The notes under the pieces: model-generated | Databases searched by the model: none | Told to the model about the DNA's origin: nothing | Seen by the model: the letters and a program-made list of their open reading frames with translations, nothing else | Translations under genes and position numbers: made by a program | In this document: piece by piece, positions 1 to 64,000 of the stretch | Position numbering within the stretch: the stretch's first letter is position 1 | Layout of the letters: each line of letters begins with the position of its first letter | Source of the DNA: an uncultured Alphaproteobacteria bacterium | GTDB lineage: Bacteria > Pseudomonadota > Alphaproteobacteria > ATCC43930 > CGMCC-115725 | Length of the DNA stretch: 64,000 nt | Assembly (NCBI GenBank): GCA_963796155.1 | Contig: CAWCKT010000055.1 | Location: forward strand, 20,442 to 84,441 | Reading direction: 5' to 3'

Positions 1-2
1 GC

Positions 3-1178
3 GGGCATCGCCGGACCTATATCGGGGCATTGCCGGGGAACATCATTCAGGGGATCCGCAGGGCCGGCAGCCGCGATTGCGTGATGATGCTGGACGAGGT
101 CGACAAGCTCGGACGTGGCATCCAGGGCGACCCGTCCTCGGCGCTGCTGGAGGTGCTCGACCCGGAGCAGAACTCGACCTTTCGCGACAATTATCTCGGG
201 GTGCCGTTCGATCTCTCGCGGGTCATGTTCATCACCACCGCGAACGTCCTCGACACTGTCCCCGGCCCGCTGCGCGACCGCATGGAGGTCATCGACCTTC
301 CGGGCTATGTAGAGGACGAAAAATTCGAGATTGCCCGCCGCTATCTCGTCGACCGCCAGCTCAAGGCCAACGGATTGACCGCGGAGCGGGCCGAGATCAC
401 CGACGCGGCGATCCATGCGATCATCCGCGACTACACCCGCGAAGCCGGCGTGCGCCAGCTCGAGCGGGAGATAGGTGCGGTGCTGCGAAGTGCCGCGATG
501 CGCATTGCCGAGGGAACCGCGCAACGCGTGCGGATCGAACCGGACGACTTGGCCGTGATCCTCGGGCCGCCGCGCTTCGAGGGCGAGGTTGCGATGCGCA
601 CGAGCGTCCCGGGTGTCGCCACCGGCCTCGCCTGGACCCCGGTCGGCGGCGATATCCTGTTTATCGAGGCGACCCGCATCCCCGGCGACGGGCGGCTGAT
701 CCTGACGGGGCAACTCGGCGACGTGATGAAGGAGAGCGCGCAAGCGGCGCTGAGCCTCGTCAAAGCGCGGGCGTCGGCGTTCGGGCTCGACTCGGCAATG
801 TTCGCAAAGAGCGACATTCACATCCATGTCCCCGCCGGTGCCATCCCCAAGGACGGGCCGAGCGCGGGGGTCGCGATGTTCACCGCCCTCGTCTCGCTCT
901 TGACCAATCGGACGGCGCGCAGCGACACGGCGATGACCGGCGAGATCAGCTTGCGCGGCCTGGTGCTGCCCGTCGGTGGCATCAAAGAAAAGGTCGTCGC
1001 GGCTGCCCGCGCCGGCCTCGCCACGGTCATCCTGCCGGCGCGCAACCGCAAGGACTACGAGGAAATCCCCGAGGCCGCGCGCAACGCCTTGCGCTTTCTG
1101 TGGGCCGAACGGGTCGAGGACGTGATCGAAGCGGCGCTCGATCCGGTGAACGAGCCCAGCCTAGCCGTGGGTGCCTGA
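3..1178 (+). CDS. lon: Lon protease, C-terminal ~390 aa (5' end cut by window edge)
   Basis: Frame open from nt 3 ([13 protein letters not shown]). Walker-B-like [10 protein letters not shown]. Protease domain with [11 protein letters not shown] and GGIKEKV. Stop at 1176-1178. Confidence 0.95.
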
Positions 1179-1267
1179 CGACCCCCGGCCAATCACCCGA
1201 TTGACACCTCCCGCGACCGGGGGAGGCTGTGTGCCCGAACGGGACATCCCGCTGCCCGGGGGCCTGC

Positions 1268-3349
1268 TTAGGACGCGGTCTCCAGCTGCTGGGGTAGGGT
1301 GAACTGAAAGACCGCACCCTGGGTTGTGTTTGGCGTGGCCCATAAGCGTCCGCCATGCGCCTCGACGATCGAACGGCAGATAGACAGTCCCATGCCCATG
1401 CCATCCGGCTTGGTCGTGTAGAATGCGTCGAAGAGTCGATCCAGGCTCTCCGGGTTCAGTCCCGGGCCCCAATCCTGCACGGCGACGCGCACGCCGTTTG
1501 CTCCATCTGCCTCGGTGCTGATCAGCAACTCCCGCGACCCCTCGTCCGATCCGCTCATCGCTTCGACGGCGTTGAGGATCAGGTTGAGCATCACTTGTTG
1601 AAGCTGGATCCGATCTCCCGGAACGAGCGGCAAGCCTTCCGCCAGCCGTGTCTGCAGCAAAGTCCCGGTTCTGCGCAGTTCGCTGCCGCTCAGTGCGATG
1701 ACTTCGCGGATCACCTCGTTGATGTCCAGCAGGTCCTGGCGCGGCGGGGCCTTTCCGACGAGCGCACGCATCCGGCTGATGACGTCGCCGGCTCGTCTCC
1801 CGGCCCTGACGATCCGATCGAGAGCCTGTCGAACCTCCTCCGGATCGGGTGGCTGCATATTGAGCCAGCGCAAAGCGGCCTGCGCATTGGTGACCACCGC
1901 GGCGATCGGCTGATTGACCTCATGGGCGATCGAGGCCGTCAGCTGCCCCATGGCCATGATGCGGTTGGCGTGCGCGAGCGCCTGTCGTTCTTCCTCCGCC
2001 CGCCTGCGTTCGGTCACATCCATCACCGTCCCCACGAATTCGACTAGATCGCCGGATGGGCCGAAAACCGGGTGGCCGATCATGTGGATCTCCCTGATCT
2101 CGCCGCCCGGATGCACAATCCGATAGACCGCATCGAAATCCACCCTTTCGCGGATTGCTGTCGCGAACTGTTCTCTCGTTCTGGGCCGGTCATCGGGATG
2201 GATGCGCTGCAGGACTTCCTCCGATCGCGGTGTCCCCGCTGTGGGATCGAAACCCAGGACGCGGAACGTTTCCTCGGACCAGTAGGTGTTTTCACCCGTC
2301 GCCGGGATCGTTGCCCAACTGCCCGTGTGGCTCAGCCGTTGCGCTTCCGACAAATAAGCTTCGCCCCGCCGCAGGATTTCTTCCGCGTGCTTGCGCTCGG
2401 TGATATCCGTGATCGCCCCGACAAATTCCAACGACCCGGACTCTTCTTTCTTCGAAGGATGGCCCACAACATAAAGATACTTGACTGAACCATCGGGCAT
2501 TAGCAATCGATGTTCGTAATTGATCTCCTTCCCTTCCTGCGTTGCACGTTCGATTGTTTGCTGAACACGGGCTCTGTCGTTGGGATGAGTCCGTTGAAGC
2601 ACGAACTCCACGGTCGGCTGATCGGCTCGGTTGTATTCGAAGATGCGAAAGGTTTCCTCCGACCAATAGAGTTTCCCGCTAGAAACATTCCAACCGAAAC
2701 TGCCCGTATGGCTCAGCCTCTGCGCTTCCGTCAAATAGGCTTCGCTGCGTTGCAACTCGGCGGTACGTTCCGCGACCTTTGTCTCGAGTTCGTCGTGGGC
2801 CTTGCGAAGCTGTTGCTCGCTTTCGCGTATCGCTTCCTCGGCGCGGCGGTGCTCGTCGACGAGGCGAGCCGTCCGAAATGCCGTTGCGGCATGATTCGCC
2901 GCTACGGAGAGCAGCAGCTGGTCAATCTCGGTCGGAAAGTCGGTGTGAGTCGATGCCGCGGCAACCAGACCGCCCTCGGCATCGACGCCGACAGGGATGA
3001 CAATACCGCAGCAGCGTTGCGCATCATTGCCAATGTCACGAACGATTTCCCTGCGCGACAATCGGCCATTGACGGCGACGTGATATTGCAGCCATTCCGG
3101 GAATGCTTGCCATGCGCTGCCCCGCACGATTTCGGCCGCGGCGCCCCCATTGGGATCGCACAAACGCACAAAAGCGAAGTCGAGGTGCAATGAATTGACC
3201 AGCACGTCGGCGAGCCCGGTCACGATCGCGGGGGGCTCTCTGCCGACCCACGCCGCCGGGACGGTAGACAATGCGACGAGGTCCCTGAGCGCTCTTCGCA
3301 GCCGCAGGGCGTCAGCCTCGGGACCCTCTCGGCATTGGCTCGTGATCAT
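1268..3349 (-). CDS. Sensor histidine kinase with N-terminal GAF-like region and two PAS-type repeats
   Basis: 693-aa ORF. Duplicated blocks EAQRLSHTGSFGW / EAQRLSHTGSWAT. H-box IAHEVNQPIAAV. ATPase boxes LNLILNAVEAM, DWGPGL, GMGMGLSICRSIVEAHGG. The start ATG overlaps the upstream stop (ATGA). Confidence 0.85.
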   Translation of the reverse strand: MITSQCREGPEADALRLRRALRDLVALSTVPAAWVGREPPAIVTGLADVLVNSLHLDFAFVRLCDPNGGAAAEIVRGSAWQAFPEWLQYHVAVNGRLSRREIVRDIGNDAQRCCGIVIPVGVDAEGGLVAAASTHTDFPTEIDQLLLSVAANHAATAFRTARLVDEHRRAEEAIRESEQQLRKAHDELETKVAERTAELQRSEAYLTEAQRLSHTGSFGWNVSSGKLYWSEETFRIFEYNRADQPTVEFVLQRTHPNDRARVQQTIERATQEGKEINYEHRLLMPDGSVKYLYVVGHPSKKEESGSLEFVGAITDITERKHAEEILRRGEAYLSEAQRLSHTGSWATIPATGENTYWSEETFRVLGFDPTAGTPRSEEVLQRIHPDDRPRTREQFATAIRERVDFDAVYRIVHPGGEIREIHMIGHPVFGPSGDLVEFVGTVMDVTERRRAEEERQALAHANRIMAMGQLTASIAHEVNQPIAAVVTNAQAALRWLNMQPPDPEEVRQALDRIVRAGRRAGDVISRMRALVGKAPPRQDLLDINEVIREVIALSGSELRRTGTLLQTRLAEGLPLVPGDRIQLQQVMLNLILNAVEAMSGSDEGSRELLISTEADGANGVRVAVQDWGPGLNPESLDRLFDAFYTTKPDGMGMGLSICRSIVEAHGGRLWATPNTTQGAVFQFTLPQQLETAS

Positions 3350-3987
3350 CCGGCTCGTGCGGACCCGCGCCTCTCCCGGATTTCGAGCAGGAACTGGTCA
3401 GGAGGAACAAAGAACGGATTCTCCTGCAGCACCTCTCCGATGATCACGACCGGGTGCGTCCTCATGATGTCCATCATCACGCCGGCACTGAACTTCGACA
3501 GATCATAGGTGCAGATGACCGGGTCGGCGTATTTGGGAAGCACGTAGTTGAGGCGTGTCTCGTATTCCACCAGGTCATCCACACCTGGTTTGTCGAGCAG
3601 CGCCCATTCCATATGCGCTAGCAACCGGGTGAGGGGATAGCCGGAAGCCGCTCCCGATTGGAGCACCTCTTCGAGCAAGGCCAGCATCGCGTCCTGATCG
3701 AAGCGATCACCGCGCAAGTAAGCGTCCTGCCAGCGTCGCAACTCGAGCTGGCCGGTACCCATCGCTTGCTCCACGTCGATGCCGGCTTCGGCGAGCCGCT
3801 TCAGATGTTCCGGCTGCAACTCGGGGTCCACGATGTGGAAGGCTTTGTCTCCCCGGTCAAACCCCTCTTTGATGAACGAGCGAAGCACCCTGTGCTCCTC
3901 GTCGATGCCGTTGAAGAAAGCGCAAATGTGACGGTGCTGACGGAGACTGCTCCCGGCACACTGCACGAAACCGCCGTTTGTTCCCAT
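3346..3987 (-). CDS. MEDS-domain (DcmR-like) putative sensory protein
   Basis: 213-aa ORF with GGGAGG SD 6 nt upstream of the ATG. N-terminal HICAFFNG...FIKEGFDRGDKAFHIV pattern recalled from MEDS family proteins. Sits between the receiver and kinase genes with 3-nt and 4-nt junctions. Confidence 0.65.
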   Translation of the reverse strand: MGTNGGFVQCAGSSLRQHRHICAFFNGIDEEHRVLRSFIKEGFDRGDKAFHIVDPELQPEHLKRLAEAGIDVEQAMGTGQLELRRWQDAYLRGDRFDQDAMLALLEEVLQSGAASGYPLTRLLAHMEWALLDKPGVDDLVEYETRLNYVLPKYADPVICTYDLSKFSAGVMMDIMRTHPVVIIGEVLQENPFFVPPDQFLLEIRERRGSARAG

Positions 3988-3990
3988 ATT

Positions 3991-4380
3991 TTACCTCCCG
4001 CCGCTACGGGCCTGTGTCAGCGCCGAGCGGATGCAAGCGAGCAAGTCATCCTCATCAAAGGGCTTGCTCAGGTAGCCGATGACGCCGGCAGAGAGCGCGC
4101 GCGCCCGAACGCCATCGTCAGGATACGCCGTGATCAGGATGGTTGGAATGCGCTTTCCGGAAGTCGACAAGTGCTGGTACAGCTCGAGCCCGGTCATTCC
4201 AGGCATTTGCACATCGGCGATCAGGCAGGAGCATCGGCGGAGATGGGGCGAGCGCAAAAACTCTTCTGCCGACGCAGCGGCTTCGGCCCGATGTCCCAAC
4301 GACTTCATGAGACCCTTGACCGCCTCGCGCACCAACTCGTCATCATCGACGATCGAAATCAGGGGCTTTGCTGTTGCCAC
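3991..4380 (-). CDS. Single-domain response regulator (receiver only)
   Basis: Track ORF trimmed to GTG 4380, which is preceded by GGGAG. Receiver motifs ISIVDDDELV, LIADVQMPGMTG, ILITAYPDD, YLSKPF. Confidence 0.8.
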   Translation of the reverse strand: MATAKPLISIVDDDELVREAVKGLMKSLGHRAEAAASAEEFLRSPHLRRCSCLIADVQMPGMTGLELYQHLSTSGKRIPTILITAYPDDGVRARALSAGVIGYLSKPFDEDDLLACIRSALTQARSGGR

Positions 4381-4681
4381 ACGAACTCCCGAAGTTATGA
4401 CGCTCCGCGATCCGAGGCCCCTGGGCACGGGGTGATGCTCATCGTACTTCAGAAAGAATGAGACAAACTCAGTAGTCAGGCGATTATACTTTCGTATAAG
4501 CTGGGCTGCTGCGAGGGTGATCGACGTTGTCCGCCCCTCGCCCGGTGTTACCGGCGGACGGCAAGCGTCCGCGACCACGATAGCGCTTCCCTCGTCGAAC
4601 CTGGAAACTTAAGATGTGCCGAGTGCGAGATGGCCACCCGCGCGGTTGGTTACGGTGGGTCCATCGCAGCAGGCGCAAACG

Positions 4682-5314
4682 ATGACCGAACAGCCGACCG
4701 TCATTATCGTCGATGACGACCCGGGGATCCGTGAAGGGCTCGAAAGCTTGCTGCGGTCGGTCGGCCTGCAAGTCAAGGCGATGGCGTCGGTTCCCGAATT
4801 CCTCAACGAAGGGCGCCCGGACGGCGCCACTTGCCTCGTGCTCGATGTCAGGTTGCCTGGCCGAAGCGGTCTCGATTTTCAGCGGGAGCTCTCGGCGGCA
4901 AACATTCACGTGCCGATCATCTTCATCACCGGATACGGCGACATCCCGATGTCCGTCCAGGCGATAAAGGGAGGAGCGATCGAGTTCCTGACCAAGCCGT
5001 TCCGCGATCAAGGCCTGCTCGATGCGATCCAGCTGGGCCTCGCCCGAGATCGCGCATGGCTGGAGAACGAGAAGACGATCGCCGCGTTGCGGGCGCGTTT
5101 CGAGACGCTCACCCCCCGTGAGCGCGAGGTGATGGCCTTGGTGGTGGCTGGCCGCCTCAACAAGCAGATCGCCTGGGACATCGGCGTCAGCGAGGTCACG
5201 GTAAAAGTCCATCGCGGCCAGGTCATGCGAAAGATGGAGGCGGCTTCGCTGCCCGACTTGGCCCGGATGGCCGACAAGCTGAACGTCGCGGCGGAAAAGT
5301 CTCAAAGCGGTTAG
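4682..5314 (+). CDS. FixJ/NarL-type response regulator (receiver + LuxR-type HTH)
   Basis: MTEQPTVIIVDDDPGIREGL, VLDVRLPGRSGLD, FITGYGDIPMSVQAIKGGAIEFLTKPF, then LTPREREVMALVVAGRLNKQIAWDIGVSEVTVKVHRGQVMRKM. Confidence 0.9.
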   Translation: MTEQPTVIIVDDDPGIREGLESLLRSVGLQVKAMASVPEFLNEGRPDGATCLVLDVRLPGRSGLDFQRELSAANIHVPIIFITGYGDIPMSVQAIKGGAIEFLTKPFRDQGLLDAIQLGLARDRAWLENEKTIAALRARFETLTPREREVMALVVAGRLNKQIAWDIGVSEVTVKVHRGQVMRKMEAASLPDLARMADKLNVAAEKSQSG

Positions 5315-5499
5315 ACCGAGGCGCAGGTCCGGCCGGCGGCCGGGTGGTTCCTCCTTCCCTTTCGCCAGCCGTCCTATACCAAAGTGTAATGCGAATGATT
5401 CTCAGGCGGTATCCCTTCATCCGCAGGTGCAATAGCACGGCCTGAAATGCCCCGTTAGCCTCGATCCGCTGTTCTGCTCCTTCTACCGGGGAGAGGCTG

Positions 5500-6009
5500 A
5501 TGCAAGACCAACAACAGTGGGTCGGTCAGGATAACTCGCCGAGGTCTCGGCCTTGGTCGAGCCCGGCAGCAGATGACGCGACGCTCGAATTCGGTCGTTT
5601 TCGCGTCCTGCTGCGCCAACGGCAATTGATCGCCGATGGCGGGCCGATAGAGTTGGGGACGCGCGCCCTCGATCTCCTGCTCATCCTGCTGGAGGCCGAC
5701 GGATCGCTGGTCACCAAGGACGAGCTTATGACCCGTGTGTGGCCTGGCATCAATGTCGCGGAAGAGAATTTGAAGGTTCAGATTTCCGCATTGCGCAAGG
5801 CTCTCGGCGAAGACCGCGACTTTATCCGCACCGAGTTCGGCCGCGGCTATCGGTTCACTGCCGCGGTACGCTCGACTGTCGCCTGGAGTGCTTGCCGGCG
5901 GTCGGCGCGACGACGGGCCTGGTTGGTTCCTCAATGGATTTCTCGGCGACGTCCGGTTGGTTCGTCCCGAGATTTCTCTGGCAGACGACTTTTATCCTGC
6001 TCACACTGA
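5500..6009 (+). CDS. Short OmpR/CadC-type winged-helix DNA-binding protein
   Basis: GGGGAGAGG SD. FGRFRVLLRQRQLIADGGPIELGTRALDLLLILLEADGSLVTKDELMTRVWPG...GRGYRF is a trans_reg_C-like domain. The C-terminal ~40 aa are Arg-rich and of doubtful significance. Confidence 0.55.
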   Translation: MQDQQQWVGQDNSPRSRPWSSPAADDATLEFGRFRVLLRQRQLIADGGPIELGTRALDLLLILLEADGSLVTKDELMTRVWPGINVAEENLKVQISALRKALGEDRDFIRTEFGRGYRFTAAVRSTVAWSACRRSARRRAWLVPQWISRRRPVGSSRDFSGRRLLSCSH

Positions 6010-6063
6010 GAGCACAGCGTCCTGCCGGGACTCGATTGGCTCACCCTGCAAAAGGGAGGGGAC

Positions 6064-6750
6064 GTGATGATAGGCGTTCTTCCAGCGATCTTTAATCAGC
6101 CCATCGGCCGGCCGATCGTACCGAAAACCCCATTTTGGAAAGCTGCGGCTTTTGCCGCCGGGCTCGGCTTGAGTACGGTGTCCTACTCGGTCCATGCCGC
6201 GCCGGTGAGCGGGGGCGATACCGTGCAGGGCCTCTATGACGCGCTGCTCAGCACGATGAAGAATGGCCGGACACTGGGCCAAAGCGGGCGCTTCACGCAA
6301 CTGGCACCGGTCATTCGCCGAACCTTCGACATCCCCTCGATGGCACGGCTTTCGATCGGTCCCTTCTGGACCAGCCTGAGCGACGCCCAGCGCCAGCAAG
6401 CCATCGAGAGTTTTGGGCGGTACATCTCGGCGATCTATGCCGACCGGTTCGACAGCTATAACGGACAAAAGCTCGAGGTCACCGGCGAACAGCCCGCCCC
6501 GGCCGGAGTGATGGTGAAAAGCCAGATCATCAAAGCCAGCGGCGAGCCGGTCAAAGTCGACTACATGATGCGCCGCAATGGCGAAAGCTGGCTGATCTCC
6601 GACATCTACCTCGACGGCGCGATCAGCGAAGTGGCGACCCGCCGCTCCGAATTTGCCGCCATCCTGCGAACCGACGGCATCGACGGCCTGATCGCGGCGC
6701 TCAACCGCAAGGCGGACATCCTCACCGGGACGACGGCTAAAGCGCTCTAA
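6064..6750 (+). CDS. MlaC/Ttg2D-family periplasmic lipid-binding protein (HpnM-like)
   Basis: GGGAGGGG SD. Signal-like AAFAAGLGLSTVSYSVHA. ARLSIGPFW...QRQQAIESFGRYISAIYADRF...GESWLISDIYLDGAISEVATRRSEF matches the toluene-tolerance Ttg2D pattern. Confidence 0.7.
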   Translation: MMIGVLPAIFNQPIGRPIVPKTPFWKAAAFAAGLGLSTVSYSVHAAPVSGGDTVQGLYDALLSTMKNGRTLGQSGRFTQLAPVIRRTFDIPSMARLSIGPFWTSLSDAQRQQAIESFGRYISAIYADRFDSYNGQKLEVTGEQPAPAGVMVKSQIIKASGEPVKVDYMMRRNGESWLISDIYLDGAISEVATRRSEFAAILRTDGIDGLIAALNRKADILTGTTAKAL

Positions 6751-6797
6751 AATCATCAAGTCGAATAGGCTGGCAATCCTTTGCATCGCTCGACCGC

Positions 6798-7727
6798 TTA
6801 GAATGAAAGGGTGGAGAGATACATTGGAAATTCGGCTTCCGCCAGGTTGCCGGCGGCGCTCAGCCACTGCCGTAGGGCGGTAACTGCAGGCGCCGTGCTG
6901 CTCGTCTCGCGCGAATAAACGAAATACCCCCGGGTCCGAAGCGCGGGCTCCCTGATCGGCGCCACCAGCCGTCCCTCGCGCAGTTCGTCGCAGACGAGCG
7001 CCACGGGGCCCATGACTATGCCAAGCCCCTCGATCGCAGCCTGAATCGCAAAGTAGAAATGCTCAAAGACCTGATCGCGGGTCGGCCTGAGATCGGCGAT
7101 GCCCGCGGCGGTCAGCCAACGCGGCCACATATCGCGTCGCGTTGCCGCGTGGAGCAGCGTGTGCCGCGAAAGGTCCGCCGGTGCTCGTAAGGGACGCTCC
7201 TTCATCAGGCTGGGGCTCAGCAGCGGCAAATACGCCTCGCCAAGAAACCGGCTGCCAACCCAACCGGGCTGGCGCGACGGTCCCGAGACGACGACATCGA
7301 CATCCATGCGGAATTGCTCGGCCGGCGTGCTGGCCGTGACAATTCGCAGTTCGAGGGCGGAGTGTTCACGCTGAAACTCGGGCAGACGCGGAATCAGCCA
7401 GCGCATCGCGAACGTCGGGAGGGCGGAGATGTGGAGCAAGCCGCGAGCGTGAACGCCGCCTCGCAATCGCAGGGCGGCGATCGCCAGCCGATCCAGCGCA
7501 GGCCCGGCGTCGGCAAGGAGGTCCGTCCCGGCCGGCGTCGGTACTGCGTGACGGCTCGTCCGCAAGAAGAGTTTGGTGCCGAGCCAATCTTCGAGCATGC
7601 GAATCTGTCGGCTTACTGCGCCGTGGGTCACGCCCAGCTCTTCCGCGGCGCGTGTGAAGCTGCCGAGCCGCGCCGCGGCCTCGAAGGCTTTGATTGCATT
7701 CAGCGGCGGCAGGCGCGCACGGGCCAT
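6798..7727 (-). CDS. LysR-family transcriptional regulator (GcvA-like)
   Basis: N-terminal LPPLNAIKAFEAAARLGSFTRAAEELGVTHGAVSRQIRMLE HTH plus a LysR substrate domain. Divergent from the MFS gene. Confidence 0.9.
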   Translation of the reverse strand: MARARLPPLNAIKAFEAAARLGSFTRAAEELGVTHGAVSRQIRMLEDWLGTKLFLRTSRHAVPTPAGTDLLADAGPALDRLAIAALRLRGGVHARGLLHISALPTFAMRWLIPRLPEFQREHSALELRIVTASTPAEQFRMDVDVVVSGPSRQPGWVGSRFLGEAYLPLLSPSLMKERPLRAPADLSRHTLLHAATRRDMWPRWLTAAGIADLRPTRDQVFEHFYFAIQAAIEGLGIVMGPVALVCDELREGRLVAPIREPALRTRGYFVYSRETSSTAPAVTALRQWLSAAGNLAEAEFPMYLSTLSF

Positions 7728-7837
7728 AAGCGTGAGTTTTCCTCACATCCAACTGTCAGAACAAGTCGTTTGTCATCAAACCGTCATGAGGCCAAATAAC
7801 CGACGGATGAGCGCGCAAGAGCCTGCTCGAACCCCCC

Positions 7838-9121
7838 ATGCTCCCTGGATTGCAGAGCGTCATGATGACTACCGCTCTTTCGACGACGCCCGACCGCACG
7901 GAGGACCCCGGTCACGGTCGAATGCGCGTGCTCTGGGTTGCCTGCGGAGCGCACGCGCTCCATGACGGGTTTACCGATACGCTGTACCTGCTGCTCCCGA
8001 TCCTGCAGACGGAGTTCGCGCTGAGCTATGCCGCCATAGGGATGCTCCGCGCGCTCTATACCGGCGCGATGGCGGGCTTGCAGGTTCCGACGGCCAAGAT
8101 GGCGCAGCGGCTAGGCGGAGCGAGTATGCTGGCCTCCGGAACGGCCGTCGCCGCGATTGCATATGCGGGTTTGGGCGCAAGCACCAGCTGCGCCATGCTG
8201 GCCGTCGCACTCGTTCTCGGCGGCGTCGGATCGAGTACACAACATCCGATCGCGTCGAGTTTTGTCGCAGCCGCTTATCAGGGGCCGCGCTCGCGCGGGG
8301 CGCTGGGCACCTACAACTTTGCCGGGGATCTGGGAAAGATCGCATTGCCGTCGATTGCGGCCGGCCTGATCAGGGTGATGTCGTGGCGTTCGACAGCAAC
8401 GATGGTGGGTCTCATCGGGCTGGTCGGCGCCGCAGCCATTCTGCTGTCTCTATCGCGCCTGCCGACCGGCTACTTCGACCGCACGGAGATCTCGTCCAAG
8501 GATGGCGCAGCGTCTAAACCTGCCAATCCGCCGCATCGCGGCTTCGCCCTTCTGCTCGCCATTGGCATTATCGATAGTGCGACGCGGATGGGCTTTCTGA
8601 CTTTCATGCCGTTTTTGCTGCGGGCAAAGGGAGCCGGGCTTCCGGAAGTCGGCATCGCGCTGGCACTGGTCTTCGCCGGGGGCGCGGCCGGGAAGCTGGT
8701 CTGCGGCTTCGTCGGGGCGCGTCTGGGAATGTTGCCGACGGTGCTCATCACCGAAGGCGCTACCGCGGCAGGCATCCTGGCTCTGCTTCCGCTGCCGATC
8801 GGCCCGGCCCTGGCGCTCTTGCCGCTCATCGGCATAGCCCTCAACGGGACATCATCCGTGCTCTACGGCACGGTTCCCGAACTCGTCACGCCCGAGCGTC
8901 GGGACAGCGCTTTCGGCGTTTTCTATACCGGCACGATCGGCGCAGGCGCGTTGTCGCCTGTTCTCTATGGCCTTGTCGGTGACGCGATGAGCCTTCCTGC
9001 GGCGATGCTGCTGGTGGCCGCCGTCGTTCTGTTGACCCTTCCGTTGGCCTGGCGCCTGCGCCGCTTTCTCGACGCGCCCCCGAGCGATCCGGGCGGACAG
9101 CCGATCAGACATCCTGCTTGA
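7838..9121 (+). CDS. MFS transporter
   Basis: 427-aa ORF, about 12 hydrophobic segments, Gly/Ala-rich helices. Start uncertain (alternative ATG at 7862). Confidence 0.8.
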   Translation: MLPGLQSVMMTTALSTTPDRTEDPGHGRMRVLWVACGAHALHDGFTDTLYLLLPILQTEFALSYAAIGMLRALYTGAMAGLQVPTAKMAQRLGGASMLASGTAVAAIAYAGLGASTSCAMLAVALVLGGVGSSTQHPIASSFVAAAYQGPRSRGALGTYNFAGDLGKIALPSIAAGLIRVMSWRSTATMVGLIGLVGAAAILLSLSRLPTGYFDRTEISSKDGAASKPANPPHRGFALLLAIGIIDSATRMGFLTFMPFLLRAKGAGLPEVGIALALVFAGGAAGKLVCGFVGARLGMLPTVLITEGATAAGILALLPLPIGPALALLPLIGIALNGTSSVLYGTVPELVTPERRDSAFGVFYTGTIGAGALSPVLYGLVGDAMSLPAAMLLVAAVVLLTLPLAWRLRRFLDAPPSDPGGQPIRHPA

Positions 9122-10760
9122 GGCGGCTCGGCAGCAACTCTCCGCGTCCCTCGAGGACCGGATAGGCGGCAGCGGCGAGGTGCGCGTTGACGCGCTTCAA
9201 ATCGCGCACGATGTCGAGAAGGAGCTTGCTCATCTCGATGCTCTCCGCCCGGCCAGCGCGGGTACGGCCGAAATGCTCGCCGGTGGCGCGCAATTCGATC
9301 TCCCGGAACACTTCTTTTTCGCCCAGGAGCCGGCGCGCCGTGCGCGGATCTTCGGTCATGAACACCGCCGCGGCCGCCCGCGCATTGCTGATCAACCGCT
9401 CCACCATCTCGCGGATTTCCTCCCGAGCCGGCTCTGAAAAGCTGACCCCGCGCTTGATGCGCTTGGCGGCAAGCGGCATCAGGCTCTTCTCGACGATGTC
9501 GCCCGCATGTTCGACATTGGTCGTGAAGGCGAGGATTTCCGACAGGCGGCGGTGATCGATGTCGTCAAGCGCATCGCTGTCGAGCGCGGTCAGGTATTGC
9601 TTGATCGCGGTGTCGAGCCGGTCGAGCACCTTGTCCATGCGCGTGGCTTCGGCGACCCGCCTGCGATCTCCACGATCGAGCGCATCGAGCGCGCTGCGCA
9701 GCATGGCCTCGAACACGTCGACCATGCGCAACGCCTCGCGCGCGGCACCGGCGAGCGCGATGCTGGGCGTCTCGCGCGCCGCCCAGTCGAGGTAGATCGG
9801 CTGTGAGGGATCGGCGGTGTCGATGCGCGCCGGCAGCAGACGCACCAGCAACCGGGCGAAGGGCTTCAGCAACGGGAAGAAAATCAACGCCAGGACAATG
9901 TTGAAGCCGGTGTGAAAATCAGCCACGGCGCGTGCGGCCTGAGGCTCGATCGTGACCAGCGCCGGGCCGATCCACTTCAACAGGGCAAGCGCAAGCGCGC
10001 AGCCGATGATCCGGTTGATCAGGTTGCCGATTGGCAGGCGCTTGGCGGCGGGATCGCCGCCGACGCCGCTTTCAAGCAGCGGGTTCAGCGCCGTGCCGAG
10101 GTTGGCCCCGAGCACCAGGGCAAACGCGGCGTGCGGCGGGACGACCGATTGCGCCGCAAAGGCCATGATCAACAGCACGACGGCGACGCTCGAATGCGCC
10201 GCCCAGGTCAATGCGGCGGCAAGCAGGATGTCGATCAGCGGGTCGGTCGTGACCGCGCCGAGCAGCATCCGCAAGCTCGGCACATCCTCGAAAGGGATGA
10301 TCATCGACAGCAGGTGCTGAAGAGCGATCAGGATAAGACCAAGCCCGATTCCCACCCGCCCGAGGTCACGGGTGCGGGTGACCTCGCCGCGCCGGAACAT
10401 GAATACGCCGATCAGGACAAGCAGGAACGAAACTCGCGATATATCGAACGACAGCACCTGAACGATCAGGGTGGTGCCGACATTGGCGCCCAGCATGACC
10501 GCCAGCGCGGGCACCAGATCGACAAGGCCGCCGGCGGCGAATGCCGTGACCATCAGACCCGTCGCCGTACTGCTCTGGAGAATCGCCGTGACACCCAGAC
10601 CCGCGAGGAAGGCTTGAAAACGGCTGCCGAGGGCATAGCTCAGGATGCGCCGAAGTTGCGGTCCGAATGCGCGGGTGATCCCGGTCTGGACCATGTGCAC
10701 GCCCCAGATCAGCAGCGCGATCGCGCCTGCGAGGTCCATCAGAGTCAGCGTCGCATTCAT
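9105..10760 (-). CDS. Na/Pi cotransporter family protein with C-terminal PhoU-like region
   Basis: MNATLTLMDLAGAIALLIWGVHMVQTGITRAFG and GLGVTAILQSSTAT, typical of NptA/YjbB-type proteins. Helical PhoU-like C-terminus. Start could be 10769. Confidence 0.85.
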   Translation of the reverse strand: MNATLTLMDLAGAIALLIWGVHMVQTGITRAFGPQLRRILSYALGSRFQAFLAGLGVTAILQSSTATGLMVTAFAAGGLVDLVPALAVMLGANVGTTLIVQVLSFDISRVSFLLVLIGVFMFRRGEVTRTRDLGRVGIGLGLILIALQHLLSMIIPFEDVPSLRMLLGAVTTDPLIDILLAAALTWAAHSSVAVVLLIMAFAAQSVVPPHAAFALVLGANLGTALNPLLESGVGGDPAAKRLPIGNLINRIIGCALALALLKWIGPALVTIEPQAARAVADFHTGFNIVLALIFFPLLKPFARLLVRLLPARIDTADPSQPIYLDWAARETPSIALAGAAREALRMVDVFEAMLRSALDALDRGDRRRVAEATRMDKVLDRLDTAIKQYLTALDSDALDDIDHRRLSEILAFTTNVEHAGDIVEKSLMPLAAKRIKRGVSFSEPAREEIREMVERLISNARAAAAVFMTEDPRTARRLLGEKEVFREIELRATGEHFGRTRAGRAESIEMSKLLLDIVRDLKRVNAHLAAAAYPVLEGRGELLPSRLKQDV

Positions 10761-10947
10761 CCCGCGCACTCCGTACCGGACGCAGTATGCTCATGTAGTT
10801 TATACGCCCTCGGCGTTTCAAACGGCACGCTGAAGTTCGCAAAGCACATTCTCGCAAACGCTGACGGTCTTTCCGCCGTTGCGGAAGATGCCAACCACTC
10901 TCGCGGCGATCGGTTGCTCGGCGTCGGGGGCTCCTCTGGAGGACAAA

Positions 10948-12186
10948 ATGAAATCTCGGCAAATCACAAGGCTCGTCCTCCAGTTCCTGATCTTCACCAC
11001 AGTCCCGGTCGCCGCCGGCGCACAACCTGCGGCCGGCGGGCCGCCGTCGGTCGGGGTCGTGCGGGCCGAACGGCAGCAGATCACGCAGACCAACGAGTTT
11101 ATCGGCCGCATCCAGTCCATCGGACGGGTGGCGCTCGTCGCCCGGGTCAGCGCTTTTCTCGAAAAGCGGGCTTTTGTCGAAGGCTCGGAGGTCAAAAAGG
11201 GCGATCTCCTCTACCTCCTCGAGCAACCGCCGTTTCAGGCGCAGGTCGACGCCGACAAGGCCAACGTGGCGCAGCTCGAAGCGCAGCACACCTTTGCCGA
11301 GCAGCAGCTCGCGCGGTCGCAGTATCTAATAAAAACGCCTGCCGGCCAGCAGCAGACGGTCGACCAAGACCTCTCTAATGAACGTTCGCTGGCGGCACAG
11401 GTCGCGAGCGCCAGGGCGCAGCTGGAAGTAGCCGAAATCAATCTCGGCTACACCGAGATCCGCGCACCGATCGACGGCAAGATCAGCGCCACGGAAGTCA
11501 CCGAGGGCAACGTCGTCTCGCCGACCAGCGGGACCTTGGCGACATTAGTCAGCCAGGATCCGATGTACGTGCTTTTCCCGATTTCCGTGCGAGCGGGGCT
11601 GGATCTGCGCAATCGTTACGAAGCTAAGGGAGGTTTCAACGCTGTCATCATCAGGCTGCGGCTGACGGATGGCCGGATCTATGGGCAGGAGGGCAAGCTC
11701 GATTACGTGTCGCCGACGGTCGCGACCAATACCGATACGGTCACGGTGCGCGGCGTGGTTCCCAACCCATTCATTCCCGGACTTCCCGAGGGCGGGCCGG
11801 CTCCTCGCGAGTTGTTCGACGGGGAGTTCGTGACCGTACTGCTCGAAGGCGTGCAACCGGTGGTTGTTCTGGCCATACCGCGTGCGGCGGTACTGTCTGA
11901 CCAGCAAGGCGATTACGTCTACGTCGTCGATGCGCAGAACAAGGCGCAGCAACGGCGCATTCAACTCGGCCAGTCGACCCCCTCGACCGCCGTCGTGAGC
12001 AATGGACTTACAGAAGGTGAGCTGGTCATCAGCGAGGGGCTCCAGCGGGTTCGCCCCGGCGAAGTCGTGTCGCCCGGCCCGGCGAGCCCACCGCCGCCGA
12101 TTGCACCGCAGCCTGAGCAGGGTGGTGAAAGCGCAGGGAGCGAGGCGGCCGCCCCCTCCTCCGGCGCGACGGAGGCCAAGCCGTGA
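10948..12186 (+). CDS. RND efflux periplasmic adaptor (membrane fusion protein)
   Basis: Trimmed to ATG 10948 after GGAGGA SD. Lipoyl/hairpin pattern [32 protein letters not shown]...[16 protein letters not shown]. The stop overlaps the permease start. Confidence 0.9.
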
Positions 12187-15100
12187 TTTCGGCGATCTTC
12201 GTCGACCGGCCGCGGCTCGCGGTCGTCATCGCGGTCGTCATCACGATCGCCGGTCTGCTGGCGCTGCTGCGCATACCGGTCGCTCAGTTCCCGGACATCG
12301 TGCCGCCGCAGACCGTAGTCTCGGCCACCTACCCCGGCGCCTCTGCCGCGGTCGTCGAATCGAGCATCGCCCAGCCGATCGAGGCGCAAGTCGTCGGCGT
12401 CGACAAGATGATTTACATGAGTTCGACCAGCGGCAATGACGGCAGCTACAATCTGACCGTCAGTTTCGTGCTCGGCAGCGATCCCGACATCAACACCAAC
12501 GCCGTCAACAATCGGGTGCAGACCGCGGTGGCTCAGCTCCCTCCTGAAGTCCAGCTGGAGGGGCTTACGATCCAAAAAAAATCCTCGGCGGTCCTGCAGT
12601 TCCTTATGCTCTACAGCGAGAACGGCGAGCAGGACCCGCTCTTCATCACGAATTATGCGATCATCAATGTGCTCGACGTATTGTCCCGCACACCCGGCGT
12701 CGGCCAGGCGCGCTTGTTCGGCGCGCTCAATTACTCGATGCGCATCTGGTTCGACACCCAGCGGCTCAACAACCTCCAGATGACGCCGGCTGATGTTGTC
12801 GCGGCGATCCAGGCGCAGAATGTGGAGGCGCCGGTCGGTCGGATCGGCGCGCGCCCGATCGGCAAAGACCAGCAATTCCAATTGAACCTGCAGACGCTCG
12901 GTCGCCTGACGACAGCCGAGCAGTTTGGCAACATCGTATTGCGCGCGAATCCCGATGGCTCGGTGGTTCGCGTAAGCGATGTCGCCCGGGTTGATCTCGG
13001 CGCTCAGAACCAGGACATCGAAGGCCGCCTCAACAGCGAGCCTGCAGTGGCAATCGGCGTTTATCTCTCTCCCGGCGCCAATGCGGTACAGACCGCCGCG
13101 GCGGTCCGGGCCAATTTAGATCGCCTGAGCCAACGCTTTCCACCCGGTCTCAAGTACCTCGTCAATTACGACACGACCACCTTTGTCCAGGACACAATTC
13201 ACGACGTGCTGATCACCCTGCTGATCGCCTTTGTGCTGGTCGTGATCGTCGTCTTTTTGTTTCTCGGCAGCCTGCGGGCGACCCTGATCCCGGCAATCGC
13301 CGTGCCGGTCAGTGTGATCGGCAGCTTCGCGGTGCTGCTGGCGATGGGTTATTCGGCCAACACGATATCGCTGCTCGCGATGGTTCTGGCGATTGGCATC
13401 CTGGTCGACGACGCCATCGTCGTCGTCGAGAACGTCGAACGCGTCATGGAGGACGAGCCGAACCTCTCATCCGGGGACGCGACAAAGAAGGCCATGGCCG
13501 AGATCACCGCGCCGATCATCGCGATCACGTTGGTCCTTCTCTCCGTATTCGTGCCGATCGCCTTTATCCCCGGCATCTCCGGGACGCTGTTTCGGCAATT
13601 CGCGGTGACGATCAGCGTCGCGATGCTGATTTCGGCATTGAATGCCCTGACATTGTCGCCGGCGCTGTGCGCCGTGTTTCTGCGCCACGGCGGCCCGCGG
13701 CACGGCCCGATGGGATGGGTGTTGCGGCGCATCGACAATATCCGCGACGGTTACGCGGCGCTCGTGCGCCGCCTGGTGCGCGTCTCCGTATTCGGGGTTG
13801 TGGCAATACTGGCGAGTGCCGCGGGGATTTATTTTTTATCCCTGCGAACACCCACGGGGTTTCTACCGGAAGAGGATCAGGGCGCCTTCTTTATCTCGGT
13901 GCAATTACCGGATGGCGCTTCGGTCATCCGCACCCGCGAAGCGGTAAAGCAGGTCGAGGCCGTGCTGAAGCAGATGCCGCAGGTCCAGAACATCTTCGCG
14001 ATTGTCGGGTTTTCGATCATCGACAGCGTCAATGAGCCGAATACCGCCTTTGTCGTGCCGACGTTGAAGCCCTTCGCCGACCGTGTCGGCGTTGCGAACT
14101 CGGCGCAGGCGCTGATCGCCAAGCTGTTTGCCGAGGGACAGCAGATCCGCACCGCGACGATCATCCCGTTCAACCTGCCGCCGATCATCGGGTTGTCGAC
14201 GACAGGCGGGTTCGAGTACCGCCTCGAAGGACTGGAAGGGCAGGACCCCGCTGCGATGAACAGCGTGATGCAGGGCCTGCTCGCCGCCGCTAACCAGGAC
14301 CCCAGGCTGACCCGCGTCTTCTCGACCTTCACCGCCAGCAACCCGTCGATCTTTCTCGATATCGACCGGGAGAAGGCGCAGGCGCTGGGCCTCAGCATGA
14401 ACGATGTGTTCGGCGCATTGCAGGCGACATTGGGTGGCATATTCATCAACAATTTCAATCTGTTCGGGAGAATATGGCAGGTCAACATCCAGGGCGAGGC
14501 CGCCGACCGCAGAGAGGTCCGCGATCTGTGGCAGATCCAAATTCGCAACAGGTTTGGGGAAAACGTGCAACTGCGCTCGATCGCCGACGCCCGGGTCGTC
14601 CTCGGCCCGCAGACCATCACTCGATACAACAACTACCGCGCGATCCCGATACAGGGTGGGCCTTCACCGGGAACGTCCTCCGGCGCCGCGCTGGCGGCGA
14701 TGGCGGAAGTCTCGGCCAAGACCTTGCCGGCCGGCTACAGCTTTGAATGGACTGGAACCGCCTACCAGGAAGTGGCCGCCTCCGGGCAGACCGGCGCCAT
14801 CCTCGGGCTTGCCGTGCTGTTCGCGTTTCTCTTTCTTGTCGGTTTATATGAGAGCTGGATGATCCCGATACCCGTATTGCTATCCGTGCCGGTTGGGGTG
14901 CTGGGAGCGTTCCTCGGGATTTTGATTTTTCATCTGGCGCTCGACCTCTATGCCCAAATCGGGCTCGTGGTGCTGATCGCGATGGCCGCCAAGAACGGCA
15001 TCCTGATCGTCGAGTTCGCCAAGGACCGGCGCGAAGAGGGAATGGATATCCGGGAGGCCGCGGTACTCGGCGCACGGATGCGGTTTCGCGCCGTAATGAT

Positions 15101-15353
15101 GACCTCTTTCGCGTTCATCCTCGGGGTCTACCCGCTGGTCGTCGCACAGGGTGCGGCCGAACTCAGCCGCCACGCCGTCGGTACGCCGGTCTTTGCCGGC
15201 ATGATCGCCGCCAGCGCCATCGGGCTCTTCGTGATCCCGATGCTCTACGTCACCTTCCAGTCGATACGCGAGCGCAGCGGCGCGCGCTTCCCGCGCCTGA
15301 AGCCGCGTCGCGGTCCCGTCCCATTCTCCTCTCCCCACCCAGGCGAGGAGTAG
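12183..15353 (+). CDS. RND efflux permease (HAE1/AcrB family)
   Basis: 1056 aa. [43 protein letters not shown], 12-TM organisation, [16 protein letters not shown] motif. GTG start in a GTGA overlap. Confidence 0.95.
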
Positions 15354-15413
15354 GCGGGGGCTTCGGACGGGCGCGCCCACCGGGCGCGCTGGCGCCCGAG
15401 CCCTTCCCAGATT

Positions 15414-15521
15414 TCAGGCTTTCGGCGTCGGCGCCTTGCTGGTTGCCCGCTTCTCAGCTTTCTTCTTCTGCTTGGGTTTCTTGGCTTCCCGGCTCGACCG
15501 CTTCTGCTCTTTGTTTGCCAC
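15414..15521 (-). CDS. Small Lys-rich protein, 35 aa (below the ORF-track cutoff)
   Basis: GTG 15521 is preceded by GGGAGAG SD. Translation VANKEQKRSSREAKKPKQKKKAEKRATSKAPTPKA. Resembles small basic proteins seen in related alphaproteobacteria (from memory, not searched). Confidence 0.4.
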   Translation of the reverse strand: MANKEQKRSSREAKKPKQKKKAEKRATSKAPTPKA

Positions 15522-15602
15522 GATACTCTCCCATCACGCTGATCGCAGGCGAATATGCCGCGGATGCGCGGCGATTTAACCTTAGAATTCTCGGCATGCG
15601 CA

Positions 15603-17076
15603 TCATTGGCGTGTCGTCCACCGCTTGGCCTCGACGCCGGCGTCGGCCGAGGAAGCGATCTTGTCGAGCCGGCTGGTCAGCTCCGGGCTCGGCCAGATCG
15701 CACCGGCGGCGGCCTCATAGGCGCGACAGGCCTGCAATACCGCAAGATCGCCGAACAGCGGACCGGTGACCTGCAGCCCGACGGGCAGCCCGTCGACCAA
15801 GCCGCACGGGATCGAGCAGGACGGGTTCTTGGTCAGATTGAACGGCGAAGTATAGGGCGTCCAGCTCAGGAAATTGGTCGGGTTCGGCAGGTCGTCGTCG
15901 CGCGGATCGGCGTAGGCCGCCGGAATCGGCATGGTCGGCGACAACAACAAGTCGAAGCGATCGAAAAACAGCCGTACGGCCTGCCCGAGTGCGGCGCGTT
16001 GCGTCACCGCCGCGACATACTCCTCCTGTGTCACCGCCGCGCCGCGCCGGCACAGTGCGACGAGGCCCGGGTCCATAAGCGTCACCGCCTCCGGCGTCTG
16101 CGCGCGCAGTAATGCCCAGAACGCCGCCATGGCGAGCGCACCGAAGATCTCTTTTGGCGATTGCGGGAACGGATCGGCGGGCTCGACCACTGCGCCGAGT
16201 TCGGCAAAGACCTGAGCCGCGCGCTCGACTGCGGCGCGCACCGCCGGCGCCGGCTCGGCGAGGCCGAGAGTTGGCGACAGCGCGACTCGTCTGCCCTTGA
16301 GTGAACCCTCGCCTACCCGTTCGCGATAGGCGATGCGATCATCGGGCAGGCTCCCCCAGTCGCGCGAATCCGGTCCCTTGATCGCATCGAGCATCAGCGC
16401 CGCGTCCTCGACGGTGCGCGCCATCGGGCCGACATGGGCGACATCGCCGAAGACCGACGGCGGATAGACCGCGACGCGGCCGAAGGTCGGCTTCAGCCCG
16501 ACGATGCCGCAAAACGAGGCTGGAATGCGGATCGAGCCGCCGGCGTCGGTGCCGACCGCGAGCGGACAGATGCCGGCCGTCACGGCGGCGGCGCTGCCGC
16601 CGCTGCTGCCGCCGGGGGTGCGTTCGACGTCCCACGGGTTGCGGGTGATCCCGCTGAGAGGCGAGTCGGTGACCGGCTTCCAGCCGAATTCGGGCGTCGT
16701 GGTCTTGCCGAAGAACACCGCACCTTCACCACGCAGCCGGGCGGTGACCGGCGAATCCTCGCGTCCATTCCTGGTTCGGGTCGATGGTGCGCGAGCCTAA
16801 GAGGCGCGGCCAGCCGCGGGTCAGAATCGTGTCCTTGATCGCAACCGGAACCCCGTCGAGAAGGCCCGCCGGCTCGCCTTTCTGCCAGCGCGCCTCCGAG
16901 GCACGCGCTTCGGCCATCGCGCTTTCCGGGTCATAAAGTACGAAGGCGTTGAGGGCCCCTTCGTAGCGTTCGAGCCGGCGCAACGTCTCTGCCGCCACGT
17001 CGACCGGCGAGATCTCCCCGCTCCGGTACAGCGCGAGCAGCCGTGTGGCCGGCAGAAAAGTGGTCGCCTCGGTCAT
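15603..17076 (-). pseudogene. Amidase-signature family amidase (GatA-like) broken by one frameshift near 16760-16775
   Basis: N-terminal ORF 16726-17076 (GAGGAG SD; VPVAIKDTILTRGWP). C-terminal ORF 15603-16718 ([40 protein letters not shown]). The bridging residues [18 protein letters not shown] are readable in the downstream frame. Confidence 0.8.
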
Positions 17077-17086
17077 GCGGTGCTCC

Positions 17087-18064
17087 TCAGCTCGTGAAGA
17101 CGACATTCTCCAAAGGCTCGCCGCGCACGAACCGGTTGATGTTGCCTGCCACCTCGGCCCACCGCCGCGCGACCATGCCTTCGGTCCAGCCCGAGCAATG
17201 CGGCGTCATGATGACGTTCGGCAGTTCGTGAAAGGGATGGCATGACGGGCGGCGTTCCGGCTCGGCCGCGGTCGGGTATCGCCACCAGACATCGAGCGCC
17301 GCCCCGCCAATGCCGCGGTCGCGCAACGCCGCATATAGGGCGTCCTCGTCGACGACCGCGCCGCGCGCGATATTGATCAGGAACGCCGAGCGCTTCATCA
17401 GCGCGAGGCGGGGCGCGCCGATCAATCCTTCGGTCTCGGGGCCAAGGGCCGTGCACAGCACGACGAAGTCACAAGCCGGAAGCACAACGTCGAGCTCGGT
17501 CAGCGGATAGACCCGATCGACGCCGCCTTCCGCCGGCCGCGGGCTGCGATTGACGGCGATTACCCGGCAGCCGAAAGCCGCGGCACGGCGGGCCACCTCG
17601 CGCCCGACCGGCCCGAGCCCGACGATCCCGACCGTACTGCCGAGGATCTCGCCATGCGGCGGTCCGCTCTGGACCCAGCTCGCACGCCATGAGGAACGGG
17701 TGCGGAAATCCGCCTCGATCTCGCGGAACCGATGGCTCCAGGCGAGCATGGTCATCAGCACGTATTCGGCAATCGCCGTCTGGTGGCCGAAAGCGTTGCA
17801 GATCGTTACCCCAGGCGGCAGCGCGCCGATATCGATCAGCTCGGTGCCGGTGGCGACGGACTGCACCAGGCGGACGCGCGGCGCCGGCGGATATTCGGCG
17901 CGCCAATGATTGGTGATCAAGATGTCGGCATCCGCGGCAACCTCTGACATTTGCATCAGCTGCTGCGGATCCGCGACGATCTCGACGCGCAGGCTGGGCG
18001 GCAATTCCCTCTTGATGCCGTGCGCGGTATCGGCGGCGACATTCCCGAGAAACAGCGCCTTCAT
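17087..18064 (-). CDS. D-isomer-specific 2-hydroxyacid dehydrogenase family protein
   Basis: NAD fold VGIVGLGPVGREVARRAAAFGCRVIAVNRS. INIARGAVVDEDAL and MTPHCSGWT motifs. The stop lies ~10 nt before the amidase start. Confidence 0.85.
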   Translation of the reverse strand: MKALFLGNVAADTAHGIKRELPPSLRVEIVADPQQLMQMSEVAADADILITNHWRAEYPPAPRVRLVQSVATGTELIDIGALPPGVTICNAFGHQTAIAEYVLMTMLAWSHRFREIEADFRTRSSWRASWVQSGPPHGEILGSTVGIVGLGPVGREVARRAAAFGCRVIAVNRSPRPAEGGVDRVYPLTELDVVLPACDFVVLCTALGPETEGLIGAPRLALMKRSAFLINIARGAVVDEDALYAALRDRGIGGAALDVWWRYPTAAEPERRPSCHPFHELPNVIMTPHCSGWTEGMVARRWAEVAGNINRFVRGEPLENVVFTS

Positions 18065-18290
18065 GATCGTTCCGTAGGTTCGTTGTGGATCGTCTCCCGG
18101 AGCCGAGCGACGTCACAGGGGTCCTCGGCGACCGGTCCCGCCGGGCAGCGAATGTAACCCGGCGCCGCTTCGGATGCGAGCGCGGCTCGCGGCGCGGAAC
18201 CGAGTTGTCGGCGAAGACTCGCGGCGAGTCATTGTTGCGGATTCGATTTCGCGTATATAGATCACCCCAATCGCTTGAGGTCCTCCGACT

Positions 18291-19856
18291 ATGACCCCTC
18301 ATTCCCGCCCGGATCCGCTCGTGCTGTGCATCCTCGACGGCTGGGGCGAGCGGCCGAACGGTGATGACAATGCGATTGCAATGGCGCGCACGCCGGTCTG
18401 GCATAGGCTCATCGCGCGCTGGCCGCACGCGCATCTGCAGGCGAGCGAGCATTATGTCGGGCTCCCCGACGGTCAGATGGGGAACTCCGAGGTCGGCCAC
18501 ACCAATCTCGGCGCCGGACGGCTCGTGCTGCAGGACCTGCCGCGGATCGACGCAGCTATCGCCGACGGCAAGCTCCCCGCCATGCCGGCGCTGCACGAGT
18601 TTATCGGCCAACTGAAAAAGAGCCACGGGACCGCGCATCTGATGGGGTTGATGTCCCCCGGCGGCGTGCATTCGCACCAGCGGCAGATTGCCGCCCTCGC
18701 CCGCATCCTCGCCGAAGCGGGGGTCCCGGTCGCCGTCCATGCCTTCCTCGACGGACGGGACACTCCGCCCAAAGCCGCGGTGTCCTATCTAGAGGATTTC
18801 CAGCGCGACGTCGCCGGCCTCGATCGTGTTCGGGTCGTCACCGTTTGCGGTCGCTATTTCGCGATGGACCGCGACAAGCGCTGGGACCGGGTGGAAAAGG
18901 CTTATCGGGCGATCCTGCAGGGCCGCGGCGAACCCGCCGAGCGCCCGGTGCCTGCTGTTGAAGCCGCCTACGGCCGCGGCGAAACCGACGAGTTCGTACG
19001 ACCGACCGTGATCGCCGACTACCACGGCATGAAAGACGGCGACGGGGTGCTGATCGCGAATTTTCGCGCCGATCGGGTGCGCGAGATCGCCGCTGCCCTG
19101 CTCGATCCGGATTTCTCCGGCTTCCCGCTGGCAAAGCGGGTCACGTTTGCCGCAGCGCTCGGGCTCGTCGAGTATTCGGCCGAGCTCAACCGCTTTCTCG
19201 GCACACTATTCCCGCCTGAGGATCTCGAGGACACATTCGGCGAGGTCGTATCCAGGGCTGGGCTGACTCAGCTGCGCATCGCCGAAACCGAAAAATACGC
19301 GCACGTCACGTTCTTTTTCAACGGCGGGCAGGAAACGGTCTTTCCAGGGGAGGAGCGCATTCTCGTGCCGTCGCCAAAGGTCGCGACATACGACCAGCAG
19401 CCGGAAATGTCGGCACCCGAGTTAACCGACAAAGTGGTCGAGGCGATCACCGCCCATCGTTTCGACGTCATCGTGCTCAACTACGCGAACACCGACATGG
19501 TCGGGCACACCGGCCGCCTCGACGCGGCGGTCAAAGCGGTCGAGACCGTCGACGCCTGTCTCGGCAGGCTGTCGGAGGCGGTGGAGCGCGCCGGCGGCAC
19601 GCTCGTCATCACCGCCGATCACGGCAATGCCGAAATGATGCGTGACCCCGAAACCGGTGAGCCGCATACCGCCCACACGCTGAACCCGGTGCCGTTCATC
19701 GTGGTTAACCCGCCGGCTGCGGTCCGGCAGCTCGACGATGGCCGCCTCTCCGACGTCGCGCCGACCTTGCTCGACATCCTCGGCCTGCCAAAGCCGCCGG
19801 CGATGACCGGCCATTCGCTGATCGCGGCATCTGCTGCACAGGATGCGGCGTGCTGA
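18291..19856 (+). CDS. gpmI: 2,3-bisphosphoglycerate-independent phosphoglycerate mutase
   Basis: LCILDGWGERP, GQMGNSEVGHTNLGAGR, LMSPGGVHSH, ETEKYAHVTFFFNGG, ITADHGNAE. Confidence 0.95.
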   Translation: MTPHSRPDPLVLCILDGWGERPNGDDNAIAMARTPVWHRLIARWPHAHLQASEHYVGLPDGQMGNSEVGHTNLGAGRLVLQDLPRIDAAIADGKLPAMPALHEFIGQLKKSHGTAHLMGLMSPGGVHSHQRQIAALARILAEAGVPVAVHAFLDGRDTPPKAAVSYLEDFQRDVAGLDRVRVVTVCGRYFAMDRDKRWDRVEKAYRAILQGRGEPAERPVPAVEAAYGRGETDEFVRPTVIADYHGMKDGDGVLIANFRADRVREIAAALLDPDFSGFPLAKRVTFAAALGLVEYSAELNRFLGTLFPPEDLEDTFGEVVSRAGLTQLRIAETEKYAHVTFFFNGGQETVFPGEERILVPSPKVATYDQQPEMSAPELTDKVVEAITAHRFDVIVLNYANTDMVGHTGRLDAAVKAVETVDACLGRLSEAVERAGGTLVITADHGNAEMMRDPETGEPHTAHTLNPVPFIVVNPPAAVRQLDDGRLSDVAPTLLDILGLPKPPAMTGHSLIAASAAQDAAC

Positions 19857-19986
19857 CCCCGTGTCCTGCGGCTTTCCGCCGGAAGGGCCCGGCTTGATCA
19901 TCGGGCACGGTCGCGGATATCATCGGTGACGCCAAACGTCGATCGTCGCCGGCAAGCCGATCGGGCTCCGTATCATAGGTGAGTGA

Positions 19987-21273
19987 ATGAAGCGTTCGGG
20001 TCTTCTCGCGGTCGCCGTCGCAGCGGTTTTATTGTTCTCGTTGCGCCAGGATGTCGGGGCGGCGACGGCCAATTCGGCTGACACCTACAAGCAGCTCGAT
20101 CTGTTCGGTGCAGTGTTCGAAAAGGTGCGTGCCGAATATGTCGACGACGTCAGCGACGATTTTCTGATCGAGTCCGCGATCAACGGCATGCTAACCTCGC
20201 TCGACCCGCACTCTAATTATCTGAACACGAAGAACTTCGACGACATGAAGGTGCAGACCCGTGGCGAGTTCGGCGGCCTGGGGATCGAAGTGTCGATGGA
20301 GAACGGCATCGTCAAAGTGGTCTCGCCGATCGACGATACTCCGGCTGCCCGCGCCGGGCTAAAACCCGGCGATCTGATCACCCATATCGACGGCGAGCCC
20401 GTCCAGGGGATGACCCTTCCCGAAGCGGTCGAGAAAATGCGTGGTCCGGTCAGCAGCGAGATAAAGCTGACGATCCGGCGCGAGGGGCGCGAACCCTTCG
20501 ACATCAAGCTGATCCGGGCGACGATAAAGATTCAGTCTGTCCGCTCGCATCTCGAAGGCGACAATATCGCCTATATCCGGATTACGACGTTCAACGAGCA
20601 GACCGATGTCGGCCTCAACAACGCGATGAAGAACCTCAAGCAGCAGGCCGGCAACAAGCTCCTCGGGGTGGTCCTCGACCTGCGCAACGATCCGGGCGGG
20701 CTGCTCGACCAGGCGGTCGCCGTCGCCGACGCGTTTCTCGACAAGGGCGAGATCGTATCGACCCGCGGCCGGCGCAGCGAGGACGCGCAGCGCTACGACG
20801 CCCGTCCGGGTGACATCGCCGCCGGCTTGCCGATGGTCGTGCTGATCAACGGCGGCTCGGCTTCGGCCAGCGAGATCGTCGCCGGCGCCCTGCAGGATCA
20901 CCACCGCGCGATCCTGCTCGGCACCCGATCGTTCGGCAAGGGATCGGTCCAGACGATCATCCCGCTGCCCGGCCACGGGGCAATGCGGCTCACCACCGCG
21001 CGCTATTACACGCCCTCGGGGCGGTCGATCCAGGCCAAGGGGATCGATCCGGACATCGTCGTCGAAGCCGCCAAGATCGAGAAACCTCCCGAGAAGGGCG
21101 AGGCCACCGTCGCTACGGCCTCGGATTTGAAGAGGGATGACTCCGGCGAGGGCGGTGCGGAGCAGAGCTCGGTCGATCCGTCGATCATCGGGACACCGGC
21201 GGACTACCAGTTGACGCGCGCGGCGGACATGCTGCGCGGCATCGCATTGTTTAACGGGCGCGTGGTAAACTAG
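19987..21273 (+). CDS. ctpA: Carboxy-terminal processing (S41) protease
   Basis: Signal peptide. PDZ region GLGIEVSMENGIVKVVSPIDDTPAARAGLKPGDLI. VLDLRNDPGGLLDQAV, NGGSASASEIVAGALQD, GTRSFGKGSVQT. Confidence 0.9.
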   Translation: MKRSGLLAVAVAAVLLFSLRQDVGAATANSADTYKQLDLFGAVFEKVRAEYVDDVSDDFLIESAINGMLTSLDPHSNYLNTKNFDDMKVQTRGEFGGLGIEVSMENGIVKVVSPIDDTPAARAGLKPGDLITHIDGEPVQGMTLPEAVEKMRGPVSSEIKLTIRREGREPFDIKLIRATIKIQSVRSHLEGDNIAYIRITTFNEQTDVGLNNAMKNLKQQAGNKLLGVVLDLRNDPGGLLDQAVAVADAFLDKGEIVSTRGRRSEDAQRYDARPGDIAAGLPMVVLINGGSASASEIVAGALQDHHRAILLGTRSFGKGSVQTIIPLPGHGAMRLTTARYYTPSGRSIQAKGIDPDIVVEAAKIEKPPEKGEATVATASDLKRDDSGEGGAEQSSVDPSIIGTPADYQLTRAADMLRGIALFNGRVVN

Positions 21274-21313
21274 GGCCGATCACGCCGCGGGCCTGGCTAA
21301 CTCGGAGCGGCCG

Positions 21314-21796
21314 ATGCCCGGCGCGACACTGCGATATCGCCCGGCGGTCGGCATCATGCTGTTGAACCAAGCGGGCGAAGTCTTTGTCGCCCGCCGTATC
21401 GACATGCCGATGCTGCCGGCATGGCAGATGCCGCAGGGCGGGATCGACCCGGGCGAGACACCGCTCGGCGCAGCTCTGCGCGAGCTCAAGGAAGAGATCG
21501 GCACCAACGAGGCTGAGCTTCTCGGCGAAACCCGGGGCTGGCTGAAATACGACTTGCCGGCGGACCTCGCCCGTGGCGTGTGGGGTGGCCGCTATCGCGG
21601 CCAGCGGCAGAAATGGTTCGCCATGCGCTTCACCGGCAACGACACGGATATCGACCTCGCCGCCGAGCATCCGGAATTCGACGCCTGGAAGTGGATACGG
21701 CCCGGCCGGCTTCCCGAGGTGATCGTCCCGTTCAAACGCCAGCTTTATATCGACATCCTGGCCGAATTCCGCGTGCATTGCGCCCCCTCCCTTTAG
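21314..21796 (+). CDS. rppH: RNA pyrophosphohydrolase (Nudix)
   Basis: YRPAVGIMLLN, WQMPQGGIDPGETPLGAALRELKEEIG Nudix box, GQRQKWF. The gpmI-ctpA-rppH synteny is typical of Rhizobiales. Confidence 0.9.
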   Translation: MPGATLRYRPAVGIMLLNQAGEVFVARRIDMPMLPAWQMPQGGIDPGETPLGAALRELKEEIGTNEAELLGETRGWLKYDLPADLARGVWGGRYRGQRQKWFAMRFTGNDTDIDLAAEHPEFDAWKWIRPGRLPEVIVPFKRQLYIDILAEFRVHCAPSL

Positions 21797-21875
21797 CCTC
21801 GGCGCATCATCACGGTACCGGCCTGCGCTACGCTTCGTCTTCGCCCACGGACCCACCCTGCGGCCGGGAGGCACA

Positions 21876-23381
21876 ATGCGCCGGTCTAGCGGAATACTCC
21901 CAGTCACCTGGTTCGGCGCCCTCCTCCTCGGGATCGCGGTCTTTACATCGGCGCACGCGCAGTCCGTGACGACCTACCACGGCAGCGCCGACCGCAGCGG
22001 CAATTTCATCGTGCCGACGCTGAGCTGGGAGCGCGCCCGCTCGGTCCATCTCGACCCGAGCTTCCACCCGCGGATCTCGGGCCACGTCTATGCCCAGCCG
22101 CTCTATTGGCGGCCGCCGGGATCGGCATCGGGGCAGCTTTTCGTCGCCACCGAGGACGACAACGTCTACGCGATCGACGCACGCTCGGGCCGCGAGATCT
22201 GGGCGCGATCGTTGGGCCGGCCCGTCGCGCTCTCAACTCAGCCTTGCGGCAATATCGACCCGCTCGGCATCACCGGTACGCCGGTCATCGACGAGGCGGC
22301 GCAGGCGATTTATCTCGACGCGATGGTCGCCGAGGCGTCCGTGCCGCATCACCGGATTTTCGCCCTGTCGCTGAAGGACGGCGCGCCGTTGCCGGGCTGG
22401 CCGGTCGATGTTGCCGAGGCGCTCGCGGCGCAGGGCCGGCGCTTCAACAGCCGCTTTCAGAACCAGCGCGGCGCGCTCGCCCTCCTTGCCGGCCGGGTCT
22501 ATGTCCCCTATGGCGGGCATTTGGGCGATTGCGGCGATTACCGCGGCTGGGTCGTCGGCCTTCGTCTGCAGGATCCTCGCGACATCGTCAGCTGGAGCAC
22601 GCGCGGGCGGGGCGGCGGGATCTGGGCACCGGGCGGGATCGCCGGCGACGGCCGCTCGCTGTTCATCGCCACCGGCAATACGATCGGCGTCTCGGCCTGG
22701 AGCGACGGCGAGGCGGTCTTTCGCCTCGCCCCCGATCTTCATCATGACAAACTGCCGCAGGACTTTTTCGCCCCGAGCGACTGGCGCGCGCTCGACGCCC
22801 GCGACGCTGACCTCGGCGGCACCAACCCGCTCCCGCTGGACGTGCCGTCGGCCGGCGCTAGCGCGGCGCTCATCCTCGCGCTCGGCAAGGACGCCCGCGC
22901 CTACCTCCTCGATCGAAACCGGCTCGGCGGCATCGGCGGCAGCCGGGCTTCCGAGACCGTGTCGACCGGACCGATCCTCACCGCGCCGGCAGCCTACCCG
23001 GCCGGCGACGGCGTCTATGTCGCCTTCCAAGGGCACGGCGCGCGCTGCCCGGATACCCGTCGGGACGATGCGCTGACCGTCCTGCAAATCCGTGCCGGTT
23101 CGCCACCTACCCTCGTTACTGGCTGGTGCGGCGCGTTGCGAGGCGAAGGTTCGCCGATCGTCACGACGACCGACGGCCGCGCAAACCCGATCGTCTGGAT
23201 TCTCGGCGCGGAAGGCGACAACCGGCTGCACGGCTATCGCGGCGATACCGGCGAACCGCTGTTTGCCGGTGGCGGTGCGGAGGACGCGATGACCGGGCTG
23301 CGACATTTCCAAAGCTTGCTCGCCACCGACGATCGGCTCTATGTCGGCGCCGACGGCCGCCTCTACGCCTTTGCCTTTTGA
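21876..23381 (+). CDS. Secreted PQQ-like beta-propeller repeat protein
   Basis: GGGAGG SD. Signal peptide ending AHAQS. LFVATEDDNVYAIDARSGREIW and a terminal DDRLYVGADGRLYAF are PQQ/BamB-type repeats. Confidence 0.7.
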   Translation: MRRSSGILPVTWFGALLLGIAVFTSAHAQSVTTYHGSADRSGNFIVPTLSWERARSVHLDPSFHPRISGHVYAQPLYWRPPGSASGQLFVATEDDNVYAIDARSGREIWARSLGRPVALSTQPCGNIDPLGITGTPVIDEAAQAIYLDAMVAEASVPHHRIFALSLKDGAPLPGWPVDVAEALAAQGRRFNSRFQNQRGALALLAGRVYVPYGGHLGDCGDYRGWVVGLRLQDPRDIVSWSTRGRGGGIWAPGGIAGDGRSLFIATGNTIGVSAWSDGEAVFRLAPDLHHDKLPQDFFAPSDWRALDARDADLGGTNPLPLDVPSAGASAALILALGKDARAYLLDRNRLGGIGGSRASETVSTGPILTAPAAYPAGDGVYVAFQGHGARCPDTRRDDALTVLQIRAGSPPTLVTGWCGALRGEGSPIVTTTDGRANPIVWILGAEGDNRLHGYRGDTGEPLFAGGGAEDAMTGLRHFQSLLATDDRLYVGADGRLYAFAF

Positions 23382-23443
23382 TGCCGGAGTTGCACCGGCG
23401 CCGGTGCGGCGCGAGACTGCCCGACGGCCTCGGAGGTAAGATT

Positions 23444-24406
23444 ATGAGGGCCCTAACCCGGCTGTGCCTGCTGCTGGTCATCCTCGGAGTTTGCGGAAAT
23501 GCCGGCGCCGCTGCTTATCCGGACCGGGCGATCCGCATCGTCGTGCCGTTTCCGCCGGGCGGCCCGGTCGATGTCGTGGCGCGCATCGTCGCGCCCAAGC
23601 TCGGCGAGCGCCTCGGTCAAATTGTCACGATCGACAACGTCAGCGGCGACGACGGGATCGTCGGCAGCGATCTCGTGGCCAAGGCGCCTCCCGACGGCTA
23701 CACCTTACTGCTCGCGTCGACCACTCACACGATCCACCCGGGTACCTACGGCAAACTGCCCTTCGACACCGAAAAAGCCTTCGCCCCGATCTCACTCCTG
23801 GTGGCCTCGCAGCTCGTCCTCGTCGTCAACCCGTCGCTGCCCGTCAATTCGGTGGAGGATCTGATCGCCTACGCCAAGAGCCACCCGCGGATGCTCCGTT
23901 ACGCCTCGGCCGGCGCCGGCGGCCCGACCCAGCTCGCCTTCGTGCTGTTCAAGATCACCACGGGCGCTGAAATAATCCGCGAGCCTTACGAAGGCGGTGC
24001 AGCGGCGCTCGATGCCGTCGCTAACGACAAGGCGCAGGTCATGCTGGCGCCCCTGGTCGCGGCATTGCCGATGGTGCAAGACGGACGACTGCGCGCGCTC
24101 GCCGTCAGCGGCGCGCATCATGCCCCTGCAGCGCCCGAGCTGCCGACGATCGCCGAGACGCTCCCCGGCTTTACCGCCGTAGCGTGGTTTGGGGTATTGG
24201 CGCCCGCGGGAACACCGACGGCGGTGATCACTCGGCTGAGTGCCGAGTTCGACCGCATCGTCCATGAACCGGAAACCGAGAAAGAGTTCGCGTCGATCGG
24301 CGGCGAGCCTGTCGGCGGCTCGCCCGCCATTCTCGCCGCGCTCATTCACGCGGAGATCCCGAAATGGACCCGGGCCGCCAAGGAGGCAGGCATCCGTGTC
24401 GAGTAA
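23444..24406 (+). CDS. Tripartite tricarboxylate transporter substrate-binding protein (Bug/TctC family)
   Basis: Trimmed to ATG 23444 after GGAGG. Signal peptide followed by YPDRAIRIVVPFPPGGPVDVVARIVAPKL, the hallmark N-terminus of the Bug family. Confidence 0.9.
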   Translation: MRALTRLCLLLVILGVCGNAGAAAYPDRAIRIVVPFPPGGPVDVVARIVAPKLGERLGQIVTIDNVSGDDGIVGSDLVAKAPPDGYTLLLASTTHTIHPGTYGKLPFDTEKAFAPISLLVASQLVLVVNPSLPVNSVEDLIAYAKSHPRMLRYASAGAGGPTQLAFVLFKITTGAEIIREPYEGGAAALDAVANDKAQVMLAPLVAALPMVQDGRLRALAVSGAHHAPAAPELPTIAETLPGFTAVAWFGVLAPAGTPTAVITRLSAEFDRIVHEPETEKEFASIGGEPVGGSPAILAALIHAEIPKWTRAAKEAGIRVE

Positions 24407-26513
24407 AACCCGCGGGGACCCGGCAAGCCTCTCGATCCTCAGGGTCGCACCGGTCATCGCCCTCGCCGCGGCGCTGAACGCAGCCCCGCCCGCGCGCGCG
24501 GACGGGCCCCCCAACCCCCAGGATCTCGTCAAGGCCGAGCTCGTCGCAGAAACACCGTCTGTCGCTCCGGCGGCGACGCTGTGGGTCGACCTTCATCTCG
24601 CGATCAAGCCGGGTTGGCATGTTTATTGGCGCAATCCCGGCGATTCCGGATTGCCGACGACGATCGAATGGAAATTGCCGCCGGGTTTCTCGGCCGGCGG
24701 CATCTCGTGGCCGGTGCCGGAGCGTTTCGTGCAAGCGGGGATCGGCAATTACGGCTACGCCGGCTCGGCCGATCTCCTCGTTCCGATCCATGCCGCCAAG
24801 GAGCTCGCGGTGGGTGAGACGGCCATGCTCGGGGCCGAGGCGAGCTGGCTCGCCTGCGCCGATATTTGCATTCCCGGCGGCGCCAAGCTCTCCCTGAGCC
24901 TGCCCGTCGCCGCAGCGCCGGTCGCGCCCGATCCCCGCGCCGCGGCGCTCTTCGCCGCGGTCCGCCGGCGGTTGCCGCTTCCGGCCCCGTTCGAGAGCCA
25001 CTTTTTTGCGGGCGCCGGTGATTACCGTCTGCTGATTCCGGAGAGTGCTCTCGCCGGCCTGCGCGACCCGGCCGGGATGTTTTTCCCGAACGGCGATTCT
25101 CTGATCGACCACGCCGCCGCGCCCGTCACGAACCGCCGCGGCGACGGCCTCGAAATCGTACTGAAAAAGGCCACCGCGGCCGCCGCCGCGCCGGCGACCC
25201 TCGACGGCGTATTGGTGTTGCGCGGCGAGGACGGGGCCGAGCGTGCCTTCGACATCAGCGCCAATCCTGCCGCGGGGCTGCCGGCCGAGAATGGCCTCGC
25301 CTGGTGGCAAGCCCTGCTCCTCGCCTTTCTCGGCGGCGTCGTTCTCAACGCCATGCCGTGCGTGTTCCCGATCCTGTCGTTGAAGCTCCTGAGCCTCGCC
25401 AAGCAGGCGCATGGCCACCCCTCCGAGCAGCTCGGCCACGGGCTCGCCTATACGGCGGGGGTGCTGGCGAGTTTCGCGGCACTCGGCGGCGCGTTGCTGG
25501 CGCTGCGCACCGGCGGGCAAGCGATCGGCTGGGGCTTTCAGCTGCAAACGCCGGTCTTTGTCGCGCTGGTCGCCTATCTCCTCTTTGCGATGGGGCTGAG
25601 CCTCTCGGGCGTTGTTACCTTCGGGGCGGGTTTCGCCGGGGCCGGCGGACGGCTCGCCGGCCGGTCGGGGCTGACCGGCACGTTCTTTACCGGGGTGCTG
25701 GCAACGATCGTCGCGACCCCGTGCACCGCCCCCTTCATGGGCGCTGCCCTCGGCTTTGCGCTGATCGCGCCCGCTGCGATGGCAATCGGGATCTTTCTGG
25801 CACTCGGCTTCGGGCTCGCCGCGCCCTACCTCCTCGCCACCGTGACCCCCGGCTGGCAACGCGTGTTGCCGAGGCCGGGGGCGTGGATGGATCTGGTCAA
25901 GCAGCTGCTCGCCTTCCCGCTTTACGGCACGGTCGCCTGGCTCGTGTGGGTGCTGATCCAGGAGGCCGGACCGGGCGGTTCGCTGGCGGCGTTGTTCGGA
26001 TTGGTGCTGGTCGGCTTTGCCGTCTGGATCTTCGGGCGGACGCGGCTTTCGGCTCCTCTCGGACGCTCGCTAGGCGCCGGGCTCGCCCTCAGCGGCGCGG
26101 CCGCGGCAATCTTTCTTGCCGCGTCTCTCACGGCAACCGGGGGTCGGATGGCGAACGCGGCGTTGTCTGACAGGCTCGCCTACGAGCCGTTCACCGCGGC
26201 CCGGCTGTCGGCTCTCGAAGCTGCGGGCAAGCCGGTCTTTGTCAATCTGACGGCTTCCTGGTGCGTCACCTGTCTGATCAACGAACGCGTCGCCCTCGAC
26301 AGCGACGCGGTGCGCAATGCCTTCGCCGCACGCGGCATCGTCCCCCTCAAAGGCGACTGGACCAGCCAAAACCCGGAGATCACGGCTCTCCTGCAGCAGT
26401 TCGGGCGCAGCGGCGTTCCGCTCTATCTGCTCTATGGCGGCAAGGGCGAACCCGTTATCCTGCCGCAGATCCTGACTGCGGCGAGCGTGCTCGACGCACT
26501 CGGCAAGGTTTGA
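24396..26513 (+). CDS. DsbD/ScsB-family thiol:disulfide reductase (N-terminal DsbD-alpha-like, TM core, C-terminal thioredoxin)
   Basis: Probable GTG 24396 overlapping the tctC-like stop. HVYWRNPGDSGLPT. TM cysteines LNAMPCVFP and ATPCTAPFMG. C-terminal FVNLTASWCVTCLINE. Confidence 0.85.
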   Translation: MSSKTRGDPASLSILRVAPVIALAAALNAAPPARADGPPNPQDLVKAELVAETPSVAPAATLWVDLHLAIKPGWHVYWRNPGDSGLPTTIEWKLPPGFSAGGISWPVPERFVQAGIGNYGYAGSADLLVPIHAAKELAVGETAMLGAEASWLACADICIPGGAKLSLSLPVAAAPVAPDPRAAALFAAVRRRLPLPAPFESHFFAGAGDYRLLIPESALAGLRDPAGMFFPNGDSLIDHAAAPVTNRRGDGLEIVLKKATAAAAAPATLDGVLVLRGEDGAERAFDISANPAAGLPAENGLAWWQALLLAFLGGVVLNAMPCVFPILSLKLLSLAKQAHGHPSEQLGHGLAYTAGVLASFAALGGALLALRTGGQAIGWGFQLQTPVFVALVAYLLFAMGLSLSGVVTFGAGFAGAGGRLAGRSGLTGTFFTGVLATIVATPCTAPFMGAALGFALIAPAAMAIGIFLALGFGLAAPYLLATVTPGWQRVLPRPGAWMDLVKQLLAFPLYGTVAWLVWVLIQEAGPGGSLAALFGLVLVGFAVWIFGRTRLSAPLGRSLGAGLALSGAAAAIFLAASLTATGGRMANAALSDRLAYEPFTAARLSALEAAGKPVFVNLTASWCVTCLINERVALDSDAVRNAFAARGIVPLKGDWTSQNPEITALLQQFGRSGVPLYLLYGGKGEPVILPQILTAASVLDALGKV

Positions 26514-26530
26514 CCCTGATGGAGGTGATT

Positions 26531-27172
26531 ATGGGCAAGCTCGCTCCGACCATCGCCATGACAGCCGCGCTCGTCGCCGCTGTGGCGTTATCGACCGATC
26601 GCGCCACCGCGATCGACGCCGCCGCCGCCAAGCCGGGCGCCCCGGCGCCGGCCTTCAGCGCGCCGGATATCGCCGGCCGGACAATCAGTCTCGGCGACTA
26701 CGCCGGCAAGATCGTCATCCTCGAATGGACCAATGACGGCTGCCCCTTTGTCGGCAAGCACTACAACAGCGGCAACATGCAGGCGCTGCAACGCAAATAT
26801 ACCGGCGAGGGCGACGTCTGGCTGACCATCGCCTCCTCGGCGCCGGGCGAGCAGGGTTATGTGACGCCGGCCGACGCGAAGGCCGACCTCGCCCGCTGGC
26901 ATGCCGCGCCGACCGATTACCTGCTCGACCCGAACGGCGTGGTCGGCCGCCTCTACGATGCGCGGGCGACACCGACCATGGTCGTGATCGATCGCGACGG
27001 TAGCGTCGCCTACATCGGCGCCATCGACGACACGCCCTCGACCCGCCTCGCCGACGTCAAGACCGCCAAGAACTATCTCGTCGCGGCACTCGACGAGATC
27101 GCCGCCGGCAAGCCGGTCGCCGTCGCCGCCACCCCCGCCTACGGCTGCTCGATCAAGTACAAGACGAGCTGA
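26531..27172 (+). CDS. Periplasmic thioredoxin-fold (TlpA/redoxin-like) protein
   Basis: GGAGGTGA SD. Signal peptide. KIVILEWTNDGCPFVGKHY and ATPTMVVIDRDGSVAYIGAIDD. Confidence 0.8.
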   Translation: MGKLAPTIAMTAALVAAVALSTDRATAIDAAAAKPGAPAPAFSAPDIAGRTISLGDYAGKIVILEWTNDGCPFVGKHYNSGNMQALQRKYTGEGDVWLTIASSAPGEQGYVTPADAKADLARWHAAPTDYLLDPNGVVGRLYDARATPTMVVIDRDGSVAYIGAIDDTPSTRLADVKTAKNYLVAALDEIAAGKPVAVAATPAYGCSIKYKTS

Positions 27173-27178
27173 TTACCC

Positions 27179-27250
27179 TCAAATATACACCCCGCGCCCC
27201 GCCCTCGGGATAGCGAGTGCCCGCCGCGGCGCCGATCGGGATCGCGGCGG
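27179..27250 (-). repeat. 72-bp degenerate copy of the 3' end of the aldo/keto reductase gene (direct repeat of 35717-35790)
   Basis: Hand alignment gives 4 substitutions plus one 2-nt gap over 74 columns. On the minus strand it encodes ...IPIGAAAGTRYPEGGARGVY, versus IPIGAAAGTRYPEGGMRGVYI* in the intact gene. Confidence 0.8.
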
Positions 27251-28099
27251 CGCAGGATGAGGCCATCGCCCAGGCTCTTGGGCGGGGGCGTCCGACCCTC
27301 TCGGAGTCCGAGAGCAAAGAGCTGCTGGCCGCCTGGGGGGTGGGGAGTGCGCGCGAGCACCGGGCAAATTCTGCAGAGGAAGCCGTCGCGGCCGCAGAAG
27401 AGCTCGGGTTTCCGGTGGCTCTCAAGGTCGAGTTCGCCGGATATTCCGCACAAGACAGAGGCCGGGGTCGTTCGCCTGAACCTCGGCGATGCGGCACAAG
27501 TGCGAACGGCCTACGCCGAGATCCTGGCCAGTGCCAAGACCTATCTAAGTGCCCTCCCCCTCGATGGGGGAGGGTTGGGAGGGGGTGACCGTGCCAGTGG
27601 CAATCCATTCGGGCACCGGGCGCGGAATTCACCCCCACCCCGGCCCTCCCCCATCAAGGGGGAGGGAGCAGAGGCGGAAAATGCGATAGCGCCACAGGCC
27701 CGGATCATCGGCGTGTCGGTGCAGGAGATGGTCGGAGAAGGTGTCGAAGTCATCATTGGCGTCAATTGCGACCCGCAATTGGGCCCGGTGCTGCTGTTCG
27801 GCAGTGGCGGCGTGCTGGTCGAGGTCTACAACGATGTGGCCCTGCGGCGCTGCCCGATCTCACGCTCGGAAGCACGGGCCATGATCGCTGAGGTCAAAGG
27901 AGCCCGGTTGCTCCAGGGCTTTCGCGGACGGCCAGCGGCGGACCTCGCCGCACTCGCGGATACCCTGGTGCGCGTGTCGTCCCTCGCCACGCACCTTGAA
28001 GCACGCCTGGCAGAGTTGGACATCAACCCGCTCATGGTGCTGCCGTCAGCTCAGGGAGTGAAGGCGGTAGACGTCCTCGTCGTGTTGCGCGGCACATAG
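27240..28099 (+). pseudogene. C-terminal ATP-grasp part of an ADP-forming acetate/acyl-CoA ligase family protein; no N-terminus, frameshifted near 27430-27445, REP insertion inside
   Basis: Frame a reads LSESESKELLAAWGV...AEELGFPVALKV. Frame b reads SPDIPHKTEAGVVRLNLGDAAQVRTAYAEI...IIGVSVQEMV...VIIGVNCDPQLGPVLLFGSGGVLVEVYNDVALR...LAELDINPLMV. Confidence 0.7.
27551..27667. repeat. Nested palindromic REP-like element (two CCCTCCCCC/GGGGGAGGG hairpins flanking further inverted repeats)
   Basis: Stems 27552-27560/27566-27574, 27644-27652/27658-27666, 27581-27588/27629-27636 and GTGCC/GGCAC at 27591-27595/27612-27616. Translated through as ALPLDGGGLGGG...PSPIKGEG. Confidence 0.75.
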
Positions 28100-28307
28100 T
28101 GCTACACTTGGCTGAGAGCCGGACTCAAAAATTTGCAGAGCCTAATCGTCGGCGGCAGAGGACCGCTTTCGAAACCACTACGGCCGCTCAGCCTTGGCGG
28201 CCGGAGCCGCTCTTGATGCCCCGTACCGGCCAATAGCCGTGTCACCGTCGATTCCGGTGGATCCTCGACAGCGGTCATTAGCGGCATCGAGCTGCTGACG
28301 CGCTCAG

Positions 28308-31300
28308 TCAATCGGAAACTTCGGCGAGCGAGGCGGCGGCGCGCCGCTCGAAGGTGACGGCGCCCTGCCGGCGCGCAACCTCGCGGGCGGTTGCGAAGGC
28401 GCGCCGGGCCCCGGCCTTGTTGCCGCGATCCTGCGCCAGCAGGCATTCGCCGCGCAGGCGCCAAATTTCGGCCAGATAATAGCCGACATCCGGCTCCTCG
28501 TTGGCGCCGAGCGCGCGATCGAGCATCGCCGCGGCGCGGTCGTGCCCGCCGGCGGCCAGCATCAGTTCGCCGGCGATACCGAGGAGATATTGCACGTTGG
28601 GCCCCGCGGCAGCCGCCTGTGCTATTTCCTCGACCAGCTCGGCGCTCGCCGCCAGTCCCGCGCCGCCCGCCCAGACCAGCAGCAGCCCCGCGCCGGCCCG
28701 GTAGGGCGGAAACCCGTATTTGTCGGCAATGGCGATCGTGCGCTCCGCCGTCTGCCCGGTCAGGTCGCCATTACCGGCCATCTGATGGGCCATTGCCGCG
28801 TTATAGAGGGCGTGGACGAGGCTGAACGGGTGATCGAGCGCGTCGCCGAGCGCGATCGAGTATTCCGCCTCGCGCCGGACCAGCTCGAGGTCGTCCGAAA
28901 GCGCGGCCATCAAGCCGAGGATCGCGTGCGCGCAAACGCCAGGATCATGGCCGCCATAAGCCGGGCCCAGATGCCGATGCCGCGCCATATCGTACGTCTC
29001 GACGCCGATGCGACCGAAATCCCGGGCGACCGCGATGTCGCCGCGGAAAAACGCGGTCGACCAGCGGCAATGATAGGCTTCGAGCAGAAGATCGCCGTCA
29101 CCCGAGCGCTGCGCCAGCGCCACGAGCTGGTCAGCCTGATCGCGGGCAACGGCCGTCTTGCGGGCAAGATTGGCGTTGAGCCACAGTCCCCATTTCGCCT
29201 TGTAGGCGGCGGCGCCGTCCTGCACATCGTCACCCAACTCGGCGGCGCGGCGATAGGTTGCCTCGACCTCCGCGCTTTGCGCCCCGGCGACGATCGTCTG
29301 CGCCGGCCCGAGCTTCAGCAGCAACGCCAATTGCCGGCGCCGGCGCGCGCCCGGGTCGGCCAGCCGCTCGGCCTCGTTCAGGCCTGCCGAAAAATGCCCG
29401 ATCGCTTCGTGATAGGCCGAGCGGGCGGCGGCGCGATCCCCCGCCCGCTCGCGGTAGTCGCAAGCGGGCGCCGTGAGGCCCGCCTCGCCGTAGTGGTGGG
29501 CCAGCAATTCCGGCTCGTTCGCCGCCGTTTCGGGAAACTTCTCTTCGAGTGCGCGACCGATGCGGGCGTGCCAGTCGCGCCGTCGCGCCAAGAGCAGGCT
29601 TTCATAAGCCGCGTCGCGCACGAGTGCGTGCTTGAAACTGAAACCGCGTTCCAGGCCGCGGCCTTCAGGAAAGACGATCCCGGCCGCGCCGAGCTTGGCG
29701 AGCGCGGCATCAAGTTCGGCCTCGGGTCTGCGGGCAACCGCGGCAAGCAGCGCAAACGCGAACTGCCGGCCGATAACGGCCGCGATCTGCGCCACCTCCC
29801 GCGCCTCGCCGAGTCGGTCCAGCCGGGCCATCAGCGAATCCTTCAGCGTCGCCGGCACCGCCGCGGCGTCCTCGCCCGCGGTCTCCATAACGCTCTTCGT
29901 CAATTCCTCGACAAACAGCGGCACGCCATCGCTCTTGGCGGCGATCGCGGCGACGGTTTCTGCCGGCAGCCCGCGCGACGCGGCAACTCCTGCGACCAAT
30001 TGCGCGCATTCCGCGCGGCCGAGCCGGCCCAGTGTCAGCATTGTCGCATGCGGCCGCGCCAGCCATGGCGGGGCAAAATCCGGCCGCGCGGTCACCGCCG
30101 CGAGCAGGCGGGCGGGGCCGATGCTGTCGATCAACTGTGTCAGCAATTCGAGCGTCGTGGCATCGATCCACTGAGCGTCTTCGAGGACCAGGAGTACCGG
30201 GTCGGTTTTGCCGAGCCGGGCGATCTCGTCGACCAGCAAGGCAATTGTCGCCGCCTTGCGCTGCGCCGGCGTCAGTGCCGAGGGGATCGCCGGAGCCCCG
30301 GGGATCGACAGCAGCTCCGCCAGTAACGGAACGGCGGTCGCATCCACCGCCGCGCGCTGCGCAAACAATGTGCCGAGCTTCTCGATGCGCACGGCAGGCG
30401 CGTCGGCGGCGGCAAAGCGCGCGGCGCGCGCCAGATGATGGATCACCGGGTAGAGCGCGCTGTCGCTGTGATAGGGCGAGCATTGCAGGTGGATGCGGGT
30501 ATGCAGCTCGTCCGCGAGAGCTTCCTGTAACTCCTCGATCGCCCGCGATTTGCCGATCCCGGCCTCGCCGATCACAGTGACGACCTGCCCCTCGCCCGAT
30601 CGCGCCAGACGCCAGCGGTCAAGCAGCAAGCCCATTTCGTTAGCGCGGCCGATCAGCGGCAGCGCGCCGCCGGTGCGGATCGCGGCGAAGCGGCTGGCAA
30701 CGGACGCCTCGCCCACCACCCGCCAGGCCGGCACCGGGCGCGCGAACCCCTTCATTTCCTGCGCGCCGATCGGTTCGAGTTGAAAGATGCCGCCGAGCAG
30801 ACGCTGCGTCGCTTCGCTGACCAGAATGGTGTCGGGCGCCGCGAGCGCTTGCAGCCGCGCTGCGAGATTGGGGGTTTCGCCGATGATGCTGTGCTCGCGC
30901 GCCGCACCAGCGCCGAAGATCTCGCCGACGACGACGAGACCCGTGGCGATGCCGACCCGCGCTTGCAGCGGCTTGCCGTCGGCGCTGGCGATGCCCCCGA
31001 TGTCCGTCAGGATGCCGAGCGCGGCGCGAACGGCCCGCTCCGCGGCATCCTCGAAAGCCTGCGGAAAGCCGAAATAGGCCAGCACGCCGTCGCCCAGGAA
31101 CTTGGCGACAAAGCCGCCAAAGCGGCCGATCGCGCCAGCTGCGGCGTCCTGGTAGTGCCGGATCAGCGGCCCCAGCAGCTCGGGATCGACCGCGCTCGAC
31201 AGTGCTGTCGAACCGACCAGATCGCAGAACAGCACCGTGACCTGCCGTCGCTCGGCCTCGGCCGCGCCCGCCGGTGCAACGCTATCGGCGGGGGTCGGCG

Positions 31301-31508
31301 CAAGATTGGACGTCGTCCGGGTGGAGTCTACCGTGCGCTCGGCGATCGCTCTGAGCAGCCGCCGCCGATTGCCGAGCGAGACGCCGAGCTCTGCCAGATC
31401 CTGTTCTGTCAGCTCGGGCAGAATGTCGAGATCGACGTCGTTTGCCGCGAACGCGTCCGCGTATTGCTCGCAGTTGTTCGCACGCAGCCAGGCGCGAAGA
31501 TCGCTCAT
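28308..31508 (-). CDS. 1066-aa multidomain protein: SAM-like N-terminus, class III adenylate/guanylate cyclase, P-loop STAND-type NTPase (AAA_16-like), TPR-like helical repeats
   Basis: LRAWLRANNCEQYADAFAANDVDLDILPELTEQDLAELGVSLGNRRRLLRAI (SAM-like). ERRQVTVLFCDLVGSTAL...FLGDGVLAYFG...GETPNLAARL (cyclase). VVTVIGEAGIGKSR (Walker A). A long Ala/Leu-rich repeat region runs to the C-terminus. Confidence 0.85.
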   Translation of the reverse strand: MSDLRAWLRANNCEQYADAFAANDVDLDILPELTEQDLAELGVSLGNRRRLLRAIAERTVDSTRTTSNLAPTPADSVAPAGAAEAERRQVTVLFCDLVGSTALSSAVDPELLGPLIRHYQDAAAGAIGRFGGFVAKFLGDGVLAYFGFPQAFEDAAERAVRAALGILTDIGGIASADGKPLQARVGIATGLVVVGEIFGAGAAREHSIIGETPNLAARLQALAAPDTILVSEATQRLLGGIFQLEPIGAQEMKGFARPVPAWRVVGEASVASRFAAIRTGGALPLIGRANEMGLLLDRWRLARSGEGQVVTVIGEAGIGKSRAIEELQEALADELHTRIHLQCSPYHSDSALYPVIHHLARAARFAAADAPAVRIEKLGTLFAQRAAVDATAVPLLAELLSIPGAPAIPSALTPAQRKAATIALLVDEIARLGKTDPVLLVLEDAQWIDATTLELLTQLIDSIGPARLLAAVTARPDFAPPWLARPHATMLTLGRLGRAECAQLVAGVAASRGLPAETVAAIAAKSDGVPLFVEELTKSVMETAGEDAAAVPATLKDSLMARLDRLGEAREVAQIAAVIGRQFAFALLAAVARRPEAELDAALAKLGAAGIVFPEGRGLERGFSFKHALVRDAAYESLLLARRRDWHARIGRALEEKFPETAANEPELLAHHYGEAGLTAPACDYRERAGDRAAARSAYHEAIGHFSAGLNEAERLADPGARRRRQLALLLKLGPAQTIVAGAQSAEVEATYRRAAELGDDVQDGAAAYKAKWGLWLNANLARKTAVARDQADQLVALAQRSGDGDLLLEAYHCRWSTAFFRGDIAVARDFGRIGVETYDMARHRHLGPAYGGHDPGVCAHAILGLMAALSDDLELVRREAEYSIALGDALDHPFSLVHALYNAAMAHQMAGNGDLTGQTAERTIAIADKYGFPPYRAGAGLLLVWAGGAGLAASAELVEEIAQAAAAGPNVQYLLGIAGELMLAAGGHDRAAAMLDRALGANEEPDVGYYLAEIWRLRGECLLAQDRGNKAGARRAFATAREVARRQGAVTFERRAAASLAEVSD

Positions 31509-31632
31509 CCCGTTCAGCTTCCCAGACCGCAGCCCGGTGCGCCTCAGAAGCGCTTCAAGCCATATATCAGATTTGAGGCGATCCGGCGCACCGAAATCGC
31601 CGCGAGCCGGTGATCTCCAGTGTCACCGGCCG

Positions 31633-32018
31633 TCAGCTCGGGTGTGTGCCGAACATGATCCAGCCGCCATTGCTTGGCGTGGTGAATGCGGCCAGCGCAG
31701 TCTCTGCCCGAACCCTGACCTGCCGTGCGCCGGCCGTGCCGCGGAGCTGCTCTATGCTGTCGGTGTACATGGCCGTACGGGTGCGCCCGTTCCCCAAATT
31801 GCCGCCGCTCGAAGAGAACGGGTGCGGTCCCTCGACCCTGATATCGCCCGCGTAGAACGCGAAGGCATCGCCGCGTTTGACGCCGTGCCACTGGAAGGCC
31901 TCCCAGGAAGAACTGCGCCATCGGTGCATAGCCGTCGTAAGGATTGAATATATCGACGTCCTCGGGCCCAAGCCCGGCACCCTCGTACATTCTCCTGGCG
32001 GCGCGGTCGGTCCAGTCC
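31633..32018 (-). pseudogene. Thiolase-like (SCP2/nsLTP-type) C-terminal fragment, copy T1 (no MITE, internal frameshift, no N-terminus)
   Basis: WTDRAARRMYEGAGLGPEDVDIFNPYDGYAPMAQFF, then in another frame EAFQWHGVKRGDAFAFYAGDIRVEGPHPFSSSGGNLGNGRTRTAMYTDSIEQLRG...GGWIMFG and a stop at 31633. Confidence 0.65.
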
Positions 32019-32085
32019 GGCATCGTGTCCCACGCCAAGTTCGTGTAATGTCAATCCGGAAAACGGGATCGCTCAACCAACCATC

Positions 32086-32313
32086 ATGGATCATCCTCGC
32101 ATCACGCTTGCGCCTGACGTGCTCGCCGGCAAACCCGTCATACGCGGCACGCGACTTTCCGTCGAATTCGTGATCGGCCTGATGGCCGACGGATGGAGCG
32201 AAGCCGATATTTTGGAGAATTATCCAGGTATTACGCACGACGACATCCTCGCGTGTCTCGCCTATGCTCGCGATACACTGAGCTCGGAGAAAGTGTTTCC
32301 GAGCGCGGCCTGA
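32086..32313 (+). CDS. DUF433-family protein (putative antitoxin)
   Basis: 75 aa. ITLAPDVLAGKPVIRGTRLSVEFVIGLMADGWSEADILENYPGITHDDILACLAYA is the characteristic DUF433 pattern. Confidence 0.7.
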   Translation: MDHPRITLAPDVLAGKPVIRGTRLSVEFVIGLMADGWSEADILENYPGITHDDILACLAYARDTLSSEKVFPSAA

Positions 32314-32315
32314 TT

Positions 32316-32669
32316 TTGCGTTTTCTCGCCAACGAGAATTTTCCTGCCGCGGCGGTCGCCTCCCTGGCGGCAGCTGGGCACGATATCGTGTGGGTCAGAA
32401 GCGTTGCGCCAGGCATGCCCGACCCTGAGGTGCTGGCATGGGCGGCGCGCGAGCATCGAATCTTGCTGACCTTTGACAAGGATTTCGGCGAACTGGCCAG
32501 AGGATCGGCACTGCCGCGCACCTGTGGTGTCGTGTTGCTACGGATGCCGATGCCAAAGCCGGAGGAGGCGGGACTACGGCTGGCCGCGCTGATCACCGCT
32601 CGCGAGGATTGGGTCGGCAATTTCTCGGTCATCGAGCCCGGCCGCGTTCGGATGCGACCGCTCGGGTAG
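32316..32669 (+). CDS. DUF5615-family PIN-like protein (putative toxin partner of DUF433)
   Basis: Probable TTG 32316, 3 nt after the DUF433 stop. LRFLANENFPAAAVASLAAAGHDIVWV...EHRILLTFDKDFGEL matches the Mut7-C/DUF5615 pattern. Confidence 0.65.
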   Translation: MRFLANENFPAAAVASLAAAGHDIVWVRSVAPGMPDPEVLAWAAREHRILLTFDKDFGELARGSALPRTCGVVLLRMPMPKPEEAGLRLAALITAREDWVGNFSVIEPGRVRMRPLG

Positions 32670-32726
32670 TCTGCGGCCTAGTTAAACGGTAGGGGGCAAG
32701 GGATCAGGCAGACCTCGACTTTACCT

Positions 32727-33094
32727 CGGGTCATTGCTGGTTTTGTCGAAGGCTTCAAAGAGGCCGATAAATTTCTCGAAGTGGCAAAGCTCGCCGCGGA
32801 GCGCGGCAAGCCGATCGTGCTCATAAAAATCGGGCGTTCGGAACTGGGAGCCCGGGCGGCACGCTCGCATACTGCAGCGCTGACGGGTGCCGATGCCCGG
32901 TGGGATGCGATCTTTGCCCAATACGGGGTGATCCGGGTCCAGGATTACGACGAACTCCTGGAGACGGCACACCTCCTGGCCCACACCCCCGAGCCCCTAG
33001 TGCCCGGCATCGCGGTGGTATCCCACTCGGGCGGCATCAGCTCGCTCACCGCCGACATGTGCGGTCAGGCCGGTCTCGATCTGCCGCCGCTCGA
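32727..33094 (+). pseudogene. Internal (CoA-ligase/flavodoxin-like) fragment of an ADP-forming acyl-CoA ligase family gene
   Basis: VIAGFVEGFKEADKFLEVAKLAAERGKPIVLIKIGRSELGARAARSHTAALTGADARWDAIFAQYGVIRV...GIAVVSHSGGISSLTADMCGQAGLDLPPL. No start or end of its own. Fused at 33083-33094 to thiolase fragment T2. Confidence 0.65.
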
Positions 33095-33535
33095 GCAGAA
33101 CGGGTGCGGTCCCTCGACCCGGAATCGCCCGCGTAGAACGCGAAGGCATCGCCGCTTTTGACGCCGTGCCACTGGAAGGCCTCCAGGTAGAATTACGTCA
33201 TGATTGCATAGCCGTCGTAAGGATTGAATATATCGACGTCCTTGGGCCAAGCCCGGCACCCTAGTGGTAGAAACCAGACACTTGACTCCGTTCTTGTCAT
33301 CCCGGCGGCAGGCCGGGATCTACAGTCTGGCCTGGATACCGGCCTTCGCCGGTATGACGGATAGGCGGGTGCGATTCGTCAGGTGCTATCCACTATTACA
33401 TTCTCCTGGCGGCGCGGTCGGTCCGGTCCTCGATCTCGTCCAAATCGGCCTGTGTGGTGCGCTGCCTGAAATTGTGCTGTGAGTGATTGAGCACATAGGC
33501 CGGCCTTTGCCGCATGTCGCGGGCGCGCTCGGCAG
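33083..33535 (-). pseudogene. Thiolase-like fragment, copy T2, interrupted by a MITE
   Basis: Nucleotide homology to T1/T3 on both sides of 33264-33393, by hand alignment (more diverged than T1 vs T3). Confidence 0.6.
33264..33393. mobile_element. 130-bp MITE, copy 1, flanked by TA/TA
   Basis: Termini GTGGTAGAAACC...GGTGCTATCCAC (imperfect inverted repeat). Internal hairpins CCCGGC..GCCGGG and ATACCGGC-cttc-GCCGGTAT. Absent from the same site in copy T1 (caccctcgtacatt). Confidence 0.7.
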
Positions 33536-33595
33536 CACCGCCAATTGCTTCGGCACAGGATTTGGCGTATTCGTACTGTGAATTACGGAGTTTGC

Positions 33596-33874
33596 ATGGA
33601 AATGGTCCGCATGACCGAAGCCGAGCTGCAACAAGGCTTTCGAGCCTTGGCAGGCCGCGCCCGCCGCGAGCCGGTGACGATCACCACCCCCGCCGGCACC
33701 ACCCCGGACGGCCGCGATGAATTCGTGGTGTTGTCGGCCGAGGAATATGCACGCCTCAAACGGCGCGATCGACGCGTCGGACTTACCGAGGAGCTTCCCG
33801 AGGAGTGGGTCGAAGCCGTGCGCAACGCCAAGGTGCCGGACGAATTCGCCGCCCTCGACGCCGAGCTGAAATAG
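33596..33874 (+). CDS. Phd/YefM-like antitoxin (orphan)
   Basis: MEMVRMTEAELQQGFRALAGRARREPVTITTP...DEFVVLSAEEYARLKRRD is an antitoxin-like N-terminal fold pattern. It is followed 8 nt later by a toxin stub. Confidence 0.55.
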   Translation: MEMVRMTEAELQQGFRALAGRARREPVTITTPAGTTPDGRDEFVVLSAEEYARLKRRDRRVGLTEELPEEWVEAVRNAKVPDEFAALDAELK

Positions 33875-33881
33875 CTCGTGC

Positions 33882-33980
33882 GTGCCGCTGCCCGCGCCTG
33901 TTCCGGGCCTTGTCATCCGCTATAGCTATTTGTGGCACAGCGAGCACCCGGCGGGGCGCGAGGAGGTGCGGCTTAGGTAG
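33882..33980 (+). pseudogene. N-terminal 32 codons of a PemK/MazF-like toxin, truncated
   Basis: VPLPAPVPGLVIRYSYLWHSEHPAGREEVRLR*. The GLVIRYSYLW.SE...GREEG opening is recalled from small toxin-like proteins of Rhizobiales. No continuation exists in any frame before the convergent gene at 34016. Confidence 0.4.
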
Positions 33981-34015
33981 AGGAAAGCAGCGCAAAAGGG
34001 GACGGTTTGGGGGGA

Positions 34016-34417
34016 TCAGCGCTCTTTGAGGCGCTTCAACCCGTCAAGGAAGCGGGAGACCTCAGCGCGCGTCCAGCTCGCCCCCTCGTTCCAGAACTCC
34101 AGCAGCGCGTCGCGGTTGAGACCGACCCACGCGGAGACCAGCGGAGCGCGCTGTCTGACGACGTGGTCCGGCAGGCTGTTCGCCACGACCCGTGGCGGGT
34201 CAGCGATCGTCACCGAGCAGCTCGGCTGCGCTTCCCCTGCCCGGCCATCGAAGTACTTCACGCGCGGCCCGTGCCTGCCCATGCGTGTCGATACGAAGAT
34301 CGTCCCGGGGATGCCGGTATCCTCCTCCGGGAGGTTCGCCATCTCGACCAGGTCCTCGTCCGCCAGCTCGTCGGCTAGCGGCGCGTCCGCGGGCACATTG
34401 GTGACGGTCATCGGCAT
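34016..34417 (-). CDS. Hypothetical protein, 133 aa
   Basis: Clean ORF with non-repetitive composition (acidic N-terminus, GTIFVSTRMGRHGPRVKYF core). No family recognised and no obvious SD. Confidence 0.45.
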   Translation of the reverse strand: MPMTVTNVPADAPLADELADEDLVEMANLPEEDTGIPGTIFVSTRMGRHGPRVKYFDGRAGEAQPSCSVTIADPPRVVANSLPDHVVRQRAPLVSAWVGLNRDALLEFWNEGASWTRAEVSRFLDGLKRLKER

Positions 34418-34504
34418 GGGAGAACCAAAATAACGTCGTGGTCTCTAAAAGTAAAGGTCGGCCCGGCGCAGTCGGAACCGCCAAGGCGCCTTCACCCGGT
34501 GGGT

Positions 34505-35165
34505 CCGTCAGCTCGGGATTTGCCGAACATGATCCAGCCGCCACTGCTTGGCGTGGTGAATGCCGCCAGCGCAGTCTCTGCCCGCACCCTGACCTGCCGT
34601 GCGCCGGCCGTGCCGCGGAGCTGCTCTATGCTGTCGGTGTACATGGCCGTACGGGTGCGCCCGTTCCCCAAATTGCCGCCGCTCGAAGAGAACGGGTGCG
34701 GTCCCTCGACCCTGATATCGCCCGCGTAGAACGCGAAGGCATCGCCGCGTTTGACGCCGTGCCACTGGAAGGCCTCGCCACCACCCTCCCCGGAAGAACT
34801 GCGCCATGGGTGCATAGCCGTCGTAAGGATTGAATATATCGACGTCCTTGGGCCCAAGCCCGGCACCCTAGTGGTAGAAACCAGACACTTGACTCCGTTC
34901 TTGTCATCCCGGCGCAGGCCGGGATCTACAGTCTGGCCTGGATACCGGCCTTCGCCGGTATGACGGATAGGCGGGTGCAATTCGTCAGGTGCTATCCACT
35001 AGTACATTCTCCTGGCGGCGCGGTCGGTCCAGTCCTCGATCTCGTCCAAATCGGCCTGCGTGGTGCGCTGCCTGAAGTTGTGCTGTGAGTGATTGAGCAC
35101 ATGGACCGGCGACTGCCGCATGTCGCGGGCGCGCTCGGCAGTCGTGAACAGATACGCGGCGGATG
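34505..35165 (-). pseudogene. Thiolase-like fragment, copy T3, interrupted by a MITE and frameshifted
   Basis: 3' part differs from T1 at 3 positions over ~250 nt (hand alignment). Upstream part encodes AAYLFTTAERARDMRQSPVHVLNHSQHNF...EIEDWTDRAARRMY. Confidence 0.65.
34871..34999. mobile_element. 129-bp MITE, copy 2, flanked by TA/TA
   Basis: Same element and same insertion site as 33264-33393. By eye they differ by one 1-nt indel and one substitution. Confidence 0.7.
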
Positions 35166-35212
35166 TGTTGACTGGCCGGTGTACTGCGGCTTCGGCTTTA
35201 ATGTCGGACACT

Positions 35213-35433
35213 ATCGCGGCGCCTGGCGCATCGACCACGGCTGGGAGGGGCTCGGCCTCGACCTGCCGATGGTCCATCGTCACTATGACGTGTTCGAGAT
35301 CGCCCCCGAGCGGATGGCCTGGTTCGGGAAGAGGACCGTGCAATTCGTCATTGGCGTCGAGGGTCACATCGAGAGCCTGGCCGTGCCGCTCGAGCCGGCG
35401 GTGGCGCCGATCACATTCCGGCGCCTGCCGTAG
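35213..35433 (+). pseudogene. C-terminal DUF3471-like fragment of a serine hydrolase/beta-lactamase-family gene
   Basis: YRGAWRIDHGWEGLGLDLPMVHRHYDVFEIAPERMAWFGKRTVQFVIGVEGHIESLAVPLEPAVAPITFRRL resembles the C-terminal extension of class-C-like esterases. There is no catalytic domain upstream. Confidence 0.45.
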
Positions 35434-35716
35434 CCGCCGATACTGGCGCCCCCTTGACAGAGGTCGGACCCAGCAACCATATATGTTATAGCAATTGCTT
35501 AAGGAGAAAATGATGCGCAAAACCGGGTGCCAAATTTCCCTGCCAAATGCCCCAAACCGCAGCGAAATTCCGCTGCCGGCAGGCTCGGCCAAATAGAGAG
35601 ATGGTGCTGATATATCGAAGATTTTTTGCGTCGAGAGGGCGTTTTCGGGGGCTGAAAAGCGTTTTTTCCCTGCCGTCAGGGAAAACGGACTTCGTCCCCT
35701 CTCCGCGGCGCGCCGG

Positions 35717-36718
35717 TCAAATATACACCCCGCGCATCCCGCCCTCGGGATAGCGGGTACCGGCGGCGGCGCCGATCGGGATCGCGGCGGAGATGCGGTC
35801 GATGTCGCCCGGGCTCAGCCGGATGCGCAGCGCGCCGACATTCTCCTCGAGCCGAGCTATCTGCTTGGTGCCTGGGATCGGGACGACGTCCGGTCCTTGC
35901 GCCAAGAGCCAGGCGAGTGCCAGCTGCGCCGGGGTGCAGGCCTTCTCCGCGGCGATCGCCTCGATGCGTTCGACCAACGCGCGGTTCTTGGCGAAATTGT
36001 CGCCCATGAAGCGCGGATGACGGCCGCGCGTGTCGCCCGCGTCGAGATGGGCGAGATCGGGCACGACCCCAGCTAAGAGGCTGCGGCCGAGCGGCGCATA
36101 AGCGAAAAATGAAATGCCGAGGTCGCGGGTCAGCTCGCGCGTCTCGGTCGCCTCCTCGCGATAGAGCAGCGAGAATTCCATCTGGACCGCGGCGAGCGGG
36201 TGGGTCGCATGGGCCCGGCGGATACGCTCCGGCCGCGCCTCGCACAGCCCGAGAAAACGGACCTTGCCCTGCTCGACGAGCCGGGCCATCGCGCCGACCG
36301 TCTCCTCGACCGGCACTGCCGGATCGACCCGGTGCTGATAATAGAGGTCGATGACCTCGACCCCGAGCCGCTTCAGGCTCGCCTCGCACGCTTGCGCCAC
36401 GTAGGCCGGGCTGCCGTCGACGCCGTTGGCGCCGCCGGGGCGCCGCGTCTGGCCGAATTTGCTGGCGATCACGATGCCGTCGCGCCGGCCCCTCAGCGCC
36501 CGGCCGAGCAGCTCCTCGTTCTGACCCCAGCCATACATGTCCGAGCTGTCGAAATGATCGACGCCGAGATCGATCGCCCGGTGGATCAGCGCGATCCCTG
36601 CCCCCTCGTCGCTCGTTCCATATACCCCGGACAGCGACATGCAGCCGAGGCCGATCGCCGAGACCTCCGGGCCGGCCTTGCCGAGCCTGCGCCGTTGCGT
36701 GACCATCGTCTCGCTCAT
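35717..36718 (-). CDS. Aldo/keto reductase
   Basis: 333 aa. LGKAGPEVSAIGLGCMSLSGVYG, FDSSDMYGWGQNEELLGRAL, IDLYYQHRVD, VPIPGTKQIARLEENV. Confidence 0.9.
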   Translation of the reverse strand: MSETMVTQRRRLGKAGPEVSAIGLGCMSLSGVYGTSDEGAGIALIHRAIDLGVDHFDSSDMYGWGQNEELLGRALRGRRDGIVIASKFGQTRRPGGANGVDGSPAYVAQACEASLKRLGVEVIDLYYQHRVDPAVPVEETVGAMARLVEQGKVRFLGLCEARPERIRRAHATHPLAAVQMEFSLLYREEATETRELTRDLGISFFAYAPLGRSLLAGVVPDLAHLDAGDTRGRHPRFMGDNFAKNRALVERIEAIAAEKACTPAQLALAWLLAQGPDVVPIPGTKQIARLEENVGALRIRLSPGDIDRISAAIPIGAAAGTRYPEGGMRGVYI

Positions 36719-36796
36719 CGACTTCTCCTTATCCTTTGTGGCCCGCCTTATTAGAGGCGTATGATCCCCGCGGCAATCCAGGCGAGGGAGGAGTTG

Positions 36797-37846
36797 ATGG
36801 CAGCTACGTCACATGTTTACGCCGGTGCGGCGCGCTCGATGGAGGGGACGTTCGGCGGCGTCTTCCGTCAAGCCGTCGGCGACGATCGGTGGGAGAATCT
36901 CACCACCGGCTTGCCCGAGGACACTCAGGTGCATGCGATCACGGTTCATCCCGACAACCCCGATGTGGTGTATATCGGTACCACCAAAGGCGCTTTCCGC
37001 AGCACCAACCGCGGTACACGGTGGGAAAAGCTCAACCTGCCGGGGGACGCCGACATATGGTCGGTCTGTATCCACCCGAAGAACGCGCGCATTGTCTACG
37101 CCGGTGCCTCGCCCCCGGGCGTCTACCGCAGCGACGATGGCGGCGACACCTGGCGCAAGACGGCGGATCCCGGCTTGCCCGACCGGGTGATCATGGGGTT
37201 CGCCTGCCGGGTCATGCGGCTCGGTGTCGATCCCAATTCGCCCGACGATATCTACGCAACGCTCGAAGCCAACGGCACGATGCGCAGCCGTAACGGCGGC
37301 GAGACCTGGGAGGACTGCACCGCCGATCTGATCCGCTTCTGCGAGGAGCCCAAATATAGGAGCCGCATTGGCAGCCAGACCGAAATCGAGGGAATGCTCG
37401 ACGGCCATGCGCTCGCCGTCAGCGCCGCAGCGCCCGGCACTGTGTTTCTCGCCAACCGCATGGGCCTCTTCCGCAGCGATGACCGCGGCGAGACCTGGAA
37501 GGACATGGAGATCGGCCGGTTCTCGCCGCTGACCTATGGCCGCGACATCCGCGTCTCGCCGCATGACCCCAAGGTCATGTATGCCTGCCTCAGCCCGGCG
37601 GCGCGCAGCACCGACGGGTCGATCTACCGCAGCGAGGATGTCGGCCGCACCTGGAAGCGCTTCGATCACGGGGTCAAGGCCGAAGCCACGATGATGGCGG
37701 TCGCCGTGCACCCGCGCGATCCCAACCAGGTTTACGGCGTCTCGCGCTTCGGGCAGGTCTTCGGCACGCAGGACGGCGGCCGCACCTGGCGCGAGCACCG
37801 GTTGCCGGAAGGCGCTCGCGACCTGTACGCGGTCGCCTGCGGATAG
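36797..37846 (+). CDS. BNR/Asp-box repeat beta-propeller protein
   Basis: Trimmed to ATG 36797 after GGGAGGAG. Repeated S-x-D-x-G-x-T-W boxes (STNRGTRW, SDDGGDTW, SRNGGETW, SDDRGETW, SEDVGRTW, TQDGGRTW). Confidence 0.75.
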   Translation: MAATSHVYAGAARSMEGTFGGVFRQAVGDDRWENLTTGLPEDTQVHAITVHPDNPDVVYIGTTKGAFRSTNRGTRWEKLNLPGDADIWSVCIHPKNARIVYAGASPPGVYRSDDGGDTWRKTADPGLPDRVIMGFACRVMRLGVDPNSPDDIYATLEANGTMRSRNGGETWEDCTADLIRFCEEPKYRSRIGSQTEIEGMLDGHALAVSAAAPGTVFLANRMGLFRSDDRGETWKDMEIGRFSPLTYGRDIRVSPHDPKVMYACLSPAARSTDGSIYRSEDVGRTWKRFDHGVKAEATMMAVAVHPRDPNQVYGVSRFGQVFGTQDGGRTWREHRLPEGARDLYAVACG

Positions 37847-37864
37847 CGTAAGCTTTGTCCCTCA

Positions 37865-37900
37865 CCCCTCCTTCTCCCCACGAATGGGGAGAAGGAGGGG
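37865..37900. repeat. Perfect 16-bp stem / 4-nt loop GC-rich hairpin (REP-like) in an intergenic spacer
   Basis: CCCCTCCTTCTCCCCA-cgaa-TGGGGAGAAGGAGGGG. Same compositional family as the 27.55-kb palindromes. No U-tract follows it. Confidence 0.8.
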
Positions 37901-37914
37901 CGCCGTTAGGGAAC

Positions 37915-38715
37915 ATGTCGATGGCCGAAGAGACCCGCAACTCGATGAAGCAGAAGCTCGCTGCCGGCGAGCTGGTGCTTTGCATGAACCTGCGCCTCGC
38001 GCGCAGCGTCGACATCGCGATGGTCGCCAAGGCGGGCGGCTACGATGCGCTCTATGTCGATATGGAGCACAGTCCCTACTCGATCGAGACCACCTCGACG
38101 ATCTGCGCCGCCGCCCTCGGCATCGGCATTACCCCGCTGGTGCGGGTGCCGAGCCATGACGCGCATTGGTCGAGCCGGGTACTCGACGGCGGCGCGCAGG
38201 GTGTCATCGTTCCGCATGTCAATAACCGCGGCGAGGCCGAGGCCGTCGTGCGCAATTGCCGCTTCCCGCCCGTGGGCCGCCGCTCGGTGATGGGGCTCGG
38301 GCCGGCGCTCGGTTATCGCGCCGCACCGCTCGGCGAGCTGAACGACCGCCTCAACCGTGATACCGCGCTGATCGTCATGCTGGAAACCGCCGAGGGCATC
38401 GACAATGCCGCGGTGATCGCCGCATTGCCCGGGATCGACGTGTTGCTGATCGGCTCGGGCGACTTGACGACGGACTACGGTATTCCCGGGCAGGTCGACC
38501 ACCCGCGTCTGCGCGAGGCCTATGAGCGCGTCGCGGAAGCCTGCCGGGCGCACGGCAAGGTGCTGGGTGTCGGCGGCATCCGCCACAATGTCGCGCTGCA
38601 GGGCGAGCTGATCCGTCTCGGCGCGCGCTTTGTGATCGCCGGCACCGACGTCAATTACGTCCTCGCCGGCGCGCGCCAGGACACGACGGCATTACGCGCG
38701 ATCCCGCTCGGGTAA
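37915..38715 (+). CDS. HpcH/HpaI-family aldolase
   Basis: KQKLAAGELVLCMNLRLARSVDIAMVAKAGGYDALYVDMEHSP, PLVRVPSHD, VIVPHVNNRGEAEAVV, VMLETAEGIDN. Confidence 0.85.
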   Translation: MSMAEETRNSMKQKLAAGELVLCMNLRLARSVDIAMVAKAGGYDALYVDMEHSPYSIETTSTICAAALGIGITPLVRVPSHDAHWSSRVLDGGAQGVIVPHVNNRGEAEAVVRNCRFPPVGRRSVMGLGPALGYRAAPLGELNDRLNRDTALIVMLETAEGIDNAAVIAALPGIDVLLIGSGDLTTDYGIPGQVDHPRLREAYERVAEACRAHGKVLGVGGIRHNVALQGELIRLGARFVIAGTDVNYVLAGARQDTTALRAIPLG

Positions 38716-38722
38716 TCCGCGA

Positions 38723-39370
38723 TTGGGCGATCTGCTGAGTTGCCTCGAGCCGGCGGAAAGCATCGAACCGCTCGGGGAAAGAGCCGTGGTGCTGCGCGGC
38801 TTCGCGCGGCATGAGGCGGCGGTTCTGGTCGCGGCGGTGGCGGAAATCACCGCCTCCGCACCGTTCCGCAACATGATTACGCCCGGCGGCTTCCGGATGT
38901 CGGTGGCGATGACCAATTGCGGCCGGGCGGGCTGGGTAACGGATCGCAAAGGCTATCGCTACGAGTTCGTCGACCCGATAACCGGCTGTGCATGGCCCCC
39001 GATGCCGCCATCTTTTCGGGGCCTCGCCGCAGGTGCTGCGGAAGCCGCCGGTTTTGCCGGTTTCGAACCCGATGCGTGCCTGATCAACCGATACGAACCC
39101 GGAACGCGGCTGTCGCTGCACCGTGACGAGAACGAACGCGACCTGACGGCGCCGATCGTCTCGGTTTCTCTCGGGCTGCCCGCGATTTTCTTGTTTGGCG
39201 GCAACAGCCGCGGCGACCGGCCTAGCCGCATTGGGCTGGAGAGCGGCGATGTCGTGGTGTGGGGCGGCCCCGATCGTCTGGTCTATCACGGCGTCGCGCC
39301 GCTTGCCGAAGGAGACGATCCGCTGACCGGGCCATGCCGGATCAATCTGACCTTTCGCAAGGCGCTTTGA
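38723..39370 (+). CDS. alkB: Alpha-ketoglutarate-dependent DNA dioxygenase AlkB
   Basis: TTG start. PGGFRMSVAMTNCGRAGWVTDRKGYRY, ACLINRYEPGTRLSLHRDENE, SVSLGLPAIFLFGG, VVVWGGPDRLVYHGV, RINLTFR. Confidence 0.85.
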   Translation: MGDLLSCLEPAESIEPLGERAVVLRGFARHEAAVLVAAVAEITASAPFRNMITPGGFRMSVAMTNCGRAGWVTDRKGYRYEFVDPITGCAWPPMPPSFRGLAAGAAEAAGFAGFEPDACLINRYEPGTRLSLHRDENERDLTAPIVSVSLGLPAIFLFGGNSRGDRPSRIGLESGDVVVWGGPDRLVYHGVAPLAEGDDPLTGPCRINLTFRKAL

Positions 39371-39383
39371 GCCTGTCGGAAAT

Positions 39384-42300
39384 TTATTCGGCTGGCTGAT
39401 GATGATGGATGACCGCCGGTCGCGGATAGTTGCCGGCGGGTACCAGGGCGTGGTCGTGGGCGATGCCCGCCGGCCGGCCACGGCGTCCGGCGAGCCAGTC
39501 GGAGAGGCGGTCCATGTAAATGTAGGTGACCGGGATCGTAAACAGGGTCAGCGCCTGCGACACGACGAGCCCGCCCACGACGGCCACGCCCAAGGGCTGG
39601 CGCAATGATGCACCGGCGCCGAGCCCGAGTGCGATCGGCAGGATGCCAAAGATCGCCGCCATTGTCGTCATCATAATCGGGCGAAAGCGCAGTACGGCTG
39701 CCTCGACGATCGCCTCTTCCGCCGATTTATGCTCGTGCCGGCGGCGCTCGATCGCGAAGTCGATCATCATGATCGCGTTTTTCTTGACTATGCCGATCAG
39801 CATGATCAGCCCGATGATCGCGATGACGCTCAAATCAAAGCCGAAGAGCTGCAGGCACAGCAGCGCGCCGACGCCGGCCGGCGGCAAGCTCATCAGGATT
39901 GTGACCGGGTGAATGAAGCTCTCGTACAAGACGCCGAGCACGATGTAGACGGCAAAGATCGCCGCCGCGATCAACAGGGGCTCGGTCGATAGCGAGCTCT
40001 CGAACGCCTGGGCGGTGCCCTGGAACGAAGTTTCGATGGTCTTTGGCAGCCCCATCTCCGCCGTCGCCTGGTCGATCCGGTCGACCGCCTGGCCGAGCGA
40101 GGTCCCGGGTGCCAGATTGAATGATAGGGTCGCTGCGGGAAATTGGTCCTGATGATTGACCGATAGCGCGGTCGTGGTCGGCACCAGCCGGGCAAACTCG
40201 CTGACTGGGACCAGTTGCCCGCCCGAACCGTGGACATAAAGACGCGACAGGGCCGAGATATCTTTCTGGTATTGCGGCTCCAGCTCCATCACGACGTGAT
40301 AGGTATTGAGATTACCGTAGACTTCGGTCACGTAGCGCTGGCCGAAGGCGTCGTAAAGAGTGGTCTCAATGGTGCCGGGATTGACGCCGACGCGCGTGGC
40401 GAGATCGCGGTTGATGTCGATCTTCAATTGTGGGCTGGCGAGTTGCATGTCGCTGGCGACATCCTCGATGCCGGGGATGGTCTTCAGCTTGTCTTCGACC
40501 TTTGGCGCCCATTGTTGCAATTCAGCGAGATCGGTGTCCTGCAATGTGTACTGGTATTCGGTTGCAGTTAGCCGCCCGCCGACCTGGATCGTTTCGAGCG
40601 GCTGCAGGTAGGTGTGGATGCCGGGAACCTGGGCCAGCTTTGGCCGCAGTCGGTCGATGATCTGCTGTTCGCTCGCCTTGCGCTGATCCCAAGGCTTCAG
40701 CGAGATGAACAGGCGGCCGGTGTTGTTGCCCTGACTGGCGCCGCCGCCGATCGCCGACCCGACCGACACGACGTCGGGATCGCGCATAATTACTGCCGCG
40801 GCGCGCTGCTGCAGATCGGCCAGGCCCATGAACGAAACGTCCGGAGAACCCTTGGTGAATCCGAAGATGATGCCGGTGTCCTCTTCGGGGATGAAGCCCT
40901 TCGGGATCTCGACGACGAGCCAGCCGGTCAACGCGATCAGGGCGAGATTGAACAGCATCGCCCAAAGCCGAATTTTCAGCACCCCGCGCAAGGTCCGCTG
41001 ATAGCCGTGTAGGGTGCGTTCAAAAGCCCATTCGCTCCATCGATAGAGGCGCCCGTGCTTGACCCGCCGCGGATCGACGAGAAACAGCGACGCCATCATC
41101 GGCGACAAGGTCAGCGCGATGATCGCGGACAGCACGATCGCGACCGAAACGGTCACGCCGAATTCGCGGAACAGACGGCCAACGATCCCGCCCATGAACA
41201 GGACCGGGATGAAGACCGCGATCAGCGAGATCGTGATCGACACGATCGTAAAGCCGATCTCGCCGGCGCCCTTTAATGCCGCGGTCAGAGGATCATCGCC
41301 CTGTTCGAGATAACGGTAGACGTTTTCAAGCATGACAATCGCATCGTCGACGACGAGGCCGACAGCAAGGGTCAGGCCCATCAGCGAGAGGTTGTCGAGG
41401 CTGTCGCCAAAGAAATAGAGGATCGGAAAGGTCCCGAGCAACGACAGCGGCACCGTGACGCTCGGGATCACCGTCGCCCAAAAACTACGCAGAAACAAAA
41501 AGATGACGAGGACGACGAGGACGACCGTGAAGAGCAGGGTCAGCTTCACATCGGTAAAGCTGGCGCCGATCGACAGCGAGCGGTCGTTGACAACGCTGAC
41601 CTTGATCGAGGGCGGCATCCCGGCCTCGAACGCCGGCAGGTGGGCCTTTATGTTGTCGACGACCTGCAAGGTGTTCGACCCCGCCTGCCGCCAGATGCCG
41701 ATCATCTCGCCGATGTGGTTGTTGACCCAGTCTAGCTGCAGCGGGACATCGGACCCAACGACGACCCGGCCGATGTCGCTGATGCGCACCGGCGCGCCGT
41801 TGCGGTACGCGACGATGACGCGGCTCAACGGGCCGGTCTGCAACAACTGCCCGTTGGCGCCGATCTGATAGGCCTGCTCCGAGCCCTGCAACGCGCCGAC
41901 CGGCTCTTCGAGGGTATTGTTGGTAATCGCCGTCGCGACATCGTCGATGCCAATGCTGCGCGCCGCCATCTCCGTCGGGTTTAGCTGCACCGTCGGCGCA
42001 TATTTCTGCTCGCCGAAAATGACGACCTGCGCGATGCCCGGCAGCATCGAGACGCGCTGGGCGAGGTTCAAATCGGCGTATTGGTCGAGCTCGGGCAGGC
42101 TCATGACGTTCGAGGTCAGCCCGAGAATGAATACCGGCTTTTCGGCGGGATTGACCTTTTTGTAGGTCGGCGGATTGGGCAGTTCTTTTGGCAGCACCCC
42201 GCTGGCGGCGTTGATCGCCGCCTGGACATCGCCGGCCGCACCGTCGATGTCGCGCGACAACGCGAATTGCAAGGTAATGACGCTGCTGCCCTCAATATTG

Positions 42301-42548
42301 TACGAGGTGATCTGCGAGATACCGGGAAGGCTGGCGAATTGCCGCTCGAGTGGCTGCGCCACCGACGAGGCCATGATTTCGGGGCTCGCACCCGGCAGGC
42401 TGGTGGTGACGCTGATCGTCGGGAAATCGACGTTCGGCAGAGCCGCGACCGGCAGCAGGTTGTAGCCGATGATCCCGCCGACAAAGAGTGCTGCCATCAA
42501 CAACGCGGTAGCAATCGGGCGCCGGATAAAAGGCTCCGAGATGCTCAT
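39384..42548 (-). CDS. RND efflux permease (MdtB/MdtC-like)
   Basis: Track ORF trimmed to ATG 42548 (MSISEPFIRRPIATALLMAALFVGGIIGYNLLPVAALPNVDFPTI). VVDDAIVMLENVYR. 12-TM layout. The ATGA overlaps the adaptor stop. Confidence 0.95.
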   Translation of the reverse strand: MSISEPFIRRPIATALLMAALFVGGIIGYNLLPVAALPNVDFPTISVTTSLPGASPEIMASSVAQPLERQFASLPGISQITSYNIEGSSVITLQFALSRDIDGAAGDVQAAINAASGVLPKELPNPPTYKKVNPAEKPVFILGLTSNVMSLPELDQYADLNLAQRVSMLPGIAQVVIFGEQKYAPTVQLNPTEMAARSIGIDDVATAITNNTLEEPVGALQGSEQAYQIGANGQLLQTGPLSRVIVAYRNGAPVRISDIGRVVVGSDVPLQLDWVNNHIGEMIGIWRQAGSNTLQVVDNIKAHLPAFEAGMPPSIKVSVVNDRSLSIGASFTDVKLTLLFTVVLVVLVIFLFLRSFWATVIPSVTVPLSLLGTFPILYFFGDSLDNLSLMGLTLAVGLVVDDAIVMLENVYRYLEQGDDPLTAALKGAGEIGFTIVSITISLIAVFIPVLFMGGIVGRLFREFGVTVSVAIVLSAIIALTLSPMMASLFLVDPRRVKHGRLYRWSEWAFERTLHGYQRTLRGVLKIRLWAMLFNLALIALTGWLVVEIPKGFIPEEDTGIIFGFTKGSPDVSFMGLADLQQRAAAVIMRDPDVVSVGSAIGGGASQGNNTGRLFISLKPWDQRKASEQQIIDRLRPKLAQVPGIHTYLQPLETIQVGGRLTATEYQYTLQDTDLAELQQWAPKVEDKLKTIPGIEDVASDMQLASPQLKIDINRDLATRVGVNPGTIETTLYDAFGQRYVTEVYGNLNTYHVVMELEPQYQKDISALSRLYVHGSGGQLVPVSEFARLVPTTTALSVNHQDQFPAATLSFNLAPGTSLGQAVDRIDQATAEMGLPKTIETSFQGTAQAFESSLSTEPLLIAAAIFAVYIVLGVLYESFIHPVTILMSLPPAGVGALLCLQLFGFDLSVIAIIGLIMLIGIVKKNAIMMIDFAIERRRHEHKSAEEAIVEAAVLRFRPIMMTTMAAIFGILPIALGLGAGASLRQPLGVAVVGGLVVSQALTLFTIPVTYIYMDRLSDWLAGRRGRPAGIAHDHALVPAGNYPRPAVIHHHQPAE

Positions 42549-43798
42549 CGCGGAACCACCCCTTGGGTTCCTGACGGGCCGGTCGTGATCCCGGTGCTCC
42601 CGACGCCTTCCGCCCCGATTTCCGGCTCGCGCGCATTCATTTGACCCGGTCGTCCGGCTGCGACGGCGACCCTGACGCCCGGCGTCAGCTCGGCCTGGCC
42701 GGAGGCGACAACCTGCTGCCCGGCCGCGAGCCCCTTGCCGGTGATCAAGGCGCGTCCGTTCTCGACTTGGGTGATCGTCACCGGGACCGGCTCGACCGTC
42801 GAATTCGGCGCGATCCGATAGACGAACGGGCCGCTCGGTCCCATCAGCACTGCCCCCGCCGGAACCGTGATGCCGTTCTTGACGACCCTCAGCACGAGAT
42901 GGGCGTTGACGAACTCGCCCGGCCACAGCGCGGCGTCGTTGTTGGCAAATTGGGCCTTCAACGTCACCGTCCCGGTGTTCTGGGCGACCTCATTGTTGAT
43001 GACTTTGAGAACGCCCTCGGAAAGCTGCCGGTTGTCGTCGCCGTTGAAAGCCAGCACCGAAAGCGGATGCTGCGCCATTGCCGCCCGGATGCGGTCGAGG
43101 TCCTGCTCCGGGACGGTGAACGTCAGATAGATCGGCTTGATCTGGGTCACAACAACGAGCGGGGTCGCGGCACTAGCCTGCACCAGATTGCCGATATCGA
43201 CGAGACGCAGTCCGGTTATGCCGTCGATCGGCGAGGTGATCGCGGAGTAGGCGACGTTCAGTTTGGCGGCGTCGATTTGCGCTTGGTCGGACTGCACCGA
43301 GGCGACCAGCTGATCGACGGTCGCCTTTTGGGTATCGTATTGCTGTTGGGTTACCGCCAAGTGGGTGTTCACCAGCGCCGCGTATCGGGTCAGAATGAGC
43401 TTTGCGTTTTCGAGATTGGCCTCGTCCTTGGCCTTGTTCGCCTCGGCCTGCTCGAGCTGCGCCTGATAGGGCCGCGGGTCGATCTGCACGAGCAGATCGC
43501 CCGCATGGACGTACTGGCCTTCGGTGTAGGCAACTTTGGTGATGTTGCCGTCGACCCGGCTTTTGACCGTGACCGTGTTGAAGGCCTGAACCGAGCCGAT
43601 CCCGCGTACGATGATCGGCACATCCTTGGCCTCGGTCGTGGCTGCGAGAACCGGAACCGCCTGCTGACCGCCTTGCAGCGTGCTCTGCTCCTGCGCCGCT
43701 GTAGCGGTCTCGCTGCCGCGCGGCGCGAGCCGCCAGCTCGCAGTTGCGATGGCGAGGACCAACCCCAGCATCAACAGCAGCTTGATTGAAAGCCGCAC
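42545..43798 (-). CDS. RND efflux periplasmic adaptor (MdtA-like)
   Basis: GTG start and signal anchor. VKSRVDGNITKVAYTEGQYVHAGDLLVQIDPRPYQAQLEQAEANKAKDEANL. YSAITSPIDGITG. Confidence 0.9.
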   Translation of the reverse strand: MRLSIKLLLMLGLVLAIATASWRLAPRGSETATAAQEQSTLQGGQQAVPVLAATTEAKDVPIIVRGIGSVQAFNTVTVKSRVDGNITKVAYTEGQYVHAGDLLVQIDPRPYQAQLEQAEANKAKDEANLENAKLILTRYAALVNTHLAVTQQQYDTQKATVDQLVASVQSDQAQIDAAKLNVAYSAITSPIDGITGLRLVDIGNLVQASAATPLVVVTQIKPIYLTFTVPEQDLDRIRAAMAQHPLSVLAFNGDDNRQLSEGVLKVINNEVAQNTGTVTLKAQFANNDAALWPGEFVNAHLVLRVVKNGITVPAGAVLMGPSGPFVYRIAPNSTVEPVPVTITQVENGRALITGKGLAAGQQVVASGQAELTPGVRVAVAAGRPGQMNAREPEIGAEGVGSTGITTGPSGTQGVVPR

Positions 43799-43906
43799 TC
43801 GAACTCACCTTTGACGTGCCTCACCAGTAAACAGCACGTCGCCACAAAGGGTTCTTAGGCGAGCGCCTCCCGGGACATCCCGGCGCGGGCGGCAGGGCCG
43901 GGCGGC

Positions 43907-44659
43907 TCAGAACGCATAGCGGCGCAGACCGCCATCCACCGGGATGACCGCGCCGCTGATGTAGTGCGCGAGAGGTGAAGCCAGGAACACAGCCAGCACC
44001 GCGAGGTCCTCGGGCTCGCCATAGGCGCCGGCCGGGATCTCGGCTGCGGCATGGCTCTTGCGGTACTCTTCGGGGTAGTTGCGCCGGATCTGCTCGCTCA
44101 TGATCCGCCCGGGCGGGATGGAATTGACGGTGATCCCGTATTTGCCGACGTCGCGCGACAGGCCTTTGGCCCAGGCGTGGACCGCGGCCTTGGCGGAAAA
44201 GGCGGCGTTGAGCCGGTCGGGTTCCGATTTGCCGGTGATGTTGATGATGCGGCCCCAGCCGCGCTCCATCATCTGCGGAAGCAGAGCATGCGTGATCTGG
44301 CGCTGCCGGGTGAAATTAAGCGTGATCGCTTCCTCCCAACGCTCCTCCGACGCATCGAAGGGCAGCGGACGGCTGCCTCCCGCACAATTGACCAGGATGT
44401 CGACGTGACCGAGGCCGGCGAGTGCCGCATCGCGCAACTTCGTTGCCGCATCCGGAGCCATGATGTCCTGGGTGATCAGCAGCGGGCGCCGTCCCTGGCC
44501 TCGCTCGATCTCGCTTGCGAGCTCATCGAGAAGATGGGTCCGGCGCGCCACTGCTGCGACTTCGACACCTTCGGCAGCCAACCCTTTCGCGATCGCGCGG
44601 CCAATCCCCATGCTCGCGCCGGTGACGAGTGCGGTCTTTCCAACAAGCTGCAGGTCCAT
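43907..44659 (-). CDS. SDR-family oxidoreductase (FabG-like)
   Basis: GKTALVTGASMGIGRAIA, NCAG, and an SDR-type active-site region. GGAGGAGA SD. Confidence 0.9.
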   Translation of the reverse strand: MDLQLVGKTALVTGASMGIGRAIAKGLAAEGVEVAAVARRTHLLDELASEIERGQGRRPLLITQDIMAPDAATKLRDAALAGLGHVDILVNCAGGSRPLPFDASEERWEEAITLNFTRQRQITHALLPQMMERGWGRIINITGKSEPDRLNAAFSAKAAVHAWAKGLSRDVGKYGITVNSIPPGRIMSEQIRRNYPEEYRKSHAAAEIPAGAYGEPEDLAVLAVFLASPLAHYISGAVIPVDGGLRRYAF

Positions 44660-45295
44660 ATCTCTCCTCCGAACAGCCGGGCGCCAAACTGACGATCAGG
44701 TGTGCCGTCGGCAAGCTGCCGTGACCCACCCCGGGGCGGCGGTCCCCGACGGGACGGCGGGCTGACGCCCTGCGCGGTATGGAAGCGGCTGCGCAGCCTG
44801 AACGGGTAGCCACAGATGGGCCGCAGGTATGGCCGTTTGGCACGGCCTTGGCTTTCGGTGACGCCGCCGAGCGGAATTGCTTCCCTGCTGAATTCGTTGC
44901 CTAGTGTGACGCGGTTCACACGCTTGCCACGAATTTGCCCGATGATCGTGATTTCGGCGGCTCAAGAAACCTGCGAGAAAAGGAGGTCTATGTGGCTCCG
45001 ACACTAGAGGCTCGCGCTACCGACGCTCAACAACAGCGGGTGGGGCTTCTGCAATGCCCACCGCACTGGGAACAGATCATGACTTTGCCGGATTATTCCG
45101 GACAACGGGTATGGAATGTTCCCCGATCGGAGTGCGCGAGGTGAATCGAGGGCGGCAGGATGGAGGGCGGCTGCTCCATAATCCGGCAGAAAACCTAGGG
45201 CGAACTCCGGATAGCGCCTCGCCGATCCGTCCATTACGTGCGTGTAGTGGATGAGCCGTCACGCTGCCACCCGGCAAACGTGAACATATGTTTTC

Positions 45296-45343
45296 GATTC
45301 TCTGATAACGAGTTGTTAACCGCTCCTGGTAATCCTGGTTAAC
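45296..45343 (+). promoter_or_regulatory. ctrA upstream motifs: one GANTC (GATTC 45296-45300) and two GTTAAC hexamers (45315-45320, 45338-45343)
   Basis: Motifs read directly, 46-93 nt upstream of the ctrA ATG. TTAAC is the CtrA half-site and GANTC the CcrM site in model alphaproteobacteria. The spacing is not the canonical TTAA-N7-TTAAC. Confidence 0.3.
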
Positions 45344-45388
45344 GAAGGCCCCGCCGGTACCTGTTGCCGGCCGAACCCGGAGGCTCTT

Positions 45389-46138
45389 ATGCGCGTGCTT
45401 CTAGTCGAGGATGATGCAGCAACCGCCGCCGGCATCAAGATGATGCTGGGGAAAGAGAATTTCATATGCGATACCACCGATCTCGGCGAGGACGGCCTGG
45501 AGATCGGCAAGCTCTACGATTACGATATCATTCTCCTCGATCTGATGCTTCCCGACATCGACGGCTACGAGGTGCTGCGCCGCTTGCGCGCGGCGCGCGT
45601 GCGCACGCCGATCCTGATCCTCTCGGGCCTCGCCGAGCTCGACCACAAGATCAAGGGTCTCGGTTTCGGCGCCGACGATTTTCTTACCAAGCCCTTCGAT
45701 CGCCGGGAACTGGTCGCGCGCATACAGGCGATCGTGCGCCGTTCCAAGGGCCACTCTAAATCGATGATCCGCACCGGCAAGCTTATCGTCAATCTGGACA
45801 CCCGCATTGTCTCGGTCGATGACCAGCCGGTGCATCTAACCGGCAAGGAGTACGGCATCCTGGAGTTGTTGAGCCTACGCAAGGGCACGACCCTGACGAA
45901 GGAAATGTTTCTTAATCACCTCTATGGGGGCATGGACGAGCCCGAGCTCAAGATCATCGATGTCTTCGTTTGCAAGCTGCGCAAGAAGCTCGCCCAGGCG
46001 ACCGGCGGCAAGCACTACATCGAAACGGTTTGGGGCCGCGGCTATGTGCTGCGTGACCCGGTAGAGACAACGGCCACGCTAGCACCCGGAGCCAGCCAGG
46101 CGAATACCGGCGCGCGAGCCGGTTCGGCAGCAGCTTAG
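45389..46138 (+). CDS. ctrA: Cell-cycle response regulator CtrA
   Basis: [108 protein letters not shown]. Confidence 0.95.
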
Positions 46139-46875
46139 TCGGCGCGGGCGACCGCGGCCAGCTGGAACCGCCCGGGCTCTGACGCGCGAATCAGGCGGTA
46201 CCCGAGCGCCTCGGCGAGAAGGCCGGTGAAATAGGCTTGGATGGTTCGGGAGGTGAGCGCATCGATCGGCGCCGCGAGAAGCAGCGCCGCGCTTGCCTCG
46301 GGTGATAGAGCCGCGGTCGCGCCGATCGCTTCGAGAGCGAGGCCCGCGGGGCCACCGGCGAGAACGAGGCTGCCGCTCCCGGAGAGCGCTTCGGCCCCGA
46401 TCAGCAACAGGTTGCAGGCGAGTTTCTGCCGGTCGAGCGGCAGAGCCCGAGTGCTCTCGGTGTAATCACAAGCGATCCGCGTCCCTTCGAAAAGGCGGCT
46501 CGCGAGGTCGCCTGGCGCCAAGCCGACCATCCCCCCGCGATGACCAAAACCATAGGCGAAACGGTAGAATTGTAGCCGGTTGGCGGCCCGACGCGCGCTG
46601 TCGCCGACCAACGCGATGGCTCCGTGCGCAAAGTCCTGGTCTTCCCCGGCTCTCGCAGGGGCAAGTTCCTCGGCGAGGAGCTCAACCCCATTGTTGATCG
46701 CCGCGATCGGCCCGCTCAACTCGTGGCACAAACGAGCGGTCAGCAGCTCCAACACGCGCATATCGAGATTGCGGGCAACCGCACCACGAGGCAGCTCGCG
46801 CGCTATAGACGTTTGATCGGCAACCCCCGCGAACGCCGATCTGAACGAAAAGCGGTCGATACGCTGCCGGCCCAT
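46135..46875 (-). CDS. chpT: Histidine phosphotransferase ChpT
   Basis: [24 protein letters not shown] and [12 protein letters not shown] match the ChpT pattern (LAARLCHD..P..AI..GL.LL; L.F.R.AFG). Start uncertain (an internal ATG at 46761 would give the usual ~210 aa). Confidence 0.8.
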
Positions 46876-47013
46876 CTGCGAACCACCACTCGAGGCGCGA
46901 AACCCGTCCCATAACCCACCCGACGTCAGCAGCCCGTCCCGCCGTTACGACAGACGGGTGTCCGGGATGCGCTGCAGGCGGCTCGGGGCAGAGGGTTGGG
47001 ATGAAACGCGGGC

Positions 47014-47628
47014 TCAGCCCGCGGCCGTTTGCAGCAGTGCCGCAGCGGCGTCGAAATCCTCGGGCCGGTTGGCGTTGAAGAAGGGGTCGACCGGCTGGTC
47101 GGCGAAGGGCACCGTCACCAGCCTGTGGCGCGCAGTCCACAGATCGACCTTACGGATCCCCTCTTCGACCACTGCGCGGCGGAGGTCTTCGCGCAGCCGC
47201 ACCGGCCACAGCCCAAAGACCGGGTGCGCGCGACCGCCCGACGCGGCGCAGGCGAGATCGGCACGCGCTTCCTTGAGCCCGGCGGCGAGCCGCGCAACGA
47301 GATCGGCGGGCAGGAACGGTGCGTCAGTTGCGACGCTCGCGACATAACCGCAATCCGGACGGTGCGATGCGGCCCAATCGAGCCCGGCCAGCACACCGGC
47401 CAGCGGGCCGGCGAAGCCGGGCACGCTGTCGGCCATCACCGGCAAGGCATAGCGGGCAAAGCGGCCGGGATCGCCATTGACGTTGAGCACGAGCGTGTCG
47501 ACCTGCGGCCGCAACCGCTCGATGACCCGGTCGAGCAGAGGGATCCCATCGAGCGGACGCAAGGCCTTGTCGCCGCCGCCCATGCGCCGGGACTGCCCGC
47601 CGGCAAGCAGCAGCCCGACGATCTTCAC
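47014..47628 (-). CDS. mobA: Molybdenum cofactor guanylyltransferase
   Basis: Trimmed to GTG 47628 ([23 protein letters not shown]). The start overlaps the fdhD stop. Confidence 0.85.
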   Translation of the reverse strand: MKIVGLLLAGGQSRRMGGGDKALRPLDGIPLLDRVIERLRPQVDTLVLNVNGDPGRFARYALPVMADSVPGFAGPLAGVLAGLDWAASHRPDCGYVASVATDAPFLPADLVARLAAGLKEARADLACAASGGRAHPVFGLWPVRLREDLRRAVVEEGIRKVDLWTARHRLVTVPFADQPVDPFFNANRPEDFDAAAALLQTAAG

Positions 47629-48507
47629 GGTGAGTCTTCGGCAAGGCTCGCCTTGCGGGCGAGGCGCGGATGCTCCTCTTCGACGGTCCGGACGTCGCCG
47701 TCGAAGACGATGCGCTCGCTGCCGGCGAGCGCCACGAAGCGTTTCCCCTTGGCGCGGCCGATCAAGGTAAGGCCGGCCTGCCGCGCGAGGTCGACGCCCC
47801 AGGCGGTAAATCCCGAGCGCGAGATCAGGATCGGGATGCCCATCTGCACGGTCTTGATCACCATCTCCGAGGTCAGGCGGCCGGTGGTGTAGAAGATCTT
47901 GCCGGTCGGGTAGACACGGTGGAGGTGCATGTAGCCGGCGATCTTGTCGATTGCATTGTGGCGGCCGACGTCCTCCATGTAGAGGAGCGGCCGGTCCTCC
48001 TCGCACAGCACGCAACCGTGGATCGCCCCGGCGGCGAGATAGAGGCTCGGCGCGGTATTGATCTTGCGGGTCAGAGCGTAGAGCCAGGAGGTGCGCAGCA
48101 CCGCTTCCGGGTCGAGCCGAACCTCTTCGAATTTCTCCATCAGATCGCCGAACACGGTGCCCTGGGCGCAGCCCGAGGTCAGCGTCTTCTTCTTCAGCTT
48201 GTCCTCGAAATCGGTTTCGCGATCGGTGCGGACGACGACGGTCTCGAGCTCGTCGTCGTAATCGATGCCGGTGATCCGATCCTGGGGCCGCAGCATATTC
48301 TGGTTGAGCAGATAGCCGACCGCGAGATAGTCCGGATGGTCGCCGATGGTCATCATCGTGACGATCTCGCGTCCGTTCAGAAACAGGGTCAGCGGGCGCT
48401 CCATGACGACGGCGGTCTCGATTGGCCGGCCTTCGTGGTCGATGCCGCTTACCGTGCGGGTCAGCCGCGGATCGTCGGGCTGCGGGCGCACCGTGAATTC
48501 CTTCATG
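47625..48507 (-). CDS. fdhD: Formate dehydrogenase accessory sulfurtransferase FdhD
   Basis: Trimmed to ATG 48507. [73 protein letters not shown]. Confidence 0.9.
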
Positions 48508-48561
48508 AGCTGATGATGGGTCGCAGCGCCGTCCGCCGCAAGCCGCCAAATGCCATGCTTT

Positions 48562-48588
48562 GTGGTATGAGGTGCGGTGGTATGAGGT
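48562..48588 (+). repeat. Direct repeat GTGGTATGAGGT-gcg-GTGGTATGAGGT in the fdhD/moaA divergent intergenic region
   Basis: Two perfect 12-mers at 48562-48573 and 48577-48588, read directly. Confidence 0.8.
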
Positions 48589-48713
48589 CCGTCGACCGGG
48601 TCCCGCGGAAGCCGCCGAGGTGGCGCGGAATAATCACGACGCGATCGGGGGCGACATTTCCCGATCGAGCCCCTATCTTTAACAGAGCACCCAGGGGTGC
48701 GAACGAGAAAACC

Positions 48714-49706
48714 ATGATCGACCCGTTCGGACGGACCATCACCTATCTGCGCGTATCTGTTACCGACCGGTGCGACTTCCGCTGTGTCTATTGCATGGCG
48801 GAAGAGATGACTTTTCTGCCGAAGGCCGAGTTGCTGACGCTCGAGGAACTCGACCGCGTGTGCAGCGCGTTCGTCCGGCTCGGCGTCAGGAAGCTGCGTC
48901 TGACCGGCGGCGAGCCTCTGGTCCGCCGCAACATCATGGCGCTCTTTCGCACGCTCGGCCGTCACCTCGCCACCGGTGCGCTCGACGAGCTGACCTTGAC
49001 GACCAACGGGAGCCAGCTCGCCCGCTACGCCGCCGAGCTGCACGATTGTGGCGTGCGCCGGGTCAACGTCTCCGTCGACACGCTGGACCCAGCGAAATTC
49101 ACCGAGATCACTCGCCGCGGACGCCTTGATACAGTGCTCGAAGGGCTCGCGGCGGCAAAGGCGGCGGGCCTCGCTGTCAAGATCAACACCGTGGCGCTGC
49201 GCGGCGTCAACGAGGACGAGCTCGACGATCTCGTCGCCTGGACCGGTGACGAGGGGTTCGACCTCGTGGTGATCGAAGTCATGCCGATGGGCGATATCGG
49301 CGGCGAGAACCGGCTCGACCAGTATCTGCCGTTGTCGCTCGTGCGCGCCCGGCTGCAACGGCGGTGGACGCTCGACGAGAGCGACTATCGCACCGGCGGC
49401 CCGGCGCGCTACGTCACCGTGCGCGAGACCGGCCGGCGGCTCGGCTTCATCACCCCCTTGACCCATAATTTCTGCGAGAGCTGCAACCGTGTGCGGATGA
49501 CCTGCACCGGCACGCTCTATATGTGCCTCGGCCAGGAGGATGCGGCAGATCTGCGCACGCCGCTGCGCCAATCCGAAGGGGATGGCGCGCTCGAAGCGGC
49601 GATCCGCGAAGCGATCGATCGCAAGCCTCGCGGACACGACTTCATCATCGACCGTCGCCACAACCGGCCCGCCGTCGCCCGGCATATGAGCGTGACCGGC
49701 GGGTGA
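48714..49706 (+). CDS. moaA: GTP 3',8-cyclase (radical SAM) MoaA
   Basis: Trimmed to ATG 48714. [50 protein letters not shown]. Confidence 0.95.
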
Positions 49707-50479
49707 GCGCTTCACCGCCGCCGCGGATCGCGGTCGTCGCGGCCGAGACCGAAGCCGCGCAACAGGCGCTCGAGGAGCTGTGCGGCCGCTACAACTGCGT
49801 CCCCCCCGAGCGCGCCGAAGTCATCATTCCGCTGGGCGGCGACGGGTTTATGCTGGAGAGCTTGCATCGCTTCCTGTCGCAGAGGGTGCCGATCTTCGGC
49901 ATGCATCGGGGCAGCGTCGGTTTCCTGATGAACCCCTACCGGCCGGATGGGCTGGTGCAGCGCCTCGCCGCCGCCCAACCGGTCGTGCTCCATCCGCTCG
50001 AGATGAGCGCGGTCTGCGAGCACGGCACAAAGTGCCGCGCGCTTGCCTTCAACGAGGTCTCACTGCTGCGCGAGAGCCGGCAGGCGGCAAAGTTTCAAGT
50101 CAGCGTCGATGGGGTCGTGCGGATCGATGAGCTGATGGCGGATGGCATCCTGGTCGCGACACCAGTCGGCAGCACCGCCTACAATCTCTCGGCGCATGGC
50201 CCGATTATCCCGCTCGGGGCGGGCGTCCTCGCCTTGACCCCGATCAGCGCCTTCCGCCCTCGTCGCTGGCGCGGCGCGCTGTTGCCTCACCAGGCAAAGG
50301 TCAGGATCGACGCGTTGGAGACCGACAAGCGCCCGGTCAGCGCCGTCGCCGATTTTACCGAGGCACGTGATGTCGTCACCGTCGATATCCACGAGAATCG
50401 CCATATCTCGATGACCCTGCTTTTCGACCGAGAGTTCAATCTCGAAGAGCGGGTGCTCAAGGAGCAGTTCGCCTCCTGA
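49703..50479 (+). CDS. nadK: NAD kinase
   Basis: GTG 49703 in a GTGA overlap with the moaA stop. [48 protein letters not shown]. Confidence 0.85.
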
Positions 50480-50505
50480 GTGTCGGCACCGGAACCCGAC
50501 CCGGA

Positions 50506-51594
50506 TCAGGAAAGCCCTCGGCGTTCGAGAGCCGGCCGCGGGCGCTTCCTGCGCAGCATATCGAGCCCTGCGCACAAGACGCGCTTCAACGCTCCTTTGC
50601 GCTGCTCGATCAGATGCGCAAACGCAACCGATACCCCGAAAGGCAATCCGAACACCAGGATCTGGTGCATTGCGCGGTCAGCCGGGCCGGGAATGACGGT
50701 ACCGAAGAAGTTCAGAAGCGGATAGTGCAGCAGGTAGAGCCCGAACGTCGTTCCGGCGAGACGGCGAATTAGGCGCTCGAGCCCCGCTCTCGGCATCGGC
50801 AGCCGAGCATTCGCGAGACCCACGATCAAGAGCGCGACGAGGGCACCGACAATGTAGTCGTGGGCCGAGTAGAACGGCGGGACCCATGGTGTCGCCGGTT
50901 GCCAAAAGAGTTGCTGGCCGCCGAAGGCCTGGAGCCCGACGAACCCCGCCACGGCGCCAAACGCCAATAGGGTTGCCCATTGCGGCGGCAGCGCGGTCCG
51001 CCATCGCCACGCTGCGACCCCCATCAGCCATACCGGAAACAGCAGTAGGATCTTCGGTCCGGCCAGCAGCGCCGCGGCGGCTATTGCGATTATTCGTCGC
51101 CGCCCCTGCAGAAACACGGCTGCAGCGAAGAGGACATAGTACCAGGCTTCGTAGTTGAGCGACCAGAAGGGTACGTTCGAACCCGGTTGCGCTGACAAAG
51201 TCCAGCTGGCGCCGAGAAATATTGCAGACAACGCGAAGCCAAGCAGAGTGTGGACTGGTCCCTGACCCCATTCCGCCCCGTATAATCGGGGATCGATTGC
51301 CATCGCGAGGTGGTCGAGGCCGGCTGTTACGACGAACGCCGGCAAGACCACCGAGTAGAGCCGGGCAACCCGGCTCAAGCCGTATTCCTCGAGACTCCCT
51401 TCCCTGGCCTCCGTGACCCAGGCGATGACAAAACCCGAAAGAACAAAGAACACAAGAACCGCAATCCGGCCGTAATCCATCACCTGCCAGAACAGGCCGC
51501 CGCTGTAGCGTCCCGCGGCGTAATGCGACACAAAGACAATAAACGCCGCGCCAAAGCGAAGCGCGTCCAGATAGAGTGAAAGTGCACTTGTCAT
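50506..51594 (-). CDS. Acyltransferase family 3 membrane protein
   Basis: 362 aa, ~10 TM segments. N-terminal LDALRFGAAFIVFVSHY, typical of OafA-like acyltransferases. Confidence 0.85.
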   Translation of the reverse strand: MTSALSLYLDALRFGAAFIVFVSHYAAGRYSGGLFWQVMDYGRIAVLVFFVLSGFVIAWVTEAREGSLEEYGLSRVARLYSVVLPAFVVTAGLDHLAMAIDPRLYGAEWGQGPVHTLLGFALSAIFLGASWTLSAQPGSNVPFWSLNYEAWYYVLFAAAVFLQGRRRIIAIAAAALLAGPKILLLFPVWLMGVAAWRWRTALPPQWATLLAFGAVAGFVGLQAFGGQQLFWQPATPWVPPFYSAHDYIVGALVALLIVGLANARLPMPRAGLERLIRRLAGTTFGLYLLHYPLLNFFGTVIPGPADRAMHQILVFGLPFGVSVAFAHLIEQRKGALKRVLCAGLDMLRRKRPRPALERRGLS

Positions 51595-51688
51595 CGTGAC
51601 CTATAGGGGTCGCGCGCGGGGCTCATCCCCCCAATTCCGGCTATACCGCATTGGGCTCGGTTACCAGGACAGGAAATCTGCCGAAGCG

Positions 51689-53396
<1,708 letters not shown>

Positions 53397-53669
53397 GATG
53401 CCGAAACCTCACCCGCCAATGGGAACGCAATGACGCGCCGCCGGAAAGGCGACTGTTTTCACGAGCGAGACCTCGAGCGACGCGTCGGTTCGGCAAATCA
53501 TGTTTGTAAATATCTATTGAACTCCAGCTTGGGGCCTCGCTTGCACCAGATCGGCCAGAAGGACGTTTTTTTGACGGTACTCTGACGCCGCCCTGACAAA
53601 AATATCGTTAACATGGGCGACAGCGATTGTCGATGCGACCCACCTTGTGGGCGGTGACGGGAGGATCAG

Positions 53670-53879
53670 GTGGACGGCGATATCACGTCTAGGCACAGTT
53701 ATTCGGTCCGCGGTCATGGGCTGCGGTACGGTTCATTGCCGGCCGACGGGTCGGCAGCGCGCGCTACGCCGCAGCTGATTCGAGGGACGTCGCTGGTTGT
53801 GATCGTGCTGGCATCGCTCGGGTTGTGGGCGGGGATCTGGGCGGCTGTCAGCTCTGTGGCTCGGGTTTGGGTGCGGTAA
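53670..53879 (+). CDS. Possible small membrane protein, 69 aa
   Basis: GTG 53670, 4 nt after GGGAGGA. C-terminal hydrophobic helix LVVIVLASLGLWAGIWAAVSSV. No family recognised. Confidence 0.3.
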   Translation: MDGDITSRHSYSVRGHGLRYGSLPADGSAARATPQLIRGTSLVVIVLASLGLWAGIWAAVSSVARVWVR

Positions 53880-54339
53880 GCCGAGTTTGCAGCCGGCGGG
53901 TGCCTGCCCAGCCGGCAACTCACCAAGCCTGACTGTGGGGTTCCGCCACTGCAAATATTCTCGTGGCCGGCCTTAGTGTTGGGCCATCCGGGTCTTGAGA
54001 AAGCGCGGCAGCCTGCCTTGAAACCGTGGGTGCCCGCCGAACTAAGTCCGTGGGCCGAAGGCCGACGGGGCGAACCCGGCAACGGGATTCACAAGGGTTC
54101 GGTTGTCCAGTTACGCGCTCCGATAGGGTAGGGCAAAGGCGAAGCTGCGACCGCGCCCGCGGCTTAGCGCCTGGTCAATTCACAGCATGCCATAGGCCTC
54201 GCGCAGGGGCGATCCGCAGCGGGCCGTCGTCGATCGCTTCAAAGCCGAGCCTCGTCCGGCCGTCACCCGGTCATCCATCCGGTAGTGGGAAGCCTCGATC
54301 GTCGCCATCCTGATGGGCATATCAAGAGGGAGAAGAATC

Positions 54340-55242
54340 ATGCCCGACATTCAGCAGGACGCGTTGAGCGGATTGTGCGCAGCGCTCGTCGAGCGCGCGA
54401 GGCTGGCGCAGCCCTTGGTCGCGCGCATCGAGGCAGAGGGCCGCGCGACACGTTCGGGGATCCTCTGGCGCAGAGACGTCGTCGTCGCCTCGGAGCAGGG
54501 GTTCCCGGATATCGCCGAGGTCAAGGTCACCTTGGTCGAGGGCGGCACCTACGCGGCGCGGCTCGCTGGTCGCGATCCCGGAACCAATGTCGTTGCCCTC
54601 AGGCTCGACGGCACCCCGGACCCGGCCCGGCTCGCGGCGGCGGACCCGCACCCCGGTGCCCTCGCCCTCGCCTTTGGCGCCGAGAGCGACGGCGTCTGGA
54701 TGCGGCTCGGCGTCGTTCATTCGGTCGGTCCGGCGTGGCACAGCCGAGCCGGCGGCCGCATCGACCGGCGCATCACCCTCGATATGGGGTTGAGCGCGCG
54801 GGAGGAGGGCGGGCCCGTGCTCGACGCCGGAGGGGGAGTGCTCGGCATGTCGACACTCGGGCCCCGCCGGCGCGTCCTGGTCATTCCGAGCGCCACGGTC
54901 GAGGGCGTGCTCGACCCGCTCCTCAGCAAAGGCAGGGTCGAGCGGGGGTGGCTCGGCCTGGCGCTTCAGCCGGTGCTCGTGCCGGAGGCCTCGCAGTCCG
55001 AGACCGGGCAATCGCGCGGGCTGATGATCATGGGTGTGGCAAAAGACGGCCCGGCGGCGGGGGCGGGCGTCCTCGCGGGCGATATCCTGGTGACGGTCGG
55101 CGGAGAGGATGTCAGCCATCCCGCAATGGTGGCACGCCGGCTCGGTCCGGAATCGGTTGGGCAAGCGATCGAATTGCGGCTGCTGCGGGCGGGCAAGGTC
55201 CTGTCGGTTACAGCGACCGTCGCCGCCCGGCCGTCGGGATGA
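54340..55242 (+). CDS. HtrA/DegP-like trypsin-fold + PDZ protein without a recognisable catalytic triad or signal peptide
   Basis: Trimmed to ATG 54340 (AGAGGGAGAAG SD). The HtrA layout is recognisable (GTYAARLAGRDPGTNVVALRL; RGWLGLALQPV; PDZ GDILVTVGGEDV). However VVVASEQ replaces TNxHV, TNVVAL replaces TDLAVL, and REEGGPVLD replaces GNSGGPL. Confidence 0.7.
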   Translation: MPDIQQDALSGLCAALVERARLAQPLVARIEAEGRATRSGILWRRDVVVASEQGFPDIAEVKVTLVEGGTYAARLAGRDPGTNVVALRLDGTPDPARLAAADPHPGALALAFGAESDGVWMRLGVVHSVGPAWHSRAGGRIDRRITLDMGLSAREEGGPVLDAGGGVLGMSTLGPRRRVLVIPSATVEGVLDPLLSKGRVERGWLGLALQPVLVPEASQSETGQSRGLMIMGVAKDGPAAGAGVLAGDILVTVGGEDVSHPAMVARRLGPESVGQAIELRLLRAGKVLSVTATVAARPSG

Positions 55243-55772
55243 GCACCGTCCCGACCCGGCTGCGCATCGCCGTGGTGGCTTCGAATGCGGCGGCGCGAAG
55301 CCGGCTCGCGTCGCTGGTCGGGCGAAGCGGGCACGACATCGTCGAGGTGACGGCCTCTCCCGACGCGATCCTGACCGAGGGCGCTCCCGGCAATGCGCTG
55401 CCGGCGCCGGCGGTGGCGATCGATTCGGAGGAGGCTGAATACTCCGGACTGCTGCCGCCGGATGCCACCACGGTGCAGATCGATGCGGCCTTGCGCGCCG
55501 TCGCTGCGGGACTGACCGTGCGCGTCCCGAGCCCGCGAAATCGCACCTTCGCACCATTGGCCGAGGATTCGTCGCCGCTGTTGACGCCGCGCGAGATCGA
55601 GGTTCTCGCCGCACTCAGCGACGGCTTGAGCAACAAGGCGGCGGCCCGTCGCCTCGGTATCTCGCCGCACACCGTCAAGTTCCATATCGAATCGCTGTTC
55701 AGGAAGCTCGGCGCCGCCTCGCGCGCCGAAGCCGTCGCGAAGGGATTGAAGCGCCAGATCGTCGAGATTTGA
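55239..55772 (+). CDS. LuxR-family regulator with a short atypical receiver-like N-terminus
   Basis: ATGA overlap with the upstream stop. C-terminal LTPREIEVLAALSDGLSNKAAARRLGISPHTVKFHIESLFRKLG. The N-terminus RIAVVASN lacks the acidic pair of canonical receivers. Confidence 0.8.
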   Translation: MSTVPTRLRIAVVASNAAARSRLASLVGRSGHDIVEVTASPDAILTEGAPGNALPAPAVAIDSEEAEYSGLLPPDATTVQIDAALRAVAAGLTVRVPSPRNRTFAPLAEDSSPLLTPREIEVLAALSDGLSNKAAARRLGISPHTVKFHIESLFRKLGAASRAEAVAKGLKRQIVEI

Positions 55773-55926
55773 CCGGATAGCCGAAGCGGCCTGCCTCGCT
55801 TCGCCAAGACGAAACCAAAGGGTAGTAGGGGCGCCGGCGAGGCGATGGTCATGGCGATGCTGATCGCCCGGCGGTGGCTCGCTATGATGGCCGCGTCGCG
55901 ACAACCAGCGAGACGAGAGGGTAACG

Positions 55927-56544
55927 ATGGAACTCTACACAGCCGGCACCGGCAACGGGCAGCGTGCGGCGATCGCGGTCAACGAGTGCGGTGTCCCCTG
56001 CACGATGCACGTACTCAACCTGGCGCAGGGCGACCAGAGAAAGCCGGACTATCTGAAAATAAACCCGACCGCCCGGATCCCGACCCTGATCGATCCCGAC
56101 GGCCCGGGCGGCCGGCCACTGACCCTGATCCAGTCCTGGGCGATCCTCCATTACCTCGCCGAAAAGACCGGCAAGCTCATTCCCAGCGACCCTGCGGCGC
56201 GCGCCAGGACATACCAATGGCTCGGCGAGGCCGCCAGCGACATGGCGCCGACCGCGCAGAACATCTTCTTCCTCGGCAACCGCATGCCGGAGAAGGTGCC
56301 GCCATCGGCAATCAAGTTCTACGAGGACCGGCTCGTCACCCAGTTCCGCGGAGCCGAGGATCAGTTCGCCCGCACGCCCTATCTGACCGGCAACGACATC
56401 ACCGTCGCCGATCTCGGCCTCTACCCGATCTATGCCGGGCGAAAGGCGCTGATCGACGGCGCCGGTCTCAAAAACGTCACCGCCTGGGGCGAGCGCGTCG
56501 GAGCACGGCCGGGCGTGCAGAAGGGCATGAAGCTGGAGAGTTGA
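55927..56544 (+). CDS. Glutathione S-transferase
   Basis: GAGAGGG SD. KINPTARIPTLID, LIQSWAILHYLAEK, YLTGNDITVADL. Confidence 0.9.
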   Translation: MELYTAGTGNGQRAAIAVNECGVPCTMHVLNLAQGDQRKPDYLKINPTARIPTLIDPDGPGGRPLTLIQSWAILHYLAEKTGKLIPSDPAARARTYQWLGEAASDMAPTAQNIFFLGNRMPEKVPPSAIKFYEDRLVTQFRGAEDQFARTPYLTGNDITVADLGLYPIYAGRKALIDGAGLKNVTAWGERVGARPGVQKGMKLES

Positions 56545-56564
56545 CCGGGGACCGAGGGCAAACG

Positions 56565-56963
56565 ATGACCGATCGTGATGCCGTGCTGGCCGCCAATCTC
56601 GAATTCTACCGCGCGTTCACTGCGCGGGATATCGCCGCCATGGACGCGCTGTGGGCACGGCGAACGCCGGTTGCCTGCATTCACCCGGGATGGACCCCCC
56701 TCGGGGACCGGAACGCGATCATCGAGAGCTGGGAGGGGATTCTGTCGAACCCGGATGCCCCACGCATTGCCTGCGTCGACGAACAAGTGATCCTTTACGG
56801 CGATGTCGCCCTGGTGCTGTGCGAGGAAGAACTCGACGGCGGCACGCTGGCCGCGAGCAACCTGTTCGTCCGCGAGGACGATGAGTGGCGCATCGCCCAT
56901 CATCAGGCGGGTCAGATCGTCCGCCGGCGCGCGGAGCCGCGGCGCCCGACGCGGCTGAATTGA
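56565..56963 (+). CDS. SnoaL-like/NTF2-fold (DUF4440-like) protein
   Basis: Trimmed to ATG 56565. ANLEFYRAFTARDIAAMDALWA...ACIHPGW...NLFVREDDEWRIAHHQ. Confidence 0.7.
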   Translation: MTDRDAVLAANLEFYRAFTARDIAAMDALWARRTPVACIHPGWTPLGDRNAIIESWEGILSNPDAPRIACVDEQVILYGDVALVLCEEELDGGTLAASNLFVREDDEWRIAHHQAGQIVRRRAEPRRPTRLN

Positions 56964-57012
56964 CGGCGGCGGAGCGTCTGGGCCGAGGTTGAGGCGGTTC
57001 TCCGGCGTCTGG

Positions 57013-57258
57013 TCAGCGCTGCCGTGCCCCGTCGTAGGCGATGCGCACTTCAGCCAAGCGCTGTGCGGTGTCCGCATCGAGCCGGCCATCCCAGCGCTCG
57101 GGACGAAAGCGCCGCTGGAAGGCGGTGACGGCTGCGGTCTCAGAGCCTACGGTGACGCAATAACCGATGGCGGTGAGATCGGCGAGCGCCGCGGCGCGCT
57201 CGACCATCCCGATGCCTTGCCCGCGGCCGCGGCCGATCGCCGGCTCCGGCCAGATCCC
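57013..57258 (-). pseudogene. C-terminal ~80 codons of an AmpD-like N-acetylmuramoyl-L-alanine amidase; 5' part missing at the 57.26-kb junction
   Basis: GIWPEPAIGRGRGQGIGMVERAAALADLTAIGYCV...AVTAFQRRFRPERWDGRLDADTAQRLAEV resembles the C-terminal tail of alphaproteobacterial AmpD-type amidases. There is no catalytic domain upstream. Confidence 0.55.
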
Positions 57259-57276
57259 CGGTGAAGGAGGGGCAAC

Positions 57277-58481
57277 GTGAAGGCGCTCGTGTTCCGGCAC
57301 AACCTCGCCCGCGAGGCGGCCTCGGCCATCGGCGGCCGCGTCGACCAGCGCGCCTTCGTCTCCCGCTTCGCGCCCGTCCGCATCGAGGACGTCGACGAAC
57401 TGCCCGCTTCCGGCGCCGGACTGGGTGCGGGTCGAGACGACCTTCTCGGGCCTGTGCGGCTCGGACGTGAAGCAGATCCTGCTGAACGGCGTCCCGCGAC
57501 AACCCGCTCACCGCGCTGGTGTCCTTCCCGCACGTGCTCGGGCACGAGGTGGTCGGGCGCCGCGCGGACACCGGCGAGCGCGTGGTGCTCAACCCGTGGC
57601 TGTCCTGCGTGCCCGCGCGGCATCGACCCGCCGTGCGCGGCCTGCCAGGCCGGCCGCTACCCGTGGTGCCGCAACTTCCGCTCGGGCGACCTGCCCGTCT
57701 CGATCCACCTCGGGAACTGCGCGGCGGCCGCCGGCGCGCACGCCGAGCGGTTCGCCGCGCACGTCTCGCAGCTGTTCGCCATCCCGGACGGGGTGTCCGA
57801 CGAGGCGGCCGTGCTGGCCGACCCGGTCAGCGTCTCGCTGCGCTCGATCCTGCTCGCGCCGCCGCGCTGACGGCCAGCCCGTCCTGGTCTACGGCTCGGG
57901 CACGCTCGCGTTCGCGGCGATCGCGCTGCTGCGCCACCTGTACCCGGCCACCGAGGTGTGGGCGGCGACGCGACCCGGCGCCCGGGCCGCGCTCGCGACC
58001 CGCCTGGGCGCGCACGCCGTGCTGTCCTCCTCGCCCGACGAGCTTGTCGCGCAGGTGGCGCGCCGCGTCGGCGCGACGCCGCTGCGAGCCGTGGAGCAAG
58101 CGCGACTGGCTGCAGGACGGCCCGGCCGTCGTCTACGACACGATCGGCTCGACCGAGACCGTCGAGACCTCGCTCCGGCTGCTCACGACCGGCGGCACGC
58201 TCGTGATCTCCGGCGTCGAGCCGCCGAAGCGCTTCGAGTGGACTCCGCTGTACTTCAAGGAGCTGCACGTCATCGGCTCGAACGGCTTCGGCATCGAGGA
58301 GGTGGGCGGCGTCGCCAAGCACGCCATGGAGCACTACTTCGACTTCGTCCCCGCCGGCCTCGACCTGACGCCGGTCATCACCCACCGCTTCCCGCTCGAG
58401 CGGTGGGACGAGGCGGTGCTGGCGGTGAAGGACTCGCGGCGCACCGGCGCGGTCAAGGTCCTGCTCGAGCCCGCGCGCTGA
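57277..58481 (+). pseudogene. Zn-dependent alcohol dehydrogenase (MDR family) readable only across five frame changes
   Basis: GAAGGAGG SD + GTG 57277. VETTFSGLCGSDVKQ (frame 2), FPHVLGHEVVG (frame 3), CPRGIDPPCAACQAGRYPWC (frame 1), VLVYGSGTLAFAAIALL (frame 2), VVYDTIGSTE...VITHRFPLERWDEAV (frame 3). Switches lie near 57405, 57493, 57610, 57868 and 58088. Confidence 0.75.
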
Positions 58482-58813
58482 GGCGTGACCGCTAGACCAT
58501 GGCCGGTACCTGCGATGTGGCCGGTACCTGCGATGCGGCCCATCTGGGGCCGATGCGCTTGACGGAGGTTCGAATCGGGGCGGGCAGCGTCGGGCTGAGC
58601 GGCAGCGGGCGATTGGCCACCAACTGGCCCGCAAGATGGCTTATTGTGGTCCGCAACGGCAGCCACGCCTGCCTGTTCCAGAAGCCGGAGCCTGCCCACG
58701 CCTGGCGCGGCGACGAGGACAAGGGTCCTGGGGACTCGCGTGCGATCTGCTCTTTCCTTGTCAGGATGTCTAGCAGGCAGGGGGCGTGGGGAACCTGCTT
58801 GGAGTGACGTCCC

Positions 58814-59585
58814 ATGACTCAAAACAAGGATCGCAAGGCGCAAATCCGGGCTCGAATGGCCGAGACCGGCGAACCGTACACTGAGGCGGCCCGTCGGCTC
58901 GCGCGCAGCGCAGCTGACCCAAGTAGTCCTGGTGCGCTGGGCTGCGCTCGCCCCAGGCAGGGTCCGCCGCCAGCCTAAGATGTTCTGTGGATTAACGGCC
59001 CCTCCGGAGGCGGCAAGACCACGACGGCCTATGAGCTGAACCGGCGGCTGCCGGGCAGTGTGGTGTGCGACCCGGAGCATGTCGGCTACGGCATGCACCA
59101 CATGTTGCCAGCTGCGCTGCGGAGCAACTGGTGGGACCTGCCGGCCCTGAGGCACAGCATCGTGGAGCTACTGCGCCTGACGCTGGCCGCCTGGGACGGC
59201 CCGGTGATCGTCCCGATGACGCTCGTGAACTCCGGCTACTTCCAGGAGGTCGTTGGCAGCCTGCGGGGCGATGGCTTGGCGGTGCACCACTTCGCCCTGC
59301 TAGCAGAGCCAGTGACGGTGCGGCGGCGGTTGGGCCGACGCAGCCTCGGAACGGAGCTCAAGCCGGGAAGCTGGGCGGTCGAGCACCTCAGCGAGCACCT
59401 CCAGCAGCTTCGCGCACCGAGTTCGCCCAGCACATCCACACGGACCAGCAGACCGTAGCGCAGGTAGCAACGCCGTCGCCAGCTCGGCAGGCCTGGCGAT
59501 CACGCCGTCCACCGACGGCCCGCTGCGAGCCTCGCTACGCCGGTATGCGACAAGCATCCGCCATATCCGGCCACCGATGTGGTGA
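58814..59585 (+). pseudogene. P-loop ATPase (TmrB/AAA_33-like) with an N-terminal MTQNKDRKAQIRARMAETGEPYTEAARRL module; in-frame TAA plus two frameshifts
   Basis: In-frame TAA at 58976-58978, then LWINGPSGGGKTTTAYEL. Frame changes near 59419 and 59475 are needed to read ...FAQHIHTDQQTVAQVA... and ...LAITPSTDGPLRASLRRYATSIRHI. Confidence 0.55.
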
Positions 59586-59811
59586 CCGCAGACGGCGCAT
59601 TGGCAGCCGGGGAAGGTAGCTCCGCGCAGCTTCGGCTGTGTGCCCTGGACCGTGAGGGATCTGCGGCGGCGATTTGGCCGAGTCGGCTGATGCCAGGCGC
59701 TGAGATGCCTTTCCGCTTGGACCAAGTGGCCGCCCCTGCGAAGGCTGCCTGCTGGAGCCCTTCTCAAGGATCCATGAAAGAAGCGTCGAAGCACCCCGGC
59801 CAGCAGCACGG

Positions 59812-60213
59812 CTACAAACAAACCGGCCAATGGCACGGCGATCGCACCAACAACGAGCTTCCTCCACCCACCATCACCAATGCTGCGGTAAACGCCATGC
59901 TCACGCCTGTGCCCGCGGCGGTCCCGCGTTGAATCACCTTCCTGTTATGTGATTCCCGGGCGGCCTCCGAGGGTTGGGTTTCTATCGGCCCGGCAGGGAT
60001 ATCAGCGGTGAGGGCGTCCAGTTCCGCATAGGTGGCGAGCGCTTGGCCGACCCGCTGGTCAAACTCGTCCTTGGTCAGCCGTCCTTGCACGAACGCGGCC
60101 TTGAGCGCGTCGAGCACCTGCCCGCGGTCGGCCCGCGACGCGATCAGGTGGCTGTCGCCTCTCACGCCTGCTGCTATCTCGTCTCCGGGCTCGACCACCT
60201 CGGTGCCTCCCAT
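59812..60213 (-). CDS. DUF1707-domain protein (actinobacterial type)
   Basis: ASRADRGQVLDALKAAFVQGRLTKDEFDQRVGQALATYAELDALTADIP. The C-terminal hydrophobic tail may continue in another frame (ORF 59300-59836), implying another frameshift. Confidence 0.7.
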   Translation of the reverse strand: MGGTEVVEPGDEIAAGVRGDSHLIASRADRGQVLDALKAAFVQGRLTKDEFDQRVGQALATYAELDALTADIPAGPIETQPSEAARESHNRKVIQRGTAAGTGVSMAFTAALVMVGGGSSLLVRSPCHWPVCL

Positions 60214-60393
60214 GAGTGCAACTTACACAAAGCGTAGCGCCTGGCCGCTCGGTTAGGCCCCGCTTGTCACCAACTCGCGGACCGTCTCGGCACCGCGCTG
60301 CGCATGCTCCGAGCCGGACCGTCCGAAGCGTCGTAGGCCAGGAGCATCCACCCGGTGTGCGTGACGACTGAGCTGTGTGGATCGGGCGAGCCT

Positions 60394-60470
60394 ACCTGCG
60401 GGTGGGGTGTCCGCGAGTGACCGTGACAGACCCTTCGTTACCGGGATTAATGGCACGCTAATGGCACGAC
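60394..60470 (+). repeat. 77-bp direct repeat, copy 1 (partner 62913-62989), ending in tandem TAATGGCACG decamers
   Basis: Hand alignment gives ~8 mismatches in 77. Decamers lie at 60448-60457 and 60459-60468. Confidence 0.8.
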
Positions 60471-60647
60471 ACCACGCCGAGGCTGGGCCGTCGGCGATCC
60501 GGGAAGCAGACTTGGCCGATTGTTGGCGCGGGCCTGATCCTGGTATCGACTAAGACTTTTCCGCAGAACCGCGGCTTTCCCTCCGCAGTCACAACCGCGC
60601 ATGCCGCACTACTCAGCGGCACGGCCAAGATCCAGTCGGGCCAAGTG

Positions 60648-61482
60648 CTATTCCTCACGCAGGGATGAAGGGAATCGGGGAGGATGTCGGGTTCGGCGCG
60701 TGCGTGATGGAGCTGCGGCGGCCACCCCCGCCAGGACGAGCACCCCGCCAGCGATGCTGGCCAGGGTCAGGTGCTCACCAAGGAAGGCGACCGCGCCGGC
60801 CACGCTGACCACGGGCTCGAGGTAGAGCAGCTTGCTGACGCGGGTGGTGCCGCCGGATAGCACGGCGCGGTTCCACAGCAGCATCCCGGCAACCGTGCTG
60901 CCGAGCGCCAGGAAGGCCAGTTCGCTCCACACCGCCGTCGACAGGTGCGACAGCCTCAGTACGGACAGCGTCCCGGCGAAGGCCAGGTAGGGGACAGCTC
61001 CCACGACGGTCGAGGCGGCCGTGGCCGGAACCGCTCCGAGTTCTTGGCTGAGCGGCCGCAGCACGATGGTGTACGCGCGAACGCCAGCGTACCGGCCAGC
61101 ACCAGCCCGGCCCCGGCGAGCACCCGGGTCCCGCCCGCGCCAGCCACCGGCCGGCCCGGCCAGCACGGTAACGCCGCCCAGGGCGACGGCACTGCCCAGC
61201 CAGGCCCTGGCGCCCGCGCGCTCGTGGAGGAACACTTTCGCCAGGATCATGACCCAGATGGGCTCGGTCGCCAGCAGCATCCCGGCCGTGGCCGCGGGCA
61301 GCCACTGCAGCCCTGCGGTGACCGGAAAGTTGTAACCGATCAGCCCAAGGGCGCCGGCGGCCAGCAGCCGGCCCAGGGAACGAGCCGCAGCCGCCGGAAG
61401 CCGGCATGGCCCAGGGCAGCAGCACCAGCGCGGCCACGGTCAGCCGGCGTGTCTGGCCGGGAGCAGGGCTGGAGCTGTTCAT
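60648..61482 (-). pseudogene. DMT/EamA-family transporter with at least two frameshifts
   Basis: C-terminal half LLATEPIWVMILAKVFLHERA...AYTIVLRPL...STVAGMLLWNRAV...YLEPVVSVAGAVAFLGEHLT. The N-terminal half is readable only by switching between the frames of ORFs 60775-61497 and 61340-61522. Confidence 0.6.
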
Positions 61483-61511
61483 GCACGCGACCATCATGCT
61501 GTAATGGCCTT

Positions 61512-62046
61512 ATGCAGTTCAATACTTACACATATGCCGGCGCGCACATCGCCGCGTGGCTGGTCAACCACCCCTCGCCCAGCGCGCCGGTCCTCGCCGA
61601 AACGTTGCACCACTACGACGTCCATGAACCGGCGGTATCCACCAGCCAGGTGCGAATACTGCTGCCCTGGGCGCACCGGCTGGGCGCCATCTTCGAAGCC
61701 GGCACCGTGGCCGAGAAAGCACAGCGCGCCGACGAACTGCTAGTCGCCGCTGACTGCCGCCCCCGGCTGGTCAGCCATGGCCTGGACCTGCCGTACCACT
61801 TTCACTACGCACCCGTTCGGACCGGCCTAGCTGCCCGGGTGAAAGCCCTCACCGCAGCCGGGCTGGCGCACGTGATCGACGACGGAGCCGGATCCCGCCT
61901 GCGGGCTTGCAGCCGTGCTGGATGCGGCACCGTTTTCATCGACACCTCGCGCAATGGGCGCCGCCACTATCTGCAGTGTCCGGTGCGCCAACCAGGTCAA
62001 CGTAGCCAACCACCGGCACCGCAAGCGCCTGGCACCGGCCCGCTAA
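61512..62046 (+). pseudogene. ABATE/CGNR zinc-finger protein with a frameshift near 61970
   Basis: LRACSRAGCGTVFIDTSRNGRRHY, then after a 1-nt shift CSVRCANQVNVANHRHRKR (CGNR-type motif) and a stop at 62044-62046. Confidence 0.65.
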
Positions 62047-62131
62047 CCTCCTGGCCGCGCATCATCGCTGCCGTAGGAGATAGATGACAGCTGCGTGGTA
62101 CGCCGTAGTACGGAAGAATATGCTTTTGGGT

Positions 62132-62418
62132 ATGACATCCCCAAGTGGGCGGCCGACTGATATCAGCGTCCGCCAGTTCGTGGCGGACTCCGGGGCCGTC
62201 ACGCGCGGTCTGCGGCAGGGGCGCGTGTACACACTGACGCTTAACGGCGAGCCGCTGGCGAGGATGATTCCGATCCGTCAGCGCCGGGCGGTTCCCAAGA
62301 CGAAGTCCTCGCGATCTTCGCTACGGCACCAGTGGTCAACGGGGACGAACTGCGTGCCGACCTGGACGAGGCCGTCAGCCAGGATCTACGCGACCCATAT
62401 GAAGGGACAGGCCTGTGA
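62132..62418 (+). pseudogene. Phd/YefM-type antitoxin (VapB position) with a frameshift near 62290-62298
   Basis: ISVRQFVADSGAVTRGLRQGRVYTLTLNGEPLARMIPI, then in another frame QDEVLAIFATAPVVNGDELRADLDEAVSQDLRDPYEGTGL*. The stop overlaps the vapC GTG (GTGA). Confidence 0.5.
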
Positions 62419-62837
62419 CGGCGCACGCCGCCGCCGTCGTAGAAACCAGCATCATCGCCGCGCTGAAGATCTACGATCCGTCCGAGCTACCCGACACGAT
62501 CTTGATTACGGCAGTAACGCTGGGCGAGTTGTCTTTCGGTCCGCACGCGACCGACGATCCGATCAAGCGGGCCGGGCGCGTGGCTGTGCTGCAGCATGTG
62601 GAGGCGACCTTCGATCCGCTTCCGTACGATCAGGGCGCGGCCAGGCTCTATGGCCAGATCTGTGCCGCGGTTCGCGCGGTGGGACGGGAGCCGCGCAGGC
62701 GGGCCTCGGGCTTGATGATCGCAGCGACGGCAGCCAGTAACCAGCTCCCGCTCTACACGGCCAACCCAGACGACTTCAAGGGCACTGAAGGCCTTGTCGA
62801 GGTGGTCGGCATCCAAGCCCGGCCGAACAATCTCTGA
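62415..62837 (+). CDS. vapC: PIN-domain toxin VapC
   Basis: 140 aa. ITAVTLGELSFG, LPYDQGAARLYGQI, LMIAATAASNQLPLYTANPDDF. Confidence 0.85.
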   Translation: MTAHAAAVVETSIIAALKIYDPSELPDTILITAVTLGELSFGPHATDDPIKRAGRVAVLQHVEATFDPLPYDQGAARLYGQICAAVRAVGREPRRRASGLMIAATAASNQLPLYTANPDDFKGTEGLVEVVGIQARPNNL

Positions 62838-62841
62838 GTAG

Positions 62842-62882
62842 AGCGGGTGACAGGAATCGAACCCGCACTATCAGCTTGGGAA
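62842..62882 (-). pseudogene. 3' fragment (anticodon loop to discriminator) of a tRNA-Gly(CCC)-like gene
   Basis: Reverse complement TTCCCAA-GCTGA-TAGT-GCGGG-TTCGATT-CCTGT-CACCCGC-T. The upstream 30 nt cannot form the acceptor, D or anticodon-stem partners (GCGGGTG needed, GCCGCAC found). Confidence 0.6.
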
Positions 62883-62912
62883 TCTGTGCTATCCGGGCTG
62901 TTGTGCGGCCTG

Positions 62913-62989
62913 ACCTGCGGTGCGGGGTGTCCGCGAGTAACCGTGAGAGACCCTTCGTCACCGGGGTTAATGGCACGCTAATGGCACGG
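62913..62989 (+). repeat. 77-bp direct repeat, copy 2, ~30 nt from the tRNA-Gly fragment
   Basis: See 60394-60470. Decamers TAATGGCACG lie at 62968-62977 and 62979-62988. Confidence 0.8.
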
Positions 62990-63028
62990 CGAACCGTGGT
63001 CCGACCCCGGCTGACCAGCGTGACCTAA

Positions 63029-63958
63029 GTGGCCATGGCTAATGCCTTGTCGATCATGATTCGCGTCGACCGCCCATGTGGGTACGCCAGACATTTTCTA
63101 TGCTCTGTAGGGATTTACGGCGCGGCCCTACGGAGAGATGATGCTTTGAGGCATCCCCAAGACAAAGCCCAGCTGAGTGGGAGGGAGCAGCGGACAATGG
63201 CCCATACGAGCCGATGCAGTGGGGCTAGGACGGATCGCTGTAACTGCTGTTGCTGCGGTCTTTTACACGGCGGCGGCCTAGGCTTCGGGCTGTCTTGGGC
63301 TAGTGCCCAAAGCACGAGCCTGGTTGGTTCGCCTGTCCGCATGGGTACGTCTCGGCGGGTATCCGGCAGACGCCGGACCACTATGGACAGCGCAATCGAC
63401 GAGATAAAGGACTGGCTGACCGGTGTGGCGGCAGACCTACCGACCACCAGTACTGCTGCCACGAGCCAGGCAATAGACGCTATAAGTGGCGCGGTCGCGA
63501 GCGCTATTGTCAATACGCTTAACCGAAATGGATACCGCTGGTCCCATGCTGATCATGTCCTGTGTGAATTCCTTGCCGCTACAGCGTGCGCGATGCAGAA
63601 GTTTCGGGATCAGTTCCAGCGCTACGTGGAGTATGTGGTTTCGGTGATCCTTGCCTCCCGTCGTGGGCAAAAGCGCCGAGTTATTCCTGAGCCGGTTGTA
63701 CATATGGCAGCCCAAGCGGCCGTGAACGCGCTTACGAAACTCTCACCTGCCCGTGAATTCGACGACCTGTTGAGAGCGATGCGAATCCTGGCGATCGCCA
63801 CGTGCCCGGCTCCAGAACACCATAAGGCTGTTGCCAACTGCTGCCTGAAGCCGATGGAGACATTCGTCTTGTCTAGCGTGACGAAGCAGGAACTGACACG
63901 GGCATTGCCGCGTGGATGGATGGGCTCTGACCCTCGGTCCACTACTTCATCGGGCTGA
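63029..63958 (+). CDS. Hypothetical protein; start uncertain (ATG candidates 63197, 63341, 63383)
   Basis: Long ORF with visibly lower GC than its neighbours and non-repetitive composition from MDSAIDEIKDWLTG onward. No family recognised. Confidence 0.4.
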   Translation: MAMANALSIMIRVDRPCGYARHFLCSVGIYGAALRRDDALRHPQDKAQLSGREQRTMAHTSRCSGARTDRCNCCCCGLLHGGGLGFGLSWASAQSTSLVGSPVRMGTSRRVSGRRRTTMDSAIDEIKDWLTGVAADLPTTSTAATSQAIDAISGAVASAIVNTLNRNGYRWSHADHVLCEFLAATACAMQKFRDQFQRYVEYVVSVILASRRGQKRRVIPEPVVHMAAQAAVNALTKLSPAREFDDLLRAMRILAIATCPAPEHHKAVANCCLKPMETFVLSSVTKQELTRALPRGWMGSDPRSTTSSG

Positions 63959-64000
63959 ACATGGCGGGCGCGACCTTCTGATCCGTAGTCACCCGTACCG

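Follow-up and report, generated by a model that had tools for sequence, protein, structure and literature searches.

Integrase-borne islands and ICEs insert into the 3' ends of tRNA or protein genes, whose ends they rebuild (attL/attR), and are recognised by direct repeats containing the 3' end of the intact gene on both sides of a strain-variable accessory interval. Displaced 'orphan' 3' modules are found downstream of polymorphic toxin genes (cdiA-CT/cdiI, rhs), where incoming DNA that recombines with the conserved portion of the gene leaves growing arrays of 3' ends. Complex class 1 integrons carry a duplicated 3'-conserved segment around ISCR1, the homologous segment being duplicated when a circular or linear intermediate integrates by homology. 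Homology-facilitated illegitimate recombination has been demonstrated experimentally in naturally competent bacteria, reportedly in Acinetobacter (de Vries & Wackernagel 2002) and in pneumococcus (Prudhomme et al. 2002) during the uptake of foreign DNA; it combines extended homology on one side with illegitimate joints at short GC-rich microhomologies (3-10 nt), and its inserts of several kb need no recombinase.

Insertion with long target duplication (Nobusato et al. 2000, Gene 259:99; Furuta, Abe & Kobayashi 2010, NAR, PMC2853133) is defined by a direct duplication of >30 bp, an insert of <20 kb and no other mobile element (PMC2853133). Direct target duplications of 46-420 bp, which often span the start or stop codon of the flanking gene, surround addiction modules devoid of mobility genes (Furuta et al. 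2010, PMC2853133).

The window analysed here is a stretch of 64,000 nucleotides from an uncultured Alphaproteobacteria bacterium (GTDB lineage Bacteria; Pseudomonadota; Alphaproteobacteria; ATCC43930; CGMCC-115725; assembly GCA_963796155.1, contig CAWCKT010000055.1, positions 20,442-84,441 of the forward strand), and all coordinates are positions in the window (1 = first letter). It contains an interval, between a tlpA-like gene and an aldo/keto reductase gene (AKR), that an earlier note had interpreted as a decayed island integrated site-specifically into the end of AKR. The description of an accessory, decayed and hypervariable interval with direct copies of the AKR 3' end on either side can be retained; site-specific integration cannot.

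As in insertions with long target duplication, a repeat (72/74 bp) that spans the stop codon of the flanking gene brackets an interval (8.5 kb) without mobility genes, repeat length varies between events and the cargo is of the addiction type (a toxin-antitoxin pair). The described cases, however, carry restriction-modification systems, none of whose genes are present here, and the likeness is one of outcome only. In those cases a sister genome also offers an empty site, whereas none was found for our locus: AKR orthologues have a single copy of the repeat segment and none neighbours tlpA. Further differences are the cargo, here a mosaic of broken housekeeping genes with toxin-antitoxin and STAND cassettes, and one insert border that is demonstrably a microhomology joint. 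In contrast to the cdiA-CT/rhs modules, the repeated segments are near-identical ends of metabolic genes (ACS-beta, thiolase, AKR) rather than variable toxin tips, and, unlike in ISCR1 integrons, no ISCR or IS91 element is present in the window.

Borders of the interval

The two AKR copies align at 91.9% identity over 74 columns (E=1.9e-22; MAFFT, and BLASTN of the window against itself), and the computed alignment reproduces the four substitutions and the single 2-nt gap, in direct orientation, that had been claimed before. The AKR stop codon (TCA on the + strand) marks the exact start of the homology, which breaks off sharply at 27250/35790; the 2-nt deletion in the left copy (AKR') lies near the stop codon. 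The close homologues of AKR all have the same length as the window gene, an exact-protein look-up of which returned no record, and the synteny of its right flank is kept in many relatives. When 86 AKR loci were scanned, a second copy of the gene end was found in strain L170 only; strain L172, examined later, also has one. The duplicated gene end probably marks an insertion or rearrangement at the end of AKR.

Table 1. Features of the interval and its borders (window positions).
Feature	Position	Strand	Evidence or remarks
tlpA-like periplasmic thiol:disulfide oxidoreductase (redoxin)	26531-27172	+	Pfam AhpC-TSA/Redoxin
Spacer TTACCC (6 nt), tlpA stop to AKR' stop codon; junction J0	27173-27178		sequence
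AKR' relic, left repeat copy (72 bp of the last 74 bp of AKR)	27179-27250	-	MAFFT/BLASTN
ACS-beta', ATP-grasp subunit of ADP-forming acyl-CoA synthetase, 3' two-thirds	27251-28100	+	Pfam ATP-grasp_5
REP-like palindrome inside ACS-beta, in frame, encoding ALPLDGGGLGGG...PPPRPSPIKGE	27552-27666		inverted repeat I2
ACS-beta downstream tail, conserved; left homology arm of swappable cassette slot	28101-28237	+	
Cassette with intact SAM-adenylate/guanylate cyclase-AAA_16 (STAND) gene (28308-31508)	28238-31595	-	Pfam
thiolase' copy 1, 3' end of SCP-x-type thiolase-like gene, residues ~308-438, plus ~40 nt downstream	31596-32030	-	
Toxin-antitoxin-like pair, DUF433 (32086-32313) and DUF5615 PIN-like (to 32669)	32086-32669	+	Pfam
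ACS-alpha', CoA-binding/Succ_CoA_lig subunit, C-terminal 127 codons	32725-33107	+	Pfam Succ_CoA_lig, tblastn
thiolase' copy 2, split by ~130-nt MITE-like insert (33266-33396)	33070-33535	-	
Weak Phd/YefM-like antitoxin ORF, no recognisable toxin partner	33545-33874	+	Pfam E=0.004, below cut-off
133-aa conserved hypothetical protein	34016-34417	-	499-member cluster
thiolase' copy 3, residues ~264-438, same MITE-like insert as copy 2 (34873-34998)	34505-35180	-	
Ancestral AKR downstream flank	35181-35716		beta-lactamase/DUF3471-like remnant (to 35433, +); 'D' element (35500-35698, minus orientation)
Right repeat copy, last 74 bp of AKR	35717-35790	-	within intact AKR gene
AKR, aldo/keto reductase	35717-36718	-	intact, 333 aa, full-length Pfam Aldo_ket_red match

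On the left, the tlpA-like gene closes a conserved dsbD-tlpA block (24431-27172), and homology with about 80 metagenome loci ends at its stop codon. The spacer at J0 is identical in L170 and L172. The inner edge of the left copy (J1) is a 5-nt microhomology joint to ACS-beta, a chromosomal gene broken internally at codon ~95. The sequence runs from AKR' as ...GATCGCGGCGG|CGCAGGATG... into ACS-beta with the overlap CGGCG, and the intact ACS-beta genes of L161, L168 and L169 read ...CACGGCGC CGCAGGATG... at the same point. The fragment has a frameshift close to its start and is 92-93% identical (nt) to these three intact genes. The REP-like palindrome within it is present in the intact homologues P0002, P0003 and P0025 and absent from P0060 and P0066. 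The downstream tail of ACS-beta is common to the window, L170, L168 and L169 (a shorter stretch in L161), after which the sequences diverge.

On the right, the ~0.5 kb beside the intact gene is the old AKR flank, wholly or partly common to relatives. L162 (87.5% nt) is collinear with the window through the AKR stop down to 35240 and, past a ~340-bp stretch of its own, its alignment resumes at 35176-35239, while collinearity with L175 extends to 35562; neither relative shows a second AKR end in the DNA that was compared. At the inner end of this flank, codon ~262 of the thiolase gene is joined to the beta-lactamase remnant with the overlap ACCGG (J2). The downstream region of AKR is a synteny break in many lineages, and orthologous loci generally cease to align less than ~20 bp from the stop codon, which would explain the sharp outer border of the repeat if the two copies came from alleles with different neighbours. 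The closest AKR homologues (93% aa; L174 and L175) have different downstream content and no tlpA. The L027-type AKR neighbourhood (DAO, beta-lactamase, thiolase), considered as possible kin, shows no homology to the window fragments.

The D element, an intergenic sequence of ~200 nt, was found by nhmmer 3' of the tlpA stop in 11 metagenome relatives, and beside the AKR stop of the window it is inverted compared with that position. Its orientation prompted us to consider an inversion of the whole interval. This was rejected, and D regarded as a small insertion, because it is absent between tlpA and GYD in L167, present twice in L082 and L084, and adjoins AKR in L162 and L175, neither of which shows a second AKR end in the compared DNA.

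Gene fragments, cassettes and their source

All of the 'at least seven' gene fragments counted in the earlier note could be identified (AKR', ACS-beta', ACS-alpha', three thiolase' copies and the beta-lactamase-like remnant), and Pfam confirmed its giant SAM/cyclase/STAND gene. The STAND protein gave a partial TOMM_kin_cyc match below the cut-off in NCBIfam and generic cyclase-domain matches only in PADLOC. Two toxin-antitoxin-like modules had been proposed; the DUF433/DUF5615 pair stands, and the second comes down to the weak antitoxin-like ORF. The 133-aa protein is no orphan, since it falls in a 90% cluster of 499 members, a 97% identical protein is encoded in L168 and exactly the same sequence in L170. 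Local segmental duplications, 92-99% identical, abound in the region. An Rfam scan of 27-36 kb yielded spurious sub-threshold miRNA matches on the palindrome only, and tblastx of the island against all loci gave noise in this high-GC DNA and was uninformative.

The interval was also said to differ from its flanks. This is true in part only: its tetranucleotide signature is native, departing from that of the other parts of the window by no more than +/-1 SD, and 35181-35716 is AKR flank that relatives conserve wholly or partly.

The interior matches an acyl-CoA synthetase/thiolase locus that is intact in related Stellaceae contigs (L161, L168, L169; 92-97% nt) and appears to be a decayed copy of it. 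In the intact locus ACS-alpha/beta, on the + strand, converge with the thiolase gene on the - strand; the latter is followed on the same strand by DUF35 and TPP enzyme genes in L168, and two other genes lie between thiolase and TPP enzyme in L161, where the locus adjoins ispG/rodZ. In the window, ACS-alpha' (94.6% identical, nt, to L161 9515-9886) is displaced to downstream of ACS-beta'. The relatives themselves contain 3' fragments of ACS-beta (94, 104, 173, 182, 256 and 1026 bp) and of thiolase (likewise of variable length) that bracket cassettes, mostly of toxin-antitoxin type: FitA/PIN, UPF0175/DUF3368, HpcH+glyoxalase, MqsA-like and IS1595. Their left borders are different each time and recombinases are lacking; such variable borders fit illegitimate joints and not a fixed att core.

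Within the strain cluster of the window, L170 and L172 (96-97% identical), J0, J1 and J2 are common to all three and the cassettes differ. The cluster comprises the 89.5-kb contig of the window and the ENA contigs ERZ25039506 contig_11290 and ERZ25039587 contig_41414. The slot of the STAND cassette is occupied by HxlR, FAD-binding and DSBA genes in L170 and the cassette is absent in L172; the DUF433/DUF5615 pair is present in L170 and reduced to a 95-nt relic in L172. Comparison of the strains shows that the interior went on changing by recombination among the internal repeats and with other strains, in which cassettes were exchanged, lost and gained, the thiolase fragment was triplicated and MITEs were inserted. 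The two copies of the gene end enclose a mosaic of broken chromosomal genes and exchanged cassettes that varies between strains and is held together at very short overlaps, so that the duplication looks like the scar of ordinary illegitimate or homology-assisted recombination.

All four differences between the repeat copies are synonymous and fall at third codon positions, where the left copy reads G..G..C..T. Polarised with ~45 orthologous sequences, three of them are changes in the left copy, for which an exclusive occurrence at third positions has a chance of ~0.04 under neutral decay, with only four informative sites. This pattern is only suggestive of selection on the left copy and fits its being a piece of a once functional allele. 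Both copies share derived bases missing from most orthologous sequences, including the closest ones (L162, L163-166), and are therefore each other's closest relatives; outside the cluster, the closest relatives are ~86-88% identical in DNA, with none sampled between 88% and 96%. AKR' lacks the 2-nt deletion in L172 and three of the four substitutions in L170. Judging from L172, the four left-copy substitutions are probably ancestral, and the left copy of L170 has likely been gene-converted. The pattern of substitutions across the three strains is reticulate, so gene conversion blurs both dating and the assignment of alleles.

Explanations of the duplication

The reading that we tentatively prefer, with a confidence somewhat short of even, is that AKR' is a scar left where DNA was inserted duplicatively, without a recombinase, at the reductase 3' end, and not an att site. 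The donor would have been DNA of a closely related strain carrying AKR with its old downstream flank (the D element and the beta-lactamase remnant) as well as a part, rearranged beforehand, of the variable acyl-CoA synthetase/thiolase region. Its AKR side would have entered by homologous recombination, and its far end, at ACS-beta codon ~95, would have been joined illegitimately, through the 5-nt GC-rich microhomology, to the resident AKR 72-74 bp before the stop codon. The overall process would thus be homology-facilitated illegitimate recombination; single-crossover integration of a circularised fragment would lead to an identical product. As a result, the old last 72 bp of AKR would be stranded beside their former neighbour tlpA, with the complete gene 8.5 kb away, an outcome that belongs to the insertions with long target duplication.

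The locus shares with homology-facilitated illegitimate recombination the extended homology on one side (AKR and its syntenic right flank), the short GC-rich joints (CGGCG at J1, ACCGG at J2) and an insertion of several kb without a recombinase. It differs from it in that we infer the donor and the direction of transfer, like the former adjacency of tlpA and AKR and the precise enzymology, from sequence. Several points temper the proposal, among them the few informative sites and the reticulate substitutions described above. AKR and its right flank are collinear with relatives at 86-88% identity, a distance at which donor and recipient tracts are indistinguishable, and 5-nt microhomologies are weak evidence in DNA of 67% G+C. 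Moreover, a duplicative insertion requires a pre-insertion site in which tlpA-TGATTACCC was joined directly to the full AKR gene, and the empty site that the earlier note had advised looking for was absent from ~90 AKR loci and 58 tlpA loci (>=0.6 kb downstream), which counts against it.

A purely intragenomic replicative or duplicative rearrangement is a rather unlikely competitor. It may have taken either of two forms: a 72-bp templated insertion copied from the nearby AKR end by microhomology-mediated template switching (MMBIR/FoSTeS type) as the tlpA flank and the ACS-beta fragment became joined, or a tandem duplication of 27251-35790 followed by deletion of most of the first copy. Short microhomology at both inner joints, the many other local segmental duplications, the derived bases that make left and right copies closest to each other, the native composition and the failure to find either donor or empty site all agree with such an origin. 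On the other hand, the left outer border lies exactly on the AKR stop and has no microhomology to the tlpA flank, which would be a coincidence under template switching or random deletion, and the three synonymous left-copy changes fit it poorly; the tandem-duplication form needs two events in addition to the border coincidence.

The model of the earlier note, in which an element that mimicked the AKR 3' end entered by site-specific integration, forming attL at 27179-27250 and attR at 35717-35790, and later lost its integrase along with most of its genes, is disfavoured and in our estimate improbable. Direct repeats that hold a gene 3' end with the outer border at its stop codon, an accessory, strain-variable interval with a toxin-antitoxin pair and a STAND gene, and the synteny break downstream of AKR would suit it. 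However, the inner borders are of the wrong kind: just inside the supposed attL lies a chromosomal gene broken with microhomology, just inside the supposed attR the ancestral flank common to L162 and L175, and the interior derives from a chromosomal locus of the relatives. Pfam on the main ORFs and tblastn of the whole window (with phage integrase, IS91, IS1595, DDE_1, DDE_3 and GIY-YIG families only) detected no recombinase or transposase relic, and a scan of the 64 kb revealed no tRNA. The AKR end is duplicated only in this strain cluster, the site not being reused by other lineages, and no empty site was found; all three closest strains carry the interval. Finally, the analogous ACS-beta and thiolase repeats vary in length and border, as opposed to the fixed att core of integrase islands, and the composition is native. 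The alternative that the earlier note itself had offered, in which local rearrangements produced the repeat as a by-product, agrees better with the evidence than attL/attR.

Chance similarity or an assembly artefact, which has the GC-rich composition and nothing else in its favour, is practically negligible as an explanation of the repeat, being refuted by the E-value within the window and by the recurrence of identical junctions in L170 and L172, two independent assemblies from other samples, which excludes an artefact.

Gene-end arrays in the Stellaceae lineage

Four to five genomes contain nested arrays of ACS-beta and thiolase 3' fragments, and AKR provides a single case; toxin-antitoxin modules are the commonest cargo. 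A conjecture that we hold with more doubt than confidence is that the Stellaceae lineage may generally capture cassettes where convergent genes end, by a route needing no recombinase, with a 3'-end copy of variable length left behind every time. The arrays would read gene - cassette - 3' fragment - cassette - older 3' fragment.

For annotation, the locus is a warning that a duplicated gene end around accessory genes is by itself not evidence of an integrase-type island, as it was the comparison of the inner borders with relatives that reversed this reading. It also constitutes a well-resolved natural recombination hot spot, in which both illegitimate joints are readable at the nucleotide level and the cassettes between repeated gene-end fragments are all that distinguishes three nearly identical strains. 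If such a general way of capture exists, it would widen Kobayashi's 'insertion with long target duplication', described for restriction-modification systems, to include toxin-antitoxin modules, would indicate homology-facilitated illegitimate recombination as its mechanism, and would imply that addiction modules shield the arrays from deletion. If the arrays are general, they would offer a mechanism for unexplained long target duplications and for the spread of addiction modules that have no mobility genes of their own.

The duplicated reductase end and its joints

The 3' end of the aldo/keto reductase (AKR) gene is present twice in the window, in direct orientation, and the two copies (see table) share 91.9% identity over 74 columns (E=1.9e-22). 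MAFFT alignment and a BLASTN self-comparison of the window, in which the repeat was recovered, confirmed the four substitutions and single 2-nt gap that an earlier note had counted by hand. The right copy belongs to an intact gene on the minus strand, of which it forms the 3' end; the 333-aa product has a full-length Pfam match and close homologues that are all 333 aa long. The homology starts exactly at the AKR stop codon and breaks off abruptly 72/74 bp into the gene. A 6-nt spacer (TTACCC, junction J0) separates the stop of a tlpA-like redoxin gene from the left copy downstream of it.

At its inner side the left copy is joined (J1) to a fragment of the beta-subunit gene of an ADP-forming acyl-CoA synthetase (ACS), the sequence running from AKR ...GATCGCGGCGG into ACS-beta CGCAGGATGAGG.... 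Intact ACS-beta genes read ...CACGGCGC CGCAGGATG... at this point and the AKR gene continues as ...GCGGCGG AGATGCGG, a comparison that puts J1 at ACS-beta codon ~95, within the 5-nt microhomology CGGCG. On the right, collinearity of the window with L162, a relative's locus (AKR 92% identical in amino acids), extends from 52120 past the AKR stop down to 35240; it resumes after a ~340-bp stretch found only in L162 and runs to 35176. With L175 it extends to 35562. The segment 35181-35716, a beta-lactamase/DUF3471-like remnant plus a ~200-nt intergenic element 'D', therefore belongs to the old flank of AKR and did not arrive by recent insertion. What is truly new on this side is the joint J2 at 35180/35181, where thiolase codon ~262 meets the beta-lactamase remnant in an ACCGG microhomology. 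Homology-facilitated illegitimate recombination is a known process, and both joints resemble those that it leaves.

Element 'D' (35500-35698, minus orientation) also occurs in L091 (5438-5645), L082 (5729-5930 and 142-326), L162 (11033-11234), L084, L092, L150, L098, L097, L093, L170 and L175, directly past the tlpA stop in many relatives and directly past the AKR stop in the window's clade. Its hairpin (CCGCTGACGACAGCGG) lies between runs of T and of A; it also has a promoter-like TTGACG-N17-TATnAG and, three times, the motif GGCAGCGGAATTT, which is sigma-54 promoter-like. As L167 is devoid of it, 'D' behaves in the manner of a small insertion, either MITE-like or a regulatory module.

A decayed chromosomal locus and its exchangeable cassettes

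The ORF abutting the left copy encodes the C-terminal two-thirds of the ACS ATP-grasp (beta) subunit, and its best homologue outside the window's contig lies on L161, from an NCBI MAG. There, intact ACS-alpha and ACS-beta genes (plus strand) face a thiolase-like gene (minus strand) across a stretch of cassettes; L168 and L169 have the same locus, with the thiolase of L168 followed by DUF35 and a TPP enzyme. The fragments in the window are 92-97% identical to these loci in nucleotide sequence, so the 'island' is for the most part a degraded segment of an ordinary chromosomal locus. By tetranucleotide signature it is native, with no compositional shift against the flanks. Thiolase fragments 2 and 3 are interrupted by a common MITE-like insert of ~126-131 nt (containing …GGTAGAAACCAGACACTTGACTCCGTTCTTGTCATCCCGGCG…), which is not found in the intact thiolase genes of L161 and L168, so these two copies arose by local duplication.

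Features of the AKR interval in the window and in two close strains
Sequence	Feature	Position	Remark
Window	left AKR copy	27179-27250	all four substitutions relative to right copy; 2-nt deletion
Window	ACS-beta fragment	27251-28100, plus 137-nt tail	match to related ACS/thiolase loci
Window	SAM-cyclase-STAND gene	28238-31595	
Window	thiolase 3' end, copy 1	31596-32030	
Window	ACS-alpha fragment	32725-33107	match to related ACS/thiolase loci
Window	thiolase 3' end, copy 2	33070-33535	MITE-like insert 33266-33396
Window	133-aa ORF and surroundings	33948-34466	L168 10350-10870, 95% identity
Window	thiolase 3' end, copy 3	34505-35180	MITE-like insert 34873-34998
Window	right AKR copy	35717-35790	
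L170	HxlR, FAD-binding and DSBA genes	reverse complement 4669-7545	in STAND slot
L170	counterpart of window 34979-35157		absent
L170	left AKR copy		one of the four substitutions; same 2-nt deletion plus 1-nt deletion
L172	STAND gene		absent
L172	DUF433/DUF5615 pair		gone, only 95-nt relic
L172	245-aa + HTH_3 cassette	11571-13372	bracketed by an extra (second) ACS-beta fragment
L172	left AKR copy		all four substitutions; no indels

Two features of the coding content were noted. Within the ACS-beta reading frame, a REP-like palindrome (27552-27666) codes for an insert of ~45 aa rich in Gly and Pro (ALPLDGGGLGGG...PPPRPSPIKGEG), which is present in the full-length homologues P0002, P0003 and P0025 and missing from P0060 and P0066; here a protein tolerates the insertion of a repeat element. 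The 1066-aa product of 28308-31508 has an N-terminal SAM domain, then a class III cyclase, AAA_16 and a TPR-like tail. From the cyclase to the C-terminus it matches the NCBIfam model 'TOMM system kinase/cyclase fusion' at 554 bits, below the cut-off of 706, with SAM where the model has the kinase, and PADLOC returned only generic PycC cyclase-domain matches.

Three close strains were compared with the window. L170 (ENA ERZ25039506, a 153.6-kb contig), reached through an exact match of the 133-aa protein, is 97% identical and collinear over 23682-44599, with J0, J1 and J2 in common, and L172 (ERZ25039587, 249.7 kb), reached through the exact TlpA protein, is ~96% identical with the same junctions. 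The 3.5-kb contig L171 (ERZ25039474) is 98.8% identical to the STAND cassette, from the ACS-beta stop to thiolase fragment 1. One slot in strains 96-97% identical thus holds STAND (window, L171), HxlR+FAD-binding+DSBA (L170) or 245-aa+HTH_3 (L172), and this variation is allelic cassette replacement between strains. Because the swapped cassettes lie between the conserved ACS-beta tail and a short sequence 3' of the thiolase stop, the interval is a recombination hot spot in which internal repeats serve as homology arms.

Search for an empty site and history of the two copies

The AKR relatives are soil Stellaceae (Alphaproteobacteria) MAGs. In ~35 species-level relatives the genes on the 5' side of AKR (BNR-repeat protein, HpcH aldolase) are syntenic and homology ends within ~20 bp of the AKR stop codon, most having a lactonase and a GST gene downstream; none has tlpA at this locus. 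The dsbD-tlpA block (24431-27172) alone is common to 80 metagenome loci, with homology ending at the tlpA stop, and none of the 58 with at least 0.6 kb of downstream DNA has AKR there. The empty site proposed as a check, with tlpA directly beside AKR, was therefore not found among these AKR and tlpA loci. A second copy of the AKR end was detected only in L170 among 86 AKR loci scanned, and L172, fetched afterwards, has one too; these sole carriers belong to the window's own strain cluster.

Both flanks of the dsbD-tlpA pair differ between this cluster and all ~80 metagenome relatives (upstream of the border at 24425-24431, TctC in the window, ROK/DUF2272 in L167 and L084), and it is apparently the block itself that has moved. 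An AcrB-type RND pump with adjacent sequence (39384-43900), located on the far side of AKR, is present in L170 and missing from the otherwise collinear L162, L163-L165 and L174; it is another lineage-specific insertion.

Between the window and L170 the right copy does not differ, and BLAST identities in L172 are the same as the window's, consistent with an unchanged copy. The left copy shows a reticulate pattern across strains, which points to gene conversion or inter-strain recombination. All four substitutions between the copies are synonymous, at third positions and 3 nt apart; polarised against ~45 orthologous sequences, they comprise one derived change of the functional copy on the right and three changes in the left. 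Neutral decay would put all three left-copy changes at third positions with p ~0.04, a hint that this copy came from a once functional allele or is a conversion patch of a coding paralogue. Two derived bases common to both copies are missing from most sequences compared, the closest ones included, and the copies are therefore closely related.

Origin of the interval and recurrence of gene-end repeats

We propose a recombinase-free duplicative insertion, guided by homology at one side and closed by a microhomology joint at the other; alternatively, a circularised fragment might have integrated by a single crossover. Either route would leave the displaced old AKR end as a relic. Such an insertion would account for the copies being in direct orientation, for the abrupt inner border within a broken gene and for the coding-type substitutions, and also for the outer border at the stop codon, as two alleles with different neighbours have only coding sequence in common (compare the orthologues). 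It would need a former tlpA-AKR adjacency, and its main weakness is that this was not found in the loci searched. An intragenomic template switch, or duplication plus deletion, explains the microhomologies equally well; both the stop-codon border and the third-position substitutions then become coincidences.

Site-specific integration between attL and attR, as the earlier note had read the repeat, fails on most of its own defining features and is not supported: the right inner flank is ancestral, the left inner joint is a microhomology, and Pfam found no recombinase among the candidate ORFs. Tblastn with six mobility-related proteins from related loci (one integrase, four transposases, one GIY-YIG protein) gave no match in the window; the 64 kb contain no tRNA gene, and an Rfam scan of 27-36 kb gave no credible match. 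The earlier description stands: between two copies of one gene end, the interval is accessory and decayed.

In outcome, the AKR case corresponds to 'insertion with long target duplication' (Nobusato et al. 2000; Furuta et al. 2010), a class with direct repeats of 46-420 bp, often across the start or stop of a flanking gene, and no mobility genes, described for restriction-modification addiction modules and of unsettled mechanism (PMC2853133). Membership in this class is not proven, since the search for an empty site was negative and the cargo includes no restriction-modification system. The AKR interval is a further instance of a known event type in a recombination hot spot.

Other genes show the same pattern. 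L161 has three copies of the ACS-beta end (second copy 104 bp, 95% identical to the first; third 256 bp, 88%), which bracket a FitA/PIN module and an HpcH+glyoxalase cassette; L168 has copies of 182 bp and 1026 bp after HpcH, glyoxalase and an MqsA-like gene, and L169 a 173-bp copy after IS1595 and a UPF0175/DUF3368 module. Around toxin-antitoxin modules of L161 and the window, it is the thiolase end that is repeated. The left borders of these ACS-beta and thiolase fragments are all different, several with short overlaps, and such variable lengths and borders fit illegitimate joints, not a fixed att core.

The ACS-beta 3' fragments form nested arrays (L161 10885-13744, L168 1314-5919, L169 10956-13363; 94-1026 bp, 88-97% identical) that bracket toxin-antitoxin modules, the HpcH+glyoxalase cassette and IS1595 and contain no recombinase; of the L161 copies, the outermost has diverged most. 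The IS1595 case aside, they have the appearance of several rounds of 'insertion with long target duplication' in which toxin-antitoxin modules were the cargo. This lineage-wide nesting of gene-end fragments around toxin-antitoxin cassettes is worth following.

What the first reader, a model, noticed from the sequence alone, without database searches (positions are those of the whole stretch)
57013..57300. Abrupt phylum-level discontinuity at ~57.26 kb: a truncated alphaproteobacterial gene abuts an actinobacterial-type gene with its own SD
To the left, the last ~80 codons of an AmpD-like amidase (minus strand) end without a catalytic domain at ~57258. Within 20 nt, GAAGGAGG-N6-GTG starts an MDR alcohol dehydrogenase. 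From here on, the genes are of types characteristic of Actinobacteria (DUF1707, CGNR/ABATE, VapBC, MTQNKDRK...ARMAETGEPYTEAARRL leaders). Left of the junction are CtrA/ChpT-bearing alphaproteobacterial genes. Local GC jumps: by hand count, 47 of 60 nt at 57301-57360 versus 38 of 60 at 20041-20100 (single lines, indicative only). This is either a chimeric contig (mis-join of two organisms) or a cross-phylum insertion that disrupted the amidase gene.
Basis: partly seen in the sequence, partly recalled or inferred. Interest (0 to 1): 0.7.

Follow-up and report, generated by a model that had tools for sequence, protein, structure and literature searches.

The report
Chimeric contig joining two soil bacteria
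The abrupt switch from alphaproteobacterial to actinobacterial DNA at 57.26 kb is really in the sequence, but it is almost certainly an assembly or binning artefact that stuck error-rich DNA of one soil bacterium onto clean DNA of another, not a natural gene transfer.

Summary
Homology to alphaproteobacterial relatives (97-99.5% nt) stops at exactly window 57258 in every one of 7 independent contigs that extend past that point. In all 7 the amidase is intact (244 aa) and is followed by TerB/DnaJ and MFS genes. Homology to 81 Streptosporangiaceae/Trebonia-type actinobacterial loci begins at 57256-57258, 19 nt upstream of the dehydrogenase start. The join is blunt, with 3 nt (CCC) of overlap.

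There is no tRNA, integrase, transposase or flanking repeat, and the host sequence does not resume within the window.

Sequence quality also changes at the join:
- The 10.6 kb to the left has no private 1-nt indels and 9 of 9 genes are intact.
- The dehydrogenase to the right has five window-private 1-nt insertions in 1.2 kb.
- VapB, the CGNR gene and EamA are also frameshifted.

Close relatives of both halves occur in the same consecutively numbered ENA series of metagenome assemblies (ERZ250395xx). These are probably Nanopore/metaFlye assemblies.

Verdict: this is a non-biological join, either a chimeric read or mis-join, or an end-to-end concatenation of two contigs. A genuine cross-phylum insertion is not excluded without reads but is unlikely (about 4%). 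Interest is low.

The parts
56565..56963 (+). SnoaL_3/DUF4440 gene, the last intact alphaproteobacterial gene before the join
   Evidence: Pfam SnoaL_3 E 6e-24. The identical 132-aa protein is on 14 public contigs.
57013..57258 (-). 3' fragment (81 codons plus stop) of an AmpD-like N-acetylmuramoyl-L-alanine amidase; the catalytic Amidase_2 part is missing
   Evidence: BLASTP aligns it to residues 162-244 of the 244-aa amidase of L004, 81/83 identical. Pfam gives only a sub-threshold PG_binding_1 match. The intact gene is present in 7 related contigs.
57233..57234 (.). Site of a window-private 6-nt deletion (CGAGGT), 25 nt left of the join
   Evidence: Alignment A1. It is the only private indel of the window in 10.6 kb.
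57256..57258 (.). Breakpoint: the 3-nt CCC shared by both parental sequences
   Evidence: Alphaproteobacterial alignments all end at 57258. Actinobacterial alignments most often start at 57256/57257.
57263..57270 (+). Shine-Dalgarno GAAGGAGG of the dehydrogenase, native to the actinobacterial locus
   Evidence: Sequence. The same GAAGGAGG is conserved upstream of the gene in most aligned Streptosporangiaceae loci.
57277..58481 (+). Zn-dependent MDR dehydrogenase (threonine-dehydrogenase-like) broken by five window-private 1-nt insertions at about 57403, 57491, 57611, 57864 and 58084
   Evidence: It appears as three overlapping ORFs in three frames. The stitched protein is 90-92% identical over 100% of its length to 399-aa proteins. 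The insertions are absent from 14 of 14 relatives. A frame HMM finds the same five switches.
58500..58535 (.). Perfect 18-nt tandem duplication just after the dehydrogenase stop
   Evidence: the repeat finder family D17.
58806..59458 (+). MTQNKDRK... leader ORF followed, after a stop, by a P-loop kinase-like ORF (VLWINGPSGGGKTT). Possibly one gene interrupted; no family match; coordinates approximate.
   Evidence: Frame translations and ORF list. Pfam found nothing for 59060-59458.
59812..60213 (-). DUF1707 (SHOCT-like) protein gene
   Evidence: Pfam PF08044, E 1.1e-14.
60390..60670 (.). Copy 1 of a short repeated element that is also multi-copy in Streptosporangiaceae MAG loci
   Evidence: 65-nt direct repeat with 62924-62988. 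95-97% matches to L020 and several matches per locus in L063. No Rfam match.
60648..61560 (-). EamA-family transporter gene spread over more than one frame (at least 2 frameshifts inferred)
   Evidence: Pfam EamA E 2.5e-19 on one ORF only. Overlapping same-strand ORFs 60648-61280 and 60775-61497. Frame translations.
61500..62060 (+). CGNR zinc-finger (ABATE-type) gene with a frameshift near 61970; coordinates approximate
   Evidence: zf-CGNR matches only model positions 1-25 of 44. The remainder, CSVRCANQVNVANHRHRKR, is in the +1 frame.
62084..62417 (+). VapB-type antitoxin gene with a frameshift near 62300
   Evidence: tblastn of relatives' ORFs: residues 40-103 in frame 3, residues 101-140 in frame 2.
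62415..62837 (+). VapC PIN-domain toxin gene, intact
   Evidence: Pfam PIN. 83-90% identical over 140 aa to ORFs in L021 and L024.
62838..63003 (.). Copy 2 of the short repeated element

Best explanation
The junction at 57256-57258 is not biological. Clean consensus sequence of an alphaproteobacterium (1-57258) has been joined end-to-end to a lower-quality stretch of chromosomal DNA from a Streptosporangiaceae-type actinobacterium (57259-64000). Relatives of both organisms occur in the same series of soil metagenome assemblies.

The most likely mechanism (inferred) is as follows. A chimeric long read, meaning two unrelated fragments ligated during library preparation or not split by the basecaller, or an equivalent mis-join, let the assembler extend the alphaproteobacterial contig into actinobacterial sequence. 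That appended stretch was polished from few or mixed-strain reads, so it retains 1-nt insertion errors.

A less likely variant of the same artefact is that two separate contigs of a contaminated bin were concatenated without a spacer when the record or window was made.

Shown: the position and bluntness of the join, the taxonomic origin of both sides, the absence of the join from all relatives, and the jump in indel rate.

Inferred: that the cause was a chimeric read or mis-join, and that the source is a Nanopore/metaFlye assembly.
For: 1. Seven distinct contigs from ENA, JGI and Logan assemblies extend past the breakpoint, and every alignment to the window stops at exactly 57258. In all of them the amidase is intact (244 aa) and is followed by TerB/DnaJ and MFS genes. 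The closest, L004, is 99.5% identical over 10.7 kb.

2. All 81 actinobacterial loci align from 57252-57278 onward, most often from 57256/57257, at about 91% nt identity. The two homologies overlap by only CCC. The sequences upstream of the dehydrogenase in actinobacteria bear no resemblance to the alphaproteobacterial side, so no repeat explains the join.

3. Sequence quality differs on the two sides.
   - Left: the window has zero private 1-nt indels in 10.6 kb. Nine of 9 genes have the same length as in L004. CtrA, two RND permeases and a 1066-aa cyclase each give a single uninterrupted family match; the CtrA and RND matches cover the whole model.
   - Right: there are five private 1-nt insertions in the 1.2-kb dehydrogenase (14 of 14 relatives lack them), plus frameshifts in VapB, CGNR and EamA.
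   - The insertion bias matches the private-indel profile of poorer contigs of the same ENA series: L005 has 17 insertions and 4 deletions, L003 has 11 insertions and 1 deletion.

4. The insert is absent from a strain 99.5% identical to the window, so it would be too young to have accumulated five frameshifts by decay.

5. The window's dehydrogenase has 0 singleton substitutions, whereas each of 14 relatives has 3-21. This is expected for a consensus of mixed reads.

6. There is no tRNA, no flanking direct or inverted repeats and no integrase or transposase domain. The missing amidase 5' part, TerB/DnaJ and MFS genes do not reappear in 57259-64000.

7. The right side keeps native actinobacterial order and orientation. 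Its downstream pieces also lie downstream of the same dehydrogenase in L020 and L024.

8. The best dehydrogenase hit is on ERZ25039548, and the left-side relatives are on ERZ25039506/587/605, the same assembly series. Many actinobacterial relatives are MFD long-read MAGs made with Nanopore, metaFlye and one round of Medaka (PMC12313526).

9. Tetranucleotide composition of the right side is 3.9-5.0 SD from the left. It is closer to the actinobacterial pool (0.159) than to the true alphaproteobacterial downstream sequence (0.296).
Against: - No reads, coverage data or assembly graph are available, so the artefact is not demonstrated directly.
- The window's own contig could not be retrieved. It is therefore unknown whether the contig ends near 64000 or continues as actinobacterial or alphaproteobacterial DNA.
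- There is no adapter sequence at the join, which argues against an unsplit in-silico chimeric read but not against a ligation chimera.
- Cross-mapping of abundant actinobacterial reads during polishing could in principle degrade the consensus of a genuinely transferred segment, which would weaken the error-rate argument.
- Absence from seven relatives does not exclude a strain-private event.
Confidence: 0.9

Rival explanations
1. Variant of the artefact: no assembler ever joined the two pieces. The window was cut from a multi-contig record (a contaminated metagenome bin) whose contigs were concatenated without spacers. One contig ends at 57258 and a short, low-coverage actinobacterial contig begins at 57259. 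This probability is counted inside the 0.9 given to the non-biological reading above.
For: - The join is perfectly blunt, has no adapter and falls at arbitrary points in both parents (mid-gene on the left, 19 nt upstream of a start on the right).
- The private 6-nt deletion 25 nt from the end would fit a poorly polished contig end.
- The poor quality of the right side fits a separate low-coverage contig.
- At least two MAGs of the same kind of project carry phylum labels that disagree with their gene content, so binning or labelling problems do exist.
Against: Nothing in the sequence marks a contig boundary (no N run). The source record could not be found, so this cannot be distinguished from a chimeric contig with these tools.
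Confidence: 0.25
2. Real and very recent cross-phylum transfer: at least 6.7 kb of Streptosporangiaceae chromosomal DNA integrated by illegitimate recombination into the amidase gene of one alphaproteobacterial strain.
For: - The junction exists in the sequence as given.
- Both organisms live in the same soils, so there is opportunity for transfer.
- The dehydrogenase arrives with its own SD and start codon.
Against: - The junction is absent from all seven relatives that cover the site, including one at 99.5% identity.
- There is no second junction, integrase, transposase, tRNA or repeat.
- The segment is ordinary chromosomal DNA in native order, not a mobile element.
- The right side carries at least 8 frameshifts while the adjacent 10.6 kb of host sequence has none. 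One genome sequenced at one depth should not show this.
- An insert younger than 0.5% divergence cannot have acquired five frameshifts, all insertions, in one 1.2-kb gene by decay.
Confidence: 0.04
3. Old horizontally acquired island that has since decayed into pseudogenes in the alphaproteobacterial lineage.
For: Multiple frameshifts in the right-hand genes.
Against: - The stitched dehydrogenase is still 90-92% identical in protein to actinobacterial orthologues over 100% of its length, the same range as those orthologues show to one another (P0001 vs the loci: mostly 79-92%).
- It has zero private substitutions.
- All five of its indels are insertions.
- Tetranucleotide composition is un-ameliorated.
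- Strains 97-99.5% identical to the window lack the island.
Confidence: 0.01

Closest known systems
Inter-genome chimeric contigs or chimeric reads in long-read (Nanopore/metaFlye) metagenome assemblies
   Same: - Blunt switch between two co-occurring organisms at an arbitrary position.
- A gene truncated with no remainder nearby.
- The junction is absent from all related genomes.
- Consensus quality changes at the junction.
- Relatives of both halves come from a Nanopore + Flye + Medaka project (PMC12313526).
   Different: Read-level proof (a single spanning read, a step in depth) is not available here. No adapter remnant is present at the join.
Bin contamination or chimerism of metagenome-assembled genomes, as flagged by tools such as GUNC (Orakov et al. 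2021, cited in PMC12313526)
   Same: Genes of two phyla appear in one record, and taxonomic affiliation switches in blocks rather than gene by gene.
   Different: Contamination normally lies between contigs. Here the switch is inside one continuous 64-kb stretch, so it is either a chimeric contig or an unmarked concatenation.
Genomic islands and cross-phylum horizontal transfer
   Same: A compositionally distinct block with foreign best hits interrupts a host gene, and toxin-antitoxin genes are present.
   Different: There is no integrase, transposase, tRNA, direct repeats or second boundary. The content is ordinary chromosomal DNA in the donor's native order. The sequence quality differs from that of the host flank.

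Membership tests
Chimeric (non-biological) join in a metagenome assembly | Abrupt switch of taxonomic affiliation at a single point | tested here: met
   Alphaproteobacterial homology ends at 57258. Actinobacterial homology starts at 57256-57258. The left side has a CtrA equivalog. The right side matches Streptosporangiaceae-type MAGs.
Chimeric (non-biological) join in a metagenome assembly | The junction is absent from independent assemblies of the same or closely related organisms | tested here: met
   Seven distinct contigs cover the site and all continue with the intact amidase. All 81 actinobacterial loci have different sequence upstream of the join. The junction 50-mer is absent from genome contigs and metagenome contigs.
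Chimeric (non-biological) join in a metagenome assembly | Discontinuity of coverage or consensus quality at the junction | tested here: met
   Tested by proxy only, through the indel rate. There are 0 private 1-nt indels in the 10.6 kb to the left and 5 in the 1.2 kb to the right, plus frameshifts in VapB, CGNR and EamA. True read depth was not available.
Chimeric (non-biological) join in a metagenome assembly | Few or no genuine reads span the junction | not testable with these tools
   No reads are available and the source contig was not retrievable.
Genomic island / horizontally acquired insertion | Two boundaries, with host sequence resuming beyond the insert | tested here: not met
   No alignment of 57259-64000 to the downstream parts of L003, L004 or L005. 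This could not be tested beyond 64000.
Genomic island / horizontally acquired insertion | Mobility hallmarks: integrase or transposase, tRNA target, flanking direct or inverted repeats | tested here: not met
   No tRNA. No flanking repeats at 57258. No recombinase domain among the right-hand ORFs.
Genomic island / horizontally acquired insertion | Same sequencing quality as the host flank (one molecule, one depth) | tested here: not met
AmpD-like N-acetylmuramoyl-L-alanine amidase (Pfam Amidase_2), for the fragment 57013-57258 | Amidase_2 catalytic domain | tested here: not met
   The window keeps only residues 162-244 of the 244-aa protein. No Amidase_2 match. NCBIfam finds nothing. The intact relatives do carry PF01510.
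Zn-dependent medium-chain dehydrogenase/reductase (ADH_N + ADH_zinc_N), for 57277-58481 | Continuous reading frame encoding both domains | tested here: not met
   The window gene is split over three frames, and only ADH_zinc_N is detected, in one ORF. After the five insertions are removed it matches 399-aa proteins that carry PF08240, PF00107 and PF13602 at 90-92% identity.

The most novel reading that the evidence does not exclude
One alphaproteobacterial soil strain has very recently integrated at least 6.7 kb of Streptosporangiaceae chromosomal DNA (dehydrogenase, DUF1707, EamA, CGNR, VapBC) into its amidase gene, by illegitimate recombination and without any mobile element. Under this reading, the frameshifts are polishing artefacts caused by cross-mapping of reads from abundant actinobacteria.
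Probability: 0.04. Interest if true: 0.6.

Novelty: not a real feature. Interest (0 to 1): 0.07.

Why it matters
The value is in quality control rather than biology. If the join were taken at face value, this record would suggest cross-phylum transfer, loss of a cell-wall-recycling amidase, and actinobacterial toxin-antitoxin and regulator genes in an alphaproteobacterium. All of these would be false.

The case also shows a cheap, read-free way to recognise such joins:
- An exact common end-point of the alignments to several relatives.
- A step in the rate of private indels or frameshifts at the same point.

If the rare alternative were true, it would be an unusually clean example of mobile-element-free DNA transfer between phyla in soil.

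Tried and rejected
- Retrieving the window's own contig. A 50-nt junction-spanning pattern was absent from genome contigs and metagenome contigs. Exact-protein look-ups all returned nothing: DUF1707, VapC, two versions of the amidase fragment, the window's MoaA variant and a 428-aa left-hand ORF. Contig length and what lies beyond 64000 therefore remain unknown.
- Confirming the ENA accessions in the supplement of PMC12313526. No supplementary text is held, so the link of ERZ250395xx to the Microflora Danica long-read project is an inference from contig naming and MAG titles.
- GC content as evidence. It is too weak on its own, so tetranucleotide distance was used instead.
- A GC3 frame HMM over the whole window. 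It recovers the five dehydrogenase frame switches but calls much of the lower-GC left side non-coding, so it was not used to compare frameshift rates.
- A repeat-mediated mis-join. Rejected because the two parents share only CCC at the breakpoint.
- A mobile element or island. Rejected on the absence of tRNA, repeats and recombinase.
- Rfam on 56.5-64 kb. No match.

Full report
**What is in the sequence.**
- On the minus strand, an ORF at 57013-57300 ends a run of alphaproteobacterial genes.
- On the plus strand, GAAGGAGG (57263-57270) is followed after 6 nt by GTG at 57277.
- From there, three overlapping ORFs in three different frames (57277-57870, 57425-58495, 57519-58481) together carry dehydrogenase-like sequence.
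- On the left, Pfam finds GST, SnoaL_3, a trypsin/PDZ protease, a GerE regulator, a hybrid histidine kinase and others.
- The amidase ORF gives only a sub-threshold PG_binding_1 match and no Amidase_2 domain.

**Locating the left boundary.**
- Exact-protein look-ups of the GST and SnoaL genes returned 12 loci from 11 distinct public contigs in ENA, JGI and Logan assemblies.
- blastn of the window against them gives 97.0-99.5% identity.
- For all seven distinct contigs that extend past the site (L001 and L005 are the same contig; L003, L004, L006, L007, L009, L010), the alignment stops at exactly window 57258.
- In each of these contigs the amidase is a complete 244-aa Amidase_2 protein, followed by a TerB/DnaJ gene and an MFS transporter.
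- The window ORF aligns only to residues 162-244 of that protein (81/83 identical, 2-aa gap). So 81 C-terminal codons remain and the catalytic part is gone.
- No part of the missing downstream sequence reappears in 57259-64000.
- The left side is alphaproteobacterial. The response regulator at 45389-46138 scores 415.6 bits against the CtrA equivalog (cut-off 350). A ChpT-type phosphotransferase lies next to it. Named amidase homologues are from Alphaproteobacteria MAGs.

**Locating the right boundary.**
- Stitching the three frames gives a 397-aa protein. It matches about 399-aa Zn-dependent dehydrogenases at 90-92% identity over 100% of its length. One named hit is from a Streptosporangiaceae MAG.
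- A scan of species-representative genomes returned 80 loci. Of these, 78 are titled Streptosporangiaceae, Trebonia, Streptosporangiales, Acidimicrobiales, Actinobacteria, Actinomycetes or Actinomycetota. Many are "MFD...bin" MAGs with contig_N names.
- All 81 actinobacterial loci align to the window starting between 57252 and 57278, most often at 57256/57257, at about 91% nt identity.
- The alignment of the junction shows that the SD and the 19 nt before the GTG are the native actinobacterial upstream sequence. Further upstream, the actinobacterial loci share nothing with the window.
- The two homologies therefore abut with only CCC (57256-57258) in common.
- Pieces further right recur downstream of the same dehydrogenase, in the same orientation, in other MAGs: 60394-60668 in L020 at 95-97% and VapBC 62087-62882 in L024 at 91%. 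The whole right-hand 6.7 kb is thus ordinary actinobacterial chromosome in native order.

**Composition.**
- GC is only slightly higher on the right.
- Tetranucleotide distance of the two right-hand 3.4-kb windows from the left-hand profile is 0.284 and 0.311. The 16 left windows give 0.188 ± 0.025, so z = 3.9 and 5.0.
- The right side is closer to the pooled actinobacterial loci (0.159) than to the true alphaproteobacterial downstream sequence (0.296). The reverse holds for the last 6.7 kb of the left side.

**Sequence quality changes at the join.**
- A four-way alignment of window 46.6-57.26 kb with L003, L004 and L005 shows no private 1-nt indel in the window. There is one private 6-nt deletion at 57233, 25 nt from the join, and 11 private substitutions.
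- All nine genes in that stretch have the same length as in L004, with 0-2 aa differences.
- Farther left, CtrA, two RND permeases and a 1066-aa cyclase each give a single uninterrupted family match; the CtrA and RND matches span the whole model.
- To the right, the dehydrogenase carries five 1-nt insertions (about 57403, 57491, 57611, 57864, 58084) that 14 of 14 relatives lack. A GC3 frame HMM finds the same five switches.
- VapB changes frame near 62300. The CGNR finger is split near 61970, and the EamA gene runs through several frames.
- The insertion bias is the same as in the poorer contigs of the same ENA series: L005 has 17 insertions against 4 deletions, and L003 has 11 against 1.
- The window's dehydrogenase has no singleton substitution, while each of the 14 relatives has 3-21. 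This is what a consensus of mixed or sparse reads would give.
- A strain 99.5% identical to the window lacks the right-hand DNA. A real insert would therefore be too young to have acquired five frameshifts in one gene by decay. They are errors.

**No biological integration signature.** There is no tRNA in 50-64 kb, no direct or inverted repeats flanking 57258, no integrase or transposase domain, and no Rfam match.

**Provenance.**
- The best dehydrogenase hit lies on ENA ERZ25039548 contig_5353. The left-side relatives lie on ERZ25039506, ERZ25039587 and ERZ25039605.
- The contig naming and the MFD MAG titles point to the Microflora Danica long-read study, which used Nanopore reads, Flye --meta --nano-hq and one round of Medaka (PMC12313526).
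- This link is an inference, because the accession list was not readable.
- The window's own contig could not be found.

**Interpretation.**
- The join is best explained as non-biological (confidence about 0.9). Either a chimeric read or mis-join extended an alphaproteobacterial contig into poorly supported actinobacterial sequence, or two contigs of a contaminated bin were concatenated without a spacer.
- The blunt junction with 3 nt of overlap rules out a repeat-mediated mis-join. The lack of adapter sequence fits a ligation chimera better than an unsplit read.
- A real, strain-private cross-phylum insertion cannot be excluded without reads. It is disfavoured by the quality step, the absence of any mobility feature or second boundary, and its absence from all relatives (about 4%).
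- An old, decayed island is effectively excluded.

**Verdict.** The feature is an artefact and is of interest only for quality control.

Noticed in passing
window 60390-60670 and 62838-63003 (core 65-nt repeat 60404-60468 / 62924-62988): A short repeated element in the actinobacterial part. It is also present in several copies per locus in Streptosporangiaceae MAG loci: L063 at about 11.9, 13.1 and 15.2 kb, plus L020, L016 and L024. It has no Rfam match. It could be a small intergenic mobile repeat or a conserved leader.
   Followed up: partly
window 57277-58481: The window's dehydrogenase differs by 8-9% nt from every relative yet has 0 singleton substitutions, against 3-21 in each of 14 relatives. 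It looks like a consensus of several co-occurring strains rather than one genome.
   Followed up: partly
window 58500-58535: A perfect 18-nt tandem duplication (TGGCCGGTACCTGCGATG x2) directly after the dehydrogenase stop codon. It may be real or a consensus artefact.
   Followed up: no
window 58806-59458: A small ORF starting MTQNKDRKAQIRARMAETGEPYTEAARRL is followed, after a stop, by a P-loop kinase-like ORF (VLWINGPSGGGKTTTAYEL) with no Pfam match. It could be one gene interrupted by an error, or a leader plus a separate gene.
   Followed up: no
L039 (CAVUQA010000002.1, MFD06092.bin.2.148) and L071 (CAWIPA010000016.1, MFD01633.bin.1.196): Two species-representative MAGs titled 'uncultured Acidobacteriota' carry the Streptosporangiaceae-type dehydrogenase at 86% identity. 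88% of the L039 locus aligns to other actinobacterial loci. This suggests a labelling or binning problem in those records.
   Followed up: partly
L001/L005 (ERZ25039506 contig_11290) and L003 (ERZ25039587 contig_41414): These public contigs of the same alphaproteobacterial population carry many private 1-nt insertions (17 and 11 in 10.7 kb) and split genes (MoaA, FdhD, NAD kinase, histidine kinase). Frameshifted gene calls from this assembly series should be treated with caution.
   Followed up: partly
window 28308-31508 (-): A 1066-aa protein matches the TOMM system kinase/cyclase fusion model over model positions 276-1267 (554 bits, below the 706-bit cut-off). It is a large adenylate-cyclase-type signalling protein in the alphaproteobacterial part.
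   Followed up: no
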